A stretch of 64,000 bases of DNA, taken from the sequence record OP745616, one strand, 5' to 3'. Below are positions 1 to 64,000 of the stretch, one piece after another (the first letter of the stretch is position 1; each line of letters begins with the position of its first letter). The DNA is from Escherichia phage E20. The notes under the pieces are model-generated. The model made no database searches and had not been told where the DNA came from. It was given only the letters and a program-made list of their open reading frames with translations. A program made the translations under genes and the position numbers.

Positions 1-18
1 CCACCTTACACGTTACAC

Positions 19-31
19 GTTGCTCCGCAAC
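19..31 (+). promoter_or_regulatory. Putative virion-RNAP (vRNAP) early hairpin promoter, copy 1: GTTGC-TCC-GCAAC followed by CTATGGACATG
   Basis: 5-bp stem/3-nt loop hairpin (loop TCC on + strand, GGA on template strand) with conserved downstream GGA(T/C); three copies precede early gene blocks; matches the known N4 vRNAP hairpin-promoter architecture. Confidence 0.6.
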
Positions 32-74
32 CTATGGACATGTCGTCCTATCATCAACTATTGGAGCTATCATC

Positions 75-398
75 ATGACTACTACCGCTACTGTACGTAT
101 GACCGCAGGAACTTTACTTGGTACTGTTAACTCTGCTGCTACTACTGTTGCAGATACATTTGGTACTGCTACTAAAGCAGTAGGTATGCTTAACTCATAT
201 GTATCTACTATGGCAGAGAAACAAGCCATTCGTACTAAATTAGAAATGCATACATTCGTAAACAAATTAGCTGAAGAAACAGCTATGAACGAGACTATGC
301 GTAAGAAAAGTATCGAAGAATTCTGCAAAGATTCAGAGAACGCTCGTATCTATAACGCAGAATATTCCAAAGTAATCGACATCCTGACTAAAGACTAA
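75..398 (+). CDS. Hypothetical early protein (107 aa)
   Basis: First ORF after hairpin promoter 1; followed by a rho-independent terminator. Confidence 0.5.
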   Translation: MTTTATVRMTAGTLLGTVNSAATTVADTFGTATKAVGMLNSYVSTMAEKQAIRTKLEMHTFVNKLAEETAMNETMRKKSIEEFCKDSENARIYNAEYSKVIDILTKD

Positions 399-405
399 AT
401 CAATA

Positions 406-431
406 GGAGACTCTTCGGAGTCTCCTTTTAT
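406..431 (+). terminator. Rho-independent terminator (GGAGACTC-TTCG-GAGTCTCC + TTTTA)
   Basis: Perfect 8-bp GC-rich stem, tetraloop, T-run. Confidence 0.7.
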
Positions 432-683
432 AAACATTAGATAGATAGTCTATTTTGCATAAAAAGTTAAAAGAGAATCCTACTATGAGCAAACTAGAAA
501 ACGCATTTATCCTGACTGTTTGTGTACTTGCAATTGTTACTTTGGTTTCCATTCACATTGGGAAACCTCTGGTAAATACTGACTATGGCAATGGTCAAAA
601 AGTAAAATCCATCTTGCTAATGGATAAGTAAAAACCGCTGTTCCACAGCTTACGGATACATTTCAACCAATTAGGAGACATCC

Positions 684-899
684 ATGCACACAGAAAATAT
701 CCGTATAATTGAGAATTGCTTTAGTAACAAACCAGTAGACCTCAGCAACGCAAGAAGGTCTACTGATAAAGAGTATGGAGAGTTTCTATCCTTACTCGAT
801 GAGTATCGTATGCAAGGGCATGTTGAATTACATGCCTATCTGCATAACTCAGGCTACTTCATGGATAAACTGGAATCTGAAACAGGCTGTCCATTCTAA
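684..899 (+). CDS. Hypothetical early protein (71 aa)
   Basis: ORF with AGGAGA ribosome-binding site a few nt upstream. Confidence 0.5.
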   Translation: MHTENIRIIENCFSNKPVDLSNARRSTDKEYGEFLSLLDEYRMQGHVELHAYLHNSGYFMDKLESETGCPF

Positions 900-950
900 G
901 TAAACAATTCCCTCTTAAGAGGGAATCAGCACAGAGTGCTTAAAACCAGG

Positions 951-963
951 GCTGCTCCGCAGC
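951..963 (+). promoter_or_regulatory. Putative vRNAP early hairpin promoter, copy 2: GCTGC-TCC-GCAGC followed by CTTTGGATG
   Basis: Same hairpin and flank as copies 1 and 3; lies upstream of ORF 1076..1459. Confidence 0.6.
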
Positions 964-1075
964 CTTTGGATGATTTATGCATCCACTAATCATTGAAATC
1001 TTAAGTCTTTTCTTGGGTTTAGTCACCGACGGACAAACCCATAAATCAAACAATCATTTATCTGGAGAGTACAAA

Positions 1076-1459
1076 ATGTCTATTCAAAAATTCACTTTCG
1101 GTCAATCTAACCCTGCTGCTACCACTGAAACTAAAACTGCTAAGCCTAAAGCTCAGTTCTGGTTGAACATTGGTTATATTGCTAATGAAGGCTCTGAAGA
1201 TGAGAAGTTCATCTCTCTGCCTACTGGTATTCCACTGGATACTCAGGAACCACTGCCTACTAATAGCAGCAATGCTGACTTCCGTGCTATGCGTTGTGCA
1301 CAGAACGACTTGCTGGAACAGTTAATCGAATATGCTCAGAACCTGGAACCAGGTGAAGAAGGTATCATTAACCTGCAAGTTCAACTACGTCGTGTGAAAG
1401 CAGAGGCTGCTGACATCCCAGCAGACGAGAATAAATATGCTCGTAAACTGACTTTCTAA
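1076..1459 (+). CDS. Hypothetical early protein (127 aa; ORF track gives 977 as longest start)
   Basis: In-frame ATG at 1076 preceded by GGAGAG RBS; downstream of hairpin promoter 2. Confidence 0.5.
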
Positions 1460-1468
1460 TCAACAACT

Positions 1469-1497
1469 GGACTCCCTTCGGGGAGTCTTTTATTTTT
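1469..1497 (+). terminator. Rho-independent terminator (GGACTCCC-TTCG-GGGAGTC + T-run)
   Basis: GC stem, TTCG loop, TTTTATTTTT. Confidence 0.7.
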
Positions 1498-1602
1498 AAC
1501 TAGACGATAAGCTATTTCTACTTTTTGAGTATCTTTAGACGAAGGGTACTGAAACAGTAACCAGATAGATATAGATTTATATTAGATGAAGGAGTAACCA
1601 CT

Positions 1603-1899
1603 ATGCGTACATTATGTAACCGTTATAACTCACAAAAGTTGATTGATACGTTGCAACCTTGGGGTAGTAAGATGTCACTGAATGCTCGCTGGCAGGTAAG
1701 TGTAAAAGATGAAAACGGTCACTGCTATGACCACTTCTTTGTAACTAAACCTACTCGTAAACAAATCCGTAAACTTCACAATGTGCAAAAACATTACCTA
1801 TCACAAAAATGCTATGAGTGTGGTAAGAGAATAGAACTAGGTAAAGAATTTACTTTTGATGATCTCAACTATGCTCACACTGACTGCCTGAAAGGATAA
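1603..1899 (+). CDS. Hypothetical early protein with Cys/His pairs (possible zinc-binding), 98 aa
   Basis: RBS GAAGGAG upstream; CYDH...CYECGK...HTDC pattern. Confidence 0.55.
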   Translation: MRTLCNRYNSQKLIDTLQPWGSKMSLNARWQVSVKDENGHCYDHFFVTKPTRKQIRKLHNVQKHYLSQKCYECGKRIELGKEFTFDDLNYAHTDCLKG

Positions 1900-1903
1900 G
1901 ACT

Positions 1904-2122
1904 ATGCTGGACTTCATTGCGTTTGTAATACTCTGCTCTGTACTGTATCGCCTGCGTGGTTACATCCTCAATGGAGCCAAGTGGGTAAGAACTAAGTTGG
2001 TACTTATCTGTAAGTTACCCGTTGTATTCGTTAAGTGTCTGTTTGCTTCCATAGTAGCTAAAGAAGTTCGTAAGCAACTCTGGGCTAAAGAAGCAGAAGA
2101 GTTTGCAAAGAGGAACCAGTGA
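1904..2122 (+). CDS. Hypothetical small protein (72 aa)
   Basis: ORF in tight early operon. Confidence 0.4.
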   Translation: MLDFIAFVILCSVLYRLRGYILNGAKWVRTKLVLICKLPVVFVKCLFASIVAKEVRKQLWAKEAEEFAKRNQ

Positions 2123-2415
2123 TATTCACTAACATTGAGGATGCCATTGAAGAATGTATCTTCCGTAGATATCACACTGGAGTACAGAAGCGACACTATG
2201 GTGTTGTACAGCTCAATGGTTATCAAATGGCTGTAAGAATTGTACGTAACAATAAACCTTTTAACTTTATGTGGAGTACTAAACATGCGTAAGTCATTAA
2301 TCATGGGAACCAAAGCTGACGTACAGAAGATGAAAGAGCGTCTGGCTGCTAAGCAACAGACATCTGAACCAGTACGTAAGATTGTTACCTTCAACCATCC
2401 GTGCATAAAATAGTA

Positions 2416-2453
2416 AGGAGTCCTCCAATAGGAGGCTCCTATTTTTTATTTTT
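2416..2453 (+). terminator. Rho-independent terminator
   Basis: AGGAGTCCTCC-AATA-GGAGGCTCCT stem-loop then ATTTTTTATTTTT. Confidence 0.7.
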
Positions 2454-2490
2454 GAATAGTTAGTTATGTATTTAAATAGGAGAAAGAGCC

Positions 2491-2805
2491 TTGAATGAAA
2501 TAGTATGTATACTTCCTCACTTAGCTAAAGTAGCTGACAGGAATATACGGGTACATTTACCCTTCCCATTAAGTAATCCATTCACTCGTAATGAAAGAAC
2601 CACAGTAGAAGATATAGAGGTAGCTTATGAGGCTTATCTTCGTAATCGTCTTATTAGTGGTGACAAATTAATTACAGCAGAGATGGAAAGGATTGCATCC
2701 TTTGTCACAGATAGTACTAAGAAACCTGTTGGTTTAATTGGTACTGAATCTGATGTTAACGTTATTCGTAAAATATTAATGGAGGCTTTAGGTGAACAAC
2801 CTTAG
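2491..2805 (+). CDS. Hypothetical protein (104 aa)
   Basis: ORF; start codon uncertain. Confidence 0.4.
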   Translation: MNEIVCILPHLAKVADRNIRVHLPFPLSNPFTRNERTTVEDIEVAYEAYLRNRLISGDKLITAEMERIASFVTDSTKKPVGLIGTESDVNVIRKILMEALGEQP

Positions 2806-3025
2806 TGATGTAATAGTAGGTAATGAAATATTCGTTAACCGAAAAGGTTATGCACGAATTAAGCTAAAGAGTACTAACAGAACTATTGTTCGTAAGGTGT
2901 ACTCTAAACCTTTTAGTAATTTCTCTATTGATGAGGTGCGTATTAATAACAAAATGTACCTCATAGATAGTAAAGTATCTGTATGCCATACAGACGGTAA
3001 AACCTCACTTGAATATGCTTATTAA
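2792..3025 (+). CDS. Hypothetical protein (77 aa)
   Basis: ORF overlapping previous stop. Confidence 0.4.
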   Translation: MNNLSDVIVGNEIFVNRKGYARIKLKSTNRTIVRKVYSKPFSNFSIDEVRINNKMYLIDSKVSVCHTDGKTSLEYAY

Positions 3026-3037
3026 GGAATAAACAAA

Positions 3038-3259
3038 ATGTTGTTCAGCACTAATTATGGTATTTGCCCGATTTGCAATAAAGGAAGAGGAGTTGCTAAT
3101 CATAAGAAGTGTAGTCGTATCCTACAGAAACAACGGAACCAGGAAGAATGGGATAAGTTGTTAAATAATCAGCATAAAGAAGAGAACCAACAGATGGCTG
3201 TTAAGGCATCTACTCAACGTATTCGCCGTATTAACTATATACAGGGGTATCAGAAATGA
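3038..3259 (+). CDS. Hypothetical small protein with CxxC zinc-ribbon-like motif (73 aa)
   Basis: CPICNKG...HKKC pattern. Confidence 0.45.
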   Translation: MLFSTNYGICPICNKGRGVANHKKCSRILQKQRNQEEWDKLLNNQHKEENQQMAVKASTQRIRRINYIQGYQK

Positions 3260-3612
3260 AACTAATTGTAGCTGGGGGACGTGACTTCACTGACACCAAT
3301 CGTATGATTGCTGAATTACAGAAGCTAGTAGAATCAGGTGAAATAACTGATTCACCTGAACTTGTATGTGGTATGGCTCGAGGAGCAGATATGCTTGCAT
3401 ATAGTCTCTGGGCTAATAACCGTATGCCTATCCACAACTTCCCAGCAAACTGGAATAAGCATGGAAAGTCTGCTGGTTATAAACGTAATCAGGAAATGGG
3501 TGAATTTGCAGATGCTGCTGTATGTTTCTGGGATGGTAATTCCAAAGGAACCAAGCACATGATTGATATCATGAATAGGCTTAATAAACCTGTATACATT
3601 GTGAGGTACTGA
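3256..3612 (+). CDS. SLOG/DUF2493-like Rossmann-fold protein (118 aa)
   Basis: MKLIVAGGRDF ... GMARGADMLAYSWA ... CFWDG pattern typical of the DprA/LOG-like phage family. Confidence 0.5.
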   Translation: MKLIVAGGRDFTDTNRMIAELQKLVESGEITDSPELVCGMARGADMLAYSLWANNRMPIHNFPANWNKHGKSAGYKRNQEMGEFADAAVCFWDGNSKGTKHMIDIMNRLNKPVYIVRY

Positions 3613-3870
3613 GTGATTATTACATTCCCTGTAACTAAATCATTTAACTATATGGGACAAACTATTGAAGTCCCATTATGGGTTAAATATGTAGCATTAT
3701 TACCTCGTCCTCAGAAAAGCAAGAATGCCTCACTAATTGGATTTAGTAGAAAGCCTAAGCTAACCGAAAACTGTATTTGGAAGTCTAGTGGTAGACAAGA
3801 GGAAATTGGTTTTTGTGACTATGTGCTTCAACCAAATACAGTATATCTAACTCTGGAGAAAGTAGAGTGA
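3613..3870 (+). CDS. Hypothetical protein (85 aa)
   Basis: ORF, GTG or ATG start. Confidence 0.4.
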   Translation: MIITFPVTKSFNYMGQTIEVPLWVKYVALLPRPQKSKNASLIGFSRKPKLTENCIWKSSGRQEEIGFCDYVLQPNTVYLTLEKVE

Positions 3871-4187
3871 ATAACATTGTAGTAGTACATGATAATACAT
3901 TTACTGATGTCGATAAGATGATGCGTAATATTGATTACGTATCTCAGACTAGTAAAGCATTCAATGAAGAGTTCACTATTTACTGTGAACCAGAGTCACC
4001 ACTGGTTCCTGTATTAAAGGAAGCAGGTCTACCGTTCTCTACAGAGAACTTCCCAGAAGAACCAGAGTACATGATTACATTCATATATGACTTACATGAT
4101 GGCTCACATGCCAGTGAACTAGCCATGAACCAATGGCGTAGTAAACGTCCTGTATTCGCATTTCAGGTACTTAAACCAAAGGATTAA
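3867..4187 (+). CDS. Hypothetical protein (106 aa)
   Basis: ORF with overlapping stop/start. Confidence 0.45.
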   Translation: MNNIVVVHDNTFTDVDKMMRNIDYVSQTSKAFNEEFTIYCEPESPLVPVLKEAGLPFSTENFPEEPEYMITFIYDLHDGSHASELAMNQWRSKRPVFAFQVLKPKD

Positions 4188-4191
4188 TCAA

Positions 4192-4551
4192 ATGAAAGAG
4201 ATATTCGTATTCACTACTAACACATTAGGTCAGCATACCAATGCTGCTGCCAAGTTAGCCTATAAGAAGCATGGTGCTCGTTGGGGTATGGCCTATGGTC
4301 ATTATGGTAATAGCTTTGCCATTCCAGTAAGAGATGGCAATGGTAACCGTATCAAAGAGGGTGCTATTTATGGCTTCATTGAAGGTTTTATTGCCTATGC
4401 GTCTACTAATCCGCAGTGGGATTTCAAAGTCATGAGTAATGACTATCTGGACCCATACCAATTCATTAATGTAACTGGCAATGTACTGTTACCGGAAGCA
4501 TGGCGTAAACACTTAGGTGATGCTTACAACTACTGGGGAACATTCTCATGA
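4192..4551 (+). CDS. Hypothetical protein (119 aa)
   Basis: ORF. Confidence 0.45.
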   Translation: MKEIFVFTTNTLGQHTNAAAKLAYKKHGARWGMAYGHYGNSFAIPVRDGNGNRIKEGAIYGFIEGFIAYASTNPQWDFKVMSNDYLDPYQFINVTGNVLLPEAWRKHLGDAYNYWGTFS

Positions 4552-4808
4552 CATATGAAGAACTATGGGCTGCTCAGGTCAGAGCCAGAGCACTCACACG
4601 GCATGACATCTATTGTGCATTGCAGAACGAATTAAAAGGTCGTACTAAGCTAGGTCACATATCAGGTTTAGTTAAAATACCTATGCGTAGTCTAGTATGG
4701 CCTTATCAGAAAAAAAGTAATGAATTTAACGGTAATGGTTTATATGTACGTATTAACTACCTTGGTCAAGAGAACAGTATTCGTATTGCCTTTTGGACTA
4801 AGCGGTAG
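4548..4808 (+). CDS. Hypothetical protein (86 aa)
   Basis: ORF. Confidence 0.45.
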   Translation: MTYEELWAAQVRARALTRHDIYCALQNELKGRTKLGHISGLVKIPMRSLVWPYQKKSNEFNGNGLYVRINYLGQENSIRIAFWTKR

Positions 4809-4814
4809 GCAATA

Positions 4815-4827
4815 GCTGCTCCGCAGC
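4815..4827 (+). promoter_or_regulatory. Putative vRNAP early hairpin promoter, copy 3: GCTGC-TCC-GCAGC followed by TTGAGGATG
   Basis: Identical 13-nt hairpin to copy 2; upstream of ORF 4842 and the RNAPII genes. Confidence 0.6.
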
Positions 4828-4841
4828 TTGAGGATGTAATC

Positions 4842-5072
4842 ATGGCAGTATCCATTCAGGAAATCATTGTTAAAAGGCACAAGAGAAAATGGGAAAGCTA
4901 TTACAAGCTAAAAGAGGTAATTAATGCTGCTTACCTTAGTGAAGAAGGTTATGCCTGGGTTGAACTAAATAGTGTATGGCCTTGGAGACATAACATCTAT
5001 ACAGACAGTTTAATCATATTCTACAGCTATGCGAATGAGCATAGTGGTAGGCGTCTAATTGCAAGAATGTAA
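4842..5072 (+). CDS. Hypothetical protein (76 aa)
   Basis: First ORF after hairpin promoter 3. Confidence 0.45.
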   Translation: MAVSIQEIIVKRHKRKWESYYKLKEVINAAYLSEEGYAWVELNSVWPWRHNIYTDSLIIFYSYANEHSGRRLIARM

Positions 5073-5094
5073 TTAACTAATTGGAGAATATGCG

Positions 5095-5913
5095 ATGTAC
5101 TCATCAATAGAACATCAGAAGCAGCTTGAAGTCCTATTCAATAAAAATCAATTACTGCCTCGCATGAGGAAGGAATTCGAGGACTCCAAAGAAATTGACT
5201 TTAAGGCATTCGCTGCCTATTTAGAAATTGATTATAAGCTGCTCATTGATGCAATGGTGCAGATTGCCCTACATAAACGTGCTGACATCCAGACTATGAT
5301 TGGCTCTCTCATGAGTCACTCAGATGATGCTCAGTACATCGCTGACTGTCTATATAAGATGGCAGAGAATGACTGCTTCAACTATGACCCTACCATCGAC
5401 AAATTCGGTGTTATCTATGAGATTAGTGAAGATGTTCAGATGGAACTGGAAGCATTCCAGTATCCATTACCTATCGTAAGTGCTCCTAAGCCTGTTCTGT
5501 GTAACCGTGATACAGGTTACTACGAAAGCAGAGGCAGCATCATCCTCAAGAAGAATCATCATGAAATGGACGTCTGCCTTGACCACATCAACCGTATGAA
5601 CAATCAACGTCTCTGTATTAACTGGGACGTTGCCAACTATGTAAAAGACTCTCGTCCTAACATGGATAAACCCAAAGAGGGGGAAACCCGTCAGGACTAT
5701 GAGAAACGTGTTAAAGCCTTTGAGAAGTACAGTCGTACTGCTAAGGAAGTAATGGAGTTAGTAACTCAAGAAGGCAATAACTTCTCACTAGCACATAAGT
5801 ACGATAAGAGGGGCAGAACCTATGCCTGTGGATACCATATCAATTTTCAAGGGACTTCATATAACAAGGCAGTGATTGAATTTGCTGATAAGGAGCTGGT
5901 AAACGATGATTAA
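5095..5913 (+). CDS. RNAPII N-terminal (small) subunit of a split T7-like RNA polymerase (N4 gp15-like), 272 aa
   Basis: Size and position immediately upstream of the catalytic subunit; N4 RNAPII is a heterodimer of roughly 270 and 400 aa. Confidence 0.65.
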   Translation: MYSSIEHQKQLEVLFNKNQLLPRMRKEFEDSKEIDFKAFAAYLEIDYKLLIDAMVQIALHKRADIQTMIGSLMSHSDDAQYIADCLYKMAENDCFNYDPTIDKFGVIYEISEDVQMELEAFQYPLPIVSAPKPVLCNRDTGYYESRGSIILKKNHHEMDVCLDHINRMNNQRLCINWDVANYVKDSRPNMDKPKEGETRQDYEKRVKAFEKYSRTAKEVMELVTQEGNNFSLAHKYDKRGRTYACGYHINFQGTSYNKAVIEFADKELVNDD

Positions 5914-6054
5914 TAAACGTGCAGTAGAAGACTTCTATGCTCATAGAGAGTTGGTACTGAAACGCATCAATGAAGCAATGAAACGTGAGGCTGAAGCTAA
6001 AGCTAAGCATAACCGTAAATAAATCCAAATGCGAGCCAAGAGGACTAATCTCAA

Positions 6055-6297
6055 ATGAGTAAGCTATTAAAACTGTGGTTAATTAGCCAAAGTGAAAACC
6101 GTGGGCATGACTCCTTTGATTCTGCTGTTGTAGCAGCCTACACAGAGGAAGAAGCTAAACAAATTAATCCAGACGGAGAATGGAAACTATACACCGCCTG
6201 GTGTTCTTCACCAGATAAAGTACATGTTGAGTACCTGGGTATTGCCACCGAAGGCGTGGAACCAGGAATAGTATTGTCATCATTTAATGCTGGTTAA
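6055..6297 (+). CDS. Hypothetical protein (80 aa)
   Basis: ORF between the two RNAPII genes. Confidence 0.45.
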   Translation: MSKLLKLWLISQSENRGHDSFDSAVVAAYTEEEAKQINPDGEWKLYTAWCSSPDKVHVEYLGIATEGVEPGIVLSSFNAG

Positions 6298-6351
6298 TCA
6301 TCCAATAAGCAGGCTCTCCATAGTGGGGAGCCAAGAAGCGAGGAATATACA

Positions 6352-7569
6352 ATGCAACTGTTAACTGCCCGTGAATACCTGAAAGTAGATGTCGCTAACA
6401 ACTATGGCTTAGATAAAAAGACATGGGATGAACGTATTAGCTGGTTCGATGAGAACGAAGCTAATCTGCTCAATCTGGTAGATGAAGCTGAAGAATCTGC
6501 ACTGTTCTATGCTGGTGTAAACGCATGGAAAGATATGAAAGCTGGTAAGCCTATTGGTTATGCCGTAGCTCTGGATGCTACATCATCTGGCTTACAGTTA
6601 CTGGCTTGCCTGACTGGTGACCGTTCTGCTGCTGAACTGTGTAACGTAGTTAACTACATGGGCAAGAATGGTAAGCCATTACGTCGTGATGCTTATACAG
6701 TTATCTATCATAAGATGCTGGACATCCTTGGTGAAGCATCTCGTATTAAACGTAGTGACACCAAGCAGGCAGTTATGACTGCATTCTATGGTTCAGAAGC
6801 TAAACCTAAAGAAGTATTCGGTGAAGGTATCCGTCTCAAGACTTTTGAGAATGTAATGGAAACTGTTGCTAGTGGACCTTGGGCATTGAACAAGTTCTTA
6901 CTGCAATGTGGTAACCCAGACGCTAACCGTTATGTATGGGTATTGCCTGACAACTTCCATGCTGTCATTAAAGTTATGGTTCCTGAAGTACAGACTGTTA
7001 ACTTCTTAGGTAAGCCATTCGACATCACTCGTATGGTCCAAGGTACTGAAGAGAAGACCCGTATGCTCTCTGCTAACATCACCCACTCTATTGATGGGAT
7101 GGTAGTACGTGAGATGCTGCGTCGTTGTAACTTCAACATGAACCAGGTGAACTATATTAAGTCCCTCTGTGAGGGAACCAGTGAATACATGGTTGGCTCT
7201 GATGATAACTATGAAATGGTTAACACACTGTGGTCTAACTATGAGAAGTCGGGATTCCTGTCTACCCGTATCTTTGATTATCTGGACTCTGAAACAATTG
7301 CATTGGTTGATACAGATGTAATCATGGCTATGCTCAATACCATGCCTAAGAAACCATTCCCTGTAATGACCGTACACGACTGCTTCCGTTGTCATCCTAA
7401 CTACGGTAATGACCTGCGTCGTCAGTACAATCAGATTCTGTCTGACATTGCTAAGAGTGACCTACTGGGCTTCATCCTGTCTCAGGTACTGGGACAAGAG
7501 TTCTCTGCTGGTAAGCTGGATGACAGCCTTTGGCAGGACATCCTTGAAACAGATTATGCATTAAGTTAA
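6352..7569 (+). CDS. RNAPII catalytic subunit, T7-like single-subunit RNAP palm/fingers (N4 gp16-like), 405 aa
   Basis: T7 RNAP motif A-like DATSSGLQ, motif B-like RSDTKQAVMTAFYGS, motif C-like TVHDCF. Confidence 0.85.
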   Translation: MQLLTAREYLKVDVANNYGLDKKTWDERISWFDENEANLLNLVDEAEESALFYAGVNAWKDMKAGKPIGYAVALDATSSGLQLLACLTGDRSAAELCNVVNYMGKNGKPLRRDAYTVIYHKMLDILGEASRIKRSDTKQAVMTAFYGSEAKPKEVFGEGIRLKTFENVMETVASGPWALNKFLLQCGNPDANRYVWVLPDNFHAVIKVMVPEVQTVNFLGKPFDITRMVQGTEEKTRMLSANITHSIDGMVVREMLRRCNFNMNQVNYIKSLCEGTSEYMVGSDDNYEMVNTLWSNYEKSGFLSTRIFDYLDSETIALVDTDVIMAMLNTMPKKPFPVMTVHDCFRCHPNYGNDLRRQYNQILSDIAKSDLLGFILSQVLGQEFSAGKLDDSLWQDILETDYALS

Positions 7570-7575
7570 TAAACT

Positions 7576-7611
7576 GGCCTCATACCTTCGGGTATGGGGC
7601 TTTTATTTTTT
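7576..7611 (+). terminator. Rho-independent terminator
   Basis: GCCTCATACC-TTCG-GGTATGGGGC then TTTTATTTTTT. Confidence 0.7.
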
Positions 7612-7613
7612 GC

Positions 7614-7811
7614 TTGGAGGTAGTCAACATGCCAGACATCTATGATGTTATTACTAAAACCGTACTGATAGTTTTATCTGCTATTGTGATACTCACTATA
7701 GTTAACGCCCACAAATCCAAGTTTGCTTATTGCTACTATGGAGCATACTCTGCCGGATGTTTTGTATTAGCCGGTTGGATAGCTTACTGGATTTACCACA
7801 TCAACAACTAG
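7614..7811 (+). CDS. Small membrane protein (65 aa)
   Basis: Hydrophobic segments; bracketed by two terminators. Confidence 0.45.
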   Translation: MEVVNMPDIYDVITKTVLIVLSAIVILTIVNAHKSKFAYCYYGAYSAGCFVLAGWIAYWIYHINN

Positions 7812-7840
7812 CCACCCTCAAGGGTGGCTTTCTTTTTTAT
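7811..7840 (+). terminator. Rho-independent terminator
   Basis: GCCACCCT-CAA-GGGTGGC then TTTCTTTTTT. Confidence 0.7.
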
Positions 7841-7885
7841 CAGCCTTCATAATGATTAGGCATATTTACTCAAGAGGATACATAC

Positions 7886-8719
7886 ATGCCAACCCTAAAG
7901 ATTGCGTTTAATAAAACTACCAACGTTGCTACCGTGCTTGATTCAGGTGGCAGTGTTCCAGGTGGTTCCGTGGAAGTAGGTACTTTTGAACATCCAGATG
8001 CCACTTACCCTGATAGCTTAGTTATCTATCACGGTGTTCGTGACCTGTTGTATAAACGTTCTGCTAAAAACCCTGCTGAAGAAGGCTTCTGGCCTGACAA
8101 CATCGTGGATATGCAATCGGTCACTATCGACATGCAAGCTACTCCACGACTGACTGTTGCTACCAAACTGCCTCGTGTAGTCTCTGCCATCGAAGGAGTA
8201 GATGTTAACTGGCATATTGATGTAGCAGGTGGTAAAGCACCATTTACTTATAAGTGGCAATTCAAAGCTGATACTGCTGGTGCAGTATTCACTGATATTG
8301 ATTCTGGTGATAACGCATCTGCTATCACTGCAACATTGACCCTTAGTAACGTAACAGCTGCTTCTGCCGGTACTTATAAAGTGATTGTTACTGATGCTAA
8401 TGGAACCACGGTAGAAGATACCTCGTTGCTGGCTGTAGGTTACTACGAAGCAAGTTCACTGGTAGCTACTCCTACTTCACTGGCTCTGTCTGTTGCTGAA
8501 GATCTCGCCGCTGGCAAGACTGTAACCATTGCTGCTATGCCTGTTGGTTCATCTGCTGGTACTTTGTCTATCAAGACTGCTCCAGATTCTGCCCGTGCTA
8601 CAGCTACCATTGCTGGTAACGTACTGACAGTTAAACCTGTGGCTGCTGGTGATGCTACTTCTGTTGTAGTTACCAACGGTACTGTCGATGTAACCATCGC
8701 TGTTACTGTTGCAGAGTAA
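7886..8719 (+). CDS. Ig-like (BIG2-type) domain protein, putative capsid decoration protein (N4 gp17-like), 277 aa
   Basis: Two Ig-like stretches (TYKWQF...SAGTYKVIVTDANGTT; TVKPVAAGDATSVVVTNGTVDVTI); syntenic with N4 gp17, directly after RNAPII. Confidence 0.55.
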   Translation: MPTLKIAFNKTTNVATVLDSGGSVPGGSVEVGTFEHPDATYPDSLVIYHGVRDLLYKRSAKNPAEEGFWPDNIVDMQSVTIDMQATPRLTVATKLPRVVSAIEGVDVNWHIDVAGGKAPFTYKWQFKADTAGAVFTDIDSGDNASAITATLTLSNVTAASAGTYKVIVTDANGTTVEDTSLLAVGYYEASSLVATPTSLALSVAEDLAAGKTVTIAAMPVGSSAGTLSIKTAPDSARATATIAGNVLTVKPVAAGDATSVVVTNGTVDVTIAVTVAE

Positions 8720-8770
8720 GGGTATCCCTTATTTGGGGTTATAAACCCCGAAAGGAAACCCTCAAGTTTG

Positions 8771-8800
8771 GCCTCCCTATTGAAGGGAGGTCTTTTTTTG
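8771..8800 (+). terminator. Rho-independent terminator
   Basis: CCTCCCT-ATTGAA-GGGAGG then TCTTTTTTTG; a weaker hairpin also at 8735-8750. Confidence 0.7.
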
Positions 8801-8856
8801 ACTATTGTTTGTCTGTTATATGAATATGTATCAATCTACTAACTAAGAAGGTAACT

Positions 8857-9117
8857 ATGCGTAAAATTGCTATTGGATTCGGTTGTAGTGCTGTTACGGG
8901 CCTTATCGCTTATGCTGCCCACGTAATCTTGGGTATGTCACTGATTGACCTGACACCGGTCATGGTAGCTGCTATCGCAGCCCCACTATTTGGTATCGTA
9001 GTCTTTGACTTTAAAGCATTCAGCCGTGCTGCTGCTGAAGTAAGCAATCTAATCCTGGGCCGACTTGGACATCGTTCCTTTGGTTCTGGTAGTCTATGCC
9101 GACCTCATGGTCTGTAA
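8857..9117 (+). CDS. Membrane protein (86 aa)
   Basis: Two hydrophobic helices. Confidence 0.45.
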   Translation: MRKIAIGFGCSAVTGLIAYAAHVILGMSLIDLTPVMVAAIAAPLFGIVVFDFKAFSRAAAEVSNLILGRLGHRSFGSGSLCRPHGL

Positions 9118-9134
9118 AGTATAAACTGATAGAT

Positions 9135-9162
9135 AAACCCCAGCATTGACTGGGGTTTTTTG
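9135..9162 (+). terminator. Rho-independent terminator
   Basis: AACCCCAG-CATTGA-CTGGGGTT then TTTTT. Confidence 0.6.
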
Positions 9163-9178
9163 CATCTGGAGCCAGGAA

Positions 9179-9367
9179 ATGTATAAAGAGATTGCATTCT
9201 TCTCGTTCTTGTTAGGAGGGTTAATTGGTGCAGGAATTGTAGCTATTTCTAATACCTACTTTGGTTCTACTCCAAACTCTGTAACACAAACCCACAAGCA
9301 TGAATGTGAATTGAATATCCCTCGTAATCAAAACTGCGTAATGCAGTTCGTACCGGAGAAGAAATGA
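9179..9367 (+). CDS. Small membrane protein (62 aa; ORF track start 9146 lies inside the terminator)
   Basis: ATG at 9179 with GGAG RBS; TM helix FFSFLLGGLIGAGIVAI. Confidence 0.4.
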   Translation: MYKEIAFFSFLLGGLIGAGIVAISNTYFGSTPNSVTQTHKHECELNIPRNQNCVMQFVPEKK

Positions 9368-9549
9368 AACTTACCCAGTCCCAAGTAATATTCCTTCGCA
9401 TGGTTCAAGGTGGTTCTGCCACCAGCAACCGTAATAACAAAACCGCACAGTCTCTTAAGAAGCTGGGCTTAGTACAGTTCAATACTGGTCTTGGGTGGTC
9501 ATTAACCCCTACCGGAGTAATTCAACTCAACGAATTAAAAGGTAACTAA
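9364..9549 (+). CDS. Hypothetical protein (61 aa)
   Basis: ORF. Confidence 0.35.
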   Translation: MKLTQSQVIFLRMVQGGSATSNRNNKTAQSLKKLGLVQFNTGLGWSLTPTGVIQLNELKGN

Positions 9550-9876
9550 ATGAAAACTTTAATTGCTGTTGCTGTAGTAGCTTTATCAGTTCTGTCATTC
9601 GGTGCTCAAGCATCTAGTCGTGCAACCTTGCTGGAAGCTGCTGCTGATTACAAAGCTAATAATACAAACTTTGTGAACCAGGGTTACTTCATGGGCATGG
9701 TTACCATGGGGGTGGAAGCAGGAAAGAACTGTGTACCTGACGATATGAAGTTAGGGCACATTTTTGACAGAGTGGCTTCTATTATTCTGTATGACCGAAA
9801 GGTTAATGCAATGAAAGTACCTTCAGACATGGTTCTGTTAGCGATTGATACAGCGTATCCCTGCGTTAAATCTTAA
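9550..9876 (+). CDS. Secreted/periplasmic protein with cleavable signal peptide (108 aa)
   Basis: N-terminal MKTLIAVAVVALSVLSFGAQA|SS signal-peptidase I pattern. Confidence 0.5.
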   Translation: MKTLIAVAVVALSVLSFGAQASSRATLLEAAADYKANNTNFVNQGYFMGMVTMGVEAGKNCVPDDMKLGHIFDRVASIILYDRKVNAMKVPSDMVLLAIDTAYPCVKS

Positions 9877-9910
9877 TTAGTAATTCCATTAACTTTAGGA
9901 GAGTAAGTAA

Positions 9911-10963
9911 ATGGCGAGCATTGACTCCTTGACTGTATGTAATACACGCCAAGCCCGTAACTTTATTATCCGTGCCTTACAAGCAGGTAACGTACCGTTC
10001 CTGACTTCATCGCCGGGCATGGGTAAATCTGCAATTATCCGTTCTGTTGCAGAAGAATTTGGCATGAAGCTGATTGACCATCGTCTATCTACTTCTGCCC
10101 CGGAAGACTTATCTGGTCTACCATTCCGTAATGGTGACCGTGCAGAGTTTATCCCTTTCGCTGACTTATTCCCTATTGAGGGGGATGAAGTACCGGAAGG
10201 TTATAATGGCTGGCTCCTGTTCCTTGATGAGTTCAACTCAGCTAAGAAAGAAGTAGTAGCTGCTGCATACAAACTGATTCTAGACCGTATGACTGGACAG
10301 AAGAAACTACATCCTAATGTGATGATTATCTGTGCCGGTAACAAAGCTACTGACCGTGCTATCGTTAACCCACTGGGTACTGCAATGCAGTCCCGTGTTG
10401 TCCACTTCGAAATGGAACTTAACTTCGACATTTTTGTTGAAGACGTAATGATTCCGCAAGAATGGGATGAGCGTCTGGTTGCATTCTTACATGCTAATCC
10501 AGGCTATCTGCATGACTTCGACCCTGCCCATAAGAACAAAACATTCTGTTGTCCTCGTACCTGGGACTTTGTTAACAAAGACCTCAAGAACCGACCAGAA
10601 GGTGCTCTGCCTGATGAAGATTCTATCTACTATGCAGGCCACGTTACTGCCGGTAAAGCTACAGAATTTGTTCAGTTCACCCAGGTATATAATCGTATGA
10701 TTACGATTGAGAAGGTAGTCAAAGACCCATTGGGCTGTGCACTGCCTGAAGATAATAACCTGTGTTGGGCTACTGTTAACCATCTGGCTAACAAGACTAC
10801 TGAAGATAACTTCGTTGATGTACTTAAGTACATTGAACGATTCAAAACGTTCACCCATAAGATTCTGTACTTCCGTACAGCGGGTAAAGCATTACCAGAA
10901 ATTCAGGCTACTCCTGAATGGCGTAAAGCTGCTGCCAACATCTCTCGTTACATTCACGGATAA
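9911..10963 (+). CDS. MoxR-like AAA+ ATPase (N4 gp24-like), 350 aa
   Basis: Walker A SPGMGKS, Walker B LLFLDEFN, sensor region. Confidence 0.75.
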   Translation: MASIDSLTVCNTRQARNFIIRALQAGNVPFLTSSPGMGKSAIIRSVAEEFGMKLIDHRLSTSAPEDLSGLPFRNGDRAEFIPFADLFPIEGDEVPEGYNGWLLFLDEFNSAKKEVVAAAYKLILDRMTGQKKLHPNVMIICAGNKATDRAIVNPLGTAMQSRVVHFEMELNFDIFVEDVMIPQEWDERLVAFLHANPGYLHDFDPAHKNKTFCCPRTWDFVNKDLKNRPEGALPDEDSIYYAGHVTAGKATEFVQFTQVYNRMITIEKVVKDPLGCALPEDNNLCWATVNHLANKTTEDNFVDVLKYIERFKTFTHKILYFRTAGKALPEIQATPEWRKAAANISRYIHG

Positions 10964-10970
10964 TCACAAC

Positions 10971-12146
10971 ATGAACCAGATACCTCAGCACACACTTAGT
11001 GATGAACAACTCATGCGCGAGTATGACCGTATTCAGGCCCAAGCTTTCCTAGGCAAGTCTGCTGCGTTTTTTGGTTCATTGCTGTGTAGTCTTAAGTTCT
11101 CATGGAATCGTGAGGATTGCCCCACTGCATGTACTGACGGAATAGAACTCCATTTCAACCCAGACTTCTTTGTCTGGATGTGCCCTGATGCAAGAGAAAC
11201 AGTGCTAATGCACGAACTCTGGCATGTGGCATATCTACATGGCATCCGTTGTGGAAGCCGTGACCCGGAAGTCTGGAACCAGGCATGTGACCACTTCATT
11301 AACCTTCAGTTAGAAGAAGACGGTTACAAGTTCACTGGTATCGACAAAGGCATTTGCAAAGACCCTCAATATAAAGGATGGGTTGAAGAAGACATCTACG
11401 ATGACCTGATGAAGAACCCTCAGAAAAGGCAGAAGCCGTCAGGGGGTGCTGGAGCAGGTCTTGCTGGCGACATGAAAGCTCCCTCTTCGGGGCAGTCCCA
11501 GGGTGCTGTTGTCAACAACGTAGTACGTGCAATGCAAAGCCAGAAGATGGCTGGTGGAATAATGCCCGGTAAAGGTGCTGGTCGTATGGAAGAGGTTATT
11601 ACCCAATTCCTTAAACCAGTAGTTCCATGGCAGGAAGTCCTGCTGAACTTCTTTACCGACATTGATGACACACACTATACGTGGGCCAGACCTAACCGTC
11701 GTTTTACTGACATCTATCTACCATCACTGGAAGATGATGAAGGTCGTTTACGACACCTAGCTTACTTTGAGGATGTATCTGGTTCTATTAGTAATTCTGA
11801 CTCTCTGCGTTTTAACTCAGAGGTTGCCTACGTTAAGAGCCAGTTCAATCCTAAGAAGATGACCCTTATTACCTTCGACGATATTATCCAAGAAGAAATA
11901 GACATCACTGAAGAAGATACTTTTGAAGAGATTAAGATTACTGGTCGTGGTGGTACAAACCTTGAACCAGTGCGTGAATGGATTATTAAGAATAAGCCAA
12001 CCGCTGCAATCATATTCTCCGATATGTATGTTCGTCCTATGGAAGAATTACCATTTGATATCCCTATCATCTGGTGTGTTCTGAATAATCCCAATGCTAC
12101 CGTACCTTTTGGGGAGGTAGTTCATATCCCTAAAGGAATGAAATAA
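10971..12146 (+). CDS. vWA domain protein with N-terminal HExxH metal-binding module (N4 gp25-like), 391 aa
   Basis: HELWH motif; MIDAS DxSGS (FEDVSGSIS); ATG at 10971 directly after the ATPase stop (ORF track 10737 is an in-frame extension overlapping the ATPase gene). Confidence 0.6.
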   Translation: MNQIPQHTLSDEQLMREYDRIQAQAFLGKSAAFFGSLLCSLKFSWNREDCPTACTDGIELHFNPDFFVWMCPDARETVLMHELWHVAYLHGIRCGSRDPEVWNQACDHFINLQLEEDGYKFTGIDKGICKDPQYKGWVEEDIYDDLMKNPQKRQKPSGGAGAGLAGDMKAPSSGQSQGAVVNNVVRAMQSQKMAGGIMPGKGAGRMEEVITQFLKPVVPWQEVLLNFFTDIDDTHYTWARPNRRFTDIYLPSLEDDEGRLRHLAYFEDVSGSISNSDSLRFNSEVAYVKSQFNPKKMTLITFDDIIQEEIDITEEDTFEEIKITGRGGTNLEPVREWIIKNKPTAAIIFSDMYVRPMEELPFDIPIIWCVLNNPNATVPFGEVVHIPKGMK

Positions 12147-12652
12147 TGGTTGTTAATGGTAATTCTCTATACCGTTCATCTCAATTGCTGGACATCCCAG
12201 ACCATAAAGTATCCAAGCATGGTGTAAGTTATGGATTAGGTGAAGCCGGTTATGATATTCGTATCAAACAAGATATCACTTTCTATCGCTTATTCGGGTT
12301 GATTCCAATGGTGAAGACTGTCGATGCTGGGGTTGTTAAACGCCACTTCGGTAAATTCGCATTGGCTTCAGCAATTGAGAAGTTCAACATGTCCCCATCC
12401 TGTGTAGCTATCGTTCACGATAAGTCTACATGGGCAAGACGTGCATTATCAGTGTTCAATACTGTAATAGAACCAGGATGGAAAGGGTATCTTACTCTCG
12501 AACTGGTCTATCATGGTCGTAAGAAACTGCATATCCCGGCTGGTGCTGGGATAGCTCAAGTATTATTTCATCTGGTTCAAGAGCCTGCTAATTACAATGG
12601 CAAGTATCAGAACCAGGAAGACAAACCAGTATCTGCTAGACCTTCAAAATAA
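12146..12652 (+). CDS. dCTP deaminase/dUTPase-fold protein, 168 aa
   Basis: GYDIR ... EPGWKG pattern characteristic of the dCTP deaminase family. Confidence 0.6.
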   Translation: MVVNGNSLYRSSQLLDIPDHKVSKHGVSYGLGEAGYDIRIKQDITFYRLFGLIPMVKTVDAGVVKRHFGKFALASAIEKFNMSPSCVAIVHDKSTWARRALSVFNTVIEPGWKGYLTLELVYHGRKKLHIPAGAGIAQVLFHLVQEPANYNGKYQNQEDKPVSARPSK

Positions 12653-12682
12653 AAGGCTATCCAGATTAATCAAGGAAATAAC

Positions 12683-12868
12683 ATGTCTGTATTTCAAGTA
12701 ACTCCTGCTGACAGTACCCAACGTAAAACTATTGTTGCAACTAACGTAGTAGATGTAGATGAAACTCCGGCTGGTGCTGTAATTCATCTCATTGATGGGC
12801 GAACTGTAACTGTAAAAGAAAGCTACCGTTCGGTACGCGGTTACATTCGTAAAGCTTTAGCTGAGTAA
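12683..12868 (+). CDS. Hypothetical protein (61 aa)
   Basis: ORF. Confidence 0.4.
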   Translation: MSVFQVTPADSTQRKTIVATNVVDVDETPAGAVIHLIDGRTVTVKESYRSVRGYIRKALAE

Positions 12869-12880
12869 GTAGCTGCCTAA

Positions 12881-12907
12881 ATAGCCCAGCATAGTTGGGC
12901 TATTTGT
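12881..12907 (+). terminator. Possible terminator hairpin
   Basis: TAGCCCA-GCATAGT-TGGGCTA then TTTG; short T-run. Confidence 0.4.
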
Positions 12908-13202
12908 GAAGAAACTAACTCAACCCCACATAGGAACTATCATGGAATCTTTAGCAGCAATCCTTATTCTGTTATTTGCACTAGCTGTATACCTTATCCC
13001 TACTATTATTGCTTTTGCACGAGGCCATGCCTCTAAGTGGGGAATTGGTGTACTCAATATTGTATTAGGCTGGTCTTTGGTCTTCTGGGTAGTAGCACTG
13101 ATTTGGTCACTGTCTAATAAAGGACAGTCTCAGACTACAATCGTTAACGTTGGTAGTGGGAACCAATACAACGTGTCTCAAACGAGCCAGTCTGATAAGT
13201 AA
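12906..13202 (+). CDS. Superinfection immunity (Imm-like) membrane protein, 98 aa
   Basis: YLIPTIIAFARGHASKWGIGVLNIVLGWSLVFWVVALIWSL closely matches the Imm/superinfection-immunity family signature; two TM helices. Confidence 0.7.
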   Translation: MKKLTQPHIGTIMESLAAILILLFALAVYLIPTIIAFARGHASKWGIGVLNIVLGWSLVFWVVALIWSLSNKGQSQTTIVNVGSGNQYNVSQTSQSDK

Positions 13203-13276
13203 CTAACCTAAGCATCATTGCATAGTGGTGCTTGTGGAAGTTACTTTCAGCTCATTGCTTATCCATCTCCTAATCC

Positions 13277-13305
13277 AAGCCCACCTAACCCGTGGGCTTT
13301 TTTAA
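13277..13305 (+). terminator. Rho-independent terminator
   Basis: AAGCCCAC-CTAACC-CGTGGGCTT then TTTTT. Confidence 0.65.
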
Positions 13306-13319
13306 TTACAGGTACTCTT

Positions 13320-13703
13320 ATGTCAAACAGACAAAATGGTAAGTCTATCTTATATGGACTGGACTTAAGTAAACTGGAACAAACTGCAATGCTTACTTTA
13401 GGTAAAACTATACATGACCAAGTAGAGAATGAAATAGAATCAGATGTTTATGCAGCAATGCAAGCTGCTATTCTGAAAGGATGGACTAGTAGATCATTTA
13501 ATGTTTTCCCATACATCCCTCCTGAACCTCATCTGAAATCTAAGGTAGACCGTATCATAGATAAGTTCTGGCTTAGTCCTTGCTATGACGAAATGCATCT
13601 TTACCTGGCTCAAATACAAAAGAATCCACGTACTAAGGATTTGTTCAAAGGCAAGAGCACTACCCATCATTACCCTTGGTATAGAAGAGGTAGTAAATAC
13701 TAA
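13320..13703 (+). CDS. Hypothetical protein (127 aa; ORF track start 13218 spans the terminator)
   Basis: In-frame ATG at 13320 downstream of terminator. Confidence 0.45.
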   Translation: MSNRQNGKSILYGLDLSKLEQTAMLTLGKTIHDQVENEIESDVYAAMQAAILKGWTSRSFNVFPYIPPEPHLKSKVDRIIDKFWLSPCYDEMHLYLAQIQKNPRTKDLFKGKSTTHHYPWYRRGSKY

Positions 13704-14146
13704 TGCGTATCCCATTCCTAAGAAAAAGGGAACGAAATCCTGTTCTTTATAATAAAGGCATAGAGGATGAGTACGAACTTAACCGTAAGGCCCGTTCCTA
13801 CGCAGCAAAATTATTAATGGGGGCTACCAACCCTGATAGATTACTGGACTTTGTTTTCGAACAAGTCTTTATCATATACAGCTTAGCTATGTCTGCTGGT
13901 TCACAAGAAGTAAGTGATAAGGCAAGAGATGCTCTCTGTATGCTCCGTAAAGAGTATGAAGCCCTCATGTATGAAGACTTGTACTCCTTTAAAAAAGAAA
14001 CCGCTGTAGCGTGTTCTGTGGCTCTTACTGAAGGTATAGCAGTATTACAGGAACTACCACGTAGTGAGTTTAAACTGGTATATGTTCAGGCCAAGAGGAT
14101 TACAGAAAGCCGTAGTGGTATTACCAACTATCTAAGGTCATTCTAA
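13703..14146 (+). CDS. Hypothetical protein (147 aa)
   Basis: ORF with ATGA-type overlap to neighbours. Confidence 0.5.
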   Translation: MRIPFLRKRERNPVLYNKGIEDEYELNRKARSYAAKLLMGATNPDRLLDFVFEQVFIIYSLAMSAGSQEVSDKARDALCMLRKEYEALMYEDLYSFKKETAVACSVALTEGIAVLQELPRSEFKLVYVQAKRITESRSGITNYLRSF

Positions 14147-15090
14147 TGATTAAGGCAACTGTCATTGCAGATTCCGTTCATCATGCAACGGGTACTCGTA
14201 TTACTACCTTTGAATTGGTCTATCCCCGATTCATTCACAGTGAGTTTATGACCCACCGTGTATTCAACCGAAATGCTTCAAGTAGTCGTGCTATCCCTAC
14301 TTCTAAGTTCATCGAACAAGTTCGTAATGAACCAGTGATGCCAAGTCACTGGGGCAAGAACCAGAAGGGTATGCAGGCATTTGAGGAACTGTCCGAAGAC
14401 CAACGTAGTGATGCAATCTTTATCTGGAACCAGGCTGCGTCAAGTGCTGCTACCTATGCGGAAATGCTTCGTCGTGGACAAGTTCATAAGCAGATTGTTA
14501 ACCGTATTCTGGAACCATTCACACATATCCGTGTAGTGGTAACTTCAACTAGCTGGGCTAATTTCTATGGCTTACGTGACCATGAAGATGCCCAACCAGA
14601 GATTCGTGAATTAGCTCAAGCAATGCGTAAGGCTCATAATGAAAGCACTCCAAGAGCACTCCCACAAGGGGAATGGCATTTACCGTATATTGCTCATATT
14701 GATCGTGTCGGGGCTTATAATTACTGCAAACATCAGCGAATTACTCGTGATGAACCAAGTAGTGAAGAAGTGTATGGCTTACTTCTTAAGGTAAGTGCTG
14801 CTCGTTGTGCTCGTGCTTCTTACAACAATTTTGAAGGCCGTCCTTCTACTATTGAAGAAGACTTAGGATTGTTTGCTAAGTTAGTAGAGAACCAACCTAT
14901 TCATGCATCCCCTACAGAACACCAGGCAACTCCTATGCTGTTCGGTGATAAGTTCATTAACAACCAGAACCCATTAACCTGGGAACAGGGTGTTACTTCA
15001 ATGGATCGTGAAGGTAATCTGTATTCAGGTAACCTGTTAGATTTCATCCAATTCCGTAAACTAATCCCCGGAGAAACAATTACAGAATGA
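14146..15090 (+). CDS. thyX: FAD-dependent thymidylate synthase ThyX-like, 314 aa
   Basis: ThyX-like HR-x7-S motif (THRVFNRNASSSR) and AQPEIRELA motif. Confidence 0.6.
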   Translation: MIKATVIADSVHHATGTRITTFELVYPRFIHSEFMTHRVFNRNASSSRAIPTSKFIEQVRNEPVMPSHWGKNQKGMQAFEELSEDQRSDAIFIWNQAASSAATYAEMLRRGQVHKQIVNRILEPFTHIRVVVTSTSWANFYGLRDHEDAQPEIRELAQAMRKAHNESTPRALPQGEWHLPYIAHIDRVGAYNYCKHQRITRDEPSSEEVYGLLLKVSAARCARASYNNFEGRPSTIEEDLGLFAKLVENQPIHASPTEHQATPMLFGDKFINNQNPLTWEQGVTSMDREGNLYSGNLLDFIQFRKLIPGETITE

Positions 15091-15323
15091 AACGTTTAGC
15101 TATCCAAGCCCTGTTTATAAGTATCATCCTGGTTCTGGAATTTGTATTTGCACTGCATGGTGCACAGAGCCTAGAAGAGATGTTCTTCGTAGTAGCCCGT
15201 TTTTCTGCATGTGTTCTTAGCTTATGGTGTGTGTATTACTATGCACGCGATTATGTAGCCATCAAGGAACAGGATGATGCTAAGGAACGTCTATTACAAT
15301 TCGTAGAACAGAATCGTAAGTAA
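15087..15323 (+). CDS. Small membrane protein (78 aa)
   Basis: Hydrophobic helices. Confidence 0.45.
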   Translation: MKRLAIQALFISIILVLEFVFALHGAQSLEEMFFVVARFSACVLSLWCVYYYARDYVAIKEQDDAKERLLQFVEQNRK

Positions 15324-15326
15324 ACC

Positions 15327-15357
15327 TAAGACCTCCTCCGGGAGGTCTTTTTTTGGT
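15327..15357 (+). terminator. Rho-independent terminator
   Basis: AAGACCTCC-TCCG-GGAGGTCTT then TTTTTT. Confidence 0.7.
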
Positions 15358-15383
15358 TTCAATTAACTCTTTTAGGGGGGCAT

Positions 15384-15596
15384 ATGCCTGCTAAATACCG
15401 TATCAAAGACACTCCACTAATGTGTGAGGGTGAGAAGGGTGACATTGTATATGCCTGTATCCAGGATGATTTCAATGCTGCTCTGATGTTAACCCAAATG
15501 ACAAATACACTGCATGTATCAGTAACACTGGACCCTACCGGTGACTATCCATGCTTCCCTATCCCTGCCCATAACCTGGAGCAAATCCATGATTAA
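15384..15596 (+). CDS. Hypothetical protein (70 aa)
   Basis: ORF. Confidence 0.4.
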   Translation: MPAKYRIKDTPLMCEGEKGDIVYACIQDDFNAALMLTQMTNTLHVSVTLDPTGDYPCFPIPAHNLEQIHD

Positions 15597-15903
15597 TCCT
15601 GAAGTTATTCATAGTAAAACTGGTAAGGCTATTCCACTTAGTGATATTGCAGTTACCGGTGATATTGCTGCTTGTCCGGCTAACATCGCTTCCCTGTGTA
15701 TGTGCATTGCTGCACTAGCAGAGGAACGTAAATTATGGCTGGAACCAAGCAAAGAAATGGTACTAGCTGGCATGTCTGAACTGAATGCACTTCTGAAAGA
15801 AATGTATGACGAGGATGGTCAATTAGTTGAGCCAACTGATGACCAGATTTCTGATGCTGTAGTATTTATCCTTCAAGCAATGGCAGGTAAACGTAATGGC
15901 TAA
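15589..15903 (+). CDS. Hypothetical protein (104 aa from ATG 15589; ORF track GTG start 15541)
   Basis: ATG overlapping previous stop. Confidence 0.4.
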   Translation: MINPEVIHSKTGKAIPLSDIAVTGDIAACPANIASLCMCIAALAEERKLWLEPSKEMVLAGMSELNALLKEMYDEDGQLVEPTDDQISDAVVFILQAMAGKRNG

Positions 15904-16087
15904 TGTAAATATCGCCTCAGAGAAAACATATAGCATTCAAATTAATGGCTTAACAGAATATCAGGTCTTATTCCTAATGAATGCTTTTCAAAACAGTCCA
16001 GTGGGTCACCATCCTAATGATGAACCACGGGAAGAAGCTGAGCTTCGTAAAGCTATTTTTGATAAGTGTAAACAAGTACTACTTTAA
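15896..16087 (+). CDS. Hypothetical protein (63 aa)
   Basis: ORF. Confidence 0.4.
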   Translation: MANVNIASEKTYSIQINGLTEYQVLFLMNAFQNSPVGHHPNDEPREEAELRKAIFDKCKQVLL

Positions 16088-16114
16088 GCAACATTTAAAC
16101 TGGAGAGTAAATAA

Positions 16115-18682
16115 ATGTTAGTTGCAGATACTAATCAATCAGCCACTTCAGCGACACTGGGTGGCAAAGAAGCAATCGCCTTTGGCATCTCTGATGACCC
16201 GGCATTCTTTCACGTATTAAGTACTTCCTTGTATAACAACCCTACTCTGGCAGTAGTCCGTGAGACTATCTGTAACAGTTGGGATGCCCACATTGAAACA
16301 GGTAAGACTGATACACCTATCCGTATTACCATTGATACTGACAACTTTATTACCTTCCGTGACTTTGGTAACGGAATCCCGGATGAACTCATTGGTTCCA
16401 TTTACGGTGTCTATGGTGCATCCACTAAGAAGTCCAACAGCAGTGTTACTGGTGGCTTTGGTCTGGGATGTAAATCCCCATTCGCTTATACAGATAGCTT
16501 CCAGGTTACTTCATGGAACCAAGGAAAGATGTCTGTGTATAACGTAGCTAAGGCTGCAATTGAGAATGATGGTAAACCAGGTATTGTTCCTATTGTTACT
16601 GGTATTCCTACTGAGGAATCTGGTCTGGAAGTTAAATTCCAGTTAGGTAAGCACGACGTAAATACCTTTGTGCATTACATCACATCAATTGTGTTTAACG
16701 GTGAAATTAAGGCCGAGCTTAGTCTTCCCAAATTAATTCGTGAAGAAACAGGTAATAGTATTCAACAAGGTGACTACACGCTACTGAATACATTAGGTAT
16801 GTCATTTGAACCTGGTTCGTATGATATGTCTGATAGCTGGTATCAAAGCTATATGGGTAGCAGTAACATCTTTGTTCGTTACGGTAACGTAATGTACCCA
16901 ATAGTATCCAGCCCAGCTAGTGAAGAAGCTGTAGGTCTTATTCTCAACTTCATGAATATTATTGGTGCTGACACTTTAGTAGTTCAGGCTGCACCAGATA
17001 CCTTAGCTATTGCCCCTAGTCGTGAAACCCTGTCTAACCAGAAGCTAACTGACGATGGTATTACTGCTCTATGTGTAGATTTAGTAGACCGTATGGAGAA
17101 AGAGATTAAGGCTAAGATTCCTGAAGCTATTAAGCAGATTGAAGAATACGCCTCTGAATCTTCTACTCAATATTGGGAATACCCATCTTTCCTGGGTGCT
17201 GTTACAGATAGAACTGTTCAACGCTATATGTCCTCCAGTTTGTGGGCTAAGCAACGTAAGCATCATATTAAGCACTGGCGTAATCTATCCAATAAGGCAT
17301 TACTAGCTCGCCCTGAGTATGCAGGTCTTAAAAAACTGTATAGTAAAGCTATGAGTGCTCTTAAGGATACTCGTGCAGATGGTACAAGATACCCATTCCA
17401 GGAATTAGTATACCGGCATCTGCACTTACCTCAGCTTGCTGCTTTAAAAGCCACTGGTATTAAGTGGTCTGGTTACATAATGAACCAAGGTTATAGTGTT
17501 GACCTGGTGAAAGGTAAACTTACTGACTACTTTAAGATAGGTTATAACTCCCATCTAGGTATTGGTATTTTCACTACTAAGAACGTTGTAGTTACTCGAC
17601 GTTTATCCGACTGTGCAGTCTCTTTCGCATACTTCCCTGAATACAGTAAAGGTGACCTGGAGCGTACAGCTTTTGTTCACGTTGTTAGTCCTAAGAAGGG
17701 AGAAGCAGAAAAAGCTGTAGCTAAGTTCACTGCTATGGGTTATCGGGTTATTAACCTTACTCAATATAATGAGTGGGACAAGCCAACTAACCTCCGCAGA
17801 GAACAAGCTAAGATAGCTGCTGAGAAACGTGCTAAGACGATAGCTGCCAATAAAACCAAAGCAGGAGGTAAAACTAATGCACTGGTTTCATTGAATGCAG
17901 TACTTGGTACTAACCCTGTACGAGATAAAAGTGGCGATTGGGTATCTAAGCCGTACATTGACGGGGGATTTGCTGACCCAGCACGCCATGAGAAATACGG
18001 TTTTGTTGAGGTAGAACAGCCTAAGTACTACGTACTAGCCAATCAGGTTGGTTCTGGTAGTCCTGTAACTGCTCGAATTGGAACCATGTGGAAATGGTAC
18101 GAGTTATCTGATGAGATGAAAGCAGAGACTGTTGTCTGTCGCAATCAAATCGAGGCTAACAAGGCCAAACGACGTGGTGCTATACACATTGATGATGTTC
18201 GTTTTAACGAACTGATGTCAGTTATTACCAGTAAAGTTTTCAAGAAATATGTTACTGAACACCGTATTGGTATTCTGGAATATGTAGGACTTGATGACAG
18301 AGAATATTGGGAAATCCTTGATATTCTGGGGCTAACCTTCAAACCATTACAGAATCTGATTTTTAAACCAGAGTATGAATGGGCATATGACTTTCTAAGG
18401 AATCGACCACATGGCTACAAAGAAAAACTTGTTGAAATGGGTTGTATTAAGTCAGTGGATGACTTAGAGCCATATACAATGATGGTTAATCCACGTAATC
18501 ATAAGTACTTTGAAATGCTTAATCAATACAAAGGATTATTCCGTTATAGCTGGGGTGCTGGTGACATACTACAGAGTCTGGACTTAGGTAGTTTAGTTAA
18601 ACATCTCAAGAGAAATCCAGAGGATATTCCTGGGTTTAAGTCCCTCTACCGTAATCGTCTAAATAAACTGAAAGGTAAATAA
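16115..18682 (+). CDS. rIIA: rIIA-like protein with N-terminal GHKL-type ATPase domain, 855 aa
   Basis: GHKL N-box ETICNSWDA, G1 box DFGNG, G2 box GGFGLG; size and position as in N4-like phages. Confidence 0.6.
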   Translation: MLVADTNQSATSATLGGKEAIAFGISDDPAFFHVLSTSLYNNPTLAVVRETICNSWDAHIETGKTDTPIRITIDTDNFITFRDFGNGIPDELIGSIYGVYGASTKKSNSSVTGGFGLGCKSPFAYTDSFQVTSWNQGKMSVYNVAKAAIENDGKPGIVPIVTGIPTEESGLEVKFQLGKHDVNTFVHYITSIVFNGEIKAELSLPKLIREETGNSIQQGDYTLLNTLGMSFEPGSYDMSDSWYQSYMGSSNIFVRYGNVMYPIVSSPASEEAVGLILNFMNIIGADTLVVQAAPDTLAIAPSRETLSNQKLTDDGITALCVDLVDRMEKEIKAKIPEAIKQIEEYASESSTQYWEYPSFLGAVTDRTVQRYMSSSLWAKQRKHHIKHWRNLSNKALLARPEYAGLKKLYSKAMSALKDTRADGTRYPFQELVYRHLHLPQLAALKATGIKWSGYIMNQGYSVDLVKGKLTDYFKIGYNSHLGIGIFTTKNVVVTRRLSDCAVSFAYFPEYSKGDLERTAFVHVVSPKKGEAEKAVAKFTAMGYRVINLTQYNEWDKPTNLRREQAKIAAEKRAKTIAANKTKAGGKTNALVSLNAVLGTNPVRDKSGDWVSKPYIDGGFADPARHEKYGFVEVEQPKYYVLANQVGSGSPVTARIGTMWKWYELSDEMKAETVVCRNQIEANKAKRRGAIHIDDVRFNELMSVITSKVFKKYVTEHRIGILEYVGLDDREYWEILDILGLTFKPLQNLIFKPEYEWAYDFLRNRPHGYKEKLVEMGCIKSVDDLEPYTMMVNPRNHKYFEMLNQYKGLFRYSWGAGDILQSLDLGSLVKHLKRNPEDIPGFKSLYRNRLNKLKGK

Positions 18683-18686
18683 TCTG

Positions 18687-20717
18687 ATGAAAATCGAATT
18701 GATTTCTATCATCGCACTGGCAGTTGACAGTCGAAACCTTACACTGTGGAAGCCTGATGGCTCCACGGTTGTATATCCACAGAGTGACCCACGGGTTGCT
18801 CGTATTGTATCTGAAGCACAGACTAAAGGTCTGGGCACTATCCATGACCAAATAGAAGTAAACATTGCACCAGAAGTAGAGTTACGTACTGAATATCTGG
18901 AAGCAGAGAAGAACACCAACGGATTCGTCCGTTTCTTCAAGGTAGCTAAGGCTAAACTCATAGAGTTCTTCGAGGATGGTACAAGTGACCAACCAGCCCG
19001 TACCATCCCGGATATTAAGCTGGGTAATCCTACGAAAACTCTGGTGTCTAAAGCCATGGATACCTTCCTGGCTGTTCAGGCTAATGAACCAGAAGTAACA
19101 GTAGCAGACGGTTGTTACGATAAACGTGACAATCTAATGTGGGTTACTGGCTGGGATAAAGACCATAACCATCCTGCACTGGTTCGTTTTATTAACGACG
19201 TACTAGGTTGGGGTTATGACCATACTAACCGTATTCTTAGACGGGAATGGCCTATTGGAATTCGTGCAGTATCTGATGATGAAATGGGGGAGTTTGCTAA
19301 ACAAGCCCAGAACATCAAAGGTGTACACGTTGTATTTACCAACCGTGAAGAAACACCATTGCCTTATGAGGAAGTAGTTAAAACTACGAACCAGGATAAG
19401 CTGGCTGCTGCTTCTGAGAAGTTAGCTGCATTAGGTGCTATCAGTACCGATAATGCTAACTTCCACACTGATGTGAAGGAAGATGAGGTAGTTGTTGCTG
19501 TTACCAACAATGGGGTTATCCCTGGAGTTGAGAACCTGCAACGTCACCTGCGTCAATCTGCCAAGCTAAAAGACTACAAGGGCTTTACCAAGTTCCTTGA
19601 GCGTCTAGCTCCGGTTATTAAAGACCGTTTGCACTCAGTGGAAGACCTGATGAAGTTCATGGAAACTGCTGAACTGCCTATTGCTGATGATGGTTCCATC
19701 CTGTTCCTGAAACGCCTTAAGTTCAGAGGCGAAGAAAATGGTAAACGTGTATTCGTTGACTGTCACTCAGGCAATATCCGTCAATGGGTAGGCTGTAAGG
19801 TACAGGTACGAGAAGACCTGGTAGACCCTGACCGTCGTCAGGACTGCTCTAACGGTCTGCATGTGGCATCCATGAGTTACATCCGTACCTTCGGTGGTAA
19901 CGTAACTATTCTTGGTAAAGTAGCACCAGAAGATGTATTTGCTGTTCCTGAGTACAACACTAATAAGATGCGTGTAGCTGCGTATCACATTATTGCTGAA
20001 CTTCCAGAAGAGGAACGTATTAACGTTAACAATGGTATCTACCTGTCTAAGACAAAAGTGGGTAAGAAATTACTTAATGATGCCATCGTTGGGAACCATA
20101 GTTCACCTACCACACTTGTTATGGTTGGTGGTCACTATGGTACTAACCTCAAATACACCAATCTCTCATCTGGTTCTGTAGAACAATTCCGTACAGTTGC
20201 TAACAAAGAAGCACTGAATATGGAAGAGTCACTCAATGAAGCTGTAGCTGCTGAACCAGTGAAGGCTACTGACCTTAAACCTATTGTTAATAAGGCCCCT
20301 ACCGTGAAAGAACAAATTCAGGAACTGGTAAAAGAGTTCCTCACTGCAACAACCCCAGAAGATAAATTAGCTGCTGCTGACCTTCTGGTAGAACTGCGTT
20401 CCAAAGCCAGAAAGCCTTGGGGTGCATTCGATGTAGGTAGTGATGTAGTAGCTAAGATTGCTGATGTACGTGCAACCTATACAGCTAAGCCTGTTGGCAA
20501 ACCTGTGAAGGTTAAAGCCACCAAGTCTAAGTCAGTATCTAAGGGTAAGAATGCAGACATCATTCGTTCCTGGCTCAATGATACTGGTATGTCTGATTAT
20601 CAGAAAGCCCACTCCATTCATGACCTGAAACGTGCAGCTAAGAAGTCATATGCTGCTATGGGTCTTACTGAAGAAGAGTGCAAAGCCATTGATAAGCTGA
20701 AGCACCACCTTAAGTAA
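18687..20717 (+). CDS. rIIB: rIIB-like protein (by synteny), 676 aa
   Basis: Immediately downstream of rIIA-like gene, co-oriented; no motif recognised directly. Confidence 0.4.
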   Translation: MKIELISIIALAVDSRNLTLWKPDGSTVVYPQSDPRVARIVSEAQTKGLGTIHDQIEVNIAPEVELRTEYLEAEKNTNGFVRFFKVAKAKLIEFFEDGTSDQPARTIPDIKLGNPTKTLVSKAMDTFLAVQANEPEVTVADGCYDKRDNLMWVTGWDKDHNHPALVRFINDVLGWGYDHTNRILRREWPIGIRAVSDDEMGEFAKQAQNIKGVHVVFTNREETPLPYEEVVKTTNQDKLAAASEKLAALGAISTDNANFHTDVKEDEVVVAVTNNGVIPGVENLQRHLRQSAKLKDYKGFTKFLERLAPVIKDRLHSVEDLMKFMETAELPIADDGSILFLKRLKFRGEENGKRVFVDCHSGNIRQWVGCKVQVREDLVDPDRRQDCSNGLHVASMSYIRTFGGNVTILGKVAPEDVFAVPEYNTNKMRVAAYHIIAELPEEERINVNNGIYLSKTKVGKKLLNDAIVGNHSSPTTLVMVGGHYGTNLKYTNLSSGSVEQFRTVANKEALNMEESLNEAVAAEPVKATDLKPIVNKAPTVKEQIQELVKEFLTATTPEDKLAAADLLVELRSKARKPWGAFDVGSDVVAKIADVRATYTAKPVGKPVKVKATKSKSVSKGKNADIIRSWLNDTGMSDYQKAHSIHDLKRAAKKSYAAMGLTEEECKAIDKLKHHLK

Positions 20718-20732
20718 TAGCCTGTTCAAATG

Positions 20733-20764
20733 GCCTCACTTATAATAAAGTGAGGCTATCTTTG
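20733..20764 (+). terminator. Possible terminator hairpin
   Basis: GCCTCACT-TATAATAA-AGTGAGGC then TATCTTTG. Confidence 0.45.
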
Positions 20765-20779
20765 AAGAGGAAATAAGCT

Positions 20780-21175
20780 ATGTCTAAAGTATTCAGAAGT
20801 AATCGCAAAGCAACTGATGAAGACATCATTCGTATGAATGCTGTTGGTCTGTCCCTCGCAACTATCGCTAAGACGTTGGGGGTTCACCCCACTACGGTTA
20901 CTTTGCGATTGCGTTCTCTAAACATTGAACCAGCCGACACACGTCGGACGTTCATGGAGAATGTACTCCGTCCATTACCAACCCATGTGGCAGATTGGCT
21001 TTCAGAACAAGTTGGTCCTAAGTACGAGATTCGCTCATACGTAAGAGACTTGATTCTGGAGGCATATAATAATCGCCACCTTAACCAAGAGAGTGAGCAT
21101 GACAAGTTCATCCGTTTGTACGCTGGCAAAAACCGAAGCCTGGTTCAAGAAGGTAGTACCGAATCCAACGAGTAA
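20780..21175 (+). CDS. HTH DNA-binding protein (131 aa)
   Basis: GLSLATIAKTLGVHPTTVTLRLR helix-turn-helix-like segment. Confidence 0.45.
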   Translation: MSKVFRSNRKATDEDIIRMNAVGLSLATIAKTLGVHPTTVTLRLRSLNIEPADTRRTFMENVLRPLPTHVADWLSEQVGPKYEIRSYVRDLILEAYNNRHLNQESEHDKFIRLYAGKNRSLVQEGSTESNE

Positions 21176-21191
21176 GAATATTAGTACCCAG

Positions 21192-21563
21192 ATGGGTTGC
21201 CATTTGGAGGAAGTAGTAGAGATGCTGGATGTACTCCAGACTAAATATCCTGGTTACAAAAACAAGTTAGATGATGCTCGTAAACATTTACGCTTCATTT
21301 CCAACTTACTGAAACAGGAAGAAGGTAGCTTCTTCATTCAGGAAGAAGACCGTGTGGAACTACTGGACGCACTGGCAGATCAGATTGTTACAGCAACTGG
21401 CGTCGGTACTTTCCTTGGGATGAATGTCTCCGGAGCATTGGCAGAAGTAAATCGCTCAAACTATTCAAAATTTAACGCTGAAGGTGAACCAATCTTCAAC
21501 GAAAATATGAAAGTCATGAAAGGCCCATTTTATACAAAGCCTGATTTAACCCCTTACGTCTAA
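21192..21563 (+). CDS. Hypothetical protein, possibly all-alpha NTP pyrophosphohydrolase (MazG-like); 123 aa from ATG 21192 (ORF track 21093)
   Basis: Weak resemblance only; start chosen to avoid overlap with upstream gene. Confidence 0.35.
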   Translation: MGCHLEEVVEMLDVLQTKYPGYKNKLDDARKHLRFISNLLKQEEGSFFIQEEDRVELLDALADQIVTATGVGTFLGMNVSGALAEVNRSNYSKFNAEGEPIFNENMKVMKGPFYTKPDLTPYV

Positions 21564-21585
21564 CCCTCTACGGAGGGTTTTTTAC
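21563..21585 (+). terminator. Rho-independent terminator
   Basis: AACCCTC-TACG-GAGGGTT then TTTTT. Confidence 0.65.
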
Positions 21586-21596
21586 TGGAGATTTAA

Positions 21597-22907
21597 ATGT
21601 TTTCCAAACCTACCAAAGCCCCATTGAACCAGGGGCAAGAAGCGGTTGCGAAGGAGTTCTTCGACTTCCTGCTCGACCCTAATGCCACAGAGTTCGGAAT
21701 CAGTGGACCTGGAGGAACTGGTAAGACATTCCTGATGTCGCACCTGATTGATGACACTATGCCTGCATATATGGAAACCTGTTCTCTGATGGGAACCAAG
21801 CCTCTGTATAACGAAGTTGTCATGACAGCGACCACGAACAAAGCTGCTGAAGTTCTGGCTCAGGCTACTGGACGTCCAACGTCTACCTATCATTCCTTCC
21901 AGGGGCTGATTGTTAAGAATGACTTTAAGACAGGTGAGGCTAATGTCGTACCGTCTAAGTCATTCACTATTAAGAAGAACAAAATCATCTTCGTAGATGA
22001 AGCATCCATGATTGACCGTCAGTTACTTAAGTATGCTCGTGAAGGTACTCACCAGTGCAAACTGGTATTCGTAGGTGATGCTTCTCAGCTTCTGCCCGTT
22101 AAAGAGAGTAAGTCTCCAGTGTATGCAGGTAATATCCCAACACACTATCTGACTGAACAAATGCGTACCGATACACCAGAACTCAAAGCATTGCACCAGC
22201 AATTGCGTGATACGGTGGAGGGTAAGACAGGCTTCCTGCCTATTAAATGTATTCCGGGCATTATTGACTGGGTACAAGGAGAAGAGATGGAGAAACTGGT
22301 TCTCAGTCACTTCACCCAACCCACCAACAGCCGTATTGTTGCTTACACAAATGACCAGGTTATTAATTACAATAACTACATTCGTGAAGCTAATGGCTAC
22401 GTGGGTGAATACTCCATCGGTGAACAGCTTGTTTCTAACTCAGCCGTTCGCTTAGGCGTGGATGACCGTCTGTCTATCGAGCAGGACGTAAAACTCATTG
22501 ACCAGGATAGCAGTACTCGCATGATTAAGGTTACAGGTGACCTGGAACTGGAAGTTCGTGATAGTACTCTCGATCTTGGTTATGGTGGTATCGTAAGTGA
22601 AGTACCAGTTCCTACCGACCCAGACTACTTTAACCGTTTGGTTAAGTGGTTAGGTAAAGAGAAGAACTGGGAACCTTATTTCCGTCTTAAAGAAACCATT
22701 CCAGACCTCCGTGCTACTCATGCATGTACTGTTCATAAATCACAAGGCTCTACTTACGACACAATCTTCATTGATGCAGATGACCTCTCAAGCTGTCGCC
22801 AACCTGATATGGTTGCCCGTCTGCTTTACGTCGCTGTGTCCCGTGCCCGTAAGCGTGTAGTGTTCTATGGCAATCTTGCCAGTAAGTATGGTGGTCTAAC
22901 TTTCTAA
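21597..22907 (+). CDS. SF1 Dda/RecD-like DNA helicase, 436 aa
   Basis: Walker A GPGGTGKT, Walker B FVDEASM, C-terminal VHKSQGSTYD and AVSRARKRV motifs. Confidence 0.8.
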   Translation: MFSKPTKAPLNQGQEAVAKEFFDFLLDPNATEFGISGPGGTGKTFLMSHLIDDTMPAYMETCSLMGTKPLYNEVVMTATTNKAAEVLAQATGRPTSTYHSFQGLIVKNDFKTGEANVVPSKSFTIKKNKIIFVDEASMIDRQLLKYAREGTHQCKLVFVGDASQLLPVKESKSPVYAGNIPTHYLTEQMRTDTPELKALHQQLRDTVEGKTGFLPIKCIPGIIDWVQGEEMEKLVLSHFTQPTNSRIVAYTNDQVINYNNYIREANGYVGEYSIGEQLVSNSAVRLGVDDRLSIEQDVKLIDQDSSTRMIKVTGDLELEVRDSTLDLGYGGIVSEVPVPTDPDYFNRLVKWLGKEKNWEPYFRLKETIPDLRATHACTVHKSQGSTYDTIFIDADDLSSCRQPDMVARLLYVAVSRARKRVVFYGNLASKYGGLTF

Positions 22908-22917
22908 GGGAGGGTAT

Positions 22918-23448
22918 ATGCCTCAGATTGGTTCAGCAACTATTGGTCAGGTTGCCAATAGCAGCGAAATAGTCAAGCACCTGTTCTTAGCAGAACTGGT
23001 TCGTCTTGATGGTGTGTTAAACGGTATCATTGATAAGAATGACCGTATTAATGGTGTAGATGTATCGGCTGGATTCCTTCACCAAGGGGAGTTCTATCAG
23101 CGTTCTAATGCTTCCAGACCCCCAACCTACGGAGAACGATTAACGCTTAATCCAGAACTCTGGCCTGCAATGGACAAGTATCTAAAAGCCTCCAGCCGTC
23201 TGATTATGGAAGTACACCTTGTGAACCAGACTGTATATCGACTGGTTCGTGGTTGTATGTCCTATCAGGATGTACGTGATGCTTTACCTGAATGTCTGGT
23301 AGCACAAGACCAGACTGGTCAGTACAAAGGACTACCGCGTACTCGTGAAGCAGCTTGGACTCTTGCTGGTGATGCTATGGCAATCAAACAGTATGAGAAG
23401 ATTCTACCTTCTATTGAGTACTATGCAGCTTCACATCTGATCTTCTAA
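22918..23448 (+). CDS. Hypothetical protein (176 aa)
   Basis: ORF in replication module. Confidence 0.5.
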   Translation: MPQIGSATIGQVANSSEIVKHLFLAELVRLDGVLNGIIDKNDRINGVDVSAGFLHQGEFYQRSNASRPPTYGERLTLNPELWPAMDKYLKASSRLIMEVHLVNQTVYRLVRGCMSYQDVRDALPECLVAQDQTGQYKGLPRTREAAWTLAGDAMAIKQYEKILPSIEYYAASHLIF

Positions 23449-23457
23449 GGTAAAGCT

Positions 23458-26037
23458 ATGCGTTACATCACCTCTCAGGATACTGGCAAGTATCCTATTG
23501 CTATCCTCGGTCATCAAATCCGAAGGGAGGAGATGATTAAAACCTACCTGCTGCCTTATGACCTAAGCATGGAAGATTTCATCTTCCTTGAACTTCATTC
23601 TGCCCCAGGTAAGAAGAAGACTCCTGCAAGGGAGATCAAGGAGTTCATACAGCAGGAACTGCAACAAGTACTGGACGATGCAGAGACTCGGTACATTATC
23701 TGTACCGATTCTGACTATTTCAAAATACTGACTAAAGAAGCTAAAGCAGAGGCAAACCTCGGCTATGTTTGTGATTCAGTATGGGGTAAGCAGAAGGTTA
23801 TCTATACACCCAGTTACAGACAGGTCTTTTATGACCCACCTGTAGTGAAAGCCAAGATTGCTCAGGGTATGGATGCATTACTTAACCACATTCGTGGACA
23901 GTATGCTGAACCAGGACAGGGAATCATTGAGTTTGAAGCCTATCCAGATACGCCTGAAAAGATTAAAGCCTGGTTAGACCAGTTGCTTGAGATGAATAAG
24001 CCTCTGGCTATAGACATCGAATCCTTCGGTTTAAAGCACTATAACGCTGGTATAGGAACGATTACGTTCTGTTGGAGTAAGACACAAGGCATAGCCTTTA
24101 ATGTGGACTACGAGCCGATTAAGGGGGCTACTGAAGCTCCTTATGGGCGTATCAACAGGAACGATGTTGTTCGTAACCTATTACGTGAGTTCTTCATTAA
24201 GTACACACAGCGGCAGATGTATCACAACATTAGCTATGACGTGTACATACTTATCTATCAGTTATTCATGGATAATCTGATTGATACGGAGGGCTTACTG
24301 CATGGCATGGAAATCATGCTGCGTAACTGGGACTGTACTAAGTTAATCACATATCTGGCTACTAACAGTTGTGCTGGCAATCACCTTAGTCTTAAAGACC
24401 AGGCTCAGGAGTATGCTGGTAACTATGCTCAGGATGATATTAAAGACATTCGTCTTATTCCTAATGAGCAATTGTTACGCTACAACCTCATTGATGGTTT
24501 GTGTACGTGGTACACCTACGAGAAGCACTGGGATACTCTCATTGCTGATGACCAACTGGATGTTTACAACAACATCTTTAAACCAGCCTGTGAAGACATT
24601 ATTCAGATGCAGTTAACCGGTATGCCCATGAATATGGAAACCGTTAACCAAGTAGCTGAAGAGATGGAAACTGACAGGAACCAGGCACTGAAAACTATTC
24701 ATGAGTCTAAGCTCATGAAGAACTTCACCCTGATGCTTCGTCAGGAATGGGTAGACGATAAGAATGCTAAGCTTAAGAAGAAGCAGGTAACGCTGGCTGA
24801 TTGTGACATCGAGTTTAATCCTAACTCCGGTCCACAATTACAGAAACTGTTATTTGATTATATTGGCTTACCAGTTCTTAGTCTTACTAAGAGCAAGCAA
24901 CCTGCTACTGACGGTGACACTATTAAAGCACTGCGTACACATACGCAGAGTGAAGATGTTAAGGAACTGCTCAATGCACTTATCGACTATAAACTCGTGG
25001 ATAAGATTATCACTTCATTCATACCAGCTTTCCGTAATGCACAACCTGGACCAGATGGATGGCACTACCTGTTCGGTAACCTCAATCTTGGAGGAACGGT
25101 ATCAGGACGTCTCTCAGCGTCCGAACCTAATCTACAGACCATCCCCAGTGGTTCTAAATATGCCAAGAAGATTAAGAAATGCTTCGAAGCACCACCAGGC
25201 TGGATATTTTGTGGACTGGACTTTGCAAGCCTTGAAGACCGTATCTCAGCTTTAACTACGAAAGACCCTCAGAAACTTAAGGTATATACCGATGGTTACG
25301 ATGGGCATAGTCTACGTGCGTATGCTTACTTTGGTGAGCAGATGCCAGACATTGTAGATACAGTTGAGTCAATTAATTCTATTCAGACGAAGTACAAGCA
25401 CTTGCGTAGTGATTCCAAAGCCCCAACGTTCTTGCTTACCTATGGTGGCACGTATATGGGCTTGATGAAAAACTGTGGCTTCTCAGAAGAGAAAGCTAAG
25501 ACAACAGAGAAACGTTATCACGACCTCTATGTAGTTAGTGATATGTGGGTTCAGGCTAAGCTAGACGAAGCTGCCAAAACTGGTTATGTAACTGCTGCAT
25601 TTGGTTTGAGAGTGCGTACTCCTTTACTGGCTCAGGTATTACGTGGGACATGTAAGACTCCATATGAAGCAGAAGCTGAAGGTAGAACTGCTGGTAATGC
25701 CTTGGGGCAAAGCTGGTGTCTACTGAATAACCGTGCTGGTTCAGAGTTTATGCGTAAAGTCAGAGCCAGTGAGTTCAGATTAGATATACGTCCTAGTATT
25801 CACATTCATGATGCTCAGTACTTCATGATTCGTGACAACATGGATACCTTGCAGTACACGAACAAGCATTTGGTTGAAGCCGTTAACTGGCAAGACCATC
25901 CTGATATTGCTCATCCAGAAGTTGGTTTGGGTGGGGAACTATCCTTGTTTTACCCAACGTGGGCTAACGAGATTGAGATTCCAAATCACGCTACCCCAGA
26001 AGAAGTTAATCAAATAATTCAAAAGGCATTCGCATGA
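23458..26037 (+). CDS. Family A DNA polymerase with 3'-5' exonuclease domain, 859 aa
   Basis: Exo motif DIESFG; Pol A motif A LDFASLEDR, motif B KAPTFLLTYGG, motif C HIHDAQ; PNLQTIPS. Confidence 0.9.
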   Translation: MRYITSQDTGKYPIAILGHQIRREEMIKTYLLPYDLSMEDFIFLELHSAPGKKKTPAREIKEFIQQELQQVLDDAETRYIICTDSDYFKILTKEAKAEANLGYVCDSVWGKQKVIYTPSYRQVFYDPPVVKAKIAQGMDALLNHIRGQYAEPGQGIIEFEAYPDTPEKIKAWLDQLLEMNKPLAIDIESFGLKHYNAGIGTITFCWSKTQGIAFNVDYEPIKGATEAPYGRINRNDVVRNLLREFFIKYTQRQMYHNISYDVYILIYQLFMDNLIDTEGLLHGMEIMLRNWDCTKLITYLATNSCAGNHLSLKDQAQEYAGNYAQDDIKDIRLIPNEQLLRYNLIDGLCTWYTYEKHWDTLIADDQLDVYNNIFKPACEDIIQMQLTGMPMNMETVNQVAEEMETDRNQALKTIHESKLMKNFTLMLRQEWVDDKNAKLKKKQVTLADCDIEFNPNSGPQLQKLLFDYIGLPVLSLTKSKQPATDGDTIKALRTHTQSEDVKELLNALIDYKLVDKIITSFIPAFRNAQPGPDGWHYLFGNLNLGGTVSGRLSASEPNLQTIPSGSKYAKKIKKCFEAPPGWIFCGLDFASLEDRISALTTKDPQKLKVYTDGYDGHSLRAYAYFGEQMPDIVDTVESINSIQTKYKHLRSDSKAPTFLLTYGGTYMGLMKNCGFSEEKAKTTEKRYHDLYVVSDMWVQAKLDEAAKTGYVTAAFGLRVRTPLLAQVLRGTCKTPYEAEAEGRTAGNALGQSWCLLNNRAGSEFMRKVRASEFRLDIRPSIHIHDAQYFMIRDNMDTLQYTNKHLVEAVNWQDHPDIAHPEVGLGGELSLFYPTWANEIEIPNHATPEEVNQIIQKAFA

Positions 26038-26339
26038 CTAAAAGTACTAAAGAAACCGTCGTCAAAAAATATCATTGGATGGTGGCAGCACAGGTAATCT
26101 TCCAGCTTCCTAAAGCTGAAGATGGTTCCCTGCTTACCATGAACACAATGCTGCTCACTGACGAACCTCATGTGACTTATAAAGATTTGGCTCGTGTCAA
26201 TCACTCCCTGAAGATTAGTCTGGACCAGCGTTTCGACACCTCGGTTGACCTGAAAGATATTGTTTATCTGTCTCTTAGCAACCTGGGTCTGATGTCTGAA
26301 CCAGAGTTCCAGGCAAACATGATTCCCAAGGGGGAATAA
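26034..26339 (+). CDS. Hypothetical protein (101 aa)
   Basis: ORF. Confidence 0.5.
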   Translation: MTKSTKETVVKKYHWMVAAQVIFQLPKAEDGSLLTMNTMLLTDEPHVTYKDLARVNHSLKISLDQRFDTSVDLKDIVYLSLSNLGLMSEPEFQANMIPKGE

Positions 26340-26623
26340 TGACTAAGCTCTCCGGTGGTCTTAATAACTACTATGTAGTTCCAATTAAGAATCCCCAACG
26401 GAAAGAGCAAGAGCCATATCAAGCAGAGTGTGAGGATATTATCCAAGCACTGGGCATGACCTTCGATGAAGGTTGTGCCTTTAAAGCTCTATGGCGAAAT
26501 GCTGCTGCCCGTATGGGTAATGGTAAACCAGGTAACTCTTCGGTGTACGACTCAGAGAAGATTGTGCACTATGCCAATCGAATATTGAAAAAGGCTTATA
26601 ATGAAGATAACCAACAATCATGA
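26339..26623 (+). CDS. Hypothetical protein (94 aa)
   Basis: ORF. Confidence 0.5.
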   Translation: MTKLSGGLNNYYVVPIKNPQRKEQEPYQAECEDIIQALGMTFDEGCAFKALWRNAAARMGNGKPGNSSVYDSEKIVHYANRILKKAYNEDNQQS

Positions 26624-27581
26624 TGTCTCATTGGCTCTGGCTGTATGGCTATTACATGACGAGTATGATTACGTAGACAATCCTAAGTACCTGTCTGCTA
26701 CCACATTGCTTAAACCTATTAAGCAAATCGTCATGAAGCATCGTGTAGATTTTAGTGACCAGTCCATTGATGTTATGGATTTCGTATCCACATCAATGGG
26801 TACTGGCTTACATGACTCTATAGAGAAAGCCTGGAAGCTGGGCCATAAGACTGCATTGAAGAAGCTAGGTTATCCTCAGCGAGTAATTGATGCAGTAGTC
26901 ATTAACCCAACCAAAGCAGACTTTGCTGCTAATCCTGACCTTATCCCAATCTACATTGAACAACGTGGAACCAAACAGGTTAAGGGATGGACTATTGGTG
27001 GTAAGTTCGACATCGTAACGGAAGGTCTGCTGCAAGACTTCAAGTCTACCTCAACCTATTCCTGGGTTGCTGGTTCCCGTGATGATGAACACAAGATGCA
27101 AGGCAGCTTGTATCGTTGGATTCACAACGACATCATTACTGAGGATGTAATTCGTATTAACTACATCTTCACCGACTTCATGAAACACATGGCTAACAGC
27201 AATCCGAACTATCCTGCTAATCGCATTATGCATAAGGATATTCCATTGCTATCTGTCGAGAAGACTGAGCGTTGGGTAGAGGAGAAGATTCACTTAATTG
27301 AAAAGTACTGGGATGCACCTGAAGAGGAAATCCCTGAATGTACTGACGAGGAGTTGTGGCGAACAGAGCCACAGTTCAAATACTTCTCTGATGCTTCTAA
27401 GGTAGATGTACCTGGAGCCAGAAGTACCAAAAACTTTGACGATATGGCATCTGCCCGTATCTTCATGGCTGAAAAAGGTGGCAAGGGTGCTATCAAGGTC
27501 GTGGAGGGACAGGTTAAAAGATGTCTTTACTGTCCTGTCGCATCTATTTGCAAACAAAGAGAGAGATATTTTCCATCATGA
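26601..27581 (+). CDS. PD-(D/E)xK nuclease with C-terminal Cys cluster (Cas4/RecB-like exonuclease), 326 aa
   Basis: FDIV ... QDFK (D/ExK) core and C-terminal CLYCPVASIC (CxxCx5C) typical of Fe-S Cas4/RecB-family nucleases. Confidence 0.5.
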   Translation: MKITNNHDVSLALAVWLLHDEYDYVDNPKYLSATTLLKPIKQIVMKHRVDFSDQSIDVMDFVSTSMGTGLHDSIEKAWKLGHKTALKKLGYPQRVIDAVVINPTKADFAANPDLIPIYIEQRGTKQVKGWTIGGKFDIVTEGLLQDFKSTSTYSWVAGSRDDEHKMQGSLYRWIHNDIITEDVIRINYIFTDFMKHMANSNPNYPANRIMHKDIPLLSVEKTERWVEEKIHLIEKYWDAPEEEIPECTDEELWRTEPQFKYFSDASKVDVPGARSTKNFDDMASARIFMAEKGGKGAIKVVEGQVKRCLYCPVASICKQRERYFPS

Positions 27582-29731
27582 GTATTGACCTTACCGGAGT
27601 AGTGCACCATCCAGCGATTGAAGAAATCGTAGATGTGCTCTGCAATAAAACCCAGAATAACGACCGGGGATTCTTCCGTGTCGAAGTAGCCTACTTCTTG
27701 GCTAAAATGGCATCCTGCATGGGTGCAACCATCGTAACTAAAGACCGTGGTGACCTGCCGGTAAACATCTACGCTATGGCGTTGGCTACATCTGGTTTCG
27801 GTAAAGGTCACTCGGTAAATATCATTGAAGACGGGTTCATGACTGGCTTCCGTAAACGTTTTATGGAAGACACCATGCCCGTCATTGCAAATGACCGTTT
27901 ATGGAAGATTGCTAACGAACGTGCTGCTCGTCAGGGTACGGACCAGAATGATGAGTTTGATAAAGTCGAAGCAGAGTATAAACGTGCTGGGGCATTCCCA
28001 TTCACATTCGACTCTGGTACAGCACCTGCTGTAAAACAACTTCGTCACAAACTACTTATGGCTGGTTGTGGTGCTATTAACCTACAGATTGATGAGATTG
28101 GTTCCAACCTCATTGCCAACGTTGAAGTACTTAACCTGTTCCTTGAGTTGTATGACCAGGGGAAAGTAAAACAGAAGTTAACCAAGAACACTGCTGAAAG
28201 TATTCGTGGTGAAGAACTGGATGGTAAGACTCCTGCTAACCTGCTGCTGTTCGGTACTCCGAGTAAGCTGCTGGATGGTGGGCAGACTGAAGACCAGTTC
28301 TATGACTTCCTCGATACAGGGTATGCACGTCGTTGTCTGTTTGCGATTGGACACTTAGACAAGCGAGCACATGCAACGCTGACCCCGGAAGAAATCTACC
28401 GTAACCTGATTAAGCAGGATAACGTTCAATCTCTTGGTAAGTGGGCTAACCACTTCCATAGTCTGGCTGACCCAAACCTGTTTGGCTTTAAGATGATTGT
28501 GGAAGATGCAGTGGGTATTGCTTTAATTACTTACAAAATTGATTGTGAGAAAAAAGCAGAAGCTATGGCTGACCACGAAGAAATTCGTAAGGCTGAAATC
28601 TCTCACCGTTACTTTAAGGCTCTTAAGCTGGCAGGTGCACTGGCGTTTGTTGACCAGAGTTCATTCATTGAGATGTCTCACCTTAAACAAGCAATCCTGC
28701 TCGTAGAAGAATCCGGGGCAGCATTCCAGGGTATTCTCAATCGCGAGAAAGCCTATGTGAAGCTGGCTAAGTACATTGCCTCCGTAGGTAAGGAAGTGAC
28801 ACATGCTGACTTGCTGGAGTCATTACCGTTCTATAAGAGTGGTAATGCAGCTCGCAATGAGATGATGACTCTTGCTACAGCATGGGGTTACAAACAGCAC
28901 ATCATTATTAAGAAAACCTTCAATGAAGGTATTGAGTTCTTTCGTGGTGAGACTCTGAAAGAGACTGACACCAATGAGATGATAGTGGCATATAGTGATA
29001 GCTTTGCTTATGACTATGTTGGTGAACGTGTACCGTTTGACCAGCTACATGTATTAACCCAAGCTCCCGGTATGCACTGGGTGAACCATCACATGAAGAA
29101 TGGGCATCGTTCTGAAGAGAACGTTATTCCAGGATTTAACATGATTGTTATTGATTGTGATGGCGGAGTACCTCTGCATACGTGCCATGAACTGATGAAG
29201 GAATATAAGTTCATGACCTATACCACTAAGCGTCATACCGACGAAGAGAACCGCTTCCGTCTGATTATTCCAATGAACTATGAGTTACACCTCGACACTG
29301 AGGAATACAAAGAGTTCATGAATAACGTTATGGCTTGGCTACCATTTGAAACGGATGAGTCTGCTAACCAACGAGCCAAGAAGTGGATGTCCTGTGAGAC
29401 TGGTTCCTATCATTACAACCTTGATGCAAATCTGTTGGATGTACGTGACTTTATTCCTCGTACCAGTAAGAACGAGCAGTTCCAGAACCAGATGAAGGAA
29501 GTTCAGTCGTTAGACAATCTGGAGCGTTGGTTCGCTGGTCGTATTGCCTCCGGTAATCGTAATAATCAAATGATTAAGTACGCACTGGCATTAGTAGACA
29601 GTGGTTGGGACTTTGCTCAAGTACAGCAAGCCGTCTACTCATTCAATAAGAAACTGGCTAATCCATTACCAGATGATGAATTGAATTCAACCGTAATGGT
29701 CACCGTGGCTAAACGCTTCGCTGGCAAGTAA
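27578..29731 (+). CDS. Replication protein, putative primase-like (N4 gp43-like), 717 aa
   Basis: Large replication-module protein; IVIDCDGG acidic motif; ATGA overlap with upstream gene (ORF track 27521 is an in-frame extension). Confidence 0.4.
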   Translation: MSIDLTGVVHHPAIEEIVDVLCNKTQNNDRGFFRVEVAYFLAKMASCMGATIVTKDRGDLPVNIYAMALATSGFGKGHSVNIIEDGFMTGFRKRFMEDTMPVIANDRLWKIANERAARQGTDQNDEFDKVEAEYKRAGAFPFTFDSGTAPAVKQLRHKLLMAGCGAINLQIDEIGSNLIANVEVLNLFLELYDQGKVKQKLTKNTAESIRGEELDGKTPANLLLFGTPSKLLDGGQTEDQFYDFLDTGYARRCLFAIGHLDKRAHATLTPEEIYRNLIKQDNVQSLGKWANHFHSLADPNLFGFKMIVEDAVGIALITYKIDCEKKAEAMADHEEIRKAEISHRYFKALKLAGALAFVDQSSFIEMSHLKQAILLVEESGAAFQGILNREKAYVKLAKYIASVGKEVTHADLLESLPFYKSGNAARNEMMTLATAWGYKQHIIIKKTFNEGIEFFRGETLKETDTNEMIVAYSDSFAYDYVGERVPFDQLHVLTQAPGMHWVNHHMKNGHRSEENVIPGFNMIVIDCDGGVPLHTCHELMKEYKFMTYTTKRHTDEENRFRLIIPMNYELHLDTEEYKEFMNNVMAWLPFETDESANQRAKKWMSCETGSYHYNLDANLLDVRDFIPRTSKNEQFQNQMKEVQSLDNLERWFAGRIASGNRNNQMIKYALALVDSGWDFAQVQQAVYSFNKKLANPLPDDELNSTVMVTVAKRFAGK

Positions 29732-29787
29732 GCAAACAGGAGTCTTTCTTTGGTTTGAAGGACTCCTAAACTAAACGAGGAAAAATA

Positions 29788-30540
29788 ATGTCCGAAGAAA
29801 TCTCCAACGATATGAACACTCAGCTAATCCTGATTGCAGGATTCTCAGCAAGTGGTAAATCAGCATCGCTGCGTAATATCCGGAACCAGGAACGCTGGCT
29901 GTATCTGAATACAGAAGCAGGCAAGCGTCTACCTTTTCGTAATAAATTCAACACCTACAACATTGAAGACCCATATCAGATTTGGGAAGCATTTGATGTT
30001 GCATCTCCAGGTGGTGAAATGGCAGATGATGTTGATGGTATCATCATCGACTCTGCTACCTTCATGATGGACATGTTGGAATCCCAGTATGTATTGCCAT
30101 CTGCTAATACTCAGAAAGCCTGGGGAGACTTTGCACAGTTCTTTAAAATACTGCTGCAACAGAAAGTCGTTAAGTTTGGTAAGCCAGTAATTATTACTGC
30201 ACATGCCAAAGATGAACTCGACGAAGCTGCTGGTGTGATGAAAACATTCATCCCAGTTAAAGGCTCCCTGAAGAACAATGGCCTTGAGGCTTACTTCTCT
30301 ACAGTGGTTTACGCAGAACGTGTAGACATTAAGGAACTGGAGAAGTACGGCAACAAGATGCTTGATATTACGGAAGAAGAACGTGACTTAGGCTATAAGC
30401 ACGTATTCCAGACACGTCCAACCAAGAAGTCTGTTGGTAAACGACTTCGCTCACCGATGGGTATGTTTGATAAGTCGCAGACTTACATTGATAATGATGC
30501 CCAAAAACTCTTAGACCATCTGGCTGAATACTACGCTTAA
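29788..30540 (+). CDS. P-loop NTPase, possibly RecA/Sak4-like recombination ATPase, 250 aa
   Basis: Walker A GFSASGKS and Walker B-like IIIDSA. Confidence 0.45.
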   Translation: MSEEISNDMNTQLILIAGFSASGKSASLRNIRNQERWLYLNTEAGKRLPFRNKFNTYNIEDPYQIWEAFDVASPGGEMADDVDGIIIDSATFMMDMLESQYVLPSANTQKAWGDFAQFFKILLQQKVVKFGKPVIITAHAKDELDEAAGVMKTFIPVKGSLKNNGLEAYFSTVVYAERVDIKELEKYGNKMLDITEEERDLGYKHVFQTRPTKKSVGKRLRSPMGMFDKSQTYIDNDAQKLLDHLAEYYA

Positions 30541-30580
30541 GCGTTTGCCTGGTTGTTAATCACTTATTAGGAAAAATATT

Positions 30581-31384
30581 ATGTCACTGTTCGGTAACTT
30601 GAAAGAAAAAACCAAAAACGTTGAAGCTGCAAAAGACACTCTTGGTGGTGGTGGCTTCGGTGCTAAAGAATCTGATATCTACACTGGTACTGTAAAAGTA
30701 GCTTACGTAGGTAAAGCTGATTCTGGTGCAGACTGGATGCAGTTAATCATCGAAAACCTGAAAGGTTCTGACGGCAATGATGCTGGTGAGTTCCGTGCTC
30801 AGGTGTACTTTACTTCCGGTAATGCTAAAGGCAATAAGCCGACTTACGAGAAGAATGGTAAAGAATACTTCCTGCCTGGCTACACTGTCATTAATGACAT
30901 GATGCTGATGGCTACTGGTTGTGAACTGCCAGATGCAGACTTCGAAGAGAAGATTGTTAAAGTCTATGACTTCGACCTGAAAGCTGAAACCAATAAGTCT
31001 GTCATGGTTCCAGTTGACCTGGTTGGGCAGACTGTTACCTTCGCTCTGGAAAAGGTTCTGGAAGCTAAGCAGGTTAAAGGTGACAACGGTTACGTTGACT
31101 CCGGAGAAACTCGTGAAGTAAACGAGATTCAGAAAGTATTTCACCCGGAATTGCTGGTCACAGTCGTCGAGGCTCAGGAAGCAGAGAAGGCTGAGAAAGA
31201 ACTGACCCCAGAACTGGCTGTATTCTATGCAGCATGGCTGGAAAAGAACAAAGGTAAAACCCGTGATAAGACCAAGGGTTCTGCTGGTGGTAATGGTAAA
31301 GGTGGCTTACCTCCTAAACCAGGTGCAGGTGCTGGCACAGGTACTACTCCTGCTGGTGGTAAATCTCTGTTCGGTAAGCGTTAA
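30581..31384 (+). CDS. Putative single-stranded DNA-binding protein (N4 gp45-like), 267 aa
   Basis: Size and position as N4 SSB; Gly-rich flexible C-terminal tail; no OB-fold motif verified. Confidence 0.45.
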   Translation: MSLFGNLKEKTKNVEAAKDTLGGGGFGAKESDIYTGTVKVAYVGKADSGADWMQLIIENLKGSDGNDAGEFRAQVYFTSGNAKGNKPTYEKNGKEYFLPGYTVINDMMLMATGCELPDADFEEKIVKVYDFDLKAETNKSVMVPVDLVGQTVTFALEKVLEAKQVKGDNGYVDSGETREVNEIQKVFHPELLVTVVEAQEAEKAEKELTPELAVFYAAWLEKNKGKTRDKTKGSAGGNGKGGLPPKPGAGAGTGTTPAGGKSLFGKR

Positions 31385-31938
31385 TGAAAATCCCAATTGT
31401 CGGTGCAGACATTAGTCTCCGCAATTGGGGATTAGCTCGTGGGATGCTGGACATTGAGTCCGGCGTCTTCGAGCAGGTCGAACTTAAACTGGTTCAAACT
31501 GAAGTTGACCACAACAAACAAGTTCGAACCAACTCCAAAGATATACAAGCTGCCCATGATTTGTTTCTTGGTTGTGAGGAATGGTTACGGTCTGCTAAAG
31601 CAGTATTCGTAGAAGTACCAGTAGGCTCTCAGTCTGCTAATGGTATGAAGTCCTATGGTGTATGCGTAGGACTAATCGGTGCATTCCGTGCATTGGGTTG
31701 CCCAATCTTTGAAGTATCCCCAATTGAAAACAAACTTGCACTGGTCGGTGATAAAACTGCATCCAAAGACACGATGATCCGTGCTGCTCATGCCATCTAT
31801 CCTGAAGCCAACTGGCTCACGGATAAGAAAGGTAAACTTCTGAATAAGAATGAGCACTTAGCCGATGCAATCGGTGCAATCCACGCTGGGGTAAATCTAC
31901 CAGCTTTCCAGAATCTCATTAAATTAATAAAGGCATAA
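31384..31938 (+). CDS. RuvC-like Holliday junction resolvase, 184 aa
   Basis: N-terminal IVGADISLRNWGLA and C-terminal EHLADAIGAIHAG resemble RuvC catalytic motifs. Confidence 0.6.
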   Translation: MKIPIVGADISLRNWGLARGMLDIESGVFEQVELKLVQTEVDHNKQVRTNSKDIQAAHDLFLGCEEWLRSAKAVFVEVPVGSQSANGMKSYGVCVGLIGAFRALGCPIFEVSPIENKLALVGDKTASKDTMIRAAHAIYPEANWLTDKKGKLLNKNEHLADAIGAIHAGVNLPAFQNLIKLIKA

Positions 31939-31939
31939 T

Positions 31940-32389
31940 ATGCAAATCGTTCTGAACCAGTCTGAAGTAGAAGCTGCTATTGAAGCTTATGTAAATGAAC
32001 AAGTTAATCTTGCCGGGGACATTAATATCCTGGTGAATGCAGATGGTACTGCCACTATTGGTATCAATGAAGAGGTCGGTCATAGTGATGACACTCCCCC
32101 CGTGGTAGAGAAGAAGACTCGCCGTCCTCGTAAGAACCCACAAGAAGCCAAACACCGTCCGGTAGAACCAGAACCGGTTGTTGAGGATGAAGCCGAAGAA
32201 GAGGTAAAGGAAGAAGAAATCCAGACCTCTACTGGTGGAGCGAACGAGAGTTCTACGCCGGAACCTGAAGAAACAGTAGCTGAACCAGAAGCACAAGAAG
32301 AAGTTGTGCAGGAGGAAGTTAAGGCTGAAGAACCAGCAGAGAAACCTGCTGCGAAGCCTTCACTGTTCGCTGGCCTGAAACGTAGTTAA
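31940..32389 (+). CDS. Highly acidic Glu/Pro-rich low-complexity protein, 149 aa
   Basis: EPEPVVEDEAEEEVKEEEIQ and EPEETVAEPEAQEEVVQEEVKAEEPAEKP. Confidence 0.5.
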   Translation: MQIVLNQSEVEAAIEAYVNEQVNLAGDINILVNADGTATIGINEEVGHSDDTPPVVEKKTRRPRKNPQEAKHRPVEPEPVVEDEAEEEVKEEEIQTSTGGANESSTPEPEETVAEPEAQEEVVQEEVKAEEPAEKPAAKPSLFAGLKRS

Positions 32390-33394
32390 TCTGGTAGGTG
32401 GCTCAGAAGCTGCTGCTAGGTGTGGTAGTGTTTATAGTCCTGATGCTACTACTGGTCAGGATTATAGACGTGTCGGCTCCATACATAGCTTTTATCATCA
32501 CTGTCATTATCCTGTGGAAATGCAGTGGTAAACACGGTGGTGACAAGCCGCCAGAATAACAACAACCGAACCAGTGGATTGGAATACTCTCCCCAGTCCA
32601 TTGGTTCAATCGGGGTTACTATGAACAAATTTACTATTCACTGGCTCAATGGAAAGGTTAGTTCTTTCATGGGTGGAGAACCTGCTGAAGGAAGCATTGA
32701 AAAAGAGTAGTTAATATCGTGAAGGGTTCTGTTAGAATCTTTTGAGATAGGAACTCCTATCATAACCTTTCTTAACTTAATCTTTGCCGTATGGCACTGA
32801 CGCTAGGGGTGGCCCCCCATCCGTCAGACAGACTATTTTAAGAATGGGTTATCTCAGAAAATGTAAAGCAACATTCGGGTTAATCAATGGCCTCTCCTAT
32901 AGGGGCCATTTCTGAATCTTAGGCTATATCCCAAAGGTTAGTATCTTTGGGATAAGGCTTCAGATCCCTTATCAAACTAACCGCTCATGTTGAGCATATT
33001 AATTAACCCAGCCCACTAAGGGGGCGGGAGTTTAATGCCGGTAAGCATAAGCCTATCCGACTACAACATCGAACTGTTAGGTCTTACATGCAACATAGGG
33101 TATAAAGGGAGGATTCGTCCCCTCCCTCCTATTATGAACTACCGGAGAGTGCATTAGTTGATTAGCTGTGGAAGGTAGGCCGATGTCCACAAGCGTGGCC
33201 CAGAGCTAGTGTACTCCCCGATAGTTTTCGTAGCGATTATGCGGTTTTTTAGAAACGAACCAATAACATAAATGCAAACGAAGAAGCGTATCTGATGGTC
33301 GCCTAACAGCGTAACCTCAGTCAGGAGTGAGTCGTCCTGATTATCAAACGACCATGGAGTTCTCCCGTCCATGTATTAGAAACGGGGGGCCAAT

Positions 33395-33518
33395 TACCAG
33401 TTGCACGAGATGGCTTGACATGCTCAAGTTTGGACTAAGTGTGACACCGCTAGATTGGAGGGCTGCTGCGGTAAGCTATAGACTCCAACCGGAGGTTCGA
33501 ATCCTTCACTGGTAACCA
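33395..33518 (+). ncRNA. tRNA-like 3' domain (T-arm GGAGG-TTCGAAT-CCTTC, acceptor 3' strand, encoded ACCA); 5' boundary unresolved
   Basis: Canonical T-arm at 33491-33507 followed by ACTGGTA-A-CCA; only perfect acceptor complement TACCAGT is 120 nt upstream at 33395-33401. Confidence 0.25.
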
Positions 33519-33522
33519 ATCA

Positions 33523-33630
33523 GAAGTAGCACTGCATAGAACGCGAAAAGGTTCAGCGACGTTAGCCATACGGTATTGTAAGGTTCGAGTCCTTACCTAT
33601 GAGCAGTGACGACTGCAACAGTGCTACTTC
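33523..33630 (+). ncRNA. Structured element: 12-nt inverted repeat GAAGTAGCACTG/CAGTGCTACTTC enclosing a T-arm-like hairpin (TAAGG-TTCGAGT-CCTTA)
   Basis: Inverted repeat at 33523-33534 and 33619-33630; T-arm-like at 33579-33595; no acceptor stem could be paired. Confidence 0.25.
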
Positions 33631-33646
33631 TAATTGGAATAAATAT

Positions 33647-33724
33647 TGTGGGTGAGCATACGGTTATGCTACAGGCTTCCACACCTGTATGTGAAGTGAG
33701 GTTCAACTCCTCCGCCTGCAACCA
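33647..33724 (+). tRNA. tRNA-like gene with encoded CCA; anticodon loop non-canonical by hand fold (8-nt loop CTTCCACA)
   Basis: Acceptor TGTGGGT/GCCTGCA (7 bp, 3 G-U), D-arm GCAT..ATGC, anticodon stem ACAGG/CCTGT, T-arm TGAGG-TTCAACT-CCTCC, ACCA 3' end. Confidence 0.4.
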
Positions 33725-34291
33725 AACAATGGGGGTAAGTCGTAAATACGACGGCGTAAGTACCAGATGAAACCTCTGGACGCCCCTACCATATTTGAGA
33801 TGTAACAGTTAAATCCGTACCCGGAAGTGCTATTCTAGATACGCTGCCAATGTGGAGACGGTAAGGCTGTACAGGACTCGGACTCCCATCTCAAACCAAA
33901 GTCGCCAGGTACTTATGGCAAACGGGTAGTAACGAACTAGTCATTCGTCAAACGCCCACCTAATTATGAGTCAGCAAGAACGCCTTCACTTAAACTTAAA
34001 CAAAAAAGCTTAACGCAATAATTATGTAGGGGTATGTAAGGATTGCGAAGAAGGAGCCAGTTAGAGCCTGGCATGACTCACCTAATATGAGCACGTCTAA
34101 TCATCCTGGTTAAGCAGTAGCTAATTACTTATTGCTGTAAAATGAACTACTTAATATAGTTCTTCAGATACAGAGTAACTTGGTTGGATGGGGTAGGTAT
34201 CCTGCCCCTGCTCATTCTATTATAGGTAGCTCGTACTAGTTACGAGGCAGTCAATCTGTGGCAGTGTAAGGCTGCCCTACCCTTTCATTAA

Positions 34292-34364
34292 TACCCGGTA
34301 GGCTTAGTGGCAAAGCCCCACTAGTAAACTAACTAGGACGCAGGTTCGAATCCTGCCCGGGTAA
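34292..34364 (+). tRNA. tRNA-like gene; canonical acceptor, D and T arms, but anticodon loop folds as 6 nt
   Basis: Perfect 7-bp acceptor TACCCGG/CCGGGTA, D-arm GGCT-TAGTGGCAA-AGCC, T-arm GCAGG-TTCGAAT-CCTGC; anticodon stem CTAGT/ACTAG with loop AAACTA. Confidence 0.45.
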
Positions 34365-34373
34365 TCATACTAT

Positions 34374-34447
34374 GTCCACTTAGCTTAGACTGGGAAAGCA
34401 ACCGACTAATAATCGGAAGGTCACTGGTTCAAATCCAGTAGTGGACA
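34374..34447 (+). tRNA. tRNA, anticodon AAT by hand fold (would read Ile codons if A34 modified); needs tRNAscan confirmation
   Basis: Perfect 7-bp acceptor GTCCACT/AGTGGAC, D-arm GCTT-AGACTGGGA-AAGC, anticodon arm ACCGA-CTAATAA-TCGGA (C32 U33 ... A37 A38), T-arm ACTGG-TTCAAAT-CCAGT. Confidence 0.55.
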
Positions 34448-34683
34448 CCCATTCAGCAGTAACATAGTCCTGATTGCATAGCACTCTAAAGACAACACTG
34501 GTAAGACAGTCCAGTGGCTGCTAATGTATTGTTATTCCCCTCGACGGGAATTTCGCTAGTGAAGGTAACACTTAAAAATCCAAACCTACGTCTTACTACT
34601 ATCGGGCTATCAACCCACGGTCGCTTAACCCACTAGTGGTAGTAGTTTGACGGCCTGCCTCGTTGACTGCGTTAAAGTCACTA

Positions 34684-34720
34684 AGTCCCCTGGAGCCGTC
34701 ACTCTGGGGGACTTTTTTAT
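34684..34720 (+). terminator. Rho-independent terminator closing the tRNA-like region
   Basis: GTCCCC ... GGGGGAC stem then TTTTTTATTT. Confidence 0.6.
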
Positions 34721-34877
34721 TTGAGAACTACTTATTGGACGATTCATATGATTGACCTAATCTTAACCCCGTATGCCTATGAGGTAACGGATAACCGAGG
34801 ACGTAAGTCTTTGGTGTTTGCAGGTAGCGTAGCCTATAACAACGCAGTCATGTTTAAATACAAACTCAAACCACTCT

Positions 34878-35270
34878 ATGAGGCTAATAATGGCAACAGT
34901 AAGTAAAGAATCAATCGAAGCTAAGATTAAGAGCGTCTACTATTTCAATGGTGCTGATGCAGTAAAGTCTGCCTTCGTTAACCCTTCTGCACTTCCGGCA
35001 GATGATTTGACTAACCTGGGCCTAGTAACATACTGTATTATCATTCTGGAAAATGACTTCAAAGTTGAAGGTGTATCTGCCTGTGTTGACCCAGCTATCT
35101 ATGATGAGCAGAAAGGCCGTCAGTATGCATATGAGAATGCATTCAATAAGATTTGGGAATTGGAGGGTTACCTCCTACGTCAGGCACTGCATGAGAAAGA
35201 GGAGACTGCTAAGGCTCTGGCTTCCTTTGCAGAAAACAACACCTGTGATGGTGGTGGTTGCACCATTTAA
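34878..35270 (+). CDS. Hypothetical protein (130 aa)
   Basis: ORF after tRNA-region terminator. Confidence 0.45.
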   Translation: MRLIMATVSKESIEAKIKSVYYFNGADAVKSAFVNPSALPADDLTNLGLVTYCIIILENDFKVEGVSACVDPAIYDEQKGRQYAYENAFNKIWELEGYLLRQALHEKEETAKALASFAENNTCDGGGCTI

Positions 35271-35388
35271 CAAACAGGTATATGGTAGTTTTTACCGAAA
35301 GGTACTGAACTACCCGACATGTGGTAAGGCTCATGAAGCCAAAACAAAACAAGCCCTCCTAGTGAGGGCTTTATCATTTGAGGTAGTT

Positions 35389-35889
35389 ATGTCAGAAGAA
35401 ATTAAAGTTCACTTCACCAACTACATTGGAACCAAGTGTGTAAATGGTTTCAAGATGAACAAGGAAACATATTGCAAACTTCGTGGATGGGATGTGCCTG
35501 CTAATGAGGACCCGTTAGAAGTAGGTTACTTAGTAGAATACCCGGATTCTAAACCTAACCATGAGCAATTCCGTGGTTATATTAGCTGGTCACCAAGGGC
35601 TGCATTTGAAGCTGCATATTGTGATGTAGACAAAGGCTGCACGTTTGGTCATGCCGTAGAGCTTCTTAAAACAGGCTTCAAACTAGCCCGTAAAGGCTGG
35701 AACGGTAAGGGAATGTACATTGAGTATGTTGCCGCTGAAGAATGGAACAGCAGTAGCCTAGAGCGTCCAGGATTTGCCGATGAACTGAAGCCTCGACCGT
35801 GGATTGGTATCAAAACTGCTGATGACCAGTTTATGCCTTGGGTTCCTTCTCAATCGGATGTATTAGCCGAAGATTGGATAATTCTGTAG
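35389..35889 (+). CDS. DUF2829-like phage protein (KGWNGKG motif), 166 aa
   Basis: LARKGWNGKGMYIEY motif; ATG 35389 follows a hairpin at 35351-35372 (ORF track 35053 is an extension overlapping the upstream gene). Confidence 0.45.
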   Translation: MSEEIKVHFTNYIGTKCVNGFKMNKETYCKLRGWDVPANEDPLEVGYLVEYPDSKPNHEQFRGYISWSPRAAFEAAYCDVDKGCTFGHAVELLKTGFKLARKGWNGKGMYIEYVAAEEWNSSSLERPGFADELKPRPWIGIKTADDQFMPWVPSQSDVLAEDWIIL

Positions 35890-35898
35890 GAAACTATT

Positions 35899-36177
35899 AT
35901 GACGCAAGTATCTATTACCTCTGTTGTTCGTGAAGCCATTCTCAACAATACAGTCCGTACTTATTCATTCGATGAAATCGCAGAGAAGCTGGGAGTAACC
36001 CGTTACGTAGCTAAGAAACTTTACTTCTCTTTCCTGTGGTTCCCTACGGAAGAAACATTACAGAAGATAAAAGAGACTGGTAAATTACCTAGTGAAGGGC
36101 GTAAGTCTAAAATGTGGGAAACATATGACAAAATCATTAGCAGCACATCAAGTACGGGTACTAGTAGAAAGAGATAA
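35899..36177 (+). CDS. Hypothetical protein (92 aa)
   Basis: ORF. Confidence 0.45.
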   Translation: MTQVSITSVVREAILNNTVRTYSFDEIAEKLGVTRYVAKKLYFSFLWFPTEETLQKIKETGKLPSEGRKSKMWETYDKIISSTSSTGTSRKR

Positions 36178-36335
36178 TCTCAAAGAGAAGTATGAAGCTT
36201 TGGGTACTTTCTTACTCAGTCACAAGTCCCGTGAAATTGAGCCAGAAGATAAGTACCTACTTGGTTTACAGCATCAAGCTATGGGTTCTTATTTGTATGT
36301 TCTTAATAAGCGAATTGAAAGATTCTAGGAGCAGT

Positions 36336-36629
36336 ATGGAACTCTTTAAGAAAGGGCAGCTTATACCAAAGCGTATCGGTGGATTGCATGTCCATCGTAA
36401 AGCAAGACACCGTTTAGTCTTTGGTTGTGATGTACAAATTGATGGTAATAATTGGATTGCCATACCTGATACTGGTAACACAATGATTCACTGCAAGAAG
36501 TTAGGTATTCGTAGAAACAATGGTACTTATCAAAGTGTACATGCTGATTTTGTAGATATTCATTTTGAAGCTAACAAAATTGATTATGTAATCAAGACTG
36601 AACGAAAAATTCTTGTAGTTAAGAAATAA
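36336..36629 (+). CDS. Hypothetical protein (97 aa from ATG 36336; ORF track 36192)
   Basis: Last plus-strand ORF before convergent junction. Confidence 0.4.
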   Translation: MELFKKGQLIPKRIGGLHVHRKARHRLVFGCDVQIDGNNWIAIPDTGNTMIHCKKLGIRRNNGTYQSVHADFVDIHFEANKIDYVIKTERKILVVKK

Positions 36630-36635
36630 ATTAGA

Positions 36636-36666
36636 AGCCCCTCCTTTGAGGGGCTTTTTTATTTTA
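36636..36666. terminator. Bidirectional terminator at the convergent junction of plus-strand genes and minus-strand late genes
   Basis: AGCCCCTC-CTTT-GAGGGGCT flanked by A-rich upstream and TTTTTTATTTT downstream; overlaps vRNAP stop. Confidence 0.7.
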
Positions 36667-39600
36667 GTTTACTAAGTTCATCCAAGGGTTCAGGTTGTGA
36701 GCACGAAGACCCTGACCAAAGCCCCAAGAGTAATCCAGACTACCCTTAGCAGCAATACTAAAGATGTTGTCCTGAATAGGTAAGCCAACGTTACCAAACA
36801 TGGTAGGGGTTGGAGCCAGCATCGCCATTGCTGCATGAACCGGGTTGTTACGAATCATGGACACTGCAACCTTAGCTGAACGAATCTTAAAGTTGTAGAA
36901 CCACATCAAACCAACACTTTCCATATACCCACGGAAGCGACCTGGTAAACGGTCATAGTTAACGAACTCTTCCGTTACACGTCCCAGTGCTTCTTCACGA
37001 GTCTTACCTTTACGCTGAGTCAGTTCATCATAGATGATTGCTTTAGCGATGAAGTCGGAGTACTCAACAGTCTTCTGGATACCCTGGAACAAAGCAGTAT
37101 CCTTAGTGATAAGTGCATAACGACCAGCAGTACGTACAGACTTAGGTAATTTATCAGCCAGCTTTTCCATGTATTCGTGAAGTTTGCCCTCAGTAATCAA
37201 GATGTCATCACGACCAATACCAGCATCTGCAATTGAAGAGAACTCACCTGCTTCTAACAGAGGCCAGATACTCATACGCTTATGGCTATCAGTAATAGAC
37301 TGAATTTCAGCCTTAAGTTTACGAATCTGGTTCGGGTTAGTAGCTGCACGTAATTCTGCTTCTGCATCTACCTGACGCAGACGAGATTTAAGATACTGGT
37401 TAATCTCAGCAGTTTTCTGTGGAATGCTCTTAGCAATATTCTTAACAGGTACACCACGAGCAACCATCTGGTAAAGGTTAGCCAAGAAGTTAACAGCAGG
37501 TACGACTACTGACTTAACTACAATCAGCGTCTTAGCTTCTTTAACTAAGTTTTGAACCAGGTTCTCACCACCCATTGTGTACTTATAAGCACGGTTGCCA
37601 AATACACCCAGCATAGCTTTCTTGAAGGTATCCAATGTTTCCGGGGACCAACGAGAATTACCTGACCAGGCATCTCCAACGGAAGCTGCACGATAACCTA
37701 GTGCATCATTCAGCATGTCACGACGTACCCACAGTTCACCTTCACCGAACAAACTCTCTGCTTTCTGGCGTGTTTCACTATTCATCAGCTTAAGAGCATC
37801 AGCAGTTACTGGGTCCAGTTTAGAACCAAGAAGGTTAACGTACTGGGACTTATTAGCAGAAGACATCTTAATGTCATTCTCATACATGCTATGCAGGTTC
37901 TCAATCAGCATATCGTTGAAACGCTGAGCCTTAGCTTCTTCCACCTGACGACCACGCCATACACCTATTGCACGGGCAAGATGGTTTTCACCTTCAATGT
38001 GTTTCAGCATGTTAGGGTCAATGGATTGTTCATAGGCAACCACATTACCTTTATCGTCATATACAGGCATCAGTGGTTCATTACCACGTTCCCCACGAGC
38101 CAATGCTTTAGTGATACGGTCTACGGAAGGCTTGTCAGTAATACGACCAGCTACCATGGAACCCATCGTAAAACCTGTGCCGATGTCTACACCACCAGCA
38201 GTATTGCGAACGTTTTGTAGGATACCCTGTGAGAAAGGAGCTTGTGCCTGTACCGGTGCAAAATAGTAGCTACGTGCTGGACCACGATTAGCGGAGCTAC
38301 CTTGATAAGTACCCAGACGTACATAGGACTTCTCAATCAAATCACCAAACTGACTATCTTCAGCAACAATCAGATTAACACCTTGTTTAGTCTCACTCGG
38401 GATATGTCCTTTGTACTGGTTCAAGGTTGCACGCATATCAGATTTGGCTTTAGCCATTTCATCTTTACGCTGACCAACCAGGTAAGAAGTAGCAAAATCC
38501 ATTCCATCAACTTCTGATTGAGCCAGTGAAGATAACATCTCACGGTCGGACTTGTTCATTGCTTCCAGTGCATACAGGGTAATCAGCTTATCCAGTTGAG
38601 CTACATCTACAGTAGAACGAGCAGCCTGACGTTCGCCCAGCATACGGGAGATTGCAGTAGCATTACGCAGCAGGTTATTACCGACTGTACCGTTAATCAT
38701 GAACTGAGCCAGTTGCTTAGATTTACGACTAATCAGAGGCCAGTTACGGCCTGCTTGTTTCTGTAAATCTGCTTCCAGCTTATTCACTTCACGGTCAACA
38801 ATCTTCTGGTCAGACAGCAAGTCACGGATTTCAGCCAGAGACATGGTGTCACGCAGAACAGCCAAATCAGTTTTACCCATACCAGTGTGCATTGCTTTCC
38901 ACTCATCGTTAGTCAGCTTACGGCTGAACTTAGATGCGATAGTGGTAGGCAGATGTTCACGGAACTGCTGACGATCTGCCTGCACCTGTGCACGCACTGC
39001 TTTAATCAAATCGTATACAGAAGCATTACTCTTAGTACGACCAGTTAAGTCATTAACCAGGTCATGGAAAGGTTGCCATACCTTACCCTGGTTCATTGCA
39101 GCCATAACACCTTCAGCTACGATTGCACCATTCTTCTCTGTAGCAATAGCAGCTATCAGTTGTGCAGCATGAGCAGCACCTTTGACCAATGGATTCTTGG
39201 TATTAGCTGCAACTTCACGAGCACTTTCTAAAGCACGGGTAGACAGTGCATCAATAGAATCCACCAGATACTGGTTAGAACGGTCAATAGCATTACCACT
39301 AGGAGTAGCAACAGAATCATATAATGACTGTGCATTGAGGCTAGTCTGCATGATTGTTTGAGCCAGTGCATCCATACCTTCCTGTACGTTGGTAGCTTTA
39401 GTGTCACCTGCTACACGGGCATTCAAGCTAGACATTGCAGCAGTACCGATGTTAGTCAGCATTGCATCAATGGTATTCCCAGATTTCTTATCTGCTTTCA
39501 TAACAGGAATGTTAGCCAGTACGTTACGTACTTCTTCGCTTACCATTGCCAGACCAACAAAGGTAGGCAGTAAGGAAGAACGACCCTGTGCGTCAAACTC

Positions 39601-42600
39601 AATATTGTTAGCACCCATGATGGTATCGAACTTCTGCTGAGCATAGTAACGGTCAGCTGGGTTAGTGCTATCCGGGTCAGCCATGAATGCTTCAACTGTC
39701 AGGTTCTTAGTAACGTGTGCATAGTATTCCTGTGCCCGAGAAAGAGCAGCCGGACTAATAGCAGCTTCAATAGCCAAAGCAGCAACGATATTAGTGAACA
39801 GGCGTTGTTCCTGCATATTCATAGTAAAGCCATGAGCCTGAACATCACGGGTTACTTTAGTTGCATTCACTACTGCATCAGAGAACTTACCTTTACGAAT
39901 TACTTGCTGTACTGGTTCAGAACCAATGTAGTTAGTAATCAGTTTGTCAAAAGTCTGTCCCAACTCTTCCAGACGGATATTGTCACCATACGCCTTGTTA
40001 TGGAACAAGGTAGTGTCTTTGGATACAGCAGCCGTAGGAGCCTGTCCACGCATAACTACAGAAGAGTTAAACAGCAAGCCGGAGAACATATCATCTGCAT
40101 TAGCAGGTGCTTTCTTACGACCAAATACCAGACGCTTGATTGCCTCATACACAGACTGAACCATAGTTTTCAATGCAGTGGTTTTCTTCTGCTTACCAAT
40201 CAGTTCACGGTTGGTTAAACCCCAAGCCATATACTCATTCAGTGCAGCAGCTTTAGCCATTGCAGGTTCAATAAAGCCATTAGACAAGTGACCGTTAATG
40301 GTATTGAGAGCATCAGCATATGCTTCACGTACTGCCGGGGATTCATTCTTAACATCCAGAGTACGGAACTGGTTCATCAGGTCTTCAATATTCTGAACTG
40401 CTTCATTAGGAGTACCCTCATAGTGAGCCAGTACAGATTCAAAAGTAGAAGCATGTACTAATTCATGAACCAGAGTCTCTAAGGAAGGGGTAACTAAGTA
40501 GATGGTCTTATCATCAAAGTTAGTCCAGCCATATGCATTACCAGCTTCGGCAGCTTCAATATCTTCTGGTGCTGGGCGAGTAATGTTCTTCTCAATAGCA
40601 TAAGCATCCAGTTGAGCAGGAGTACCGTAAACAACCTTGTAGTCTTTAGCAGCAAGGGATTTCTGTACTTCTTTCAATACTGCTTGCTGTTCAGGAGACA
40701 TCTCTTTAGCCAGCCTAGTGATAGCAGTATTGGACAGCATACGTACACCAGACTTCAGTACACGACCAACCTGTTCCATTGCTGGTACTTCTTTAACAGG
40801 TACTTCTTTCACTGGTTCTGCTTTAGCAGCACGTACTGCATCGCGACGCTTGTTTAATTCAGCATCAAACAGTTCGTTCAGCTTAGCTACTTGCTGGTCT
40901 ACAGTCAGACCTTCCAGAGAGATTTTACCGTTGTTCACATAAGGAGCACCCACAGCAGCCATCTGATCAACAGTGGTCTGTACCTGGTTCATTACTTTGT
41001 GGCGAATATCTACACCCAGAGCAATGTTACGCAGGTTACGTTCAATAAGGTTAACACCGGAATTCTTAATCATATCAATCTTATACTGCCTGTCTCCCTC
41101 AACACGACTGATATGAGAAAGCTGTTCAAAATCCAAAGCAGAACGGGCAATGTCATCAATTGTCTTATCCGACAACTTATTAAAGTCTACGTTCTTCATG
41201 AACTTAGAGAAGGAGTCATAAACATTCTTGATAGGATTACCCTGCCAAGAAGTATATACAGCCTCATTAGCTTTACGGCTTGCATCAGTGATGTCATTGA
41301 TACCAATGTTCATACCATCAAAGATTTTCAGGGTATTCTTCGGTGCACCTTTCATAGTAGAAAGGGTCTGCATCATCATGCCATCACCAGTACCAATGGT
41401 CATAAATGGAATACCTGCAACACCTGCTTGTGAAGGAGCATAGACGCTCATTGGCACACGCATACGGTCATCTAAGTTGGTAGCCAGTACTTGGTTAGCA
41501 ACATCAGTATTCTCACTACCAGCAATGTAGAAAGTTTGTGAGCCAGTCTCAATCATTGGAGCCAGTGGAGATAATGATTCCTGGATTTCATTAAGTTCTT
41601 TCTGCGTTAAGAAATCGCCCTTCTTCCAGGTTGGGTCTTTTTCTTTTTCTGCTAGTTTAGCCTGTACTGCTTGTTGGAACATATCCTGCAATACTAAAGA
41701 CTGAATTTGAGTAGCCTTCTGCAAGTTCTCAGTGGAGTGCATCAGACCTTCACCAACAGTGAACCGGATACTTTGTCTCATTGGTTCAACGAAGAAGTGC
41801 AACATATTCTCTTGTAAGTTCTTAAGGGCATCACCAGATACAGTAAACTCCTGGGGATCTAACTCACCAGTCAGAGCACCATCTACCTCCTTAATAAATA
41901 ACTTACCTTTACGCTTGGCTGGAATTTTACCAGTCAGTGCTTCCATAGAAGTAAGGAAAGTATCCAGCATAGCCTGAGCATCCGCTTCAGACGCAGCCTC
42001 CTTACCAAACATTGCCATAGCTGGGGAAATGCTAGGGTCAGCAGCACGTGCTTGCAGAACGTCACTGAGGCGTTCATAGATGGTATCAGTAATTGCACTA
42101 ACCATCTTGCCAGCAATACCACGAGCACCAGAACCATAGATGGTAATGGTCAGTGGGTTTTTAGCTATACCACGTTTCAGGTCCAGAGTACCGTCTTCAT
42201 TCAGGTTAAAGTCTTTAATGAACAGGTCCATTAACTTCTGGAGATGATTCATCTGGCTCATAATCGGAACGTTGTTACGGTAAGCACTACGTAATTCATT
42301 TAGATAGAATTGCAAACTATTGGTAGATGCTTCATATAAGTCAATGCTGTCATCATATGAATGATGTTCATTCATAGTCTTACCGGCTTTACCGAAGAAC
42401 AAGCCACCCTTAGCAGTATTCTTAATCCAATTTTGGGTGAACTTACCACCAGTCATTAATACCATTGCGTTGATTGGGCCGTTGGTTACACCATCAGCTT
42501 CGACATACAGTGGGGTATTAAAGTTGGCACGGTCATCGCTGTTCAGGTAACGGGCATATTCCATCAGAGCCATGAGAGCTACAAAGGATTTGTTATCACC

Positions 42601-45600
42601 CAGGGAGGACTTCAGAATATCTACTGCATCTGTGGGTAAGTAACCAGACTTATTAAATTCAACCATCATATCAACAGCAGGCTTCAGATTGCCTTCCAGA
42701 GCTTTGGTCAGATTTTCAGACATAGCTTCACGGGACATTTTATGTACCTTAATGCCTAATGCCTGAGCCAGTCCCAGCTGGAAGTCAGAGAACGCTTGGC
42801 TATTTTCATTACTCAGGTCAATAGTAGAGAAGGTTGGCAGAATTGCTTCACGAACCAGCTTACTGGATTGTGGGTTGTTCTTACCAAGCATCTGCATACG
42901 ACCTACTCGGGTCATGTTATAGCCATAGTGAATGGGGGTATCCAAACCATTCTCTTGTTCTTTTAGCTGATTAATTAAACCGAACAAGGAATCATATGCC
43001 ATAGATACTGATAAGTTCTTACCTTCCAGTGATTTGGCATTGTTCTTATTCAGCAAATCGGGATTAAGAGTACCAGCACCCATTAGTTCCAGAATGCTGT
43101 CTCGACCCAATGCTTCATAGAAGTTAACCATCGGCATGTGTACACGGAACTCAGTAGCCTGTTCAGCTTTCAGTGCAGCTTTCTGTTCGGGGGTATTCTT
43201 AACAGCAGGATTACGTAACTGAGTTTGGGCCACGGAAGGAATGTCGTCACCAAAGTACATTTTCTCTTCCGGATTTACCAACACAGCTTCTTCAATTGCT
43301 GTAGGGAAATTATTAATAGGGTCTTTATCAGCCAACTTATTAATAGTGTACAGACCAATAGTCTTATTAGAGTCCGGGTCAATCTCAGACACATCCAGCA
43401 TAGTCTCTGTAACTGCACCCATCTCAATGAGGGAAGACAGAATCTCTGTAGCCATTGCCACTGGAATGCCTTTTGTATAACCCAGTGGTGCATTAGGGTT
43501 ACGATTCAAACCCCAATAAGATTCAATCTTCTGAGCCAGTGAGCTAGTAGCTTCGACCAGGGTCTGGGCATTCTCAAATTCAGCCAGAATACTTTCTGGT
43601 AACAAGGATGCTTCTACTCCAGTAATGGCAGCTACGTCTTTTATGTCTTTAATGGCAGCATTCTGTGCAGCAGTCAGTCGCCATTGCAGACCAGCAAGCA
43701 CGGCAGTCTCTAACAACTGGTCATTGAACTTAAAGGTATCACCATCTTTTTCAACGATATTCAGCAGTTTGCCACCTACCCAACGGTTAGCTTCAGTACC
43801 TTCTGCAAAACGTTTACCAACGTTCTTATTAGCAAGGAACTTAGCCAGTCGTTCAGACAGAGTAGTCTTCAGTGTTTCCCCAAAGTCCATCAAATCTTGG
43901 TAACGTTCTAACACATCACCCGTGAGAGCGTTATTTTCTTTTTGAGTGAATGCTTCAAAGCGAGCAGCAGAAGACAGTGCTTGCTTAATATCAGCTAAAG
44001 GAGATTCAGAACCAATGGTACGGGACTTGGGTTCTTCTGGCAGGGTAAATGCTTTCAGGAACTGGTTCGGTGTCTTTTCATTGTTATAGACAGGGAACAC
44101 TGTTTCCATCTCAGAAAGAGGTTTGCCACCTACTGTATAATCTGCTTTTAGCTGAGCCAGCGATACTTCATCTTTCTCCACGTTGTTAGTGTTACGGCCA
44201 GAGGTATCTACACCAACCAGAATCTGTGCATTATTGGCTTCAACGAAAGATTGAACAGTATTGAATTGTTCAGCGGTCAGCTTTTGATTATCAAACAGTT
44301 GTAGGGACACAAACGGTTGTTCACTGCCTTTATAGAAAGTAGAGCGAATAGAACCAGTATCCAAAGACATATCACGATAGCCATCATGCCCAAATACGTC
44401 AGACAGGCTGATATGGTCGCCATTAGAACCAACCACAGTACCATCAGCAAACAACCACGGACTCTCTCTACGGTCACCACTCTTATTAAGAGTTTCCTGT
44501 GAAATGGTATTTTCTTTCACATAAGCATCTCTTTCAGATTCAGTAGGTTGCTCAATGGTATCCTCATTAGTGAGGGTAGCATCTACTGTTTCAGGCTTAG
44601 TAGTAGAAACTTCTTCTGTTTTTGGGCTAGTCTCCTTAGTAGGAGCAGTCTTATTTTCTACCACTGGTTTAGCTTTAGGCTGTACAGTAGTAGTGTCCTC
44701 TTGCACTGGTGCAGGAGTTTCATCAACCTGATTCACTGGTTCATTAGTCTGTTGAGACTGAGTGGCATCAAGACCACCTTGACGGAACTCTTTAACTACC
44801 TGGGCAGCAGGCTTGTTCAGACGTGAATCCAACGAGGTAACTTTCACATGAGAAACATTAAGCTCCGGGTAAGCCGTAGCAAGTGCATTAGCAATATCAG
44901 CTACGGTCTTGGCTTCCAGTCCTACTTGCTGGGCAAACTTAACAGACTTGGTATCATACGGATTGACACCGAGGCCAGTACGACTACGTACCCATTCACG
45001 GGAAGGCGAGAGAGCCTGATAATGAACAGACTTATTCTTATCCGCATTCCCCGAAATCAGATGCTCATTCAACGCTCCGACCTTATTCTGCATGTGCTGG
45101 GCGAACTTCATAAAGTCGCTCAGATAAGCGGAGGCCAAATCGAAGTTACCAGAGTTATACGCAGAACGAATGCGTTTCGCATGTTGCAACGCAGAGTACT
45201 GTCCTTCATTAGAACGAGACTCATCGGTTTTAATCTGTTTACTAACAATGTCTTGAGGACGTAAGCCTAGTTCTTCTGCTTTAGCGTCGAACTCACGTGC
45301 ACCCTGTAACAAGGCAGCAGCAGATTGCAGGGCAGCACGTTGACGATTCCCTAATGTAATCTTACCTTCACTCGCATGTTTCAGAATCATGTTAACTGAA
45401 TCTGCATCCAGTACTTCTGGAGACACATCAGCAGCCATAGCAATATTGTTTGCTTGGGCTTGATTAGCTTCTTCAGTAGCTTTCAGCTTACCTGCTTCAG
45501 CCTGTTCCTGAATCATGGAATGGATGGCACGGAATGCACGAAGTACTTTAGGGGTATTCTGTACGTTAGCCATCAGGCCAGAGAACTGGTCTACGATTGC

Positions 45601-47496
45601 AGCAGCAGGGGAACCTTGTTCCAGATTAGCCAGAGCACCCGGGTCACGGTTAATGAAGCTATCCATAGACATGATGTTGTCGTACATCTGGATTGCAGCT
45701 TCCATTTGAACGTTGGGGTCTTCGGCAGTATTAACCAAGTCAGCCATCTTCTGAATAGCTTCTACACGGTTAGTGGAACCAGAAACAGCTTCACGGATTA
45801 CTGGGTTAACTTGTTCCAGTTCTACTGGGTCAAACTTCATTGCCTGAGTTAAGTCAGCAGCATACTGGGTAGCAGCAGCTTTCTCTTCCGGAGAAATATC
45901 CATTGCATCTACTGCTTCCTGTACAGTTGCTTGTGCTTGTTCTGCCTGAGCAGCAGCTTCCTGTGCAGCAGCATTAACCGTAGCATCAGCTACAGGGGAT
46001 GCTTGTTCATTACGCTTGGCAACTTCTTCACCACGTTGAACCAGAATGTTAGTAAGAGGAGATGCAGCTTTTGCTAGTGTTTTACCAACCAGAGAAGCAC
46101 CAGCCAGGGTAGTACGAAGAGTAGGGCCAGCAGCAGCACCGGCAGCTTTAACAGTTGCACCAGGGACTTGAGCAACTCCAGCACTACCGAAGCCATAAAG
46201 TGCACCAAGACCTGCTTGCTCACCAACCCCTTTGAGGGTGTCACGGGATGCATCAACGTTTTCTTTGATTGCAGTATTCTGTGCGAACTGACCAAAGCCG
46301 GATTGAATACCTTCCTCTACAGTTTCACGCAGCATATTAGAACCAGCACCTGCCAGTGAACCTACCTTAAGTGGGTTAAGTTCAAAGCGAGATACCAGTG
46401 GGCCGGTAGCAGCAGCAACTGGAGCAGTTAAGCCAGCAGCAATGATACCTGTTTCAGATGCAGTCTGACGACGTGCTTCATCAGGAGATAAACCATCAGC
46501 AATATGCTGTTGGTAAACAGGAGACTTACTTGCCAGTTCTTGGTGGGACATCTTCATGATTTCAGAAGCAGTCTGTTGGTATGCACCACCAGCTTCCATA
46601 CCACCGATTGCAATAGCAGGTGCAGCAACACGACCAGCAGACAGTGCAACCTGTGCAGGACGTGAACCTAACCCAGCAGCTAAGGTAATACCCTTAACAG
46701 CTTTATCACCACCTACCATTACTTTACCGAGTGCAGATACACCACGAATAAGTGGACCACCGGTAAAGAGGGAACCAACACCTTCACTCAGTCCGTCAGA
46801 GGCAGCCATACCATTATCAAGTGTATTAGCAACAGAATCGAAAGCATCACGACCAATACGAGACAAGGAGGCAACCAAATCGTTCTCCCCATTTTTGATG
46901 TCTTGTTCATAAAGTTTCTGATTCTTTTGAGCAGAAATCTGGTTCTGATTCTGAACAACCTTACGGGTAGCATTCAGTGCATCAGACTGTAGATTGTGTA
47001 CGCCTTCATTCAACCAATCCATCCCGGAAGCAATGGTTGCCCCGGCATTATCATTGACCAAACCTGTGCCAAGAGCAGCAATGCCCCCAAGGGTATTAGC
47101 AACACCAAGACCAACACCAGAAAGAGTATCGCCAAATGCTTCTGCGTTAGTACGTTGTTTAGATAAGTCCTGACGTACAACATCCGCAGCATTAGCTCGG
47201 CTATTAAGAATTTGTAGACCTTGCTCATTACCGTATTTATTAATGATTTCTAATGGGGAGGCTTGAGTGAAATCTGCCTGAAGTGAACCTGGTTCGAATG
47301 CACCGATTCCAAGATTACCTACACGTCCGGTCTGGAGATTGTAAGCATTCTCTGGGGTTAATTGGAAAGGGATTTGCCCTTGTGCAGCTTGCTTCTGAGA
47401 GGTTGCAGTAGAGACATCGACTCGCTTAGCATTAGTGATGCTGTCTGCGAAACCTGCCAGACGGTCAAATGTTGACATAGCATGTTTCCTGTTCAA
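36664..47496 (-). CDS. Virion-encapsidated giant RNA polymerase (vRNAP, N4 gp50-like), 3610 aa
   Basis: Single 10.8-kb ORF; central T7-like RNAP motifs (A-like EADGVTNGPINAM, B-like KNPLTITIYGSG, C-like KIFDGMNIG); position at distal end of late operon. Confidence 0.9.
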   Translation of the reverse strand: MNRKHAMSTFDRLAGFADSITNAKRVDVSTATSQKQAAQGQIPFQLTPENAYNLQTGRVGNLGIGAFEPGSLQADFTQASPLEIINKYGNEQGLQILNSRANAADVVRQDLSKQRTNAEAFGDTLSGVGLGVANTLGGIAALGTGLVNDNAGATIASGMDWLNEGVHNLQSDALNATRKVVQNQNQISAQKNQKLYEQDIKNGENDLVASLSRIGRDAFDSVANTLDNGMAASDGLSEGVGSLFTGGPLIRGVSALGKVMVGGDKAVKGITLAAGLGSRPAQVALSAGRVAAPAIAIGGMEAGGAYQQTASEIMKMSHQELASKSPVYQQHIADGLSPDEARRQTASETGIIAAGLTAPVAAATGPLVSRFELNPLKVGSLAGAGSNMLRETVEEGIQSGFGQFAQNTAIKENVDASRDTLKGVGEQAGLGALYGFGSAGVAQVPGATVKAAGAAAGPTLRTTLAGASLVGKTLAKAASPLTNILVQRGEEVAKRNEQASPVADATVNAAAQEAAAQAEQAQATVQEAVDAMDISPEEKAAATQYAADLTQAMKFDPVELEQVNPVIREAVSGSTNRVEAIQKMADLVNTAEDPNVQMEAAIQMYDNIMSMDSFINRDPGALANLEQGSPAAAIVDQFSGLMANVQNTPKVLRAFRAIHSMIQEQAEAGKLKATEEANQAQANNIAMAADVSPEVLDADSVNMILKHASEGKITLGNRQRAALQSAAALLQGAREFDAKAEELGLRPQDIVSKQIKTDESRSNEGQYSALQHAKRIRSAYNSGNFDLASAYLSDFMKFAQHMQNKVGALNEHLISGNADKNKSVHYQALSPSREWVRSRTGLGVNPYDTKSVKFAQQVGLEAKTVADIANALATAYPELNVSHVKVTSLDSRLNKPAAQVVKEFRQGGLDATQSQQTNEPVNQVDETPAPVQEDTTTVQPKAKPVVENKTAPTKETSPKTEEVSTTKPETVDATLTNEDTIEQPTESERDAYVKENTISQETLNKSGDRRESPWLFADGTVVGSNGDHISLSDVFGHDGYRDMSLDTGSIRSTFYKGSEQPFVSLQLFDNQKLTAEQFNTVQSFVEANNAQILVGVDTSGRNTNNVEKDEVSLAQLKADYTVGGKPLSEMETVFPVYNNEKTPNQFLKAFTLPEEPKSRTIGSESPLADIKQALSSAARFEAFTQKENNALTGDVLERYQDLMDFGETLKTTLSERLAKFLANKNVGKRFAEGTEANRWVGGKLLNIVEKDGDTFKFNDQLLETAVLAGLQWRLTAAQNAAIKDIKDVAAITGVEASLLPESILAEFENAQTLVEATSSLAQKIESYWGLNRNPNAPLGYTKGIPVAMATEILSSLIEMGAVTETMLDVSEIDPDSNKTIGLYTINKLADKDPINNFPTAIEEAVLVNPEEKMYFGDDIPSVAQTQLRNPAVKNTPEQKAALKAEQATEFRVHMPMVNFYEALGRDSILELMGAGTLNPDLLNKNNAKSLEGKNLSVSMAYDSLFGLINQLKEQENGLDTPIHYGYNMTRVGRMQMLGKNNPQSSKLVREAILPTFSTIDLSNENSQAFSDFQLGLAQALGIKVHKMSREAMSENLTKALEGNLKPAVDMMVEFNKSGYLPTDAVDILKSSLGDNKSFVALMALMEYARYLNSDDRANFNTPLYVEADGVTNGPINAMVLMTGGKFTQNWIKNTAKGGLFFGKAGKTMNEHHSYDDSIDLYEASTNSLQFYLNELRSAYRNNVPIMSQMNHLQKLMDLFIKDFNLNEDGTLDLKRGIAKNPLTITIYGSGARGIAGKMVSAITDTIYERLSDVLQARAADPSISPAMAMFGKEAASEADAQAMLDTFLTSMEALTGKIPAKRKGKLFIKEVDGALTGELDPQEFTVSGDALKNLQENMLHFFVEPMRQSIRFTVGEGLMHSTENLQKATQIQSLVLQDMFQQAVQAKLAEKEKDPTWKKGDFLTQKELNEIQESLSPLAPMIETGSQTFYIAGSENTDVANQVLATNLDDRMRVPMSVYAPSQAGVAGIPFMTIGTGDGMMMQTLSTMKGAPKNTLKIFDGMNIGINDITDASRKANEAVYTSWQGNPIKNVYDSFSKFMKNVDFNKLSDKTIDDIARSALDFEQLSHISRVEGDRQYKIDMIKNSGVNLIERNLRNIALGVDIRHKVMNQVQTTVDQMAAVGAPYVNNGKISLEGLTVDQQVAKLNELFDAELNKRRDAVRAAKAEPVKEVPVKEVPAMEQVGRVLKSGVRMLSNTAITRLAKEMSPEQQAVLKEVQKSLAAKDYKVVYGTPAQLDAYAIEKNITRPAPEDIEAAEAGNAYGWTNFDDKTIYLVTPSLETLVHELVHASTFESVLAHYEGTPNEAVQNIEDLMNQFRTLDVKNESPAVREAYADALNTINGHLSNGFIEPAMAKAAALNEYMAWGLTNRELIGKQKKTTALKTMVQSVYEAIKRLVFGRKKAPANADDMFSGLLFNSSVVMRGQAPTAAVSKDTTLFHNKAYGDNIRLEELGQTFDKLITNYIGSEPVQQVIRKGKFSDAVVNATKVTRDVQAHGFTMNMQEQRLFTNIVAALAIEAAISPAALSRAQEYYAHVTKNLTVEAFMADPDSTNPADRYYAQQKFDTIMGANNIEFDAQGRSSLLPTFVGLAMVSEEVRNVLANIPVMKADKKSGNTIDAMLTNIGTAAMSSLNARVAGDTKATNVQEGMDALAQTIMQTSLNAQSLYDSVATPSGNAIDRSNQYLVDSIDALSTRALESAREVAANTKNPLVKGAAHAAQLIAAIATEKNGAIVAEGVMAAMNQGKVWQPFHDLVNDLTGRTKSNASVYDLIKAVRAQVQADRQQFREHLPTTIASKFSRKLTNDEWKAMHTGMGKTDLAVLRDTMSLAEIRDLLSDQKIVDREVNKLEADLQKQAGRNWPLISRKSKQLAQFMINGTVGNNLLRNATAISRMLGERQAARSTVDVAQLDKLITLYALEAMNKSDREMLSSLAQSEVDGMDFATSYLVGQRKDEMAKAKSDMRATLNQYKGHIPSETKQGVNLIVAEDSQFGDLIEKSYVRLGTYQGSSANRGPARSYYFAPVQAQAPFSQGILQNVRNTAGGVDIGTGFTMGSMVAGRITDKPSVDRITKALARGERGNEPLMPVYDDKGNVVAYEQSIDPNMLKHIEGENHLARAIGVWRGRQVEEAKAQRFNDMLIENLHSMYENDIKMSSANKSQYVNLLGSKLDPVTADALKLMNSETRQKAESLFGEGELWVRRDMLNDALGYRAASVGDAWSGNSRWSPETLDTFKKAMLGVFGNRAYKYTMGGENLVQNLVKEAKTLIVVKSVVVPAVNFLANLYQMVARGVPVKNIAKSIPQKTAEINQYLKSRLRQVDAEAELRAATNPNQIRKLKAEIQSITDSHKRMSIWPLLEAGEFSSIADAGIGRDDILITEGKLHEYMEKLADKLPKSVRTAGRYALITKDTALFQGIQKTVEYSDFIAKAIIYDELTQRKGKTREEALGRVTEEFVNYDRLPGRFRGYMESVGLMWFYNFKIRSAKVAVSMIRNNPVHAAMAMLAPTPTMFGNVGLPIQDNIFSIAAKGSLDYSWGFGQGLRAHNLNPWMNLVN

Positions 47497-47547
47497 ACTT
47501 ATATCGTATATAGGTAACTTACTCTACAGTAAGCCAGTGTAAGAAAA

Positions 47548-47568
47548 AAGCCCCGTAGGGCTTTTATT
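47548..47568. terminator. Hairpin/terminator between virion protein gene and vRNAP gene
   Basis: AAGCCC-CGTA-GGGCTT with A-run on one side and T-run on the other. Confidence 0.5.
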
Positions 47569-47572
47569 AGTA

Positions 47573-49537
47573 TTACCGATTTTGTCTTGGTTGCATATAC
47601 TCGGGCAGTCCTTGTGCCTGACGTAAGTATCGTGCAGCACGCTCTTCATCTTCCTTGGCTCGTGCCCTGTCCACACTAGCCTGTGACTGGAAACCTCTTG
47701 GAGCCAGGTTAGCTGGGTCAGCTTGAACTTGTGCCTGTGCAGCTTGGAGCATTGCAGCAGCTTTAGTAACAGCTTCCTGTCTTGCAGGTAACAATGCAGT
47801 AAGACCTGTTTGTCCGGTGTTAATCTTATTCTGGGTATTTGCCAGTGCAGCTACAGCAGCATCATATGCAGTCTGTGCTGCCTGAATATTCTGCATAGCT
47901 TGAGCACGACCCAGGTTACGAACACTACCTTCCAGTGGCTCTCCCCGTTTCACACCCTCAATTAACTGTTCTACCTGACGGTCATTAAGACGCATACCAT
48001 TACCAGCTTCATTGGTAATGAATGGGTTAACTGCATCAATAGCACGGCTAATATAACCCTCCGGTACACCAGTCTGTGCACGTTGCATAACAGCAGCAGC
48101 CATAGCTGGTGACATATTCCCACGTTGAGAAATATCATTCAGTCGGTTCAGTACCCAGTTACGGTCAGCACCTTTAAAATCACCCTCCAACAGACGGTTA
48201 GCAATCTCACCTACTGGGGTATTATCAGTGACAGTACCAAGGAAGTCGGTGTTAAGACTACCGGTGTTATCCTGCATAGAACGAGTACCAATCATACCAG
48301 TAGCCAAAGTAGATACTGCCTGATTACCTTGATTATTCTGAACCATAGCGAGTGGGTCAGCCCCCACTTCTGCTTGGGCAATAACAGGTTTAATCTGTTC
48401 CCAAGTCATATCCTTATAAGCACCCGGAGTAGAGTTAGGTAGAGCAGCCCAGGTATCTTTAAGATTACCATTCTTGCGAGACTCGAAGATAGCCTTACCA
48501 ATCTTATCCTGGTTCTCAGGAGAAAGCGGCTGGCTTTGCCAATCTGAACCAAGAACTTTAGGAGCGAAGTCTTGCAGAGTAGCTTGGTTAATCTGGAATG
48601 CACCAACAGGTGAAGCACCCTGGTTCGTCTTCATACCTTCTTGATGCTTAACTACATCACCAATACTCATTTGAGTAATAGGAGTAGAAGTACCAGCAAA
48701 CTGGTAAGTAACATCATAAGGGGAACCCTGACGTGTACCAGCAGTACCCGGAGCAGATGCAGCACCCACACCATTACCGTATACACCCGGGTAAGCACTA
48801 GCCAGTAATCCCTGCAAACGTGCCTGTGCAACCGGGGACAGGTTCTTACTATATGCTTCTGCCAACAGACGGGCATCATTAGGGTTCTCAGCACCACGGG
48901 TAATCTGTGACATTACACCCATAGCAGCCTGACTATCAGCATCATTACGCTGAGCAACACCTAAATCAAAACGATTCTGAGCTTGATTAATAGCCTGACC
49001 ACCCTGACCTTGAAGACTACTCAGCATGTCCAATTGCTGGTTAGCAGGGAGTGCAGACAATGCATCACGGGTCTGACTTAATGCAGCATTAATACGGTTC
49101 TGGTCACCGGACTGATAAGCCTCAGACAGTAAACGAATAGCAGGGGAAGCATTATCTAATGCAGAGTTAGTATCCTGCAAACGTCCAAAGATATAAGCAT
49201 TGTAGTCATTGGTTCCCTGCTGACCTTGTTGAGTCAGTAATGTACCTGCTCTCTCGTCCAGATTCTGGAGAGTACGCTGGTTTATCAGTGAAGGGTCAAC
49301 CCCCTGAAACAATGCACCAGATGCTAAAGCATTACGGTACTCATTCGGGTCTTGATACTGCATAGCATTCATCATGACGGCATTGCCAGCCTCCTGCTTG
49401 GCAGCGTTCTGGAAATTACCCAGTGCATCACTTAAGCCGGAGGTGGCGTTACCAATCATGTTGCCAAATGTGCGAATGCTGTCACCAACTCCAGAGAAGT
49501 TAGGTGCATCAACATTTCTCCACGTTATCTGAGCCAT
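47573..49537 (-). CDS. Virion protein (N4 gp51-like), 654 aa; possible lytic transglycosylase-like segment
   Basis: Synteny; Q/N/A-rich; segment EG...GASPVGAFQINQATL loosely resembles SLT-domain core. Confidence 0.5.
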   Translation of the reverse strand: MAQITWRNVDAPNFSGVGDSIRTFGNMIGNATSGLSDALGNFQNAAKQEAGNAVMMNAMQYQDPNEYRNALASGALFQGVDPSLINQRTLQNLDERAGTLLTQQGQQGTNDYNAYIFGRLQDTNSALDNASPAIRLLSEAYQSGDQNRINAALSQTRDALSALPANQQLDMLSSLQGQGGQAINQAQNRFDLGVAQRNDADSQAAMGVMSQITRGAENPNDARLLAEAYSKNLSPVAQARLQGLLASAYPGVYGNGVGAASAPGTAGTRQGSPYDVTYQFAGTSTPITQMSIGDVVKHQEGMKTNQGASPVGAFQINQATLQDFAPKVLGSDWQSQPLSPENQDKIGKAIFESRKNGNLKDTWAALPNSTPGAYKDMTWEQIKPVIAQAEVGADPLAMVQNNQGNQAVSTLATGMIGTRSMQDNTGSLNTDFLGTVTDNTPVGEIANRLLEGDFKGADRNWVLNRLNDISQRGNMSPAMAAAVMQRAQTGVPEGYISRAIDAVNPFITNEAGNGMRLNDRQVEQLIEGVKRGEPLEGSVRNLGRAQAMQNIQAAQTAYDAAVAALANTQNKINTGQTGLTALLPARQEAVTKAAAMLQAAQAQVQADPANLAPRGFQSQASVDRARAKEDEERAARYLRQAQGLPEYMQPRQNR

Positions 49538-49549
49538 GATGGTTTCCTA

Positions 49550-50014
49550 TTAACGGGTTAGTTTATTAGCTGCAATGTAAGCATCAGCTGAAGACTGGTC
49601 ACGGTTCTCTGCTGTAGCACGACTACGAGCACGGTCTTCCAGTGCAGTGTTATAAGACTTAATCTGGTTATTCAGGTTAGTGTTAGTAACACTCTTAGTA
49701 AAGTTCAACTGGTCTTTGGCTAACTTGTTAGCCTGGAAACCACTATAGATACCAGCTAAGGAACCAAGTGCACCAAGTCCTAGTTGGAAGGTAGGTACAT
49801 TCATACCAAACTGATTAGCTGAACCAGACAAGAAAGAGGTAGGGGTAGTTAACCCTGTACCTGCATTCATACCAATAGCTGCACCGGGGGCATAGTTCAT
49901 AGCTGGGGTATTAAAGTTCTGATTGTTATTAGACATCCAAGACATAGCCGCTGGCTGTGGGGTTTGGTTGCCTGTTAAGAATGACAAATCCATAGGGATT
50001 CTCCTGTTAAACAA
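49550..50014 (-). CDS. Virion protein (N4 gp52-like), 154 aa
   Basis: Synteny; Gly/Asn-rich. Confidence 0.45.
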   Translation of the reverse strand: MFNRRIPMDLSFLTGNQTPQPAAMSWMSNNNQNFNTPAMNYAPGAAIGMNAGTGLTTPTSFLSGSANQFGMNVPTFQLGLGALGSLAGIYSGFQANKLAKDQLNFTKSVTNTNLNNQIKSYNTALEDRARSRATAENRDQSSADAYIAANKLTR

Positions 50015-52661
50015 GGTCAGTATTAAGAGTCATATCAGAGTAGCTGCCAACCATGTTTAAAGACATGTCAGCTATATCCGAACCAGTCATAAGAGTACGT
50101 GAGAGGAAAGAATCCAACGACTCCATTGACACAAATTGCATAGGGTCAATTACACCCTGCCCAGCAGTACCAAACATTTCTTCATACTGCTTATTGATTG
50201 CCATCATATCAGTATTGTACTGCTGCATTACATTCTCTGCTTTCTGAATAGTAACAGCCGTAGATGCATTAATATACTGGCTAATGCCGTTACCTACTGA
50301 ACTGGTAAGTTGCATGATGTTCTGAGCATTCATCATTTCACTGGCTAAAGTAGATAAGGATGTACCAGTAGACAGAGCAGTACCAACGTTCATGGCTACC
50401 ATTGAAGCAACAGCAGCAATGATAAAGCCTAGCTTATCACCAAAGAGTGAAGTGGATACTTTAGTGATAATAGATACCAGAATCATTGCAGCAATGGCGT
50501 TTGCTACAGCACCTACTATTACAGCAGCCAATCCAACAAAACCAAGTGATGCACCAACTGCACCGTATGCCCCAAGAATACCTGCACCACCAGCACCCAT
50601 AGTGAATACGGATACAACAACAGCAACTACAACAACCACAATCTTAAAGGCAGATGTTGTATACCATTTCTGCTTAACTTTCTTATATGAGTTCATTACT
50701 AAGTAGGAACAAGCAGTAGACAGTTGAGTACTACGAGTCAGTGACATTGAACGGTAGATGTTAGTGTGCAGTGGGATAATGAATCCACTCTCTTCTGCAT
50801 CACCCATTGCTTCAGCAACATCAATGCTTACTGACTTATTTTTATATACCCTGTTATTGTGATTTAAACCAAGTACCCTAAGTTTACGGTAGGTATTGTT
50901 ACCATCCTGCCAAAGCAATTCATACTCCTGCATAGAATAAAACGTAGTGGTAACTTCCAGTTTCTTAGTCGAACCAGAGTTACTAGCAGTTCGTATATTC
51001 TTACGGGTAAGTGTTATATCTCCTGCATACCTGGCTCGAAGTTGCCCTTGCTTAGCACCAGTCCATGCTTCACCGGAATGGGTAGTTTCAGACGCATAGT
51101 TCCACCCAATGGTCATGTCGTACTTGTACTGTTTATTACTATGTACCCTAAACTCTCGCTTAGGTATAACAGGGTATTCTGGAAGAGGTGGAGGTGTTCC
51201 AACAGTTTGACCTTCCTGCCTGTTCCACCATTCTACGTATGCATCAACTGCATCATTTGCTGCCTGATAACCTGCAATCACTGCTTCCAGTGTGGGGTAG
51301 GTTGGGTCAGGTGGGAATGCTTCAGTAGCCATCTGAAAGAAACGGTAGATGTATTCCTTAGCAGTATCCTCAGGAGTATTAAGAGATACACCGAATGTGC
51401 CATAGATGTATTGGATATCACCTATGTCGTCATTCTTCTTAAGCTCAGTCACTACTTTATTGAGCTTACCACCAGTAGCTTTATAGAGTGCCTTCTTGCA
51501 GTGAGGGTAGATTGGGTCATTCTCTACCCATTGCTTATCATTCCTGATTGGAATGAATGGATAGAATCGGTTATCAGTAGCTTCAGTCTCAAACAGAGAA
51601 TCGAGTGCAACGTTGCCAGAGTTCTGCTTATAGATAAGCATCTTAGGTGTACCAACAGCAGTCATCTCAGTATCAGTACGAGTAGTCTGGGATGAGTACT
51701 TACGAACCAGTGTCTCTGTAGTTGTAGTGATTGTATCAGTGCGAGTAACACCTCCACCTAAATCAACAACATTGGTAGTTACAGTAGTACTGGATTGAAT
51801 CTCACCAAACTTTGTATGAGTCATTACCCTGTCAGATACAACTACAGTTACATCATCAGGTTTCTCAGTGAACCCTCTACGGTAAACCTTAACGTAAGAG
51901 TTCCAGTTATCCACACTTGGTTCAGTAACAGTACTGTCTTCATCCGGTCTACCATCAGAGTAAACAGAATGAGTCTGTATAGTCTTAGTAAGATTGGTTG
52001 TGTTAGCTGTCGTATCGCTTGAGATGGTAGTCCACAACAAAGTAGACGGTAAGTCATCCTCGTCATCATAGACAGTAGTCGGTCCTACTACTGGTGGATT
52101 AGTAGCTGGGGACTTATAGAATGTGTAATCAGCATAGAGGTATAAAGCACCTGGTTCAAAGTTAGTAGGTGTGAATGTAATGGTAGAACCTCCATCCAGG
52201 GAGGTCATAGTAATTTCATTAGTATCCTCATCAATGTCTACGTCGAATCGTTCCATGATTCGACTTGGGGCATTCTCGTAAAGATACTGATCACACCATT
52301 GCTCAAAGTCAGCAAAGCCAATCTCTGCTGCCTGAACATAGACTGATTCACCAGCAGGTGGAGTAATTTGACCCTCTATAACAGTAGGGTCAATCTTAGC
52401 CAGTACACCTAATGAAGAACCTGCCATACCAACTTCTGAGTCATAGTGGTTCTTACTCCAGCTGGAGAACAGTCGCATACGAATACCAGGCCCATTCAGA
52501 TAACTATCAGAGATAGTGTCTGCCATAGTGAAACCTGTATCAGCAACAATCTTACCGATGACTACAGTCTTCATATAGTTTGGACGCTTATGAATATCCC
52601 CTGCCATGTTATAGACAGAGGATGCTACGTATACTTTGGTCTTCCCACTGAATAAGCCCAT
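50007..52661 (-). CDS. Large virion protein with C-terminal Gly/Ala-rich multi-TM region (N4 gp53-like), 884 aa
   Basis: Synteny; C-terminal KIVVVVVAVVVSVFTMGAGGAGILGAYGAVGASLGFVGLAAVIVGAVANAIAAMILV hydrophobic cluster. Confidence 0.5.
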   Translation of the reverse strand: MGLFSGKTKVYVASSVYNMAGDIHKRPNYMKTVVIGKIVADTGFTMADTISDSYLNGPGIRMRLFSSWSKNHYDSEVGMAGSSLGVLAKIDPTVIEGQITPPAGESVYVQAAEIGFADFEQWCDQYLYENAPSRIMERFDVDIDEDTNEITMTSLDGGSTITFTPTNFEPGALYLYADYTFYKSPATNPPVVGPTTVYDDEDDLPSTLLWTTISSDTTANTTNLTKTIQTHSVYSDGRPDEDSTVTEPSVDNWNSYVKVYRRGFTEKPDDVTVVVSDRVMTHTKFGEIQSSTTVTTNVVDLGGGVTRTDTITTTTETLVRKYSSQTTRTDTEMTAVGTPKMLIYKQNSGNVALDSLFETEATDNRFYPFIPIRNDKQWVENDPIYPHCKKALYKATGGKLNKVVTELKKNDDIGDIQYIYGTFGVSLNTPEDTAKEYIYRFFQMATEAFPPDPTYPTLEAVIAGYQAANDAVDAYVEWWNRQEGQTVGTPPPLPEYPVIPKREFRVHSNKQYKYDMTIGWNYASETTHSGEAWTGAKQGQLRARYAGDITLTRKNIRTASNSGSTKKLEVTTTFYSMQEYELLWQDGNNTYRKLRVLGLNHNNRVYKNKSVSIDVAEAMGDAEESGFIIPLHTNIYRSMSLTRSTQLSTACSYLVMNSYKKVKQKWYTTSAFKIVVVVVAVVVSVFTMGAGGAGILGAYGAVGASLGFVGLAAVIVGAVANAIAAMILVSIITKVSTSLFGDKLGFIIAAVASMVAMNVGTALSTGTSLSTLASEMMNAQNIMQLTSSVGNGISQYINASTAVTIQKAENVMQQYNTDMMAINKQYEEMFGTAGQGVIDPMQFVSMESLDSFLSRTLMTGSDIADMSLNMVGSYSDMTLNTDLV

Positions 52662-52662
52662 A

Positions 52663-53505
52663 TTAGTTCAGCCCGTTGTTAGACTTCAGCTTGGTCAGAA
52701 TGGTATCAATACTTGCGTTAGTGAAACCATTAGGTGGGTTCAAGCCTTCATCAATAGTCTTCTGTGTAATCCATGCATCAGTAAACAGTTTAGATGCTTT
52801 AACTTCTGCATCACGTTGGTAAGAAGTAATCTGTTGAGAGTACAACTCTTTCTGCTTACCTACGGAACCAGTAACAGTAGCTCCATCACTGCGAGTATCC
52901 AGTGTCTGTGCACGCTGTGCTTCGGTCTGCTCAGTAATCAGTTTAAGCTGTTGAGGTAACATCTGGTCAGCATTAAACAATGCAGCACAGTATGTTTCAG
53001 ACTCAGTAGCAATCTTCAACTTAGTGAGAGCATATTCACTCTTAGCAGACAGTGCCTGAATCTTAGCTAGCACAAACTGTGCCTTAGATGCTGCCAGTTG
53101 AACACGAGCAGTAACTGCCTGAATCTGTGCCATAGCAGCAGCCCAGTATGCTTGGTCACGACCAAGTAAGAACTGAACAGCATTGCTCATGCACGATTCC
53201 ATCATAGCAATATATGCTTTGGTATATTCACCACCGGTAATACGGTTAGCTTTAAACTCAGCTTTAAGATGGTTATGTGCAGATTCCATTAATGCATCAA
53301 ACGTACCACTACCACCTACTTCACGGGTAGTAAGTGATTCGTTGGTTACTTTAGAAATAGCATCAAAGATTGGGGAATCATCACCACCAGGAATATCCCA
53401 TTCAGGGCCAGACATATCAATATCAGGGAGGGTAAAGTCATCACCCTTAGTTAACTCTTCTAGGAGTCGGTTAGCTTCTACCTCAGCAGAACAAGACATA
53501 ATCAT
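52663..53505 (-). CDS. Virion protein (N4 gp54-like), 280 aa
   Basis: Synteny. Confidence 0.45.
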
Positions 53506-53575
53506 TCCTCTTGGTTCAAAAAGAAACGGCCCACGGAGTTACCCCAGTGAGCCGTGTTGAACTGTAGCTTATACG

Positions 53576-54217
53576 TTAATCGTTCAGGCTACCAGCAGCA
53601 ATCTGTGCTTGAGCCAGTTGAGCCAATTCTGCTTCAGTCAGCGGAGGCAATACTTCAATGGAGAACTCTCGTGCTTCTGTTGCACGGATATCCGGTAAGC
53701 CATTTTTACCTTTACGAGTCGTAATGTTGATGAACTTACGTTCTTTGAGGAACTCGTAGATACAGTACGGAATATGATAACCATTGTCGGTCACTTCACC
53801 GAATGGAACAAACTTACGTACAGTACCCATATATTCGTTAGCTACGGTGATAATCTCACCAGGCAGGTCTTTCTTCTTAGGATCAAGGTTCTGGATACGT
53901 ACACGAATCAGTCGAGTCTGTTCTGCACGAATCTTCTGACCCAGAGTCATTTTCTTAACACCTGCTTCTTGTTTTTCACCCAAAGGATTAACAGCAGTTT
54001 CTTTTACTTCTGGTTCATCTTTTGCTTGTGCAGCTTCAATCTTCTCACGGAGTTTCTCAACGGAGATGTTGTTAGAGAACTTAATATTCATCAACGTTGC
54101 ACGTTGCTTAAGAACTTCAAGTTCGCTAGGCATTGCAATATCGTTAACGGTATCTTCGTTGCCCTGTACGTCCAGTTCTACGTCAGTGGTCGGTTTATCG
54201 TTAATGCTCATGTTCAT
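53576..54217 (-). CDS. Hypothetical structural/assembly protein (N4 gp55-like), 213 aa
   Basis: Synteny, immediately downstream of capsid gene. Confidence 0.45.
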   Translation of the reverse strand: MNMSINDKPTTDVELDVQGNEDTVNDIAMPSELEVLKQRATLMNIKFSNNISVEKLREKIEAAQAKDEPEVKETAVNPLGEKQEAGVKKMTLGQKIRAEQTRLIRVRIQNLDPKKKDLPGEIITVANEYMGTVRKFVPFGEVTDNGYHIPYCIYEFLKERKFINITTRKGKNGLPDIRATEAREFSIEVLPPLTEAELAQLAQAQIAAGSLND

Positions 54218-54236
54218 ATTTCCTGTGGTTCAACTA

Positions 54237-54283
54237 GTTTTATTAAGAGGGGGACTTATGTCCCCCTTGTTTTATTTAGGACT
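54237..54283. terminator. Strong GC hairpin between capsid gene and downstream gene (possible attenuator/stability element)
   Basis: AGGGGGAC-TTAT-GTCCCCCT; T-run is on the plus strand side (GTTTTATTT), so minus-strand terminator function uncertain. Confidence 0.4.
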
Positions 54284-54284
54284 A

Positions 54285-55487
54285 TTACAGAGGAGCAACA
54301 GTCTTAATCAGAGCCAGACGTTCTGGACGTTTAACCAGGATACCGTAGTACCACTTGATGGAACTGAAGCCAGTCTCACCATACGGATCATTACGGTCAG
54401 CAGTTTCTCGACCAGGCATCTTAGTCATGATGGAGAACTTAACAGACTTACCATCAGTCTGGAAGCCAATGGTAGAGAAGGAGTCATCACCAACTACCAG
54501 CATCGGGAATACGTCGTAGTGTTCTTGACCACTAACCATAGAAGAACGATAACCTGGGTTAGTAGTAACCTGAGCACCAGCACCTGCCCAATGCAGCATT
54601 TCTGGAACCTGGATAATACGGAACTTGTCGATACAACCAATCTCACCATTCATCAGAGTACCAGCATCAGCATAGTGCTGAACCTCGATGAATGCTTTGT
54701 TACCGAACAGGTCTTTCATCGCTTTCAGTTCTGGAACCAGTTCAGAACCAACGTACATTACACGAGTACCACCAAGTACTTTGGTATCAGTAAGTTTAGA
54801 ACCAGTGATGATAGTAGTCTGGGTCGGAGTACGGTTCTCAGTAAGAATCTGGTCAAGACGCATCAGGTTCTTATAAGAAACTACAGACGGGGTAGAACCT
54901 TCGCCAGTGATGGTAGCATCAGAGGTAGCAGCACCTGCATACAGTACAGTACCAGCAGCAGCCAACAGGTCTTTCTGGAGAACAGCTTCAGTCAACTGTA
55001 CAGCACCGTTCATCAGTTCACGAGACAGGTGTTCTTTCAGCTGGTCATCAGAATCAAAGTCCAGGGACTCTTGAGTAAATTCGTAGAAGAAACCGAACTT
55101 ATGAATGGAACCTTCACGAGACAGACGGGTAAAGCCTACACGGTTAACACGACCACCGTTCTCTGACAGCAGAGGCAGTTTAGAGGTGATGTTACCAACG
55201 TCTTTAGAAGAACCGTACAGGTTACCATTAACGATGGTAGCACCGTTGGCATCAATACCCTGGTCGTTAATGTTCTTATCGTCAAGCAGTGGAACGTACT
55301 CATACACCTTAACAGTCTTACCGTAGTGCTTCGGCATGTTAATGGTGTTAGCCAGTGGCATGAAGTACTGGTCTTTACGAGACTGAATAATAGCTTTCTT
55401 CAGCCAGTAATAGGTATTCATCTGGTCGGAACCAGCACCATCAATGCTAGATTTCTGGCCGTCAATTGGGGCGTTATAGTTTAACAT
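54285..55487 (-). CDS. Major capsid protein (N4 gp56-like), 400 aa
   Basis: Size matches N4 MCP (about 400 aa); position between portal and vRNAP; followed by strong hairpin. Confidence 0.6.
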
Positions 55488-55503
55488 ATCATCTTATTCC
55501 TGT

Positions 55504-56724
55504 TTAAAGACTACCCGGTACTGGGAGTTTAGCGAAATCTTCATCACTCATAGCGAGTGGGTTTACAATAGGTGTTGCTTTACGTGTAGCAGCCCGATTA
55601 AGGGAAGCTGCTTTAGCTTGCTCACTGTTAGCCAGAGTCTGCTTAGGTTGTGCTACACGCACTACCGGCTGAACTACTGGTTTAACTGCTTGTACCGGTT
55701 CTGGCTTAGCTACTCGGTTAAATGCCCCTTGTTGTGCAAGGAGGTTACCGACGTGGTTATAAGCCTGAATGAACGGAGTACCTACCGGAATCTGACCTAA
55801 CATCTGAAGACGGTTCACTTCATTTGCAATGGTGTCATAAATACCATTCTCACGTTGTTCGTGAATAGTCTGGAGTAGGCCACGATTCTGGTAAAGAGCA
55901 TCTTTACTGGCAGCATCCCATGTCGAGCCGATAACACCTAATGTAGCTTGTCCTTCTTGAGTAGACTTTAAGTCGTCAATTTCGGTTGCAAAATCTGCTT
56001 CGGTGTCGGTAACACGGTGATTGCCACCCTGGTAGTTAATTTCCTCATCTGGGTTAAAGTCCAGAGGATCTGTACCAGAGTCTTTGAGCAACTTCTTAAT
56101 GGCTTCAGGATTCTTTTTATCCAGGTCAATAAGGAAAGAAAGTTTATCCTCATCCATTAAACCGTTGTTCTGTAACATCAGCATTACCTTACGGTAAGGC
56201 TTTAGTTCTTGCATCTTACGAGTATAGTTAGCACCCATCTGCATCAGGCTAATGGCCTCCTCCGGTGAACGGGGAGTAATCACTTTGCCGTTAGCTTTAA
56301 AAGGAGCCATCAACTTCTCGTAACTTTCCTTATAGTTGAAGTCAGCAGGCAGACCTTCAGACTGTTTGCCTTCTTCTTCCTGTTCCTGGCCTGGTTCAGT
56401 AGTAGAAGGTTCAGCTTTAGTAATCGGCTCGCCGTTACTATCAACTTCTGTGTCAACAACTTTATCATCAACTTTATCAGAAGTTAAAGGATTTGCTGAA
56501 TCTTCTTCATCAGGTTCAATTTCAGGGGAGGTTTCTTCGGTTGGTGGGTTTTCAACAGCAGGGGTGTCAACTTCTTCTTCAGGAGTCTGTACGCCGTTGG
56601 TTTCTGGGTTGTTCTGAGTGGAAGTATCTTCCTCAGCGATAATTGCTGGGGCTTCCATATTCAGAATCTCATCATCCGACATTGCGAGAATGTCGGAAGC
56701 TGTGGCTGCAGCTTCCGTAGTCAT
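55504..56724 (-). CDS. Virion protein with acidic N-terminal region (N4 gp57-like), 406 aa
   Basis: Synteny; possibly scaffold-like. Confidence 0.45.
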   Translation of the reverse strand: MTTEAAATASDILAMSDDEILNMEAPAIIAEEDTSTQNNPETNGVQTPEEEVDTPAVENPPTEETSPEIEPDEEDSANPLTSDKVDDKVVDTEVDSNGEPITKAEPSTTEPGQEQEEEGKQSEGLPADFNYKESYEKLMAPFKANGKVITPRSPEEAISLMQMGANYTRKMQELKPYRKVMLMLQNNGLMDEDKLSFLIDLDKKNPEAIKKLLKDSGTDPLDFNPDEEINYQGGNHRVTDTEADFATEIDDLKSTQEGQATLGVIGSTWDAASKDALYQNRGLLQTIHEQRENGIYDTIANEVNRLQMLGQIPVGTPFIQAYNHVGNLLAQQGAFNRVAKPEPVQAVKPVVQPVVRVAQPKQTLANSEQAKAASLNRAATRKATPIVNPLAMSDEDFAKLPVPGSL

Positions 56725-56743
56725 AGGAAATATCTCCGGTTAA

Positions 56744-57088
56744 TTATTCGTCTTCAGGTTCAGCACGAACTGCGTCGAGTTCTTCTTCTACCTGTAGAAT
56801 AACGTCAGCTTCATTTTCGCCCATGCGAATGGCGAGGTCGAGCCAACGACGTAAGTGACCAGCAGCTTGAGCCATGTTCAATGCATCTGCACGGTTATTA
56901 GCTTCAAGCAGTGGGTCACCAGACTCTTGCACGTAACGTGCACAATCTTCCGTACAGAACTGGCGAAGAATTACTTTACGGAACAGTGGATTCTCCAGAA
57001 GTTTACGTACATCTTCTGCATGTGCAACTGCACCTTTAGCAGCTTCCAGGCGATGTTCCAGTCCAGCGATTGTTGTTTCTTTACTCAT
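56744..57088 (-). CDS. Hypothetical protein (N4 gp58-like), 114 aa
   Basis: Synteny. Confidence 0.45.
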   Translation of the reverse strand: MSKETTIAGLEHRLEAAKGAVAHAEDVRKLLENPLFRKVILRQFCTEDCARYVQESGDPLLEANNRADALNMAQAAGHLRRWLDLAIRMGENEADVILQVEEELDAVRAEPEDE

Positions 57089-57101
57089 GTGAAGGTCTGC
57101 C

Positions 57102-59372
57102 TTACAGGTTCATGCCAAGAGCCGATGCTGGGTCTTGGCTAGGGTCATAGTATTGGGAACTAAGTGAATAAGCCGGGTCTTGCTGAGCAGCTAAATCACG
57201 TTCTGGTATAGAGTTCCCGTCAGTCAAAGTATTATATCCAACAGCAGCAGATATGTTGGGGGTAGTTTCCCCTTCTTTAATAGGTGTTGTCAATGCCTTA
57301 GTTATTTGAAGGTTCTGGTTTCCTTGGGATTGTGCTTTTTGTTTTTCCATATCACGAGCATGTTTAGTACCAGATTCCTGTTCCAGATAATCCAGATCTT
57401 TAAGGTCACCAGCAGAAGCAGCCTCTTTAGCCTTAGCCATATTGAGTGCAATCTTACTTTGTAACTCTTCATTCTCAAGCTGTGCTTTCTGAATTGCCAA
57501 TTGCTTAAGCTGTTCTTCCATAGGGTCTGGTTGTGGTTGCCAAGTACGTAACTCATGGGCCAGGTCAGGCATACGTTTAAGTTCTGCAATTTTAGCTACA
57601 AGAGATAATGTAATAGTCTGGTCAACCGTATTACCCAATGTTTGAACCATGAAGCTCAAGTCCTGGGATTTATGGTTATCAATTTCAGCAGTGTTAATAT
57701 CAACCTCAATGTCGAAGTTACCTTTAAGGTCTTCACGGTTAATCTCTACATACTGCTCGTTAGTAATACGTACTACTTCCTTCTCAGATAAGAACACAGC
57801 ATTCATTGCACAAATCTTAGTACCAATATCTGCCATACCCTTAGCTAATCGACGAAGGATTGCCATCTCACGTTTGGATGCTGCATCAAGTGCTCCACGA
57901 ATACCAGCAGCCACATCTCCATAAGCTGAACCAGTTACACCACCAGAGAATGCTTTAACACCAGTTAGGGATTCAGCTTCCTGGTTTTGCATCTGGGTCA
58001 TTATTATTGCCGACTGAGGTAACTCAGGGAACTTATGTTCCATAATGGCCTGACTAGGATTGCCCTGCATCGGGTTGTATTCATAGTCTTGCCCATCGTC
58101 ATATCGACGGCGGTTTAGTGTATCCAGCATCCCTTTAGGATAACCACGTTGACCATTTGCACTTCGACCTAACAGGTCAATCATCCCACGCATAGTTGCA
58201 CCAAGAATTGCTTGGTTATCTCCTAACAGTTCAGCATCAGCTTCACCGAATAGCTCTCGTTTACGTGGCATGTAAGGAACAACTACCAAAGGTAACTTAC
58301 CATCCGGGAAAGGGTTCTTCTCCATACGAATAAGAGTAGAGCCAATCCAGGTAGCAACAATTGGTTCCAGAGAACCATCATCATTGATGTCGTAAAATCC
58401 CCAGTACTCATAAGCAACGACTTTCTTACGTAGTGCATCCTTAAACTGGAAGTCGCTTGGAGTTTTACTCTCATGGTCTGGATCAGTCATAGGACTGGAG
58501 CTTTCCCAATCAATCTTATCTAAATTGTGGTAACGATCTTTGTTCTTCATGAGGTCTGCTTTACATGTCTCAAACGAGATAACTGCATACAGAGCCTTAT
58601 CCAAATCACCATTACAACTAGGGTCAATAACTACGTTATTAGGGTTAAGCATTTCAACGGTGGGTCTGTTAACCAGTGCCTTCTCTACTTCTACTTCAGT
58701 AACCCCAGTCTGGATTGCATAGGTAGCTTCCCCAGTTTCATTGAAGTAGTTAACAGCTTCTTTAATATCTTCAGGCATTGTTTCATCGTACTCACGAGGA
58801 TTCTCTGCCTGAAGCTGTAAAGCCTGTTGAAGAACATCTGCCTGTTCCTGGTTCTCAATTGGATACAACTGAAATACTGGAGTTTCAGTTTTAATCTTAA
58901 CAGTCTTACGTTCCCAACCAATACGAGCAATACCAGTACCGTCATCTACGACACTGTGTACGTAATCATCTATCAGTTTCACTTTATTAAGCTGGGTACG
59001 GAATTGGTAGTTAAGAACTAATTCATTCTGACGTGCAGCTAATTCATCTTCAAAAGTAACCGGAGTTACTTTAAAGAGTTTATTAGATGAGAGGAATGGT
59101 TCAGACAATGGAGCATATCGCCACTCTGCCTGACGGCGAACCAGTCTAGGCTGGACTTGCGAACGTCCCTTAACCTTTGGGGGTTTAGCCTTACCCTTGA
59201 CTTCCATCAGGTCATTCCACTCACGAATCTGTGCCATAATCGCATCGTGAGCAGGTTTAGCTGATTCCAAATCACCCTTCAGCAATTGGATACTTGGTTC
59301 CTTCTTCCAGTCCGTTATCTTCTCTGATTGAGCCGGGTCTGGTAAAGGCTTAAAAGTGTCTTGGTGTTCCAT
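57102..59372 (-). CDS. Portal protein (N4 gp59-like), 756 aa
   Basis: Size (N4 portal about 760 aa) and position upstream of capsid genes. Confidence 0.6.
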
Positions 59373-59380
59373 AGTTATTC

Positions 59381-59908
59381 CTATTCAAAAAGTTTACGGT
59401 CAGCCTGAATTTGTTTACCCAACTCAATTAGTTGGTTGTCACGGAGTCTAACAGTTGCCCGGAGTTCTTCAACCAAACGTCTGCCTTCTTCAAGACTGTT
59501 GTCGAGTCTGGCTGCATGGCTTGCAAGACTTCTGCACTCAAGGGTTCCGGCTTCGGCTTGACGTTTATATACCGATGCTCGTCTTTCAGACTGTTGCATC
59601 CGGCTGTCGTAATCACTGCTAACGCGAGCAAGCTCGCTTGCGTAATTACTCTCAGCCGTCTGCAACCGGGAAGTGAGTAACCCGACTTCATAACTATGGT
59701 TTCTTTGGAGAGCATTGTATTTGTCCTGTAGTTTTTGTATTGCCTTCAGGTCTTCAACCTTTTGGACATCCCACTTCTTTTGAACAGTAGACTGCCCATT
59801 GGAATTGCCCCAAAAGTAAATGGTGGCCCCGAGGACCACCACCAGAAGATAAGGCCAACCTTTAGAGATTAGCATCTTCATTACATGCCTCCAGTGGTAC
59901 ATTACCAA
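59381..59908 (-). CDS. Rz-like i-spanin (N-terminal TM + periplasmic coiled coil), 175 aa; start may be an internal Met
   Basis: TM helix [16 protein letters not shown] then charged coiled-coil; directly downstream of endolysin; contains embedded lipoprotein ORF. Confidence 0.6.
59428..59691 (-). CDS. Rz1-like o-spanin lipoprotein embedded in Rz in an alternative frame, about 88 aa
   Basis: Signal peptide with lipobox AVITTAG|C, then proline-rich KPKPEP segment; entirely inside Rz gene. Confidence 0.55.
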   Translation of the reverse strand: MKSGYSLPGCRRLRVITQASLLALAVITTAGCNSLKDEHRYINVKPKPEPLSAEVLQAMQPDSTTVLKKADVWLKNSGQLLDSVTTN

Positions 59909-60497
59909 TTCGGTTAGCTACCCAACCATACGTAAAGTCTGGCATGTTCAATGAGGTGTAGTGGTTCAGCTGTTTAGCATCAAGTAACTTAATCACTACC
60001 TGACATGCTGCAACTTTGCCTCGTTTTTTCTGTAATGCTTTATATGCATTAACAGTACCTGCACCGACTTTACCATCAACTTGTATTTTAGGGTAGTCTT
60101 TGCCATCACGGGACATTTCATTAAGAGATTGCTGCAACCACTTAGCTGGTCTGGTTACACCGGTATTAACACCAGCATCAACCAGTTTATGTGTTACAGC
60201 AGGAGATATATCAGCGAAGGCTACGAAGTTAGGCTTAAGTACGTAGTCATCAATGTATATCTCAGCAGCCATCTCTTTCGATAAACCCTTCATGGAACCA
60301 TTCCAACCATACTCCGTAGCCAGAACTTCTTTATGAGACTTAGCTACTGATTGGGTAATACCATGATTAGTTTCCCCACCTGGGTCACGGGGATTGTTTA
60401 CGTACCCTCCTTCCATATAAAACACTGCCCCCAGAATAGCAGCGACAACTCCTCCCACTGCACCACCTTTTGCAGCAAGTTTCTGTTTAGCTTTCAT
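59862..60497 (-). CDS. GH108-family N-acetylmuramidase endolysin with N-terminal membrane anchor (SAR-type candidate), 211 aa
   Basis: EGGYVNNPRDPGGETNHGIT catalytic signature; N-terminal GGAVGGVVAAILGAVF hydrophobic helix; C-terminal peptidoglycan-binding-like region. Confidence 0.8.
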   Translation of the reverse strand: MKAKQKLAAKGGAVGGVVAAILGAVFYMEGGYVNNPRDPGGETNHGITQSVAKSHKEVLATEYGWNGSMKGLSKEMAAEIYIDDYVLKPNFVAFADISPAVTHKLVDAGVNTGVTRPAKWLQQSLNEMSRDGKDYPKIQVDGKVGAGTVNAYKALQKKRGKVAACQVVIKLLDAKQLNHYTSLNMPDFTYGWVANRIGNVPLEACNEDANL

Positions 60498-60813
60498 GAG
60501 AATCTTCCTTTGGATGGAATCGTATTAGTCTGCCTACAATGTTTAGGGCAAACAAAGCGATTGTAATGCTGGAACCATGGGGAATATCTTCAAGGATGTG
60601 ACGAGGTAGTCCTGTTAGCATTGGTTGGATAATATCTACAGCAGAAAACAGAATTAACCCAAACGTACTAATCTGAACAGATGCCCACTTCCAGGACTTC
60701 TTCCAGTTAGGTACTAGCCCTATCTTTCTTTTTAGCCTGCAAACCATGCGAATATCTCCCGTCTTGCAGCAGCCAATACACCAATAATTGCACCTGCTCC
60801 AGCCCACACCCAC
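60487..60813 (-). CDS. Holin-like protein with two TM helices (up to 108 aa; likely starts at internal Met)
   Basis: TM1 VQISTFGLILFSAVDII, TM2 SSITIALFALNIVGRLI; immediately upstream of endolysin. Confidence 0.45.
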   Translation of the reverse strand: MGVGWSRCNYWCIGCCKTGDIRMVCRLKRKIGLVPNWKKSWKWASVQISTFGLILFSAVDIIQPMLTGLPRHILEDIPHGSSITIALFALNIVGRLIRFHPKEDSHES

Positions 60814-61064
60814 TTACCAAAAATTCCAGCACCAGCAACTTTATGTTTAATGGTGATGAACTCTTCGATAGTAGGTTCAGACTTAGTGATGCTCTCCTCT
60901 ACCCGTTTAAGTCGGGTACTAAGATCGCCCATAGACTCACTTAGTTTTTTAATAGACTCTTCCATTTTCTCCCTTTCCCTCGCTTCTCGGGTTTGGTTTT
61001 CGAAAATGTTTCTCAATCTCTCTTCGAGTCTGGCTAGAGTTACGTTATCTGGTTCATTTCCCAT
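60732..61064 (-). CDS. Coiled-coil protein with C-terminal Gly-rich TM helix (lysis-cassette membrane protein, possible holin/antiholin), 110 aa
   Basis: C-terminal VAGAGIFGKWVWAGAGAIIGVLAAA. Confidence 0.4.
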   Translation of the reverse strand: MGNEPDNVTLARLEERLRNIFENQTREAREREKMEESIKKLSESMGDLSTRLKRVEESITKSEPTIEEFITIKHKVAGAGIFGKWVWAGAGAIIGVLAAARREIFAWFAG

Positions 61065-61140
61065 AGGGACTTTCTCAGGTTAGTTAAGTCGTGATTGACT
61101 GAAACAGTCTACATAAAGGATTGTTTGGGATACAACAAAA

Positions 61141-61170
61141 AAGCCCCCAGACGGGGGCTTTGTTTTATTT
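61141..61170 (-). terminator. Rho-independent terminator after tailspike gene
   Basis: On minus strand AAAGCCCCC-GTCT-GGGGGCTTT then TTTTTGTTG. Confidence 0.65.
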
Positions 61171-63424
61171 AGGTGTTATCAGCAACTACCTCAAGTACTC
61201 CGTTATTAGAACGAAGGCGTTTGTAAGTACTATCCCCCACATCTCGGAGTATAATCCCTTTGGTAGCATACATAGTACCGAAACGTCCATCCTTAGAACC
61301 AATATCCTGCAAGGAATCTGTTACTGCTGTCATAACCCCTGCAACACGATTAACTTTACGGGCATACCAGACATTTTTGCCAACATCTTTATCCATAGCA
61401 ACATCGAAGTTAAAGTTTGCAGTATTGGTAGATAAACCATTCATTGCTGCACTAGAAGTATCAACAGTAATCTTGAGAGTACCTCCAGTAAGTCCATCAG
61501 CAGAAACGTACAACTCTGCATTCTTAAAGTTACGAATGCCACCTAGACCATTGGCAAAGGTAACTTTAGATGCATCACCATAAACAATTAACCGATTCTC
61601 TTTGAATCGTTCTGCGTAAAGACCGAAAGGAGTAGCGTCCTGATCTTCAATATTAATTGTTGCATGGTTAGTGTTAATGGTGGGTGGGATACCAAATGTA
61701 ATAGTATTCCCTTTAAACTCTTTAACTTTGAAATTCAAACGATACTCATCAGCATAATCATTTGCATATCTGTTCTGAAGTTCACAATCAATAAAGCTAT
61801 AACACTCAAAACCCATAGCAGCAGGCCAGCCAGTATCAATAATACTGCCTATGATGGTTGTGCCTACAAACTTAATATTACGGGCATTACCAGCATTGGA
61901 TACAGCACCCTCAGAGTGCATACTATGTAGCACGCCACCCACAACCAGAATATCGTTAACAGTCCCCGGTACGGATACAGTCTGGAATGCACACTTACCG
62001 GTGTTAACAATTTTAGGGTTAATAACACGAATGTTGTAAGGGTTTCCCCCTTCAGCTTCAATATCAATACCTGCTTCCGGTCCGGTATAATGAGTACCAA
62101 TCCCACCAGCTTTATTGCCTGAGCGGGTAATTACTGGATTAATGATATCAATGTTAGCTCCACCAGTCAGGGAGTAGCAGTTGCGCCCACAGGAATCCCA
62201 GTAACAGTCTTCAATAACAGTGCGTGGAACAATATCCAAGAAACTGAAGCTACCGGTAGATTGATGATATAAGCCATCTACAGGCGAATTAAGGTATTTA
62301 TGTCGGTAAACACGAGCACCTGCTGACTGGTTAATCCACATGTTATAACAAGGAATCTGATAACCAGTGTTACCAAACTTACCCCCCCATACAGCAGAGG
62401 CTAAGTTACCATCACTGGTCCCACCATTAATTACGACGTTAGGTGCTTTGTACAGTTTAATAAGAAAACCTTGGTAAGCCATATAGCTATAATCAGGGGT
62501 TTCAGCTACAACATCCGGTGCAATAGAACCAGTAACAGGATCAAAAGCCCCTAAACGCATACCGTCATTAATCTTAAGTGTCCAGTTACTCATCTCCAGT
62601 TCGATATTAGCATCCGTCATATGAATGGAGAACCAGCCTTTAGCAGAAGCATCTGTCCAGGCACGCTGCTCATAGGAAGGTTTATAAGAACCACCCTGAC
62701 CAGTAGAACCAGTGAGATACTGGGAACCTACTAAACTAGTGCCAGCAGGGAATATCACCTTAACCGGTTCAGTTACCTGTGTGCTTAAGTATTGACCCAA
62801 TTCCCAAAGAGCGTCTGCGTTATCAGCAGAGTCAACAGTTACACCAAAATCCGTAGCATAGATTACACGTCTACCCATTAAATCCATGTTAGCAGCTACG
62901 TTGGTATTAATTGCATTAGGCATACGAACATAGGGAACTTCTTCAGACTTAACTAATGGGCTTAACTTACTCCAGGCATCATTAGCTACACCACCTGAGT
63001 TTTCTGGTGTAGAGGATGCCGGGACAACTTTAGGGAATGCACCATTCCAAATATAATACTCACCATTATGAATCAGTCTTTGGTTTTTAACGGTAAGGGT
63101 AGCCCCAGTAGTAAATGAACCGGGAGAGTTAATATACTCCTTACGTTCTACAGCCAGAGCACCTAAGTCAACATTACCAGCAGAGTGAACTAATACCCCA
63201 GCAGGACTAAGACTTACAGCAGTAACACCTGAACCAATATCAGCAGGTAAGGAGTAAGCACGCTGTGACGCTTTGTCATAGATGACTTTATAACCGCTTA
63301 GTACAGCACCAGTAGAGAAGTAAACAACCTCAGATTGCTTAACCCCAAAGTGACGGGCTACTGCTTGTTTGTTGGTTAAGATTCCAGTTGAACCCTTACC
63401 ACCTTGTGAAAACATTTCGTTCAT
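61169..63424 (-). CDS. Tailspike/tail appendage protein with predicted right-handed beta-helix (possible polysaccharide depolymerase), 751 aa
   Basis: Gly/Asn/Thr/Val-rich repeats typical of beta-helix tailspikes. Confidence 0.5.
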   Translation of the reverse strand: MNEMFSQGGKGSTGILTNKQAVARHFGVKQSEVVYFSTGAVLSGYKVIYDKASQRAYSLPADIGSGVTAVSLSPAGVLVHSAGNVDLGALAVERKEYINSPGSFTTGATLTVKNQRLIHNGEYYIWNGAFPKVVPASSTPENSGGVANDAWSKLSPLVKSEEVPYVRMPNAINTNVAANMDLMGRRVIYATDFGVTVDSADNADALWELGQYLSTQVTEPVKVIFPAGTSLVGSQYLTGSTGQGGSYKPSYEQRAWTDASAKGWFSIHMTDANIELEMSNWTLKINDGMRLGAFDPVTGSIAPDVVAETPDYSYMAYQGFLIKLYKAPNVVINGGTSDGNLASAVWGGKFGNTGYQIPCYNMWINQSAGARVYRHKYLNSPVDGLYHQSTGSFSFLDIVPRTVIEDCYWDSCGRNCYSLTGGANIDIINPVITRSGNKAGGIGTHYTGPEAGIDIEAEGGNPYNIRVINPKIVNTGKCAFQTVSVPGTVNDILVVGGVLHSMHSEGAVSNAGNARNIKFVGTTIIGSIIDTGWPAAMGFECYSFIDCELQNRYANDYADEYRLNFKVKEFKGNTITFGIPPTINTNHATINIEDQDATPFGLYAERFKENRLIVYGDASKVTFANGLGGIRNFKNAELYVSADGLTGGTLKITVDTSSAAMNGLSTNTANFNFDVAMDKDVGKNVWYARKVNRVAGVMTAVTDSLQDIGSKDGRFGTMYATKGIILRDVGDSTYKRLRSNNGVLEVVADNT

Positions 63425-63435
63425 ATAAACCTCAT

Positions 63436-63462
63436 TGTTTTTCTATAAAAGCCCCCTCGGGG
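63436..63462 (-). terminator. Hairpin/possible terminator between tail genes
   Basis: AAAGCCCCC-GAG-GGGGCTTT; short T-run. Confidence 0.4.
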
Positions 63463-63469
63463 GCTTTCT

Positions 63470-64000
63470 TTAAAAGAATTGAGAATCAATTGAGTAGGTA
63501 ATTGTCCCACGTAATTCAGCAGTAGGAGTAATGTCCGATTCTAATAGTGCTGTCGTAGCCTCTTCAGGCTGTTTAAGTATTTGAATTACATTAGACCCTC
63601 TATTCATTACTACAGAAAGTTGTGGGGTTCCTGGTTGCAATCCAGTATATGCACTAATAGTACCACTTGCAGCATTCTTAGCAGGGTAGGGCATATTACG
63701 TATTTGCATAGCACCCGTTTGACCACCTGCACCATTAAGCTTAATAAAGAACTCTACGGTAACTGTATTACCTGTTTTAGTGTACTTAATATCTTTAGTA
63801 GCACCTCCCACATCTGAGGTTACTGAACCAAAAGTAATAGCTGCAAGGGGAACGTCAGCAGTTTCATTCCATGCCTCAAAATTGATGAGGTTGGAATCTC
63901 CAGTTACAATATGTATAAACTTGTTGCTGCCAGTATTAACAATAATCTTAGAGCCAGCAGCATTAGCACTTACCCCAATCTTAGGCAGTTCTCCATTAGA
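63470..64000 (-). CDS. Partial CDS (C-terminal part of a tail fiber/appendage-like protein); N-terminus beyond window edge
   Basis: Reading frame on minus strand stays open from 63811 to position 64000 with no stop; ORF track GTG start at 63811 is probably internal. Confidence 0.5.
   Translation of the reverse strand, partial: SNGELPKIGVSANAAGSKIIVNTGSNKFIHIVTGDSNLINFEAWNETADVPLAAITFGSVTSDVGGATKDIKYTKTGNTVTVEFFIKLNGAGGQTGAMQIRNMPYPAKNAASGTISAYTGLQPGTPQLSVVMNRGSNVIQILKQPEEATTALLESDITPTAELRGTITYSIDSQFF

Follow-up and report, generated by a model that had tools for sequence, protein, structure and literature searches.

Three early promoters of phage N4 (P1, P2 and P3) have been described (Haynes and Rothman-Denes 1985; Glucksmann 1992; Davydova 2007; Gleghorn 2008; as reviewed in PMC4496689), and their hairpins were mapped as initiation sites (PMC4496689). 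The promoter determinants of the N4 virion RNA polymerase (vRNAP) are a stem of 5-7 bp, a loop of 3 nt, and -12A, -11A/G, -10G, -8G and +1C on the template strand; in addition, the loop is closed by a G:C pair, the heptamer has its centre at -11, and RNA starts 8 nt past -8 (PMC4496689). Mutational work found the G:C loop-closing pair to be required for extrusion and stability, and residue D901 of the polymerase contacts -9C (PMC4496689). We drew the recognition determinants from this 2015 review and from a 2026 cryo-EM paper in which an oligo of N4 P2 is shown (PMC13492108). For Klebsiella phage KP8, putative early promoters P1-P4 have been published (PMC6950046, Table 1) and annotated as 'early promoter' features (GenBank MG922974), all of them predictions only. 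In Pseudomonas phage LUZ7, a member of a distant genus, early promoters were mapped by ONT-cappable-seq; nine early starts were reported, some without hairpins, the distance from hairpin centre to start is 13-14 nt instead of 11, and the number of vRNAP promoters is thereby shown to vary among N4 relatives (PMC9163698).

The stretch of DNA analysed here (64 kb, referred to as the window) is 99.9% identical to Escherichia phage vB_Eco_F22 (F22; Gamaleyavirus, Schitoviridae), a relative of N4, and its position 1 lies about 75 nt inside the left genome end. An initial inspection of the letters (the sequence-only reading) had proposed three hairpins, at 19-31, 951-963 and 4815-4827, as early promoters of a virion RNA polymerase. 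All three coordinates proved exact, with perfect 5-bp stems and TCC loops. The putative N4 P1 counterpart, promoter 1 (19-39, plus strand), consists of the hairpin GTTGC tcc GCAAC, located about 95 nt from the genome end, the spacer ctat and a predicted start at G36 (GGAC). Promoter 2 (950-971, plus strand), the putative P2 counterpart, has the hairpin GCTGC tcc GCAGC, the spacer cttt and a predicted start at G968 (GGAT); the same hairpin, with the spacer ttga and a predicted start at G4832 (GGAT), is found in promoter 3 (4814-4835, plus strand), the putative P3 counterpart. The stems of promoters 2 and 3 can be extended to 6 bp (950-964 and 4814-4828). The conserved GGA(T/C) is present at each site as proposed; the distance given for it, 8-10 nt downstream, holds only when counted from the loop, the GGA(C/T) lying exactly 4 nt past the stem, which puts it 9 nt past the final base of the loop and 11 nt from its centre. 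With the loop centre set at -11, the first G of GGA becomes +1. The pattern GYTGCTCCGCARC has three exact matches in the window, and nine with up to two mismatches against 2.75 expected.

Alignment with N4 P1-P3, the comparison suggested by the sequence-only reading, placed the three hairpins at the same positions with nearly the same sequence. N4 P1 (90-102 of N4; GTTGC ttc GCAAC ttat GGAC) has a stem identical to that of promoter 1, with the loop TTC in place of TCC, whereas N4 P2 (559-571 of N4; GAAGC tcc GCTTC tttt GGATG) differs from the GCTGC/GCAGC of F22 at two pairs, both compensated. The hairpin of N4 P3 (4548-4560 of N4) is identical to that of promoter 3 and is preceded by the same 'ggcaata'. 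In addition, the two phages share the 5-bp stem, the 3-nt loop, the coding-strand heptamer GC-TCC-GC, the 4-nt spacer, the GG start and the polymerase contact residues, and their sites are placed equally relative to gp1, gp2 and gp15/16.

Each of the three hairpins does lie ahead of an early gene block, and all genes concerned are on the plus strand. Promoter 1 is followed by a homologue of N4 gp1, a cofactor for middle transcription (75-398; 66% identity, E=7e-51), and promoter 2 by a homologue of N4 gp2, an RNAPII cofactor (1076-1459; 71% identity, E=3e-69). The first gene past promoter 3 encodes a 76-aa ORF (4842-5072), followed by the small and large subunits of RNAPII, homologous to N4 gp15 (5095-5913; phrog_2166 'N4-like RNA polymerase', E=5e-116) and gp16 (6352-7569; phrog_2051, E=3.4e-177). 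The blocks are interspersed with plus-strand stem-loops resembling terminators: a GC-rich one followed by TTTTA past gp1 (405-426), likely an early terminator, with a terminator annotated at the homologous place in SP5M; one followed by TTTATTTTTA past gp2 (1469-1488), with terminators annotated at homologous positions in SP5M and PhAPEC7; one within the early region, ahead of a T-run (2416-2440, core 2422-2435), annotated in SP5M; and one followed by TTTATTTTTT past the RNAPII genes (7576-7601). F22 is unlike N4 in having the extra 76-aa ORF between P3 and gp15, the N-terminal 40 aa of which are 50% identical to the ORF behind the fourth annotated early promoter of KP8, and in having a fourth hairpin, closed by T:A and located 5' of a gene missing from N4. 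Meanwhile, KP8 resembles F22 in carrying four hairpins, before gp1, a 71-aa ORF, gp2 and a small ORF preceding the RNAPII subunit, and the 22-mers of KP8 P1 and P3 are identical to those of promoter 1 (19-31) and promoter 2 (951-963), respectively.

The count of three promoters in the sequence-only reading missed a candidate. The fourth site (637-657, plus strand) comprises the hairpin 637-649, GCTGT tcc ACAGC (GCTGTtccACAGC), the spacer ttac and a predicted start at G654 (GGAT), and precedes a 71-aa ORF of the G7C gp1.2 type with no assigned function (684-899, plus strand; phrog_20790, E=3e-51; G7C annotation). Its geometry is as in the other three sites; however, the loop is closed by T641:A645 in place of the canonical C:G (A:T on the template). 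The G:C closing pair (template -13G:-9C) is present at 19-31, 951-963 and 4815-4827 and absent from 637-649, which we filed as a candidate variant rather than as a canonical member. In other respects the four sites agree with the N4 determinants. Each combines a perfect 5-bp stem with a loop of 3 nt, which at 4/4 sites reads GGA on the template (coding TCC) and so corresponds to 5'-G(-10) R(-11) A(-12)-3' with a purine at the centre; the coding strand carries C at -8 (template G); and a template C stands at +1, 11 nt from the loop centre, where a GTP start would be expected. All are on the plus strand, not more than 4.9 kb from the left end, and 5' of the gp1, gp2 and gp15/16 homologues.

The proposed cognate polymerase with its hairpin-recognition elements is encoded in the same window, in agreement with the sequence-only reading. 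The virion RNA polymerase gene (36664-47478, minus strand) is full length, encoding an N4 gp50 homologue of 3604 aa (taking the ATG that corresponds to the N4 start) that matches the solved N4 vRNAP chains over their full length (E=0); the identity is 67% over the whole protein and 70% within the mini-vRNAP region. Nine of the ten residues checked that contact the promoter or the initiating nucleotide in N4 are kept, including K114, R119, W129, D901 and R904; K268, K437, R440, K849 and K850 are conserved as well, and K267 is replaced by N. Both catalytic aspartates, D559 and D951, are also conserved.

Single hairpins of this size (stem 5 bp, loop 3 nt) are common, with 250 in the window, and six of them have a TCC loop against 1.8 expected, which would favour a chance similarity devoid of function. 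However, the full motif (5-bp stem, TCC, 5-bp stem, any 4 nt, GGA) occurs four times in the 64 kb, compared with 0.023 expected (mean of 1000 dinucleotide-preserving shuffles, maximum 1; 0.001 for the first 5 kb), and all four matches are co-oriented on the plus strand within the first 4.9 kb. A relaxed scan (4/5 stem pairs, spacer 3-5) added five matches, the best of which (about 38288-38300, minus strand, inside the vRNAP gene) is not conserved in N4 and was dismissed as chance. The sequence-only reading depended on similar motifs recurring in related N4-like early regions, and they are present, conserved and co-varying, in every relative examined. In the covariation set of 31 distinct sites from 12 related phages, 99.4% of the cells are paired, compared with 74.7% in shuffles and 13-45% in slid controls; four of the five stem pairs show double compensatory changes, and the observed covariation score was reached by 0/500 shuffles. 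None of the 31 aligned sites departs from the -8 pair or from the GG at +1/+2. The chance explanation is effectively refuted by the motif count and the covariation. A stem that is free in sequence but kept in pairing is the signature of an element read as a structure, not as a sequence.

This signature also bears on two other explanations. Short inverted repeats in intergenic positions 5' of genes might be palindromic operators for a dimeric regulator that binds double-stranded DNA, but in the relatives the stem sequence varies freely with pairing kept, the conserved TCC centre is non-palindromic and always on one strand, and its conserved partner is a GG at a set distance downstream; we regard operators as extremely improbable. 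Nearly as improbable is a role of the hairpins as RNA, be it in the processing or stability of read-through transcripts or in weak termination. Owing to the A-rich sequence that precedes them on the plus strand, 637-649 and 950-964 were picked out by a consensus scan as resembling minus-strand terminators; however, minus-strand genes are absent nearby, the stems are just 5-6 bp, promoters 1 and 3 lack a T-run, and with promoter 1 so close to the genome end nothing lies upstream for read-through. A role in RNA also leaves the invariant GG at a fixed 4-nt distance and the strictly conserved asymmetric loop unexplained, an Rfam search of 1-6000 at E<=1 gave no match, and the N4 counterparts are initiation sites. 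RNA folding of the predicted 5' leaders gave 5'-terminal stem-loops for the first three transcripts; the leader from 654 has the sole significant z-score (-3.2), with a different, longer-range fold. Sigma-70-like matches are depleted in 1-8000 (11 versus 23.6 expected) and none coincides with the hairpins, so that sigma-70 promoters were rejected. Counted against the vRNAP promoter reading are the DNA folding energies of the short hairpins, which are only modestly better than those of shuffles (z -0.7 to -2.7), and the genes at 1603-4808, which have no hairpin promoter of their own; their expression would therefore have to depend on read-through.

On balance, we estimate with a probability of about 0.9 that N4 P1, P2 and P3 have their F22 counterparts in the hairpins at 19-31, 951-963 and 4815-4827, with the fourth site most likely a promoter too. 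The proposal of virion-RNAP promoters thus gains support from the positions and sequences of N4 P1-P3, the published determinants, the stem covariation and the conserved polymerase contacts, while promoter function, including initiation itself, is carried over to F22 from orthology and the mechanism from N4; neither transcriptomes nor mapped starts for F22 or any other Gamaleyavirus turned up in the literature searched. By analogy with N4, the left genome end would enter the cell and be supercoiled by host gyrase, upon which the inverted repeats would extrude as cruciforms and host SSB would melt the non-template arm. The injected vRNAP would then bind the template-strand hairpin (5'-stem-GGA-stem-3'), with -11G in a pocket of W129/R119, -10G contacted by K114, and -9C and -8G contacted by D901/R904 of the specificity loop. 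The four-base spacer may serve as a ruler, such that RNA would start with GTP opposite the template C at +1, at 36, 968 and 4832 for the canonical promoters. The resulting transcripts would encode gp1, gp2 and RNAPII, and thereby switch on middle transcription.

The standing of the fourth site is less certain. The most likely interpretation of its sequence is a fourth promoter of the same type, serving the small gene cassette at 684-899. The variant is identical in G7C, EC1-UPM, pSb-1, Moo19, ZQ2 and CU10EC, while SP5M, ShWW44, K57alpha1.2 and Moonfish have a canonical hairpin at the same position (GAAGC/GCTTC or GATGC/GCATC) preceding the same leader, and in KP8 the analogous place is occupied by an annotated early promoter with a canonical GACGC/GCGTC stem and a downstream ORF unrelated to 684-899. 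The seven copies are identical and possibly of one origin, and therefore lend no independent support. A scan of IMG/VR for the T:A variant GCTGTTCCACAGCNNNNGGA returned 19 stretches, with phage context only in G7C (two copies, one per terminal repeat) and pSb-1; the other matches, in unrelated GC-rich contigs, were judged to be chance, and no new independent lineages were obtained.

Alternatively, 637-649 might be a decayed, non-functional relic, leaving just three working promoters as in N4. This is a possibility that we consider doubtful but take seriously, since the site lacks both -9C and the G:C closing pair that the N4 studies found necessary. Besides, the corresponding hairpin of IME11 contains a mismatch (GATGC tcc ACATC with GGC), suggesting that the site can decay, and PhAPEC7 and PGN829.1 manage without it. 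However, the closing pair was changed on both sides with pairing preserved, and -12A, -11G, -10G, -8G, +1C, +2C and the exact 4-nt spacer are intact. Moreover, the hairpin and leader do not vary among seven phages, one of another genus, although the immediate upstream sequence differs in each, and the canonical promoters of the sister phages and KP8 at this position also speak against a relic. We give an even chance that this T:A-closed hairpin, which at least seven phages from two genera have in identical form, works as a vRNAP promoter. An active site would probably be weaker than the canonical ones, because it lacks the G:C closing pair needed for easy extrusion in N4 and the -9C contact.

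The hairpin early-promoter system is already known biology, from N4 and from the annotated and published sites of KP8, and the findings have little significance beyond annotation. Promoters are missing from the GenBank record of F22, to which the sites can now be added, their predicted starts being 36, 654, 968 and 4832. The T:A-closed hairpin is a natural variant that could serve to probe how strictly the injected polymerase depends on the loop-closing pair; if the site is active, the rule derived from N4, which demands -9C and a G:C pair closing the loop, would have exceptions. In that case, gamaleyaviruses would grade the early expression of a small accessory cassette with a promoter that is deliberately weaker or more dependent on supercoiling.

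Positions 1-5400 of the window align over their full length, at 99.9%, with the phage vB_Eco_F22 of Escherichia (OP870143.1; Schitoviridae, Enquatrovirinae, Gamaleyavirus; F22 hereafter), with window position 1 corresponding to record position 293, and N4-related phages of Escherichia, Shigella and Klebsiella account for all 83 matching phage records. No promoters are annotated in the matching region of the F22 record. Counting both strands of the 64-kb window, there are four instances of a motif made of a perfect 5-bp stem, a TCC loop, a 4-nt spacer and GGA, in every case on the plus strand and within the first 4.9 kb, while 1000 dinucleotide-preserving shuffles yielded a mean of 0.023 and a maximum of 1. 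Three of the four, which the sequence-only reading had proposed as early promoters of the virion RNA polymerase (vRNAP), lie exactly where it put them: site 1 at 19-31 (GTTGC-tcc-GCAAC, then 4 nt and GGAC), and sites 2 (951-963) and 3 (4815-4827), both GCTGC-tcc-GCAGC followed by 4 nt and GGAT. Its count missed a fourth, site 4 at 637-649 (GCTGT-tcc-ACAGC, ttac, GGAT), which was recovered by a mismatch-tolerant search and has the geometry of the other three, with T:A rather than C:G as the loop-closing pair. At sites 1-3 exactly 4 nt separate the stem from GGA, and the centre of the loop is 11 nt from GGA; the distance of 8-10 nt given earlier is right when counted from the loop, and not otherwise. 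The folding energies of the short DNA hairpins showed only a modest gain over shuffles; generic energy parameters may fail to account for how unusually stable C:G-closed GNA triloops are. A relaxed match at about 38288-38300 on the minus strand, within the vRNAP gene and co-oriented with it (GTAGC-tcc-GCTAA tcgt GG; four of five stem pairs, canonical heptamer, correct spacer), was rejected as a promoter, being absent from the homologous place in N4 and probably due to chance.

Hairpin promoters of an injected polymerase are textbook N4 biology. The comparison with N4 that had been proposed as a check bears out the assignment: in NC_008720 the architecture of the F22 sites is present at three places, namely P1 (90-102, GTTGC ttc GCAAC ttat GGAC), P2 (559-571, GAAGC tcc GCTTC tttt GGATG) and P3 (4548-4560, GCTGC tcc GCAGC tttt GGTA), upstream of gp1, gp2 and gp15, respectively. 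N4 promoters have a GC-rich heptamer centred at -11 with inverted repeats on both flanks; template -11A/G, -10G, -8G and +1C are the bases specifically recognised by vRNAP, extrusion and stability require a G:C loop-closing pair and the loop 3' A and 5' G, and four pre-start bases act as a ruler so that initiation falls eight nucleotides after -8 (PMC4496689). The P2 template oligonucleotide of a cryo-EM study (…CCAAAAGAAGCGGAGCTTC…; PMC13492108) confirms strand and register. Sites 1, 2 and 3 satisfy every one of these determinants, and site 4 departs from them only in its closing pair and at -9C. Applying the N4 numbering, the predicted +1 falls on the leading G of the GGA at every site, namely 36, 654, 968 and 4832 for sites 1, 4, 2 and 3; by the same analogy, the gyrase and SSB steps would carry over to F22. 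Among relatives, predictions of hairpin promoters also exist for phages of Pseudomonas and Pectobacterium (PMC3715699; PMC6027278), such promoters were mapped by experiment in LUZ7, which has nine early starts (PMC9163698), and four putative promoters of KP8 were published (PMC6950046, Table 1) and deposited as features in MG922974; F22 sites 1 and 2 have exactly the sequences of KP8 P1 (ACGTTGCTCCGCAACCTATGGA) and P3 (GGGCTGCTCCGCAGCCTTTGGA), respectively. Therefore, the finding of putative hairpin promoters is correct, and its biology is already known.

The early regions of G7C, SP5M, EC1-UPM, ShWW44, PhAPEC7, pSb-1, K57alpha1.2, IME11, PGN829.1, Moonfish and N4, and later of KP8, Moo19, ZQ2 and CU10EC, were scanned, and each contains three or four plus-strand matches at corresponding places; absence of such motifs from N4-like early regions, which was to have counted against the promoters, was seen in none of them. 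The stem sequence varies among phages and the pairing is kept: P1 stems are GTTGC/GCAAC or CATGC/GCATG, P2 5' arms are GCTGC, GACGC, GATGC or GAAGC, each with a matching 3' arm, and P3 stems are GCTGC, or GGTGC/GCACC in G7C. Across 31 distinct aligned sites, 99.4% of cells are paired, versus 74.7% in shuffles and 13-45% in slid controls; four of the five stem pairs show two-sided changes, and none of 500 shuffles reached the observed covariation score. The -8 pair, the loop T, the last loop C and GG at +1/+2 are invariant. This pattern would be expected of a structure read through a few base-specific contacts, and does not fit an operator read as sequence.

Site 4 is a candidate active promoter, to which we assign a probability of about 0.6, and it is probably weaker than sites 1-3. 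That it is non-functional is suggested by N4 mutational data, in which the G:C closing pair is important for extrusion, and by the contact of D901 with -9C; the site is also absent altogether from two relatives. Nevertheless, its position is conserved among relatives, and the closing pair has changed on its two sides with pairing preserved. The leader GGATACATTTCAACCAATTA… follows a canonical GAAGC/GCTTC hairpin in ShWW44 and the T:A-closed GCTGT/ACAGC in F22, G7C, EC1-UPM, pSb-1, ZQ2 and CU10EC, and also in Moo19, a phage of another genus. Against function, these seven copies are identical and may stem from one event. The bases immediately upstream of the T:A-closed hairpin differ in almost every carrier, and in CU10EC the upstream gene differs too, so that hairpin and downstream gene move as a cassette. 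Also on the side of a functional site 4 are a one-sided, mismatched version at this place in IME11 and an "early promoter" feature annotated at the analogous place in KP8. The T:A-closed variant is seemingly undiscussed in the papers that could be searched.

The early genes comprise homologues of gp1 (75-398, 66% identity to N4 gp1) and gp2 (1076-1459, 71% identity to N4 gp2), an ORF of the G7C gp1.2 family with no function assigned (684-899), and two subunits of the phage polymerase RNAPII (5095-5913 and 6352-7569). Terminator-like stem-loops with T-runs lie after gp1 (405-426), after gp2 (1469-1488), at 2416-2440 and after RNAPII (7576-7601), some of them annotated at homologous places in SP5M and PhAPEC7. 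In the motif scan of the window, the genes at 1603-4808 had no hairpin promoter of their own; read-through would supply them. Within 1-8000, sigma-70-like matches are depleted (11 versus 23.6 +/- 4.3 in shuffles) and terminator-like sites enriched (16 versus 4.0 +/- 2.0), which fits a region transcribed by phage polymerases and not by the host enzyme. The F22 record labels the gp2 homologue "RNA polymerase subunit A" and starts it at an upstream ATG (977-1459) inside a predicted 5' leader hairpin, as is likewise the case for N4 gp2 (586-1071 of the N4 genome locus, L002). For the ATG at 1076 there is a strong ribosome-binding site (GGAGAGTACAAAATG), and in a BLASTP comparison that covered the product from 1076 onwards, similarity to N4 starts at the corresponding internal M34 of annotated N4 gp2; start and product name are probably mis-annotated. 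A 76-aa ORF at 4842-5072, which separates promoter 3 from the RNAPII gene, is missing from N4 and most Gamaleyaviruses and has no PHROG match; its N-terminus resembles the ORF after the fourth early promoter of KP8. The sequence after the site 3 start (ttga GGATGTAAT) is similar to the Moonfish P2 leader, hinting at recombination at promoter boundaries.

The predicted transcripts of sites 1 and 2 open with inverted repeats (36-48, GGACATGTCGTCC; 968-984, GGATGATTTATGCATCC), with N4 equivalents at L002 107-119 and 576-593. In N4 and every relative the leader stem stays unchanged (GGAC/GTCC or GGATG/CATCC), and the loop varies. RNA folding places hairpins at both repeats, but with non-significant z-scores; they could be a second hairpin at the DNA level, or form a 5'-terminal RNA stem-loop that stabilises the mRNA. 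Outside the window, OP870143.1 1-224 repeats 290-513 in inverted orientation (98% complementary) and includes an inverted copy of the site 1 hairpin; this left end of the record contains N bases, and the inverted stretch 1-224 is probably an artefact of fold-back in the assembly. The genome's true left end lies near record position 218, in sequence resembling the N4 terminus. The right end of the record (L015, about 71550-71790) repeats the left end with a second copy of the site 1 hairpin, and the 1160-bp terminal repeat of G7C (loci L029 and L034) duplicates site 4 as well, so that a genome carries two copies of some early promoters.

The vRNAP ORF lies on the minus strand at 36664-47496 and aligns from one end to the other with solved full-length chains of N4 vRNAP (E=0); begun at the ATG equivalent to the start codon in N4 (36664-47478), it encodes 3604 aa, with 70% identity to N4 in the polymerase domain. 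It was aligned to N4 gp50 with residue 1 of mini-vRNAP at 998, and the numbering was checked on N4 residue types. The catalytic D559 and D951 are kept, as are K114, R119, W129, K268, K437, R440, K849, K850, D901 and R904, the sole difference among the checked residues being N in place of K267. Because the F22 vRNAP is full length and the checked N4 residues are otherwise conserved in it, the self-consistent injected-polymerase system of early transcription claimed in the sequence-only reading holds.

Follow-up and report, generated by a model that had tools for sequence, protein, structure and literature searches.

A left-end block of small genes in Escherichia phage E20, probably transcribed by the virion RNA polymerase of a G7C-type N4-like coliphage

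We consider it highly likely that positions 75-5072 of the window, the 64,000-nt stretch of Escherichia phage E20 analyzed here (record OP745616), form the left-end region that vRNAP transcribes in an N4-like coliphage of the G7C type. The block holds 17 close-packed small genes, all on the + strand (~88% coding). By sequence homology, two of them (75-398 and 1076-1459) clearly encode counterparts of the N4 RNAPII cofactors gp1 and gp2, and three others (SLOG, gp9 and gp14) are linked to superfamilies tied to NAD+/ADP-ribose chemistry, with a predicted role in the processing of immune signals. The ten remaining genes are without assignable function, and comprise two that encode CCHC zinc-knuckle proteins, two that encode small hydrophobic proteins and six others. 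The region is real and of a known kind, already sequenced in N4-like coliphages, and its interest is modest.

The dense block of small genes reported in the preliminary description is real, with ORFs at the coordinates claimed there and all on the + strand. Its count of about 15 proteins was too low, since 17 CDS are annotated in the 99.9%-identical GenBank record OP870143.1, and the size range of 60-160 aa was set too high at its lower limit, three products being shorter than 60 aa; the ORF translations give products of 42-127 aa, the upper end rising to 160 aa with the long form of gp2. Start/stop overlaps, each of 4-14 nt, occur at six places between block genes. PHROG family matches were obtained for 16 of the 17 genes (E 1e-16 to 1e-60), and the 17th (4842-5072) has full-length homologues of 43-46% identity in five other coliphages (tblastn), so the block ORFs are genes and not chance ORFs. 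No match to a housekeeping family was found among the block ORFs, and none of the 17 proteins matched a PADLOC model. The block is essentially the sequence of Escherichia phage vB_Eco_F22 (Gamaleyavirus, Schitoviridae; 99.9% DNA identity over 5.2 kb). Related phage records for this 5.2-kb region number 83, and the Gamaleyavirus relatives G7C, SP5M, St11Ph5 and 24-32N cover only 66-90% of it, in 3-9 pieces.

The N4-like character of the region, also claimed at the outset, is borne out by a vRNAP ORF within the window, by hairpin promoters and by RNAPII genes directly downstream. The vRNAP candidate is a 3,610-codon ORF on the - strand (36664-47496), assigned by its PHROG match to the 'virion RNA polymerase' family. 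The RNAPII subunit genes gp15 and gp16 (5095-5913 and 6352-7569, + strand; phrog_2166 'N4-like RNA polymerase', E 5e-116; PF00940) lie just outside the block, with two small ORFs between them and a terminator-like hairpin at ~7578-7610 that ends the unit. Gene order in the early region is co-linear with the G7C and N4 annotations.

Early promoters had likewise been proposed, and a search for the pattern GYNGYTCCRCNRC on both strands of the whole 64 kb returned four matches where 0.25 were expected, every one at the block, on the + strand and just upstream of a gene start. The first, P1 (19..36), reads GTTGC-TCC-GCAAC on the non-template strand, with a template loop 5'-GGA-3' and a predicted +1 at G36; the site belongs to repeat family D1, and its template strand is predicted to fold into a hairpin (5-bp stem, 3-nt loop) and carries -12A, -11G, -10G, -9C, -8G and +1C, the N4 determinants quoted in PMC4496689. 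Identical to the N4 P3 hairpin are the sites preceding gp2 (951..968, predicted +1 at G968) and at the position equivalent to P3 (4815..4832, predicted +1 at G4832), both GCTGC-TCC-GCAGC; the latter is predicted to drive 4842-5072 together with the RNAPII genes. The fourth is a variant (637..654, GCTGT-TCC-ACAGC, predicted +1 at G654) that is also found in G7C (L002 796-808) and deviates from two N4 requirements, its loop-closing pair being A:T instead of G:C and its -9 base T instead of C. All four template strands are predicted to fold into hairpins with stems of 5-6 bp and a GGA loop, and all four carry -12A, -11G, -10G, -8G and +1C; the bases that N4 vRNAP requires at hairpin promoters are given in PMC4496689.

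The statement that no ORF could be assigned from sequence stands for most of the block and fails for two genes. The gp1 homologue (75..398, +; 107 aa) belongs to phrog_5020 and is 66% identical to N4 gp1 (E 7e-51) and 91% to G7C gp1, while the gp2 homologue (1076..1459, +; 127 aa) belongs to phrog_4099 and is 71% identical to N4 gp2 and 93% to G7C gp2. Although the gp2 reading frame extends back to 977 (160 aa), translation probably begins at Met34 (position 1076), giving 127 aa; the phrog_4099 model starts at residue 34, GGAGAG is found 6 nt upstream of 1076, and a 127-aa gp2 is annotated in SP5M. N4 gp1 and gp2 are genetically and biochemically defined RNAPII cofactors, gp1 being needed for the use of middle promoters by RNAPII (PMC4496689; on both roles see also PMC13434306 and PMC7145618). 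By this homology the two belong to the transcription program and are not host-takeover or anti-defense genes. On the N4 model, injected vRNAP, together with host gyrase and SSB, would fire the hairpin promoters during entry of the left end into the cell. Each from a promoter of its own, gp1 and gp2 would be made in quantity and would act with gp15/gp16 to turn on middle transcription, and the 15 remaining genes would be accessory cargo expressed via read-through.

Terminator-like sites were enriched (13 versus 3.6 +/- 2.0) and sigma-70-like sites depleted (7 versus 19.7 +/- 4.3). A terminator-like palindromic hairpin follows gp1 (405..426, +; AGGAGACTC-TTCG-GAGTCTCCT, then TTTTAT), a strong intrinsic-terminator-like hairpin follows gp2 (1469..1488, +; 8-bp stem, then TTTTATTTTT) and another follows gp6 (2422..2435, +; then CTCCTATTTTTTATTTTT); SP5M carries annotated terminators at the matching places. 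The genes of 1603-4808 lie behind two strong terminator-like hairpins, and the GYNGYTCCRCNRC search found no hairpin promoter between 968 and 4815, so that their 'early' status depends on assumed read-through. It is possible, if doubtful, that the genuine vRNAP-transcribed early genes are only gp1, gp1.2, gp2 and the 4842-gp16 unit, most of the block not being 'early'; in that case RNAPII would, with the same doubt, transcribe the 14 genes of 1603-4808 as middle genes, using AT-rich promoters within the post-terminator spacers. Both the missing hairpin promoters and the strong terminator-like hairpins at 1469-1488 and 2422-2435 fit such an arrangement, as do the AT-rich spacer of 55-115 nt that precedes the next gene after each of these terminators and the N4 RNAPII promoters, which are short and AT-rich and lie in the genome's left half (PMC4496689). 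However, no shared promoter motif was found across the post-terminator spacers, and terminators are extensively read through in the N4-like phage LUZ7, in which gp01 and Drc, the gp2 analogue, make up ~90% of early transcripts (PMC9163698). Early transcription of the whole block by vRNAP is the reading we retain.

Most of the small genes have close counterparts in G7C, which has homologues of 12 of the 17 block proteins, eleven at 81-100% identity and a twelfth, matching 1603-1899 in its N-terminal part, at 66%. Between gp1 and gp2 lie a gp1.1-like gene (485..631, +; 48 aa; phrog_26357, E 8e-36; 81% to G7C gp1.1), whose product has a single hydrophobic segment, AFILTVCVLAIVTLVSI, and probably spans the membrane, and a gp1.2-like gene (684..899, +; 71 aa; phrog_20790, E 3e-51; 94% to G7C gp1.2) with no Pfam match. 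The two proteins described as Cys-rich and zinc-ribbon-like, 1603-1899 and 3038-3259, hold one CxxC...HxxC (CCHC) set each. The former (+; 98 aa) has a DUF7279 N-terminal part (PF23945, E 3.4e-9) that resembles G7C gp2.2; phrog_7840 matches residues 1-60 and phrog_25572 residues 69-98, and the zinc knuckle (C70/C73/H92/C95) is a C-terminal extra that the 61-aa G7C gp2.2 (66% identity across 59 aa) does not have. The latter (+; 73 aa; phrog_6887) is gp9.1-like, 88% identical to G7C gp9.1, with an N-terminal knuckle read from the translation as C10/C13/H22/C25. Also homologous to G7C proteins are gp2.4 (2119..2292, +; 57 aa; a PHROG family member; 100% identity), gp6 (2285..2413, +; 42 aa; 95%, and 62% to N4 gp6) and gp9.2 (3613..3870, +; 85 aa; phrog_1972; 99%). 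The gp11 homologue (3867..4187, +; 106 aa; phrog_7827; 71% to N4 gp11) is kept across N4-like coliphages and gave no match in Pfam, NCBIfam or PDB searches.

Five block genes are missing in both G7C and N4, namely the SLOG gene, 1904-2122 (+; 72 aa; phrog_13158, E 2e-41), whose product has a hydrophobic N-terminus and is probably a membrane protein, 2792-3025 (+; 77 aa; phrog_10124), 4548-4808 (+; 86 aa; phrog_14487, E 1e-59) and 4842-5072 (+; 76 aa), which sits between the P3-type promoter and gp15, has a narrow distribution and matched nothing in PHROG and Pfam searches; part of the block therefore turns over quickly. Conversely, G7C has an HNH endonuclease, gp2.3, gp11.1 and the DUF4326 protein gp12, none of which is present here. 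Several genes without assigned function are swapped between close relatives. The likeness to N4 lies in the left-end position, the hairpin promoters, whose template loop is GGA, and the order gp1, gp2, gp6, gp9, gp11, gp14 and then gp15/gp16, the shared proteins being 47-74% identical; four cargo genes (gp6, gp9, gp11 and gp14) are held in common. In contrast, N4 has three hairpin promoters (P1-P3) and the present phage four, with the extra variant at 637; N4 gp3, 4, 5, 7, 8, 10, 12 and 13, of which gp8 is a replication inhibitor (PF25713), have no homologues here; and the present block has extra genes, that for the SLOG protein among them, carries a 76-aa gene separating gp15 from the P3-type promoter, and encodes a gp14 that has lost its conserved loops.

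The preliminary description had assigned 3256-3612 to a SLOG/DUF2493-like protein, and this call is sound: the 118-aa product (+) is a stand-alone YspA/YAcAr protein (PF10686, E 4.9e-12, with 45.9 bits where the cut-off is 28.2; phrog_289) with 3,836 database homologues, PF10686 being found on all matches listed, and its type is present in 1,151 of 50,697 phage records. The gp9 homologue (2491..2805, +; 104 aa; TTG start) is a divergent DUF4326 relative with a phosphatase-like (PTP/DUSP) predicted fold that falls below the Pfam DUF4326 threshold and contains no cysteine, the catalytic residue of the phosphatases of best-matching fold. The gp14 homologue (4192..4551, +; 119 aa) belongs to the A1S_2505 family and has a predicted macro-domain fold. 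Its Gamaleyavirus form has lost the conserved glycine-rich loops of that family, including the one after the fourth strand, which has the sequence IGCGLAG in the other family members; in the G7C-like clade an 8-residue conserved loop was lost and, afterwards, further conserved motifs. Judged by their position in the modeled fold, the lost loops would be the ADP-ribose-binding loops of a macro domain. For gp14, neither a Pfam Macro match nor a sequence link, at profile level, with macro domains of solved structure was found, and identity to DarG/TARG1-type macro domains is 9-11%.

Host-takeover, anti-defense and superinfection-exclusion genes had been expected in this block, an idea whose concrete content is a predicted one, consisting only of the fold and family links of gp9, SLOG and gp14 together with a published prediction (PMC9503650). 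In viruses, SLOG, Macro and DUF4326 domains are found together or as fusions, and their predicted task is the processing of ADPr derivatives at an early stage of infection (PMC9503650; PMC7824862). Here the three superfamilies are represented by stand-alone proteins encoded within 2.1 kb, in a region presumably expressed at the start of infection, which matches the gene neighborhoods described by Iyer, Burroughs, Anantharaman & Aravind in 2022 (PMC9503650); two of the three proteins in the present block, however, are without the expected active-site motifs (the gp9 cysteine and the gp14 glycine-rich loops), and the block yielded neither a NADAR nor a Nudix partner. We tentatively propose that SLOG, gp9 and gp14 may bind or process ADP-ribose-derived host immune molecules early in infection, a reading that is plausible and well short of probable, and that is a prediction because its basis is domain context; under it, the motif-less gp9 and gp14 are more likely to be binders than enzymes.

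An unlikely alternative would place the three proteins in phage nucleic-acid metabolism and not in counter-defense, with SLOG, at similarly low probability, a DprA-like ssDNA binder and gp9/gp14 RNA- or nucleotide-end processing factors. SLOG homologues are indeed frequently annotated as DprA-like or ssDNA-binding, a SLOG-type domain belongs to an accessory helicase in ICP1, DUF4326 also occurs in fusions with components of replication and of restriction-modification systems (PMC7824862), and gp9, gp11 and gp14 are kept across N4-like coliphages, as core functions would be. Yet the SLOG gene is missing in G7C and N4 and is therefore dispensable for the basic cycle, PF10686 is grouped with NAD/ADPr-related SLOG clades and not with DprA proper (PMC9503650), and N4-like replication genes are located in the middle region. 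We regard as very improbable that gp14 and gp9 are decaying remnants without current function and that much of the block is evolutionary baggage. The loss of loop and motifs from gp14 within the G7C-like clade and the missing cysteine of gp9 at the catalytic position of its fold relatives would suit decay, but both ORFs are intact and their predicted folds confident (pLDDT 93 for gp14 and 88 for gp9), gp9 shows 75% identity per column with 33 invariant positions over 25 N4-like sequences, and the loop-less gp14 persists in sublineages that share just 63-74% identity, one cluster having 451 member sequences, all of which argues for purifying selection.

A comparison by description only is offered by ORF83 of the E. 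coli phage PhiDruSM1, likewise a small stand-alone SLOG-type (Smf/DprA-like) protein. It is reported to be anti-AVAST type III, its deletion lowering plating on AVAST III (preprint 10.1101/2024.04.14.589459), and has been modeled as an AMP binder (preprint 10.1101/2025.06.06.658234); PhiDruSM1 differs in belonging to another phage family (Queuovirinae), and the evidence on ORF83 comes from preprints only. Among close relatives of the present phage, a full DUF4326 gene was observed in the equivalent block, and the gp14 homologue is labeled ADP-ribosylglycohydrolase in one relative's record.

The block of small genes at 75-5072 represents a known type of region, found in a genome that has been deposited. 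Window positions 1-5200 match the record of Escherichia phage vB_Eco_F22 (OP870143.1; Schitoviridae, Enquatrovirinae, Gamaleyavirus) over their full length at 99.9% identity, base 293 of that record corresponding to window base 1. The same region is matched at 86-92% identity by 82 more phage records, mostly of G7C-like coliphages, which cover only 66-90% of it and do so in 3-9 separate pieces. The preliminary description had assumed an N4-like phage, and correctly so, since a 3,610-codon ORF at 36664-47496 on the minus strand matches over its central 1,100 aa the PHROG family phrog_2206, 'virion RNA polymerase' (vRNAP), with 1157 bits. The finding of a dense early block was likewise real and correctly placed: its ORFs are genuine genes, all on the plus strand, and the GenBank count is 17 CDS. 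Sixteen of the 17 proteins match PHROG families at E values of 1e-16 to 1e-60. The remaining one, encoded at 4842-5072, matched no PHROG or Pfam model; it has full-length homologues in five other coliphages (43-46% identity) and is therefore conserved at the protein level. Together, these matches and homologues rule out a reading of the block as chance ORFs. The proteins are between 42 and 127 aa long, about 88% of the block is coding, six start/stop overlaps of 4-14 nt join neighboring genes, and five genes start with GTG or TTG. In itself the block brings nothing new, being a standard early region with the transcription logic of N4, and it is of practical use for the short, well-delimited set of candidates that it offers. 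The refinements reported here, namely the naming of gp1 and gp2, the location of four hairpin promoters, a predicted macro fold in gp14 together with its decayed form in G7C-like phages, and a link between gp9 and DUF4326, are useful annotations rather than surprises.

The transcriptional organization of the block became apparent when a family of four direct repeats (D1) proved to be a hairpin motif. The 64-kb window contains four copies of GYNGYTCCRCNRC (at 19, 637, 951 and 4815), against 0.25 expected, and all of them are on the plus strand and in intergenic spacers. Folding of the template strand gave, at all four sites, a stem of 5-6 bp closed by the loop 5'-GGA-3'. With the loop center placed at -11, the template carries -12A, -11G, -10G, -9C, -8G and +1C, the bases reported to be recognized by N4 vRNAP (PMC4496689), and the predicted +1 is a G in every case. 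All four sites thus have the properties by which we defined an N4-type DNA-hairpin promoter, that is, a 5-7-bp stem, a 3-nt loop, and in the template a purine at -11, G at -10 and -8, and C at +1. The hairpin of N4 promoter P3 is identical to those at 951 and 4815, and that of P2 has the same loop as the window hairpins. The site at 637, which is conserved in G7C, deviates in its A:T loop-closing pair and in a T at -9, because of which it may be a weaker promoter. Outside the window, about 100 nt to the left of its base 1, the F22 record carries a fifth copy of the hairpin motif close to its extreme left end (191-203), inverted relative to the others and thus on the minus strand. The predicted +1 positions at 968 and 4832 (GGAUG...) fall just 9-10 nt 5' of in-frame ATGs at 977 and 4842; if both ATGs were used, the mRNAs would be near-leaderless, with the 5'-terminal GGA as their sole Shine-Dalgarno-like element.

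Sigma-70-like sites are depleted in the block (7, versus 19.7 +/- 4.3 in shuffled sequences) and terminator-like hairpins are enriched (13 versus 3.6 +/- 2.0). Such hairpins follow gp1 (405-426), gp2 (1469-1488, then TTTTATTTTT) and gp6 (2422-2435, then a T-run), and terminators are annotated at the same three sites in the Gamaleyavirus SP5M. The T-runs that follow several plus-strand terminator hairpins (1487-1497, 2440-2455, 7600-7612 and 7830-7845) have the common AT-rich form TTTTATTTTT or TTTTTTAT. Promoters and hairpins divide the block into a first promoter serving gp1; a small gene (485-631) downstream of the first terminator-like hairpin; the 637 promoter serving gp1.2 (684-899); the 951 promoter serving gp2; a stretch of five genes (1603-2413) and another of nine (2491-4808), neither with a promoter of its own; and the 4815 promoter serving a 76-aa gene, gp15, two small ORFs and gp16, a unit that ends at a terminator-like hairpin at about 7.6 kb. 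The genes at 1603-4808 are thus without a hairpin promoter and are preceded by strong terminator-like hairpins. They could be middle genes transcribed by RNAPII, the phage gp15/gp16 polymerase, although a survey of all plus-strand intergenic spacers up to 37 kb yielded no convincing middle-promoter motif common to the sequences that follow the terminators. We prefer the reading that vRNAP would express them by read-through, because N4 early transcription has been mapped to the genome's leftmost 10% (PMC4496689) and because terminators are read through in the N4-like phage LUZ7 (PMC9163698).

The statement in the preliminary description that no ORF could be assigned a function was wrong for two of the 17, which are homologous to the N4 RNAPII cofactors and can now be named as such. 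The product of 75-398 shares 66% identity with N4 gp1 and that of 977/1076-1459 shares 68-71% with N4 gp2; the RNAPII subunit genes follow downstream at 5095 and 6352, so that the window encodes both cofactors and the split polymerase (gp15/gp16). Between the subunit genes lie two small ORFs, at 5906-6022 (38 aa), which gave no match, and at 6055-6297 (80 aa), which matches phrog_5444. The provision of gp1 and gp2 each with a dedicated promoter and terminator fits measurements in LUZ7, where about 90% of the early transcripts are those of gp01 and of Drc, the analogue of gp2 (PMC9163698). The label 'RNA polymerase subunit A' attached to gp2 in the F22 and G7C records is a misnomer, because N4 gp2 is a single-stranded DNA-binding cofactor and no polymerase subunit. 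The annotated 160-aa form of gp2 is also probably over-extended at its N-terminus. Judged from sequence features, translation is likely to begin at Met34 (position 1076), giving 127 aa: the PHROG model starts at this residue, GGAGAG lies 6 nt 5' of 1076, gp2 is annotated in the short form in SP5M, and the ATG at 977 would have a leader of just 9 nt from the predicted +1 at 968. The frame upstream of 1076 is nevertheless open in N4, G7C and the window phage alike.

We compared the rest of the block with the early proteins of G7C and N4 by BLASTP. Six genes are held in common with N4 (gp1, gp2, gp6, gp9, gp11 and gp14), and six further ones have counterparts in G7C but not in N4. Neither phage has the remaining five (1904-2122, 2792-3025, the SLOG gene at 3256-3612, 4548-4808 and 4842-5072), which are marked as recently exchanged cargo, the class in which anti-defense genes are usually found. 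Conversely, the block lacks the HNH endonuclease, gp2.3, gp11.1 and gp12 of G7C, as well as gp3, 4, 5, 7, 8, 10, 12 and 13 of N4. A replication inhibitor of the N4 gp8 type was rejected: N4 gp8 matches PF25713 at 1.1e-18, and no window ORF matches either this family or, by BLASTP, N4 gp8 itself. The pair of proteins described as zinc-ribbon-like (1603-1899 and 3038-3259) does have one CxxC...HxxC set in each translation, the former consisting of a DUF7279 part similar to G7C gp2.2 and an extra CCHC knuckle. Hydrophobic segments seen on inspection of the sequences of the products of 485-631 and 1904-2122 are suggestive of membrane insertion. For gp11 (3867-4187), gp6 (2285-2413), gp1.2, gp2.4 (2119-2292), gp9.2 (3613-3870), 2792-3025, 4548-4808 and 4842-5072, 'accessory gene of the early region' is the proposal, with nothing more specific. 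The labels 'Antirepressor' (gp11) and 'NrdA-like' carried by related GenBank records were set aside, as no search here reproduced them. Searches of the PDB gave nothing meaningful with the single sequences of gp1, gp2, gp11, gp14 and the SLOG protein, or with profiles of the gp9, gp14 and SLOG families.

Three proteins of the block can be related, by family or predicted fold, to ADP-ribose chemistry. The SLOG/DUF2493 call for 3256-3612 stands, the protein matching PF10686 (YspA/YAcAr family) with an E value of 4.9e-12 and 45.9 bits against a gathering cut-off of 28.2. Its motifs (GG after strand 1, GMARGAD, RN and GxSKGT) are invariant in 20 relatives. The protein has 3,836 homologues in the database, with PF10686 precomputed on all 120 of those listed; it was found in 1,151 of 50,697 phage records, spread over many host genera, and is sometimes fused to helicases. 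Neither kind of PDB search found a solved relative by sequence.

Structures were predicted for two proteins, gp9 and gp14. The former (2491-2805) shares 74% identity with N4 gp9 and is strongly conserved in N4-like phages, with 33 invariant positions among 25 sequences. It falls below the Pfam threshold for DUF4326 (PF14216; 15.3 bits for the window protein and 21.8 for N4 gp9, cut-off 25) and aligns to the N-terminal two-thirds of the model only. A gp9 family profile retrieved just 13 relatives from 1.84 billion representative proteins; among the ten that were run through Pfam, seven are clear DUF4326 members (E values of 1e-15 to 5e-21), one passes (1e-10) and two lie at or below the cut-off. 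BLASTP also links gp9, at 1.5e-6, to a true member of DUF4326, the N4 protein gp12. The DUF4326 family consensus includes a cysteine-containing C-terminal motif. This motif is missing from gp9, which has no Cys after residue 6 and carries VGLIGTESD at the strand-turn-helix where DUSPs have their catalytic Cys; gp9 is a divergent relative, probably non-catalytic or differently catalytic. Its detectable homology to bona fide DUF4326 proteins and its shared fold class agree with the published assignment of DUF4326 to the rhodanese-phosphatase superfamily (PMC9503650).

The second predicted structure, that of gp14 (4192-4551), points to a macro fold, macro domains making up 11 of the 13 best matches in a fold search. 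By sequence, the protein shares 47% identity with N4 gp14 (4148-4528 in the N4 genome) and belongs to NCBIfam NF049995, 'A1S_2505 family phage non-structural protein' (E value 2.4e-24), the only NCBIfam match in the block. Pfam gave no match, Macro included, at E<0.1, and the gp14 profile found nothing relevant in the PDB, so membership of Macro is not established by sequence models. In a viral structure library the gp14 fold recurs as a domain within giant proteins of crAss-like phages, one of which bears the name 'ART-PolyVal-like domain-containing protein', and annotated phage macro proteins rank lower with weak scores. A homologue in the GenBank record of the Gamaleyavirus 24-32N is already labelled 'ADP-ribosylglycohydrolase'.

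Of 41 members of the gp14 family, 36 keep the consensus motifs (FVFGSN.AG.HGAGAA, AIPTKD and TRIGCGLAG). In the window protein TTNTLGQHTNAAA stands in place of GSN.AG.HGAGAA, and the second loop is lost through an 8-residue deletion; the protein thus lacks the putative glycine-rich ADP-ribose-binding loops. All five G7C-like sequences have the same 8-residue deletion, which removes RIGCGLAG, and four of them, the window protein included, have also lost GS, HGAG and TK. Given where they lie in the predicted topology, we infer that these are the two ADP-ribose-binding loops of macro domains. With both loops deleted or decayed, the window gp14 is probably a macro-fold protein that would no longer bind ADP-ribose as N4 gp14 may. 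The natural series, from intact motifs (N4-like) through deletion of loop 2 only (P0007) to deletion with decay of loop 1 and TK (F22 and G7C), suggests a stepwise loss of an ancestral activity in the A1S_2505/gp14 family, and a comparison of intact (N4) with loop-less (G7C, F22) gp14 could address the function of this widespread macro-like phage family.

The three genes thereby gain testable, fold-based hypotheses around ADP-ribose chemistry, the most concrete of which predicts counter-defense against NAD+/ADP-ribose-based immunity for gp9, SLOG and gp14. In viruses, SLOG, Macro, NADAR and DUF4326 domains are reported to occur together or as fusions, often encoded in early regions, with the predicted task of processing ADP-ribose-derived immune signals or toxins (Iyer et al., PMC9503650; PMC7824862). 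Three of these superfamilies have one member each in the window, all within 2.1 kb, and close relatives have a full DUF4326 gene in addition in the same block. In the coliphage PhiDruSM1, plating on AVAST type III is reported to drop when ORF83, which encodes a small SLOG protein of Smf/DprA-like type, is deleted (preprint, 10.1101/2024.04.14.589459), and a second preprint models the ORF83 product as an AMP binder (10.1101/2025.06.06.658234); the likeness of ORF83 to the window SLOG protein is one of description. Against the hypothesis count the loss of expected active-site motifs in two of the three proteins and the fact that none of the 17 matches a PADLOC model. That gp9, the SLOG protein (YspA type) and gp14 in its loop-less form would make up a joint early counter-defense set of G7C-type phages against NAD+/ADP-ribose immunity, with the two motif-less members as former enzymes turned non-catalytic binders or decoys, is in our judgment unlikely; if true, the immunity neutralized could be, for example, Thoeris-type cADPR signals, DarT-type DNA ADP-ribosylation or AVAST III.

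Elsewhere, the middle region of the window contains two adjacent tRNA genes on the plus strand (34292-34364 and 34373-34451), both above the Rfam tRNA threshold; the anticodon loop of one is odd (ARAGORN 'tRNA-???'), and the other is read as tRNA-Ile (aat).

What the first reader, a model, noticed from the sequence alone, without database searches (positions are those of the whole stretch)
3256..3612. SLOG/DUF2493-like protein in the early region
The GGRDF ... GMARGADMLAYSWA pattern resembles the SLOG (DprA/LOG-like) nucleotide-binding superfamily. Members of that superfamily are associated with nucleotide signalling and phage-host conflict systems, so its placement among early takeover genes is notable.
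Basis: partly seen in the sequence, partly recalled or inferred. Interest (0 to 1): 0.45.

Follow-up and report, generated by a model that had tools for sequence, protein, structure and literature searches.

The report
Phage early-gene SLOG (DUF2493/YAcAr) protein
The flagged gene really does encode a small nucleotide-binding protein of the SLOG/DUF2493 family, a common phage accessory protein already annotated as such in sister phages, whose exact job (probably countering a host NAD/ADP-ribose-based defence) has never been tested.

Summary
The window is Escherichia phage vB_Eco_F22, an N4-like Gamaleyavirus. ORF 3256..3612 (+, 118 aa, F22_0012, "hypothetical protein") exists exactly as described.

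It matches Pfam PF10686 (YAcAr, formerly DUF2493) at E=4.9e-12, 45.9 bits against a 28.2-bit cut-off. It also matches PHROG 289 at 2e-32. The AlphaFold model (pLDDT 98) is a minimal five-stranded SLOG fold. Its nearest solved structures are ShosA/DprA, YpsA, the ThsA SLOG domain and LOG enzymes.

The identification is not new. Sister phages and one paper already label the ortholog DUF2493, SLOG or "DprA", and 803 of 50,697 phage records encode a relative. Function is untested.

Of the 37 relatives with a sizeable extra domain, 23 carry DUF4326, NADAR or a macro-type domain. F22 itself has a degenerate DUF4326 gene and a degenerate macro-fold gene within 1 kb of the SLOG gene. A family member in phage ΦDruSM1 (ORF83) is needed for full plating on AVAST type III.

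My best guess (confidence about 0.4) is an early counter-defence protein. It would bind, and perhaps cleave, an ADP-ribose-type nucleotide, either free or attached to ssDNA. The main rival is a DprA-like ssDNA binder. Interest is low to moderate.

The parts
3256..3612 (+). Gene for a stand-alone YAcAr/DUF2493-family SLOG domain protein (118 aa; F22_0012)
3243..3247 (+). Shine-Dalgarno-like AGGGG 8 nt before the ATG; the ATG overlaps the upstream stop (ATGA), suggesting translational coupling
   Evidence: Read directly from the sequence.
3274..3282 (+). G7-G8-R9 loop after strand 1. It is the equivalent of the DprA 'G-S/T/A-R' ssDNA/base-pocket motif
   Evidence: G7 99%, G/S8 97%, R9 97% conserved in 150 representatives. 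R9 aligns to the R of 'VGSR' in S. pneumoniae DprA 3uqz. Motif definition from PMC3950713.
3370..3390 (+). G39-M-A-R-G43-A-D45 loop and helix start after strand 2 (G-x-A-x-G-A-D motif)
   Evidence: G39, G43 and D45 are 99% conserved and A41 95%. Aligns to 'SGLAKGID' of DprA 3uqz.
3451..3498 (+). W66 ... G70-K-S-A73-G74-Y-K-R77-N78-Q-E-M81: invariant Trp and the R-N motif on helix C
   Evidence: W66 and R77 are invariant; N78, A73, G74 and M81 are 99% conserved. R-N corresponds to HpDprA R143-N144 and to LOG 'R-K' by motif position (for DprA; LOG and own knowledge). This correspondence is an inference, not a superposition.
3526..3561 (+). F91-W92-D93-G94-N-S96-K-G98-T99-K-H101-M102: end of strand 4 and start of helix D. 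It sits at the position of the LOG 'PGGxGTxxE' motif
   Evidence: W92 97%, D93 89%, G94 93%, S96 99%, G98 99%, T99 91%, H101 75% (N 13%), M102 93%. There is no Glu at T+3.
2491..2805 (+). Possible partner gene (inferred): degenerate DUF4326-like protein (F22_0009, 104 aa). It keeps SNPF but lacks the GRG and C-x-C-x-P-x-x-C-H-x-D motifs
   Evidence: Pfam DUF4326 at E=0.033, below threshold. PHROG 464 at 6e-16. Alignment to intact DUF4326 domains. Local HMM at 1.1e-3.
4192..4551 (+). Possible partner gene (inferred): macro-fold protein of the A1S_2505 family (F22_0015, 119 aa). An 8-residue deletion removes the family's 'TRIGCGLAG' motif, and the G-S-N...H-G-A-G-A-A motif is altered

Best explanation
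F22_0012 is a stand-alone SLOG domain of the YAcAr (DUF2493) family. It is a 118-residue, five-stranded Rossmann-like fold.

Its strictly conserved residues (G7-G8-R9, G39/G43/D45, W66, R77-N78, W92-D93-G94, S96, G98-T99, H101) lie at the C-terminal ends of the strands. In DprA, LOG and ThsA relatives this is where one nucleotide is held. These points are shown.

It is made from the early, left-end transcription unit together with the phage RNA polymerase II subunits. This is inferred from synteny and the absence of terminators.

I propose that it is a counter-defence factor belonging to the phage toolkit that handles NAD+/ADP-ribose-derived molecules. It would bind an ADP-ribose-type nucleotide in that pocket. 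The ligand could be a diffusible immune signal or an ADP-ribose adduct on single-stranded phage DNA. The protein would then either sequester it or hydrolyse its ribose-base N-glycosidic bond, using R77 with H101, D45 or D93. That would blunt a host defence before phage replication starts. Ligand identity, catalysis and the defence targeted are all inferred, not shown.
For: Family and fold:
- Pfam PF10686 above threshold.
- AF2 pLDDT 98.1.
- SLOG-superfamily structures fill the top of both fold searches.

Pocket conservation: W66 and R77 are invariant and 19 further positions are >=90% conserved across 150 representatives of 36-59% identity. All of them lie in strand-end loops or helix starts.

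Domain fusions: 37 of the 150 representatives have >=70 extra residues, and 23 of those 37 carry one of these domains:
- DUF4326: 10-11.
- NADAR: 4.
- Macro: 6-7.
- Macro-like A1S_2505: 2.
A T4 gp30.3-type domain (1) and DUF488 (3-4) also occur among the 150, from Pfam. Phage NADARs, including T4 30.3/AdfN, are proven DNA ADP-ribosylglycohydrolases that counter DarTG1 (PMC11825919).

Neighbours:
- In F22 a DUF4326-like gene and a macro-fold gene flank the SLOG gene within about 1 kb.
- Sister phage 24-32N has the SLOG gene plus an intact DUF4326 and the macro-like gene.
- 16 of 80 diverse IMG/VR loci have DUF4326, Macro or A1S_2505 within 6 kb. No RecA, SSB or annealase cluster is among the commonest neighbours.

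Literature:
- Iyer et al. 2022 predicted that viral YpsA-clade SLOG domains, with Macro, NADAR and DUF4326, process low-molecular-weight ADPr derivatives (PMC9503650).
- Deletion of ΦDruSM1 ORF83 lowers plating on AVAST type III (bioRxiv 10.1101/2024.04.14.589459).
- CAjan gp82 carries exactly the ORF83 residues R89, N90, T112 and D114 and is PF10686 at 2e-18.
- ORF83 homologs fused to DUF4326 occur in amoeba giant viruses, where a RecA-loading role is unlikely.
Against: No ligand, activity or phenotype has been measured for this protein or any close ortholog.

The two conserved arginines, R9 and R77, match the DprA/ShosA ssDNA-binding arginines.

The LOG catalytic Glu of PGGxGTxxE is absent. 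F22 has GTKHM.

In F22 both putative partners have lost their family motifs, so the 'module' may not operate here.

The neighbour frequency of 16/80 has no matched control.

The ORF83 phenotype was shared with a DNA ligase deletion. It could therefore reflect DNA repair rather than signal destruction.

Some relatives sit next to replication genes: DNA pol III alpha, a toprim protein, and an SF1B helicase fusion in ICP1 HelB.
Confidence: 0.4

Rival explanations
1. A minimal DprA-like ssDNA-binding protein. It would grip exposed single-stranded phage DNA by inserting a base into the G-G-R / R-N pocket. It would then protect the DNA, recruit RecA or a phage recombinase, or target partner enzymes such as macro, NADAR or DUF4326 to ssDNA.
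For: - 39 of 150 relatives also hit Pfam DNA_processg_A.
- R9 aligns with the GSR arginine of SpDprA.
- The DprA signature motifs G-S/T/A-R and F/L/Y-x-x-R-N/D are nearly reproduced as G-[GS]-R and [YF]-x-R-N.
- The equivalent arginines are essential for ssDNA binding in HpDprA and ShosA.
- Some relatives lie next to, or are fused with, replication proteins.
- The ORF83 phenotype was shared with a DNA ligase.
- Family median pI is 8.6.
Against: - The F22 protein itself does not hit PF02481 at E<=1.
- It is 118 aa, against the roughly 205-residue DprA domain, and lacks the SAM and winged-helix domains.
- The aromatic residue sits at R-2, not R-3.
- Extra near-invariant polar and aromatic residues (W66, W92-D93, S96, T99, H101) have no established DprA role.
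- Fusion partners are overwhelmingly ADPr or phosphate-processing hydrolases, not recombination proteins.
- Homologs occur in amoeba giant viruses.
- A tenth of family domains have pI <5.8.
Confidence: 0.25
2. A LOG-like nucleotide phosphoribohydrolase used for metabolic takeover. It would cleave AMP or another (deoxy)nucleoside monophosphate into base plus ribose-5-phosphate, to reshape host nucleotide pools.
For: - The EVADES preprint predicts AMP binding and phosphoribohydrolase activity for family member ORF83, using R89, N90, T112 and D114.
- dUTPase is a recurrent neighbour, in 8 of 80 loci.
Against: - The PGGxGTxxE motif and its Glu are absent from the F22 type, which has DGNSKGTKHM.
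- There is no Pfam Lysine_decarbox hit.
- The fusion partners point to ADPr rather than to bulk nucleotide metabolism.
- The AMP prediction is computational only.
Confidence: 0.1
3. A YpsA-like host-manipulation protein. The SLOG domain would bind a host protein or nucleotide and block a host process such as cell division during takeover.
Against: There is no Pfam DUF1273/YpsA match. The family is spread over phages of Gram-negative, Gram-positive and archaeal hosts and over giant viruses, which argues against one host protein target. No toxicity data exist.
Confidence: 0.07
4. A GTP-binding protein, as the PHROG 289 label and several GenBank records state.
For: Only the label itself: PHROG 289 'GTP-binding domain' and record annotations.
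Against: The sequence has no Walker A (GxxxxGK[ST]) or NKxD motif (read by eye). The fold is SLOG, not a P-loop GTPase, and no GTPase is among the top structural matches.
Confidence: 0.02

Closest known systems
YAcAr / DUF2493 (Pfam PF10686) proteins of phages and mobile elements, e.g. Klebsiella phage KP8 ORF14 and the Shigella phage Moonfish 'YspA cpYpsA-related SLOG family protein'
   Same: Same Pfam family. Orthologs are 69-100% identical across Gamaleyavirus and relatives, with the same size, the same position upstream of the RNAP II genes, and the same motifs.
   Different: Nothing material. In F22 the record simply says 'hypothetical protein'.
ΦDruSM1 ORF83 / CAjan gp82 (Queuovirinae), reported as an anti-AVAST type III gene
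   Same: Same Pfam family (2e-18). Shares the G-G-R, G-x-x-x-G-x-D and R-N motifs. 36% identity over residues 1-67.
   Different: A different subfamily. It has a 130-aa protein with a 20-residue insert and an LOG-like 'FPGGAGTMDM' motif in place of F22's 'FWDGNSKGTKHM'. It comes from a siphovirus and is not in an N4-type early region. The phenotype has not been tested for the F22 type.
DprA / Smf and the DprA-like antitoxin ShosA (PDB 8zva, 3maj, 4ljk, 3uqz)
   Different: About half the size of the DprA domain. No SAM or C-terminal domains. The F22 protein does not reach PF02481. It has extra conserved W66, W92-D93 and H101. Dimerisation, RecA binding and ssDNA binding are untested.
ThsA SLOG domain (type I Thoeris sensor of 3'cADPR; PDB 7uxs)
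   Different: ThsA's SLOG is fused to a SIR2 effector and belongs to the host. The F22 protein stands alone and is phage-encoded. Ligand-contact residues were not compared.
LOG / 'lysine decarboxylase-like' phosphoribohydrolases (PF03641; PDB 5wq3, 1wek, 1rcu)
   Different: No PGGxGTxxE motif and no catalytic Glu. There is a His two residues after the Thr instead. No Pfam match.
Viral SLOG-Macro-NADAR-DUF4326 'ADPr-processing' network predicted by Iyer, Burroughs, Anantharaman and Aravind 2022
   Same: F22 carries the SLOG gene with DUF4326-like and macro-fold genes in one early block. The same domains are fused to this SLOG type in other viruses.
   Different: In F22 the DUF4326-like and macro-like genes have lost their family motifs. 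No NADAR was found in the window. The network itself remains a prediction for the SLOG component.

Membership tests
YAcAr / DUF2493 (Pfam PF10686) | Profile match above the curated gathering score | tested here: met
   45.9 bits against 28.2, E=4.9e-12, residues 1-69 covering model positions 1-66 of 66. 148 of 150 relatives also match.
SLOG superfamily | Three-layer alpha/beta Rossmannoid fold with a five-stranded parallel sheet, most similar to SMF/DprA, LOG, YpsA and ThsA-SLOG structures | tested here: met
   [not shown]
SLOG superfamily | Conserved glycine-rich loop after strand 1 and polar residues at strand ends forming a nucleotide pocket | tested here: met
   G7-G8-R9, G39/G43/D45, R77-N78 and S96/G98/T99 are >=90% conserved and lie at strand ends or helix starts.
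SLOG superfamily | Actual nucleotide binding | not testable with these tools
   Needs biochemistry or co-folding; no docking tool was available.
DprA / Smf (Pfam PF02481) | Profile match to the ~205-residue DprA domain | tested here: not met
   No PF02481 hit for the F22 protein at E<=1, although 39 of 150 relatives hit it weakly (best 4.9e-7). The protein is 118 aa. The best PDB sequence hit to DprA is only E=0.0037 with a family profile.
DprA / Smf (Pfam PF02481) | Signature motifs G-S/T/A-R and F/L/Y-x-x-R-N/D (Wang et al. 2014) | tested here: inconclusive
   F22 has G-G-R (the family is 43% G-S-R) and Y-K-R-N, with the aromatic at R-2 rather than R-3.
DprA / Smf (Pfam PF02481) | ssDNA binding, homodimerisation and RecA interaction | not testable with these tools
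   No multimer or nucleic-acid modelling and no experiment. The residues known from ShosA, HpDprA and SpDprA could not be superposed because model coordinates are not exposed.
LOG phosphoribohydrolase (Pfam PF03641) | PGGxGTxxE motif with catalytic Glu, plus a profile match | tested here: not met
   The sequence at that position is W-D-G-N-S-K-G-T-K-H-M, with no Glu. There is no PF03641 hit.
YpsA (DUF1273) | Profile match to the YpsA family | tested here: not met
   [not shown]
ThsA-type SLOG sensor | SLOG domain fused to, or operonic with, an effector (SIR2) and a TIR signal generator | tested here: not met
   Stand-alone 118-aa protein. No PADLOC hit. The neighbours are phage early genes.
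P-loop GTP-binding protein (label of PHROG 289) | Walker A GxxxxGK[ST] and NKxD motifs; GTPase fold | tested here: not met
   The motifs are absent from the 118-aa sequence. The fold is SLOG.
Known anti-defence protein (anti-AVAST type III ORF83 type) | Loss of the gene lowers plating on a defined defence system | not tested
   Shown only for ΦDruSM1 ORF83. The F22 protein shares the Pfam family but only about 36% identity over its N-terminal half with the CAjan ortholog of ORF83.

The most novel reading that the evidence does not exclude
The stand-alone YAcAr SLOG domain may be an enzyme of a kind not yet demonstrated: a ribosyl N-glycosidase. It would strip ADP-ribose from modified DNA bases, countering DarT-type defences, or destroy ADPr-derived immune signals. 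It would use the DprA-like base pocket plus H101, D93 and D45. On this reading, F22 keeps only the SLOG enzyme intact while its macro and DUF4326 partners have decayed, so the SLOG alone would suffice for counter-defence.
Probability: 0.15. Interest if true: 0.65.

Novelty: already known. Interest (0 to 1): 0.25.

Why it matters
The identification itself adds only an annotation to one phage record. The family matters more than this one gene.

- It is encoded in about 1.6% of sequenced phage records (803 of 50,697).
- It also occurs on rhizobial conjugative plasmids and in amoeba giant viruses.
- It is repeatedly fused to enzymes now known to erase DNA ADP-ribosylation.
- No member has a measured activity.

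A tractable E. coli phage that carries the SLOG gene on its own, in an early operon and beside decayed partner genes, is a convenient system. It could show whether these proteins are ssDNA binders, signal sponges or a new class of ADP-ribose-directed hydrolase, and which host defence they answer.

Tried and rejected
Searches that found nothing:
- NCBIfam and PADLOC scans of the SLOG protein gave no hits.
- Sequence searches of the PDB with the protein and with two family profiles found no solved relative. The hits to LasR, ribosomal protein S3 and ORF2 are chance matches at E>0.03. Only DprA 3uqz reached 0.0037.
- No NADAR was found within 6 kb in 80 viral loci or in the window. This used a small home-made HMM with limited sensitivity.
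- N4's first 10 kb has no SLOG gene. The rest of the N4 genome was not checked.

Tool and library failures:
- The first literature search with 'YAcAr' returned papers on Caiman yacare.
A trimmed 30-sequence alignment worked.
- Burroughs et al. 2015 (the SLOG classification) and Burroughs & Aravind 2023 (rhodanese-phosphatase/DUF4326) are not in the held library. What I say about them rests on memory and on PMC9503650.

Ideas rejected or left open:
- The 'GTP-binding domain' label was rejected on motif and fold grounds.
- Membership in DprA, LOG and YpsA was rejected at the profile level.
- pI did not discriminate between a DNA binder and an enzyme; the family median is 8.6 with a wide spread.
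- I could not superpose the model on DprA-ssDNA, LOG-AMP or ThsA-3'cADPR because model coordinates are not exposed.

Full report
WHAT IS THERE. The window is Escherichia phage vB_Eco_F22 (OP870143.1), a Gamaleyavirus in the Schitoviridae, i.e. an N4-like, G7C-type phage. Window coordinate = record coordinate - 292. The flagged interval 3256..3612 is exactly one + strand ORF of 118 aa, CDS F22_0012, annotated 'hypothetical protein'. Its ATG overlaps the stop of the upstream gene (ATGA). AGGGG lies 8 nt upstream, and the next gene starts at the GTG that follows its stop codon. So it sits in a tightly coupled gene string. The quoted motifs are present: GGRDF at residues 7-11 and GMARGADMLAYSLWA at 39-53.

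IS IT A SLOG/DUF2493 PROTEIN? Yes.
- Pfam PF10686 (YAcAr, 'YspA, cpYpsA-related SLOG family', formerly DUF2493) is matched at E=4.9e-12, 45.9 bits against a 28.2-bit gathering score. It is the only Pfam hit at E<=1.
- PHROG 289 is matched at 2e-32.
- The family is very large. There are 3,836 clusters at E<=1e-3 in the 90% database, and the best 120 are Gamaleyavirus-type orthologs of 69-100% identity. There are 15,960 representatives in the 50% library.
- By tblastn, 803 of 50,697 phage records encode a relative. Hosts range from Escherichia, Klebsiella and Vibrio to Bacillus, Mycobacterium, Campylobacter and haloarchaea.
- 150 plasmids, mostly rhizobial conjugative ones, also encode one.

Foldseek agrees, ranking 8zva, 4ljk and 7uxs first. 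No solved structure is a sequence-level relative.

ANATOMY. Across 150 representatives of 36-59% identity, W66 and R77 are invariant. Nineteen further positions are >=90% conserved: A6, G7, R9, G39, A41, G43, D45, A64, G70, A73, G74, N78, M81, W92, G94, S96, G98, T99 and M102. D93 is 89% conserved. H101 is 75% His and 13% Asn.

These residues form four motifs: A-G-[GS]-R, G-x-A-[RK]-G-A-D, F-P-A-x-W...G-K-x-A-G-Y-x-R-N-x-x-M, and F-W-D-G-x-S-x-G-T-x-H-M. Each sits at the C-terminal end of a strand or the start of the following helix. This is the ligand pocket of Rossmann-like domains.

Two of the motifs echo the published DprA signature. In DprA, G-S/T/A-R and F/L/Y-x-x-R-N/D hold one base of ssDNA in a small pocket, with HpDprA R52, R143 and N144 making contacts (PMC3950713). 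The same arginines are essential in ShosA (PMC12961424). R9 aligns with the GSR arginine of S. pneumoniae DprA.

The fourth motif occupies the place of the LOG motif PGGxGTxxE. It lacks the Glu and has His two residues after the Thr instead.

The Pfam model covers only residues 1-69. The R-N and G-T motifs are therefore family features seen here, not features required by Pfam.

CONTEXT IN THE WINDOW. All genes from about 1600 to 7570 are on the + strand. Strong intrinsic terminators lie at 1469-1488 and 7576-7601 with none between them. Sigma-70-like sites are fewer than expected, 11 against 23.6 +/- 4.3. The block ends with the two N4-type RNA polymerase II subunit genes, 5095..5913 and 6352..7569. 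It is syntenic with N4 gp1-gp16. In N4 these genes are transcribed early by the injected virion RNA polymerase; that is established knowledge, not tested here. 'Early' is therefore a reasonable inference.

Two neighbours turned out to be relevant.
- ORF 2491..2805 is a DUF4326 relative: Pfam E=0.033, PHROG 464 at 6e-16. It keeps SNPF but has lost the GRG and C-x-C-x-P-x-x-C-H-x-D motifs.

The comparison with two relatives is as follows:
- N4: degenerate DUF4326 (gp9), intact DUF4326 (gp12), intact macro-like gene (gp14), and no SLOG in its first 10 kb.
- Sister phage 24-32N: degenerate DUF4326, SLOG, intact DUF4326 and the macro-like gene.
- F22: degenerate DUF4326, SLOG and the deleted macro-like gene. 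My local HMMs found no intact DUF4326, Macro or NADAR anywhere in the 64 kb window.

So in this genome the SLOG gene is the only one of the three with its family motifs complete.

CONTEXT ELSEWHERE. Of the 150 representatives, 37 carry >=70 extra residues. Of those 37, 23 are fused to one of these domains (Pfam counts; by eye and local HMMs):
- DUF4326: 10-11
- NADAR: 4
- Macro: 6-7
- the A1S_2505 macro-like domain: 2

A T4 gp30.3-type domain (1) and DUF488 (3-4) also occur among the 150. None is fused to a recombinase or SSB.

In 80 diverse IMG/VR loci with 6 kb flanks, the commonest neighbours were:
- the N4-type RNAP II small subunit, in 18 loci. In eight of them it starts 0.4-0.8 kb downstream of the SLOG start, so the early-region position is conserved across divergent Schitoviridae.
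- terminase genes
- two metallophosphoesterase clusters, 8 and 7 loci
- dUTPase, 8 loci
- DUF4326, 8 loci
- Macro, 10 loci
- A1S_2505, 3 loci

DUF4326, Macro or A1S_2505 occurred within 6 kb in 16 of the 80 loci. I had no matched control for this figure.

Some relatives sit in DNA-replication settings. One follows a DNA pol III alpha gene on a Geobacillus plasmid. One is the C-terminal domain of a 307-aa protein beside a toprim gene on Bradyrhizobium plasmids. One is the C-terminus of the ICP1 accessory helicase HelB.

WHAT IS KNOWN.
- Annotation. [quoted passage not shown] GenBank records of sister phages call it 'DNA processing protein DprA', 'GTP-binding domain' or 'YspA cpYpsA-related SLOG family protein'.
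- Prediction. Iyer et al. 2022 surveyed viral NAD+/ADPr systems. They predicted that viral SLOG domains of the YpsA-like clade, often combined with Macro, NADAR and DUF4326, act on low-molecular-weight ADPr derivatives. They noted explicitly that this is experimentally uncharacterised (PMC9503650).
- Partner enzymes. [quoted passage not shown]
- Experimental evidence on this family. The only such evidence I found is a deletion screen in ΦDruSM1, where loss of ORF83 ('Smf/DprA') reduced plating on AVAST type III. Loss of a DNA ligase and of two other genes did the same. The EVADES preprint predicts that ORF83 binds AMP through R89, N90, T112 and D114, and finds DUF4326-fused homologs in amoeba giant viruses. 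I could not obtain the ORF83 sequence. However, gp82 of the related Queuovirinae phage CAjan has exactly R89, N90, T112 and D114. It is PF10686 at 2e-18 and is 36% identical to the F22 protein over residues 1-67. So ORF83 belongs to the same Pfam family but to a different subfamily, with an LOG-like 'FPGGAGTMDM' motif.

HOW IT MOST LIKELY WORKS.
- Shown: a real, conserved gene; a SLOG fold; a strongly conserved nucleotide-type pocket; recurrent fusion and adjacency to ADP-ribose-erasing and phosphate-processing domains.
- Inferred: early expression; a nucleotide ligand.
- Speculative: which ligand, whether it is cleaved or only bound, and which host system is countered.

I commit, at about 0.4, to a counter-defence role within the ADPr/NAD-derivative toolkit. 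The pocket would take an ADP-ribose-type nucleotide, either free or attached to a base of ssDNA, and the protein would either sequester it or hydrolyse the ribose-base bond.

The strongest rival, at about 0.25, is a minimal DprA-like ssDNA binder. It is favoured by the top structural matches and the two arginine motifs. It is disfavoured by the protein's size, the missing PF02481 match, the extra conserved residues, the fusion partners and the giant-virus homologs. The two readings converge if the substrate is ADP-ribosylated ssDNA.

Lesser rivals are an LOG-like nucleotide phosphoribohydrolase (0.1), a YpsA-like host-manipulating protein (0.07), and a GTP-binding protein. The last exists as a label only and is contradicted by fold and motifs.

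VERDICT. The observation and the family assignment are confirmed. The assignment is already in the literature and in sister-phage records, so novelty is nil at the level of identity. The open question is function, which these tools cannot settle. The modest points of interest are these:
- The family has no measured activity despite its abundance.
- F22 carries the SLOG intact beside two decayed partner genes.
- A distant family member has an anti-AVAST phenotype.

Interest 0.25.

Noticed in passing
[not shown]
   Followed up: yes
window 2491-2805 (+); also N4 gp9 (L007:2805-3119) and L002:2298-2618: A degenerate DUF4326 paralog lacks the Cys-rich C-x-C-x-P-x-x-C-H-x-D motif and GRG. It is conserved across N4, 24-32N and F22. 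In IMG/VR loci L008 and L009 it lies directly upstream of the SLOG gene. In 24-32N the ORF is not annotated.
   Followed up: partly
window 977-1459 (+): F22_0004 is annotated 'RNA polymerase subunit A'. It is the 160-aa homolog of N4 gp2 (YP_950480), not a polymerase-sized protein, so the label looks inherited rather than tested. A strong terminator-like hairpin follows it at 1469-1488.
   Followed up: no
window 1-8000: Sigma-70-like promoter matches are depleted (11 against 23.6 +/- 4.3 in shuffles). Terminator-like hairpins are enriched (16 against 4.0 +/- 2.0). This fits a region transcribed by phage polymerases from hairpin promoters rather than by host RNAP.
   Followed up: no
IMG/VR loci L008-L087 (e.g. 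L053:6789-7709): In 18 of 80 diverse viral loci an N4-type RNAP II small-subunit gene lies within 6 kb of the SLOG gene. In eight of them it starts 0.4-0.8 kb downstream of the SLOG start. The SLOG-before-RNAPII arrangement is therefore conserved well beyond Gamaleyavirus. Metallophosphoesterase genes (two clusters, 8 and 7 loci) are also frequent neighbours.
   Followed up: partly
proteins P0130 (587 aa) and P0191 (271 aa): Some relatives carry two tandem YAcAr SLOG domains. P0130 adds a DUF4326 domain and a long N-terminal region of unknown nature.
   Followed up: no
L006:5425-6348 (Bradyrhizobium plasmid p4_1) and many rhizobial plasmids: On rhizobial conjugative plasmids the YAcAr domain is the C-terminal third of a ~307-aa protein. 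It sits next to a toprim-domain gene and DUF736, a setting typical of conjugative-element establishment genes.
   Followed up: no
window 3867-4187 (+) and 3613-3870 (+): The two genes between the SLOG and macro-like genes belong to PHROGs 7827 and 1972, both of unknown function. The first is called 'antirepressor protein' in several sister-phage records, with no support from Pfam.
   Followed up: no

Follow-up and report, generated by a model that had tools for sequence, protein, structure and literature searches.

RNA polymerase II (RNAPII) of phage N4 has been a subject of genetics since the late 1970s, and since 2002 it has been known as a cloned and sequenced heterodimer. Its biochemistry and its domain assignment are treated in a review of 2015 (PMC4496689), which describes N4 gp1 as an RNAPII cofactor and gp2 as a ssDNA-binding protein that recruits RNAPII, and which regards the way in which the heterodimeric form arose as unclear.

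Genes for the two polymerase subunits

In the queried stretch, the window, i.e., the whole stretch of 64,000 nt that was analyzed, showed 100% identity to Escherichia phage vB_Eco_F22 (OP870143.1; Schitoviridae, Gamaleyavirus), and it is called F22 below. The region under study contains four ORFs, of 272, 38, 80, and 405 aa, all on the + strand. The first and the last are the polymerase genes:

5095..5913, + strand: RNAPII small subunit, N4 gp15 orthologue, "RNAP1", 272 aa (homology, PDB, PHROG, annotation)
6352..7569, + strand: RNAPII large catalytic subunit, N4 gp16 orthologue, "RNAP2", 405 aa (homology, Pfam, motifs, annotation)

The two genes are separate, adjacent, and co-oriented, with the small-subunit gene first; they lie 438 bp apart, and each has its own stop codon, Shine-Dalgarno (SD) sequence, and ATG. 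Judged from the sequence, there is a probability of about 0.96 that they encode both subunits of an N4-type RNA polymerase II, a split T7-family RNAP, and no observation speaks against this. Demonstrated for F22 are homology, conservation of motifs and residues, non-overlapping mapping onto T7 RNAP, presence of the cofactors and of the virion RNAP, and purifying selection. OP870143.1 already labels 5095-5913 as RNA polymerase subunit B (F22_0018) and 6352-7569 as subunit A (F22_0021). The finding is an ordinary one, as the enzyme is labelled in GenBank for this phage and the counterpart from N4 has been crystallized and its structure solved.

The 272-aa protein aligned with N4 gp15 over its full length and nearly without gaps (65% identity over 268 aa, E = 1e-135), and the stop codon of its gene falls exactly at the N4 gp15 end position. 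It matched chain A of the N4 RNAPII crystal structure (PDB 6dt7, E = 1.2e-117) and phrog_2166, "N4-like RNA polymerase" (E = 5e-116), while a Pfam search of the small subunit gave no match. Residues 125-272 were aligned to T7 RNAP 269-455 by hhalign (E = 8e-6), and BLASTP aligned the protein to T7 270-455 (E = 4e-4). According to published domain boundaries, this T7 segment comprises the final portion of the N-terminal domain, then the thumb, and then the initial segment of the palm, which includes the DxxGR motif. This motif is important for catalysis and is present in the small subunit as D237-K-R-G-R241. The same three elements are assigned to the small subunit, in which the thumb is shortened; these domain statements are based on the 2015 review (PMC4496689) and on the alignments made here. 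A sequence-only reading of the region had regarded this protein as the probable source of the N-terminal domain. It was right in regarding the protein as an RNAP fragment, but the fragment is not simply that domain, as the match is to T7 269-455. Residues 1-124 had no detectable match to T7 1-268 in hhalign, so that equating them with the T7 N-terminal domain relies on what the literature and the structure of N4 show. A lack of RNAP similarity, which would speak against a split polymerase, was not found, because the 272-aa protein resembles T7-family RNAPs in the phrog_2166, BLASTP, and hhalign matches, which go far beyond what chance would give.

The 405-aa protein was likewise nearly gapless and full-length in its alignment to N4 gp16 (69% identity over 405 aa), and it matched chain B of PDB 6dt7 (E = 5.3e-194) and phrog_2051 (E = 3e-177). 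Its start (GAGGA-N7-ATG) lies exactly at the N4 gp16 start position. Pfam RNA_pol (PF00940) was found with 53.1 bits, compared to a cut-off of 22, and covers only residues 8-148. BLASTP aligned residues 9-170 to T7 459-656 (E = 3e-6) and, in a weak segment, residues 341-405 to T7 810-883 (E = 0.24). The catalytic motifs A, B, and C had all been placed in this protein by the sequence-only reading, and the residue mapping onto T7 bears this out: D75 corresponds to T7 D537 (motif A), R134/K138/Y146 to R627/K631/Y639 (motif B), and H342/D343 to H811/D812 (motif C), the position of motif C being set by the weak BLASTP segment together with exact conservation with N4 gp16. The C-terminal ...DYALS matches ...DFAFA of T7.

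Alignment to N4 gp15/gp16 and to T7 RNAP, which had been proposed as a check, thus showed matches to both for each subunit, and the two subunits map onto non-overlapping parts of T7 RNAP. The proposed fit to the heterodimeric N4 RNAPII was borne out by the end-to-end alignments with gp15, gp16, and the two 6DT7 chains. The catalytic core does not lie in one polypeptide, as DxxGR is on a different chain from motifs A to C. The division of the core between two ORFs makes the pair a homologue of the PF00940 family, but a split variant.

In comparison to T7, the enzyme is without the greater part of the N-terminal domain and some of the thumb, and two ORFs take the place of one, so that a decaying, fragmented, and non-functional remnant of a single-subunit RNAP could be considered. 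This is refuted by the conservation data, and we regard its probability as practically nil. All catalytic residues are intact, and pN/pS was 0.03–0.10 for both genes (0.05–0.10 for the small-subunit gene versus relatives, 0.03–0.09 for the large-subunit gene). The identical two-gene layout is conserved across the Schitoviridae, in phages of E. coli, Pseudomonas, Erwinia, Vibrio, Klebsiella, and Burkholderia, and amber mutants of N4 in either gene abolish middle transcription (PMC4496689).

The interval between the subunit genes

The interval between the two polymerase genes holds two further ORFs:

5906..6022, + strand: 38-aa ORF, F22_0019 (ORF call, GenBank annotation, copy in phage CU10EC)
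6055..6297, + strand: 80-aa ORF, phrog_5444 (PHROG match, E = 1.8e-22)

The 80-aa ORF had been predicted at this position and strand and was confirmed. A 38-aa ORF had been suspected at 5906-6023; it exists and is annotated, but it ends one base earlier. It shares its first 8 nt with the end of the small-subunit gene, it has its own AAGGAG SD sequence, and its product is highly charged and rich in K, R, and E. Family searches, including Pfam and PHROG, gave no matches. In the phage collection just one further copy exists, a 36-aa ORF that occupies the corresponding position in CU10EC and differs by 10 synonymous and 3 non-synonymous codons (pN/pS about 0.09). The 38-aa ORF is accessory cargo and not a part of the polymerase.

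For the 80-aa protein 181 homologues were found, none of which is named or has a Pfam domain. The alignment of phrog_5444 revealed an invariant C-terminal SFNAG, and pN/pS was about 0.30 versus the KKP 3715 copy. The AF2 model (pLDDT 86.5) had no significant match in a fold search against the PDB. The gene occurs in about a quarter of the Gamaleyaviruses and in unrelated phages, and the family is also found in jumbo Erwinia phages and in Rhizobium and Acinetobacter phages; the 80-aa gene is a mobile small gene. As judged from these sequence comparisons, both intervening ORFs are genuine genes on which purifying selection acts, yet they are variable and presumably dispensable cargo.

If the two polymerase ORFs were exons of one gene, with the 438-nt gap as a self-splicing intron or as a sequencing or frameshift artefact, the product would be a single chain. 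Group I introns do occur in this polymerase family: splicing of a g16 intron was shown experimentally in G7C-like phages, with the junction in QAVMTAFYGSEAK (bioRxiv 10.1101/542787), and Burkholderia phage HN02 and Vibrio phage pVco-7 have large-subunit genes interrupted by about 800 nt that gave sub-threshold Rfam Intron_gpI matches (E = 1e-3 and 3e-6, respectively). However, no Rfam match at E <= 0.1 was obtained anywhere in the F22 region, and a group I intron in the gap was rejected on this ground. The small-subunit stop and the large-subunit GAGGA-N7-ATG coincide with the gp15 end and the gp16 start, both ORFs within the gap show purifying selection of their own, and in N4 the gap is just 47 bp and the enzyme was purified and crystallized as two chains. 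An exon arrangement is thus extremely improbable, and two separate subunit genes remain the preferred reading.

Comparison with other Gamaleyaviruses revealed how differently the subunit genes and the interval behave. In most of the compared phages, which included G7C, PhAPEC5, PhAPEC7, KKP 3715, HK2, pSb-1, and Bas96, the small subunit was 95.6–96.7% and the large subunit 95–99% identical (89% in CU10EC; the pSb-1 gene aligned in two pieces with 77–79%). In contrast, the junction cargo consists of the 80-aa ORF alone in KKP 3715, a 53-aa ORF in PhAPEC5, the 36-aa ORF in CU10EC, and an HNH homing endonuclease of 193–204 aa in Bas96, HK2, and pSb-1 as well as at the G7C and PGN829.1 positions. 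Among the records examined, the combination of the 38-aa and 80-aa ORFs was found in F22 only. No fewer than six different contents occur in the slot, whereas its neighbouring genes and the large-subunit leader are nearly constant. Relationships among gap ORFs across phages were confined to the F22 38-aa/CU10EC 36-aa pair, the 80-aa family, the HNH family, and a weak pair of a 98-aa ORF of JZBo1 and a 93-aa ORF of Rexella; the 53-aa ORF of PhAPEC5 and PEV2 gp20-22 had no relation to the F22 gap ORFs in this comparison.

The position of the 80-aa ORF raises the question of whether its product, and perhaps the 38-aa product too, serves RNAPII as a lineage-specific third subunit or regulator, with its gene placed for co-expression. 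The ORF is conserved, has an invariant C-terminus, is under purifying selection, and is located between the two polymerase genes in the same orientation; furthermore, the family is found directly 5′ of the large-subunit gene in two separate N4-like lineages, F22/KKP 3715 and Klebsiella phage JZBo1 (39% identity). Nevertheless, the gp15-gp16 heterodimer of N4 is fully active although N4 lacks the gene, sister phages carry unrelated cargo in the same slot, and the record counts do not agree, with only 13 records for the 80-aa protein at a minimum identity of 60% and 53 for the large subunit at a minimum of 80%. The family is also present in phages without a nearby N4-type polymerase gene, such as Vibrio phage 1.164.O, where it lies beside tail-sheath genes, and no fold or family match ties the protein to transcription. 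A polymerase-related role is therefore improbable, and the gene is better regarded as variable cargo.

The HNH endonucleases found at the junction in N4-like phages of E. coli, Shigella, and Vibrio are homologous to one another (33–40% identity), and the family is common elsewhere in phage genomes too. The gp15/gp16 junction might be a homing site at which insertion of a free-standing homing endonuclease split an ancestral single-chain polymerase, the 38-aa and 80-aa cargo of F22 having replaced the endonuclease later. We consider this unlikely. A gene in pieces of this kind reportedly exists in Aeromonas phage Aeh1, where the free-standing homing endonuclease mobE splits nrdA. In both cases an essential enzyme is encoded by two adjacent ORFs with products that reassemble, and several F22 relatives have an HNH gene at the junction; in contrast to Aeh1, the F22 junction contains no endonuclease, and the F22-type split is ancient and universal in the family. 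In summary, the subunit junction has repeatedly taken up homing endonucleases and small genes, which could bear on the splitting of the polymerase.

Leader, hairpins, and transcription partners

Two structured elements flank the large-subunit gene:

6298..6351, + strand: leader of the large-subunit gene (conservation, fold)
7576..7611, + strand: terminator-like hairpin of 11 pairs followed by a T-run (consensus scan, pattern match only)

The leader contains a hairpin at 6312-6332 with a 9-bp stem and a 3-nt loop, GGCTCTCCA-TAG-TGGGGAGCC, followed by the GAGGA SD sequence. The z-score of the fold was -1.8 for a stretch of 76 nt, which is weak on its own. The leader is nearly identical in F22, KKP 3715, PhAPEC5, HK2, pSb-1, and CU10EC, irrespective of the upstream content; it is absent in Bas96, and the hairpin that N4 has in this position is shorter. 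The terminator-like hairpin begins 7 nt past the large-subunit stop codon.

The leader (CATCCAATAAG...hairpin) was also considered as an early promoter of the type used by the N4 virion RNAP. The N4 P2 promoter sequence was confirmed in N4 on the template (-) strand just upstream of gp2. The P2-like 11-mer of the window is on the + strand, and with 6 matches versus 2.7 expected it is not significantly repeated. The full P2 motif was searched for in the window and is absent, and the candidate was rejected. A scan for sigma-70 promoters yielded fewer sites in the region than in shuffled controls.

Three genes for transcription partners were found elsewhere in the window:

75..386 (tblastn alignment coordinates), + strand: N4 gp1 homologue, RNAPII cofactor (66% identity over 104 aa, E = 5e-44)
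977..1456 (tblastn alignment coordinates), + strand: N4 gp2 homologue, ssDNA-binding, recruits RNAPII (68% identity over 162 aa, E = 2e-73)
36664..47496, - strand: giant virion RNA polymerase, N4 gp50 orthologue, 3,610 aa (ORF and Pfam)

The 3,610-aa ORF matched Pfam N4_RNAP_helical (E = 1e-100) and additionally vRNAP_dom_2, vRNAP_dom, and vRNAP_plug. The early region of N4 is transcribed by the virion RNAP, and the RNAPII genes of the window are in the corresponding region.

For the working of the F22 enzyme, heterodimer assembly, expression timing, promoter use, and cofactor dependence are taken from N4 biochemistry. By homology with N4, both subunit genes would be early genes transcribed by the injected virion RNAP, and their two products would form a heterodimer with one active site. 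The enzyme is a minimal T7-family RNAP of 677 aa in total, compared to 883 aa in T7, with the chain broken at about T7 455-459. The small subunit contributes what is left of the N-terminal region, the shortened thumb, and the first strand of the palm, with DxxGR, and the large subunit the remaining palm and the fingers with the catalytic motifs A, B, and C. As in N4, the ssDNA-binding cofactor gp2, with gp1, is expected to bring the heterodimer to AT-rich middle promoters, from which the middle (replication) genes would be transcribed. The small ORFs in the interval are separate accessory genes in a variable slot and not parts of the polymerase.

Comparison with T7 RNAP and N4 RNAPII

DxxGR, the motif A Asp, the motif B Arg/Lys/Tyr, the motif C His-Asp, and the C-terminal aromatic tail all align between F22 and T7 RNAP. 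However, T7 RNAP is a single chain that needs no cofactors, whereas the F22 enzyme consists of two, and its break corresponds to T7 ~455/459. For most of the T7 N-terminal domain (1-268), no counterpart was detected in F22, and the thumb region is shorter, with 148 residues aligning to 187 of T7. The truncation of both regions agrees with the 2015 review (PMC4496689).

N4 RNAPII (gp15 and gp16; PDB 6DT7, 6DT8, 6DTA) differs from the F22 pair at the junction, where the 47-bp gap of N4 is empty and the F22 gap contains the 38-aa and 80-aa ORFs. The N4 enzyme is known biochemically, whereas that of F22 is known here from its sequence. A heterodimer with rifampicin-resistant, ssDNA-templated activity is established in N4 (PMC4496689; PDB 6DT7) and, at 65–69% identity, would be expected for F22 as well. 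Gene order, strand, and early-region location agree, the subunit sizes are closely similar (272 and 405 aa in F22, 269 and 404 aa in N4), every motif is found in the same subunit, and the cofactors gp1 and gp2 as well as the virion RNAP are present in both phages.

Identity of the two RNAPII genes and their mapping onto T7 RNA polymerase

The region contains four ORFs, and the outer two encode the subunits of RNAPII, the N4-type heterodimeric phage RNA polymerase that transcribes the middle genes.

ORFs of the RNAPII region (ORF list)
5095-5913, plus strand: small subunit, 272 aa
5906-6022, plus strand: 38-aa ORF
6055-6297, plus strand: 80-aa ORF
6352-7569, plus strand: large subunit, 405 aa

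Window positions 5000-7700 were 100% identical (megablast) to OP870143.1, Escherichia phage vB_Eco_F22 (F22; Schitoviridae, Enquatrovirinae, Gamaleyavirus), and the window begins 292 bases into this record. There, the labels are 'RNA polymerase subunit B' for the 272-aa ORF and 'RNA polymerase subunit A' for the 405-aa ORF; the 38-aa and 80-aa ORFs are both entered as hypothetical proteins. An unlisted 38-aa ORF had been suspected at 5906-6023; the ORF exists, but its end had been placed one base too far, and because both small ORFs are annotated in OP870143.1, it is in fact listed.

The sequence-only reading had compared the split polymerase with the heterodimeric RNAPII of N4, and this was borne out. 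The 272-aa protein showed 65% identity to N4 gp15 (268 residues, gapless), and the 405-aa protein showed 69% identity to gp16 along its full length. End to end, the two proteins matched chain A and chain B, respectively, in crystal structures of N4 RNAPII (6DT7/6DT8/6DTA; E=1.2e-117 and 5.3e-194). In PHROGs, they were assigned to phrog_2166 'N4-like RNA polymerase' (E=5e-116) and phrog_2051 'RNA polymerase' (E=3e-177), and the 405-aa protein matched Pfam RNA_pol (PF00940) with 53.1 bits at a cut-off of 22. Comparison with sister phages yielded pN/pS values of 0.03-0.10 for both subunit genes, indicating strong purifying selection.

Small-subunit residues 126-272 aligned with T7 RNAP residues 270-455 (BLASTP, E=4e-4). 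This range agreed with the hhalign result for a profile built from seven diverse small subunits, in which residues 125-272 matched T7 269-455 (E=8e-6, probability 84%), while residues 1-124 had no T7 RNAP match with the same profile. The large subunit aligned with T7 459-656 (residues 9-170; BLASTP, E=3e-6) and with T7 810-883 (residues 341-405), and its C-terminus reads DYALS versus DFAFA in T7. The DxxGR motif lies on the small subunit (D237-R241, T7 D421-R425). Motifs A (D75, T7 D537), B (R134, K138 and Y146, T7 R627, K631 and Y639) and C (H342-D343, T7 H811-D812) are all on the large subunit, as had been read from the sequence. The alignments and these landmark residues place the break in the polymerase chain at about T7 residue 455-459. 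Based on the T7 domain boundaries, we take the T7-like part of the small subunit to cover the final portion of the N-terminal domain, a thumb shorter than that of T7, and the palm's first segment, which carries DxxGR. The observation of a split polymerase was confirmed and its interpretation is supported, but the attribution of the N-terminal domain to the 272-aa protein holds only in part.

Two genes or one interrupted gene

The starts and ends of both F22 subunit ORFs coincide with those of their N4 counterparts, and the large-subunit gene has its own GAGGA-N7-ATG. A group I intron was not found in a sensitive Rfam scan across the F22 RNAPII region. In the same scan, interruptions of about 800 nt in the large-subunit genes of Burkholderia phage HN02 and Vibrio phage pVco-7 gave sub-threshold matches to Intron_gpI (E=1e-3 and 3e-6, respectively). 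In G7C-like phages, an intron in g16 has been shown experimentally, with the splice junction within QAVMTAFYGSEAK, i.e. motif B (10.1101/542787). This peptide is uninterrupted in F22.

The insertions in HN02 (locus 2430-3227) and pVco-7 (locus 2451-3308) lie near motif B and each encode a homologous HNH-like ORF of 182-187 aa, 44% identical to each other; in the records, these insertions are annotated as separate genes. Both insertions are probably group I introns like that of the G7C-like phages. In Shigella phage pSb-1 (locus 2501-3717), the record divides the large-subunit gene into two overlapping ORFs, gp55 and gp56, and tblastn gave pieces that share residues 250-325. The apparent cause is a frameshift or sequencing error, not a genuine third split.

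The junction between the subunit genes

The content of the junction between the two genes (5914-6351 in the window) differed strongly among the phages.

Content of the RNAPII junction in other phages
N4: empty, 47 bp (N4 locus 5413-5459)
KKP 3715: 80-aa ORF alone
PhAPEC5: unrelated 53-aa ORF
CU10EC: 36-aa homologue of the F22 38-aa ORF
Bas96: 193-aa HNH/NUMOD1 homing endonuclease
HK2 and pSb-1: 204-aa endonuclease
Vibrio phage pVco-7: 207-aa endonuclease
Erwinia phage Rexella: 93-aa ORF
Pseudomonas phage PEV2: three small ORFs
Klebsiella phage JZBo1: 98-aa ORF and 83-aa member of the 80-aa family

The junction is a variable cargo slot across Schitoviridae, and the flanking genes are conserved throughout. 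HNH homing endonucleases occupy it in phages of E. coli, Shigella and Vibrio, and unrelated small ORFs in others. The endonucleases of Bas96, HK2 and pVco-7 are mutual homologues (33-40% identity) from a free-standing HNH family that is widespread; in PGN829.1, this family also matches the stretch immediately before the large-subunit gene, and in G7C a comparable position. It is unlikely that the junction both serves as a homing site and owes the original split to an endonuclease insertion; this explanation bears on the whole family, not on the window itself.

The two small ORFs of F22 have the properties of real genes. An AAGGAG Shine-Dalgarno sequence precedes the 38-aa ORF, and comparison with its CU10EC homologue shows 10 codon changes that are synonymous and 3 that are not (pN/pS about 0.09); for the 80-aa ORF versus KKP 3715, pN/pS is about 0.30. 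The 80-aa protein belongs to phrog_5444, a well-conserved family of about 80 aa that is spread over unrelated phage types; in its conserved alignment, the C-terminal SFNAG is invariant and LWLISQ...DxFDSAVVAA forms an N-terminal motif. None of its 181 homologues is named or has a Pfam domain, and a confident AF2 model (pLDDT 86.5) had no significant match among solved structures. The protein is encoded between the subunit genes, and it might be an RNAPII-associated factor, but this is improbable. Close copies were present in only 13 phage records, versus 53 with a close large subunit, and the family also occurs in phages without an N4-type polymerase nearby (Vibrio myovirus, jumbo Erwinia, Rhizobium and Acinetobacter phages). 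We concluded that both small ORFs are accessory cargo in the variable slot.

Irrespective of the preceding cargo, Gamaleyaviruses share a nearly identical stretch of approximately 55 nt ahead of the large-subunit start codon.

Leader of the large-subunit gene
6298-6351: leader, directly upstream of the large-subunit start
6312-6332: hairpin with a 9-bp stem and a 3-nt loop, directly upstream of the Shine-Dalgarno sequence

The leader with this hairpin is kept in six Gamaleyaviruses, and the hairpin is absent from Bas96; N4 has a shorter, 4-bp hairpin at the equivalent position. An N4-type early promoter in the leader was ruled out by strand and motif.

The N4 transcription system in the window

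Further elements of the transcription system
75-386: homologue of the RNAPII cofactor gp1, 66% identity
977-1456: homologue of the RNAPII cofactor gp2, 68% identity
7576-7611: terminator-like hairpin and T-run, 7 nt past the large-subunit stop codon
36664-47496, minus strand: 3,610-aa ORF carrying N4 virion RNA polymerase domains (Pfam)

A perfect 8-bp palindromic hairpin at 7810-7829 (AGCCACCC-TCAA-GGGTGGCT), with a terminator score on both strands, sits between a 65-aa ORF and a 277-aa ORF (7886-8719). The latter has the position of the Hoc-like head decoration protein annotated in relatives (N4 gp17), a virion protein gene that directly follows the early polymerase genes.

With gp1, gp2 and the ORF carrying the virion polymerase domains, the whole N4 transcription scheme is present in the window. 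By homology to N4, the injected virion RNA polymerase would transcribe the early region including gp1, gp2 and both RNAPII genes. The single-stranded DNA-binding protein gp2 would then recruit the gp15-gp16-type heterodimer to AT-rich middle promoters, and the recruited heterodimer would transcribe the middle genes, as described for N4 (PMC4496689). Taken together, the two-gene RNAPII of the window is textbook knowledge for N4-like phages: the record of this genome carries the annotation, and the N4 enzyme has been characterized both biochemically and structurally.
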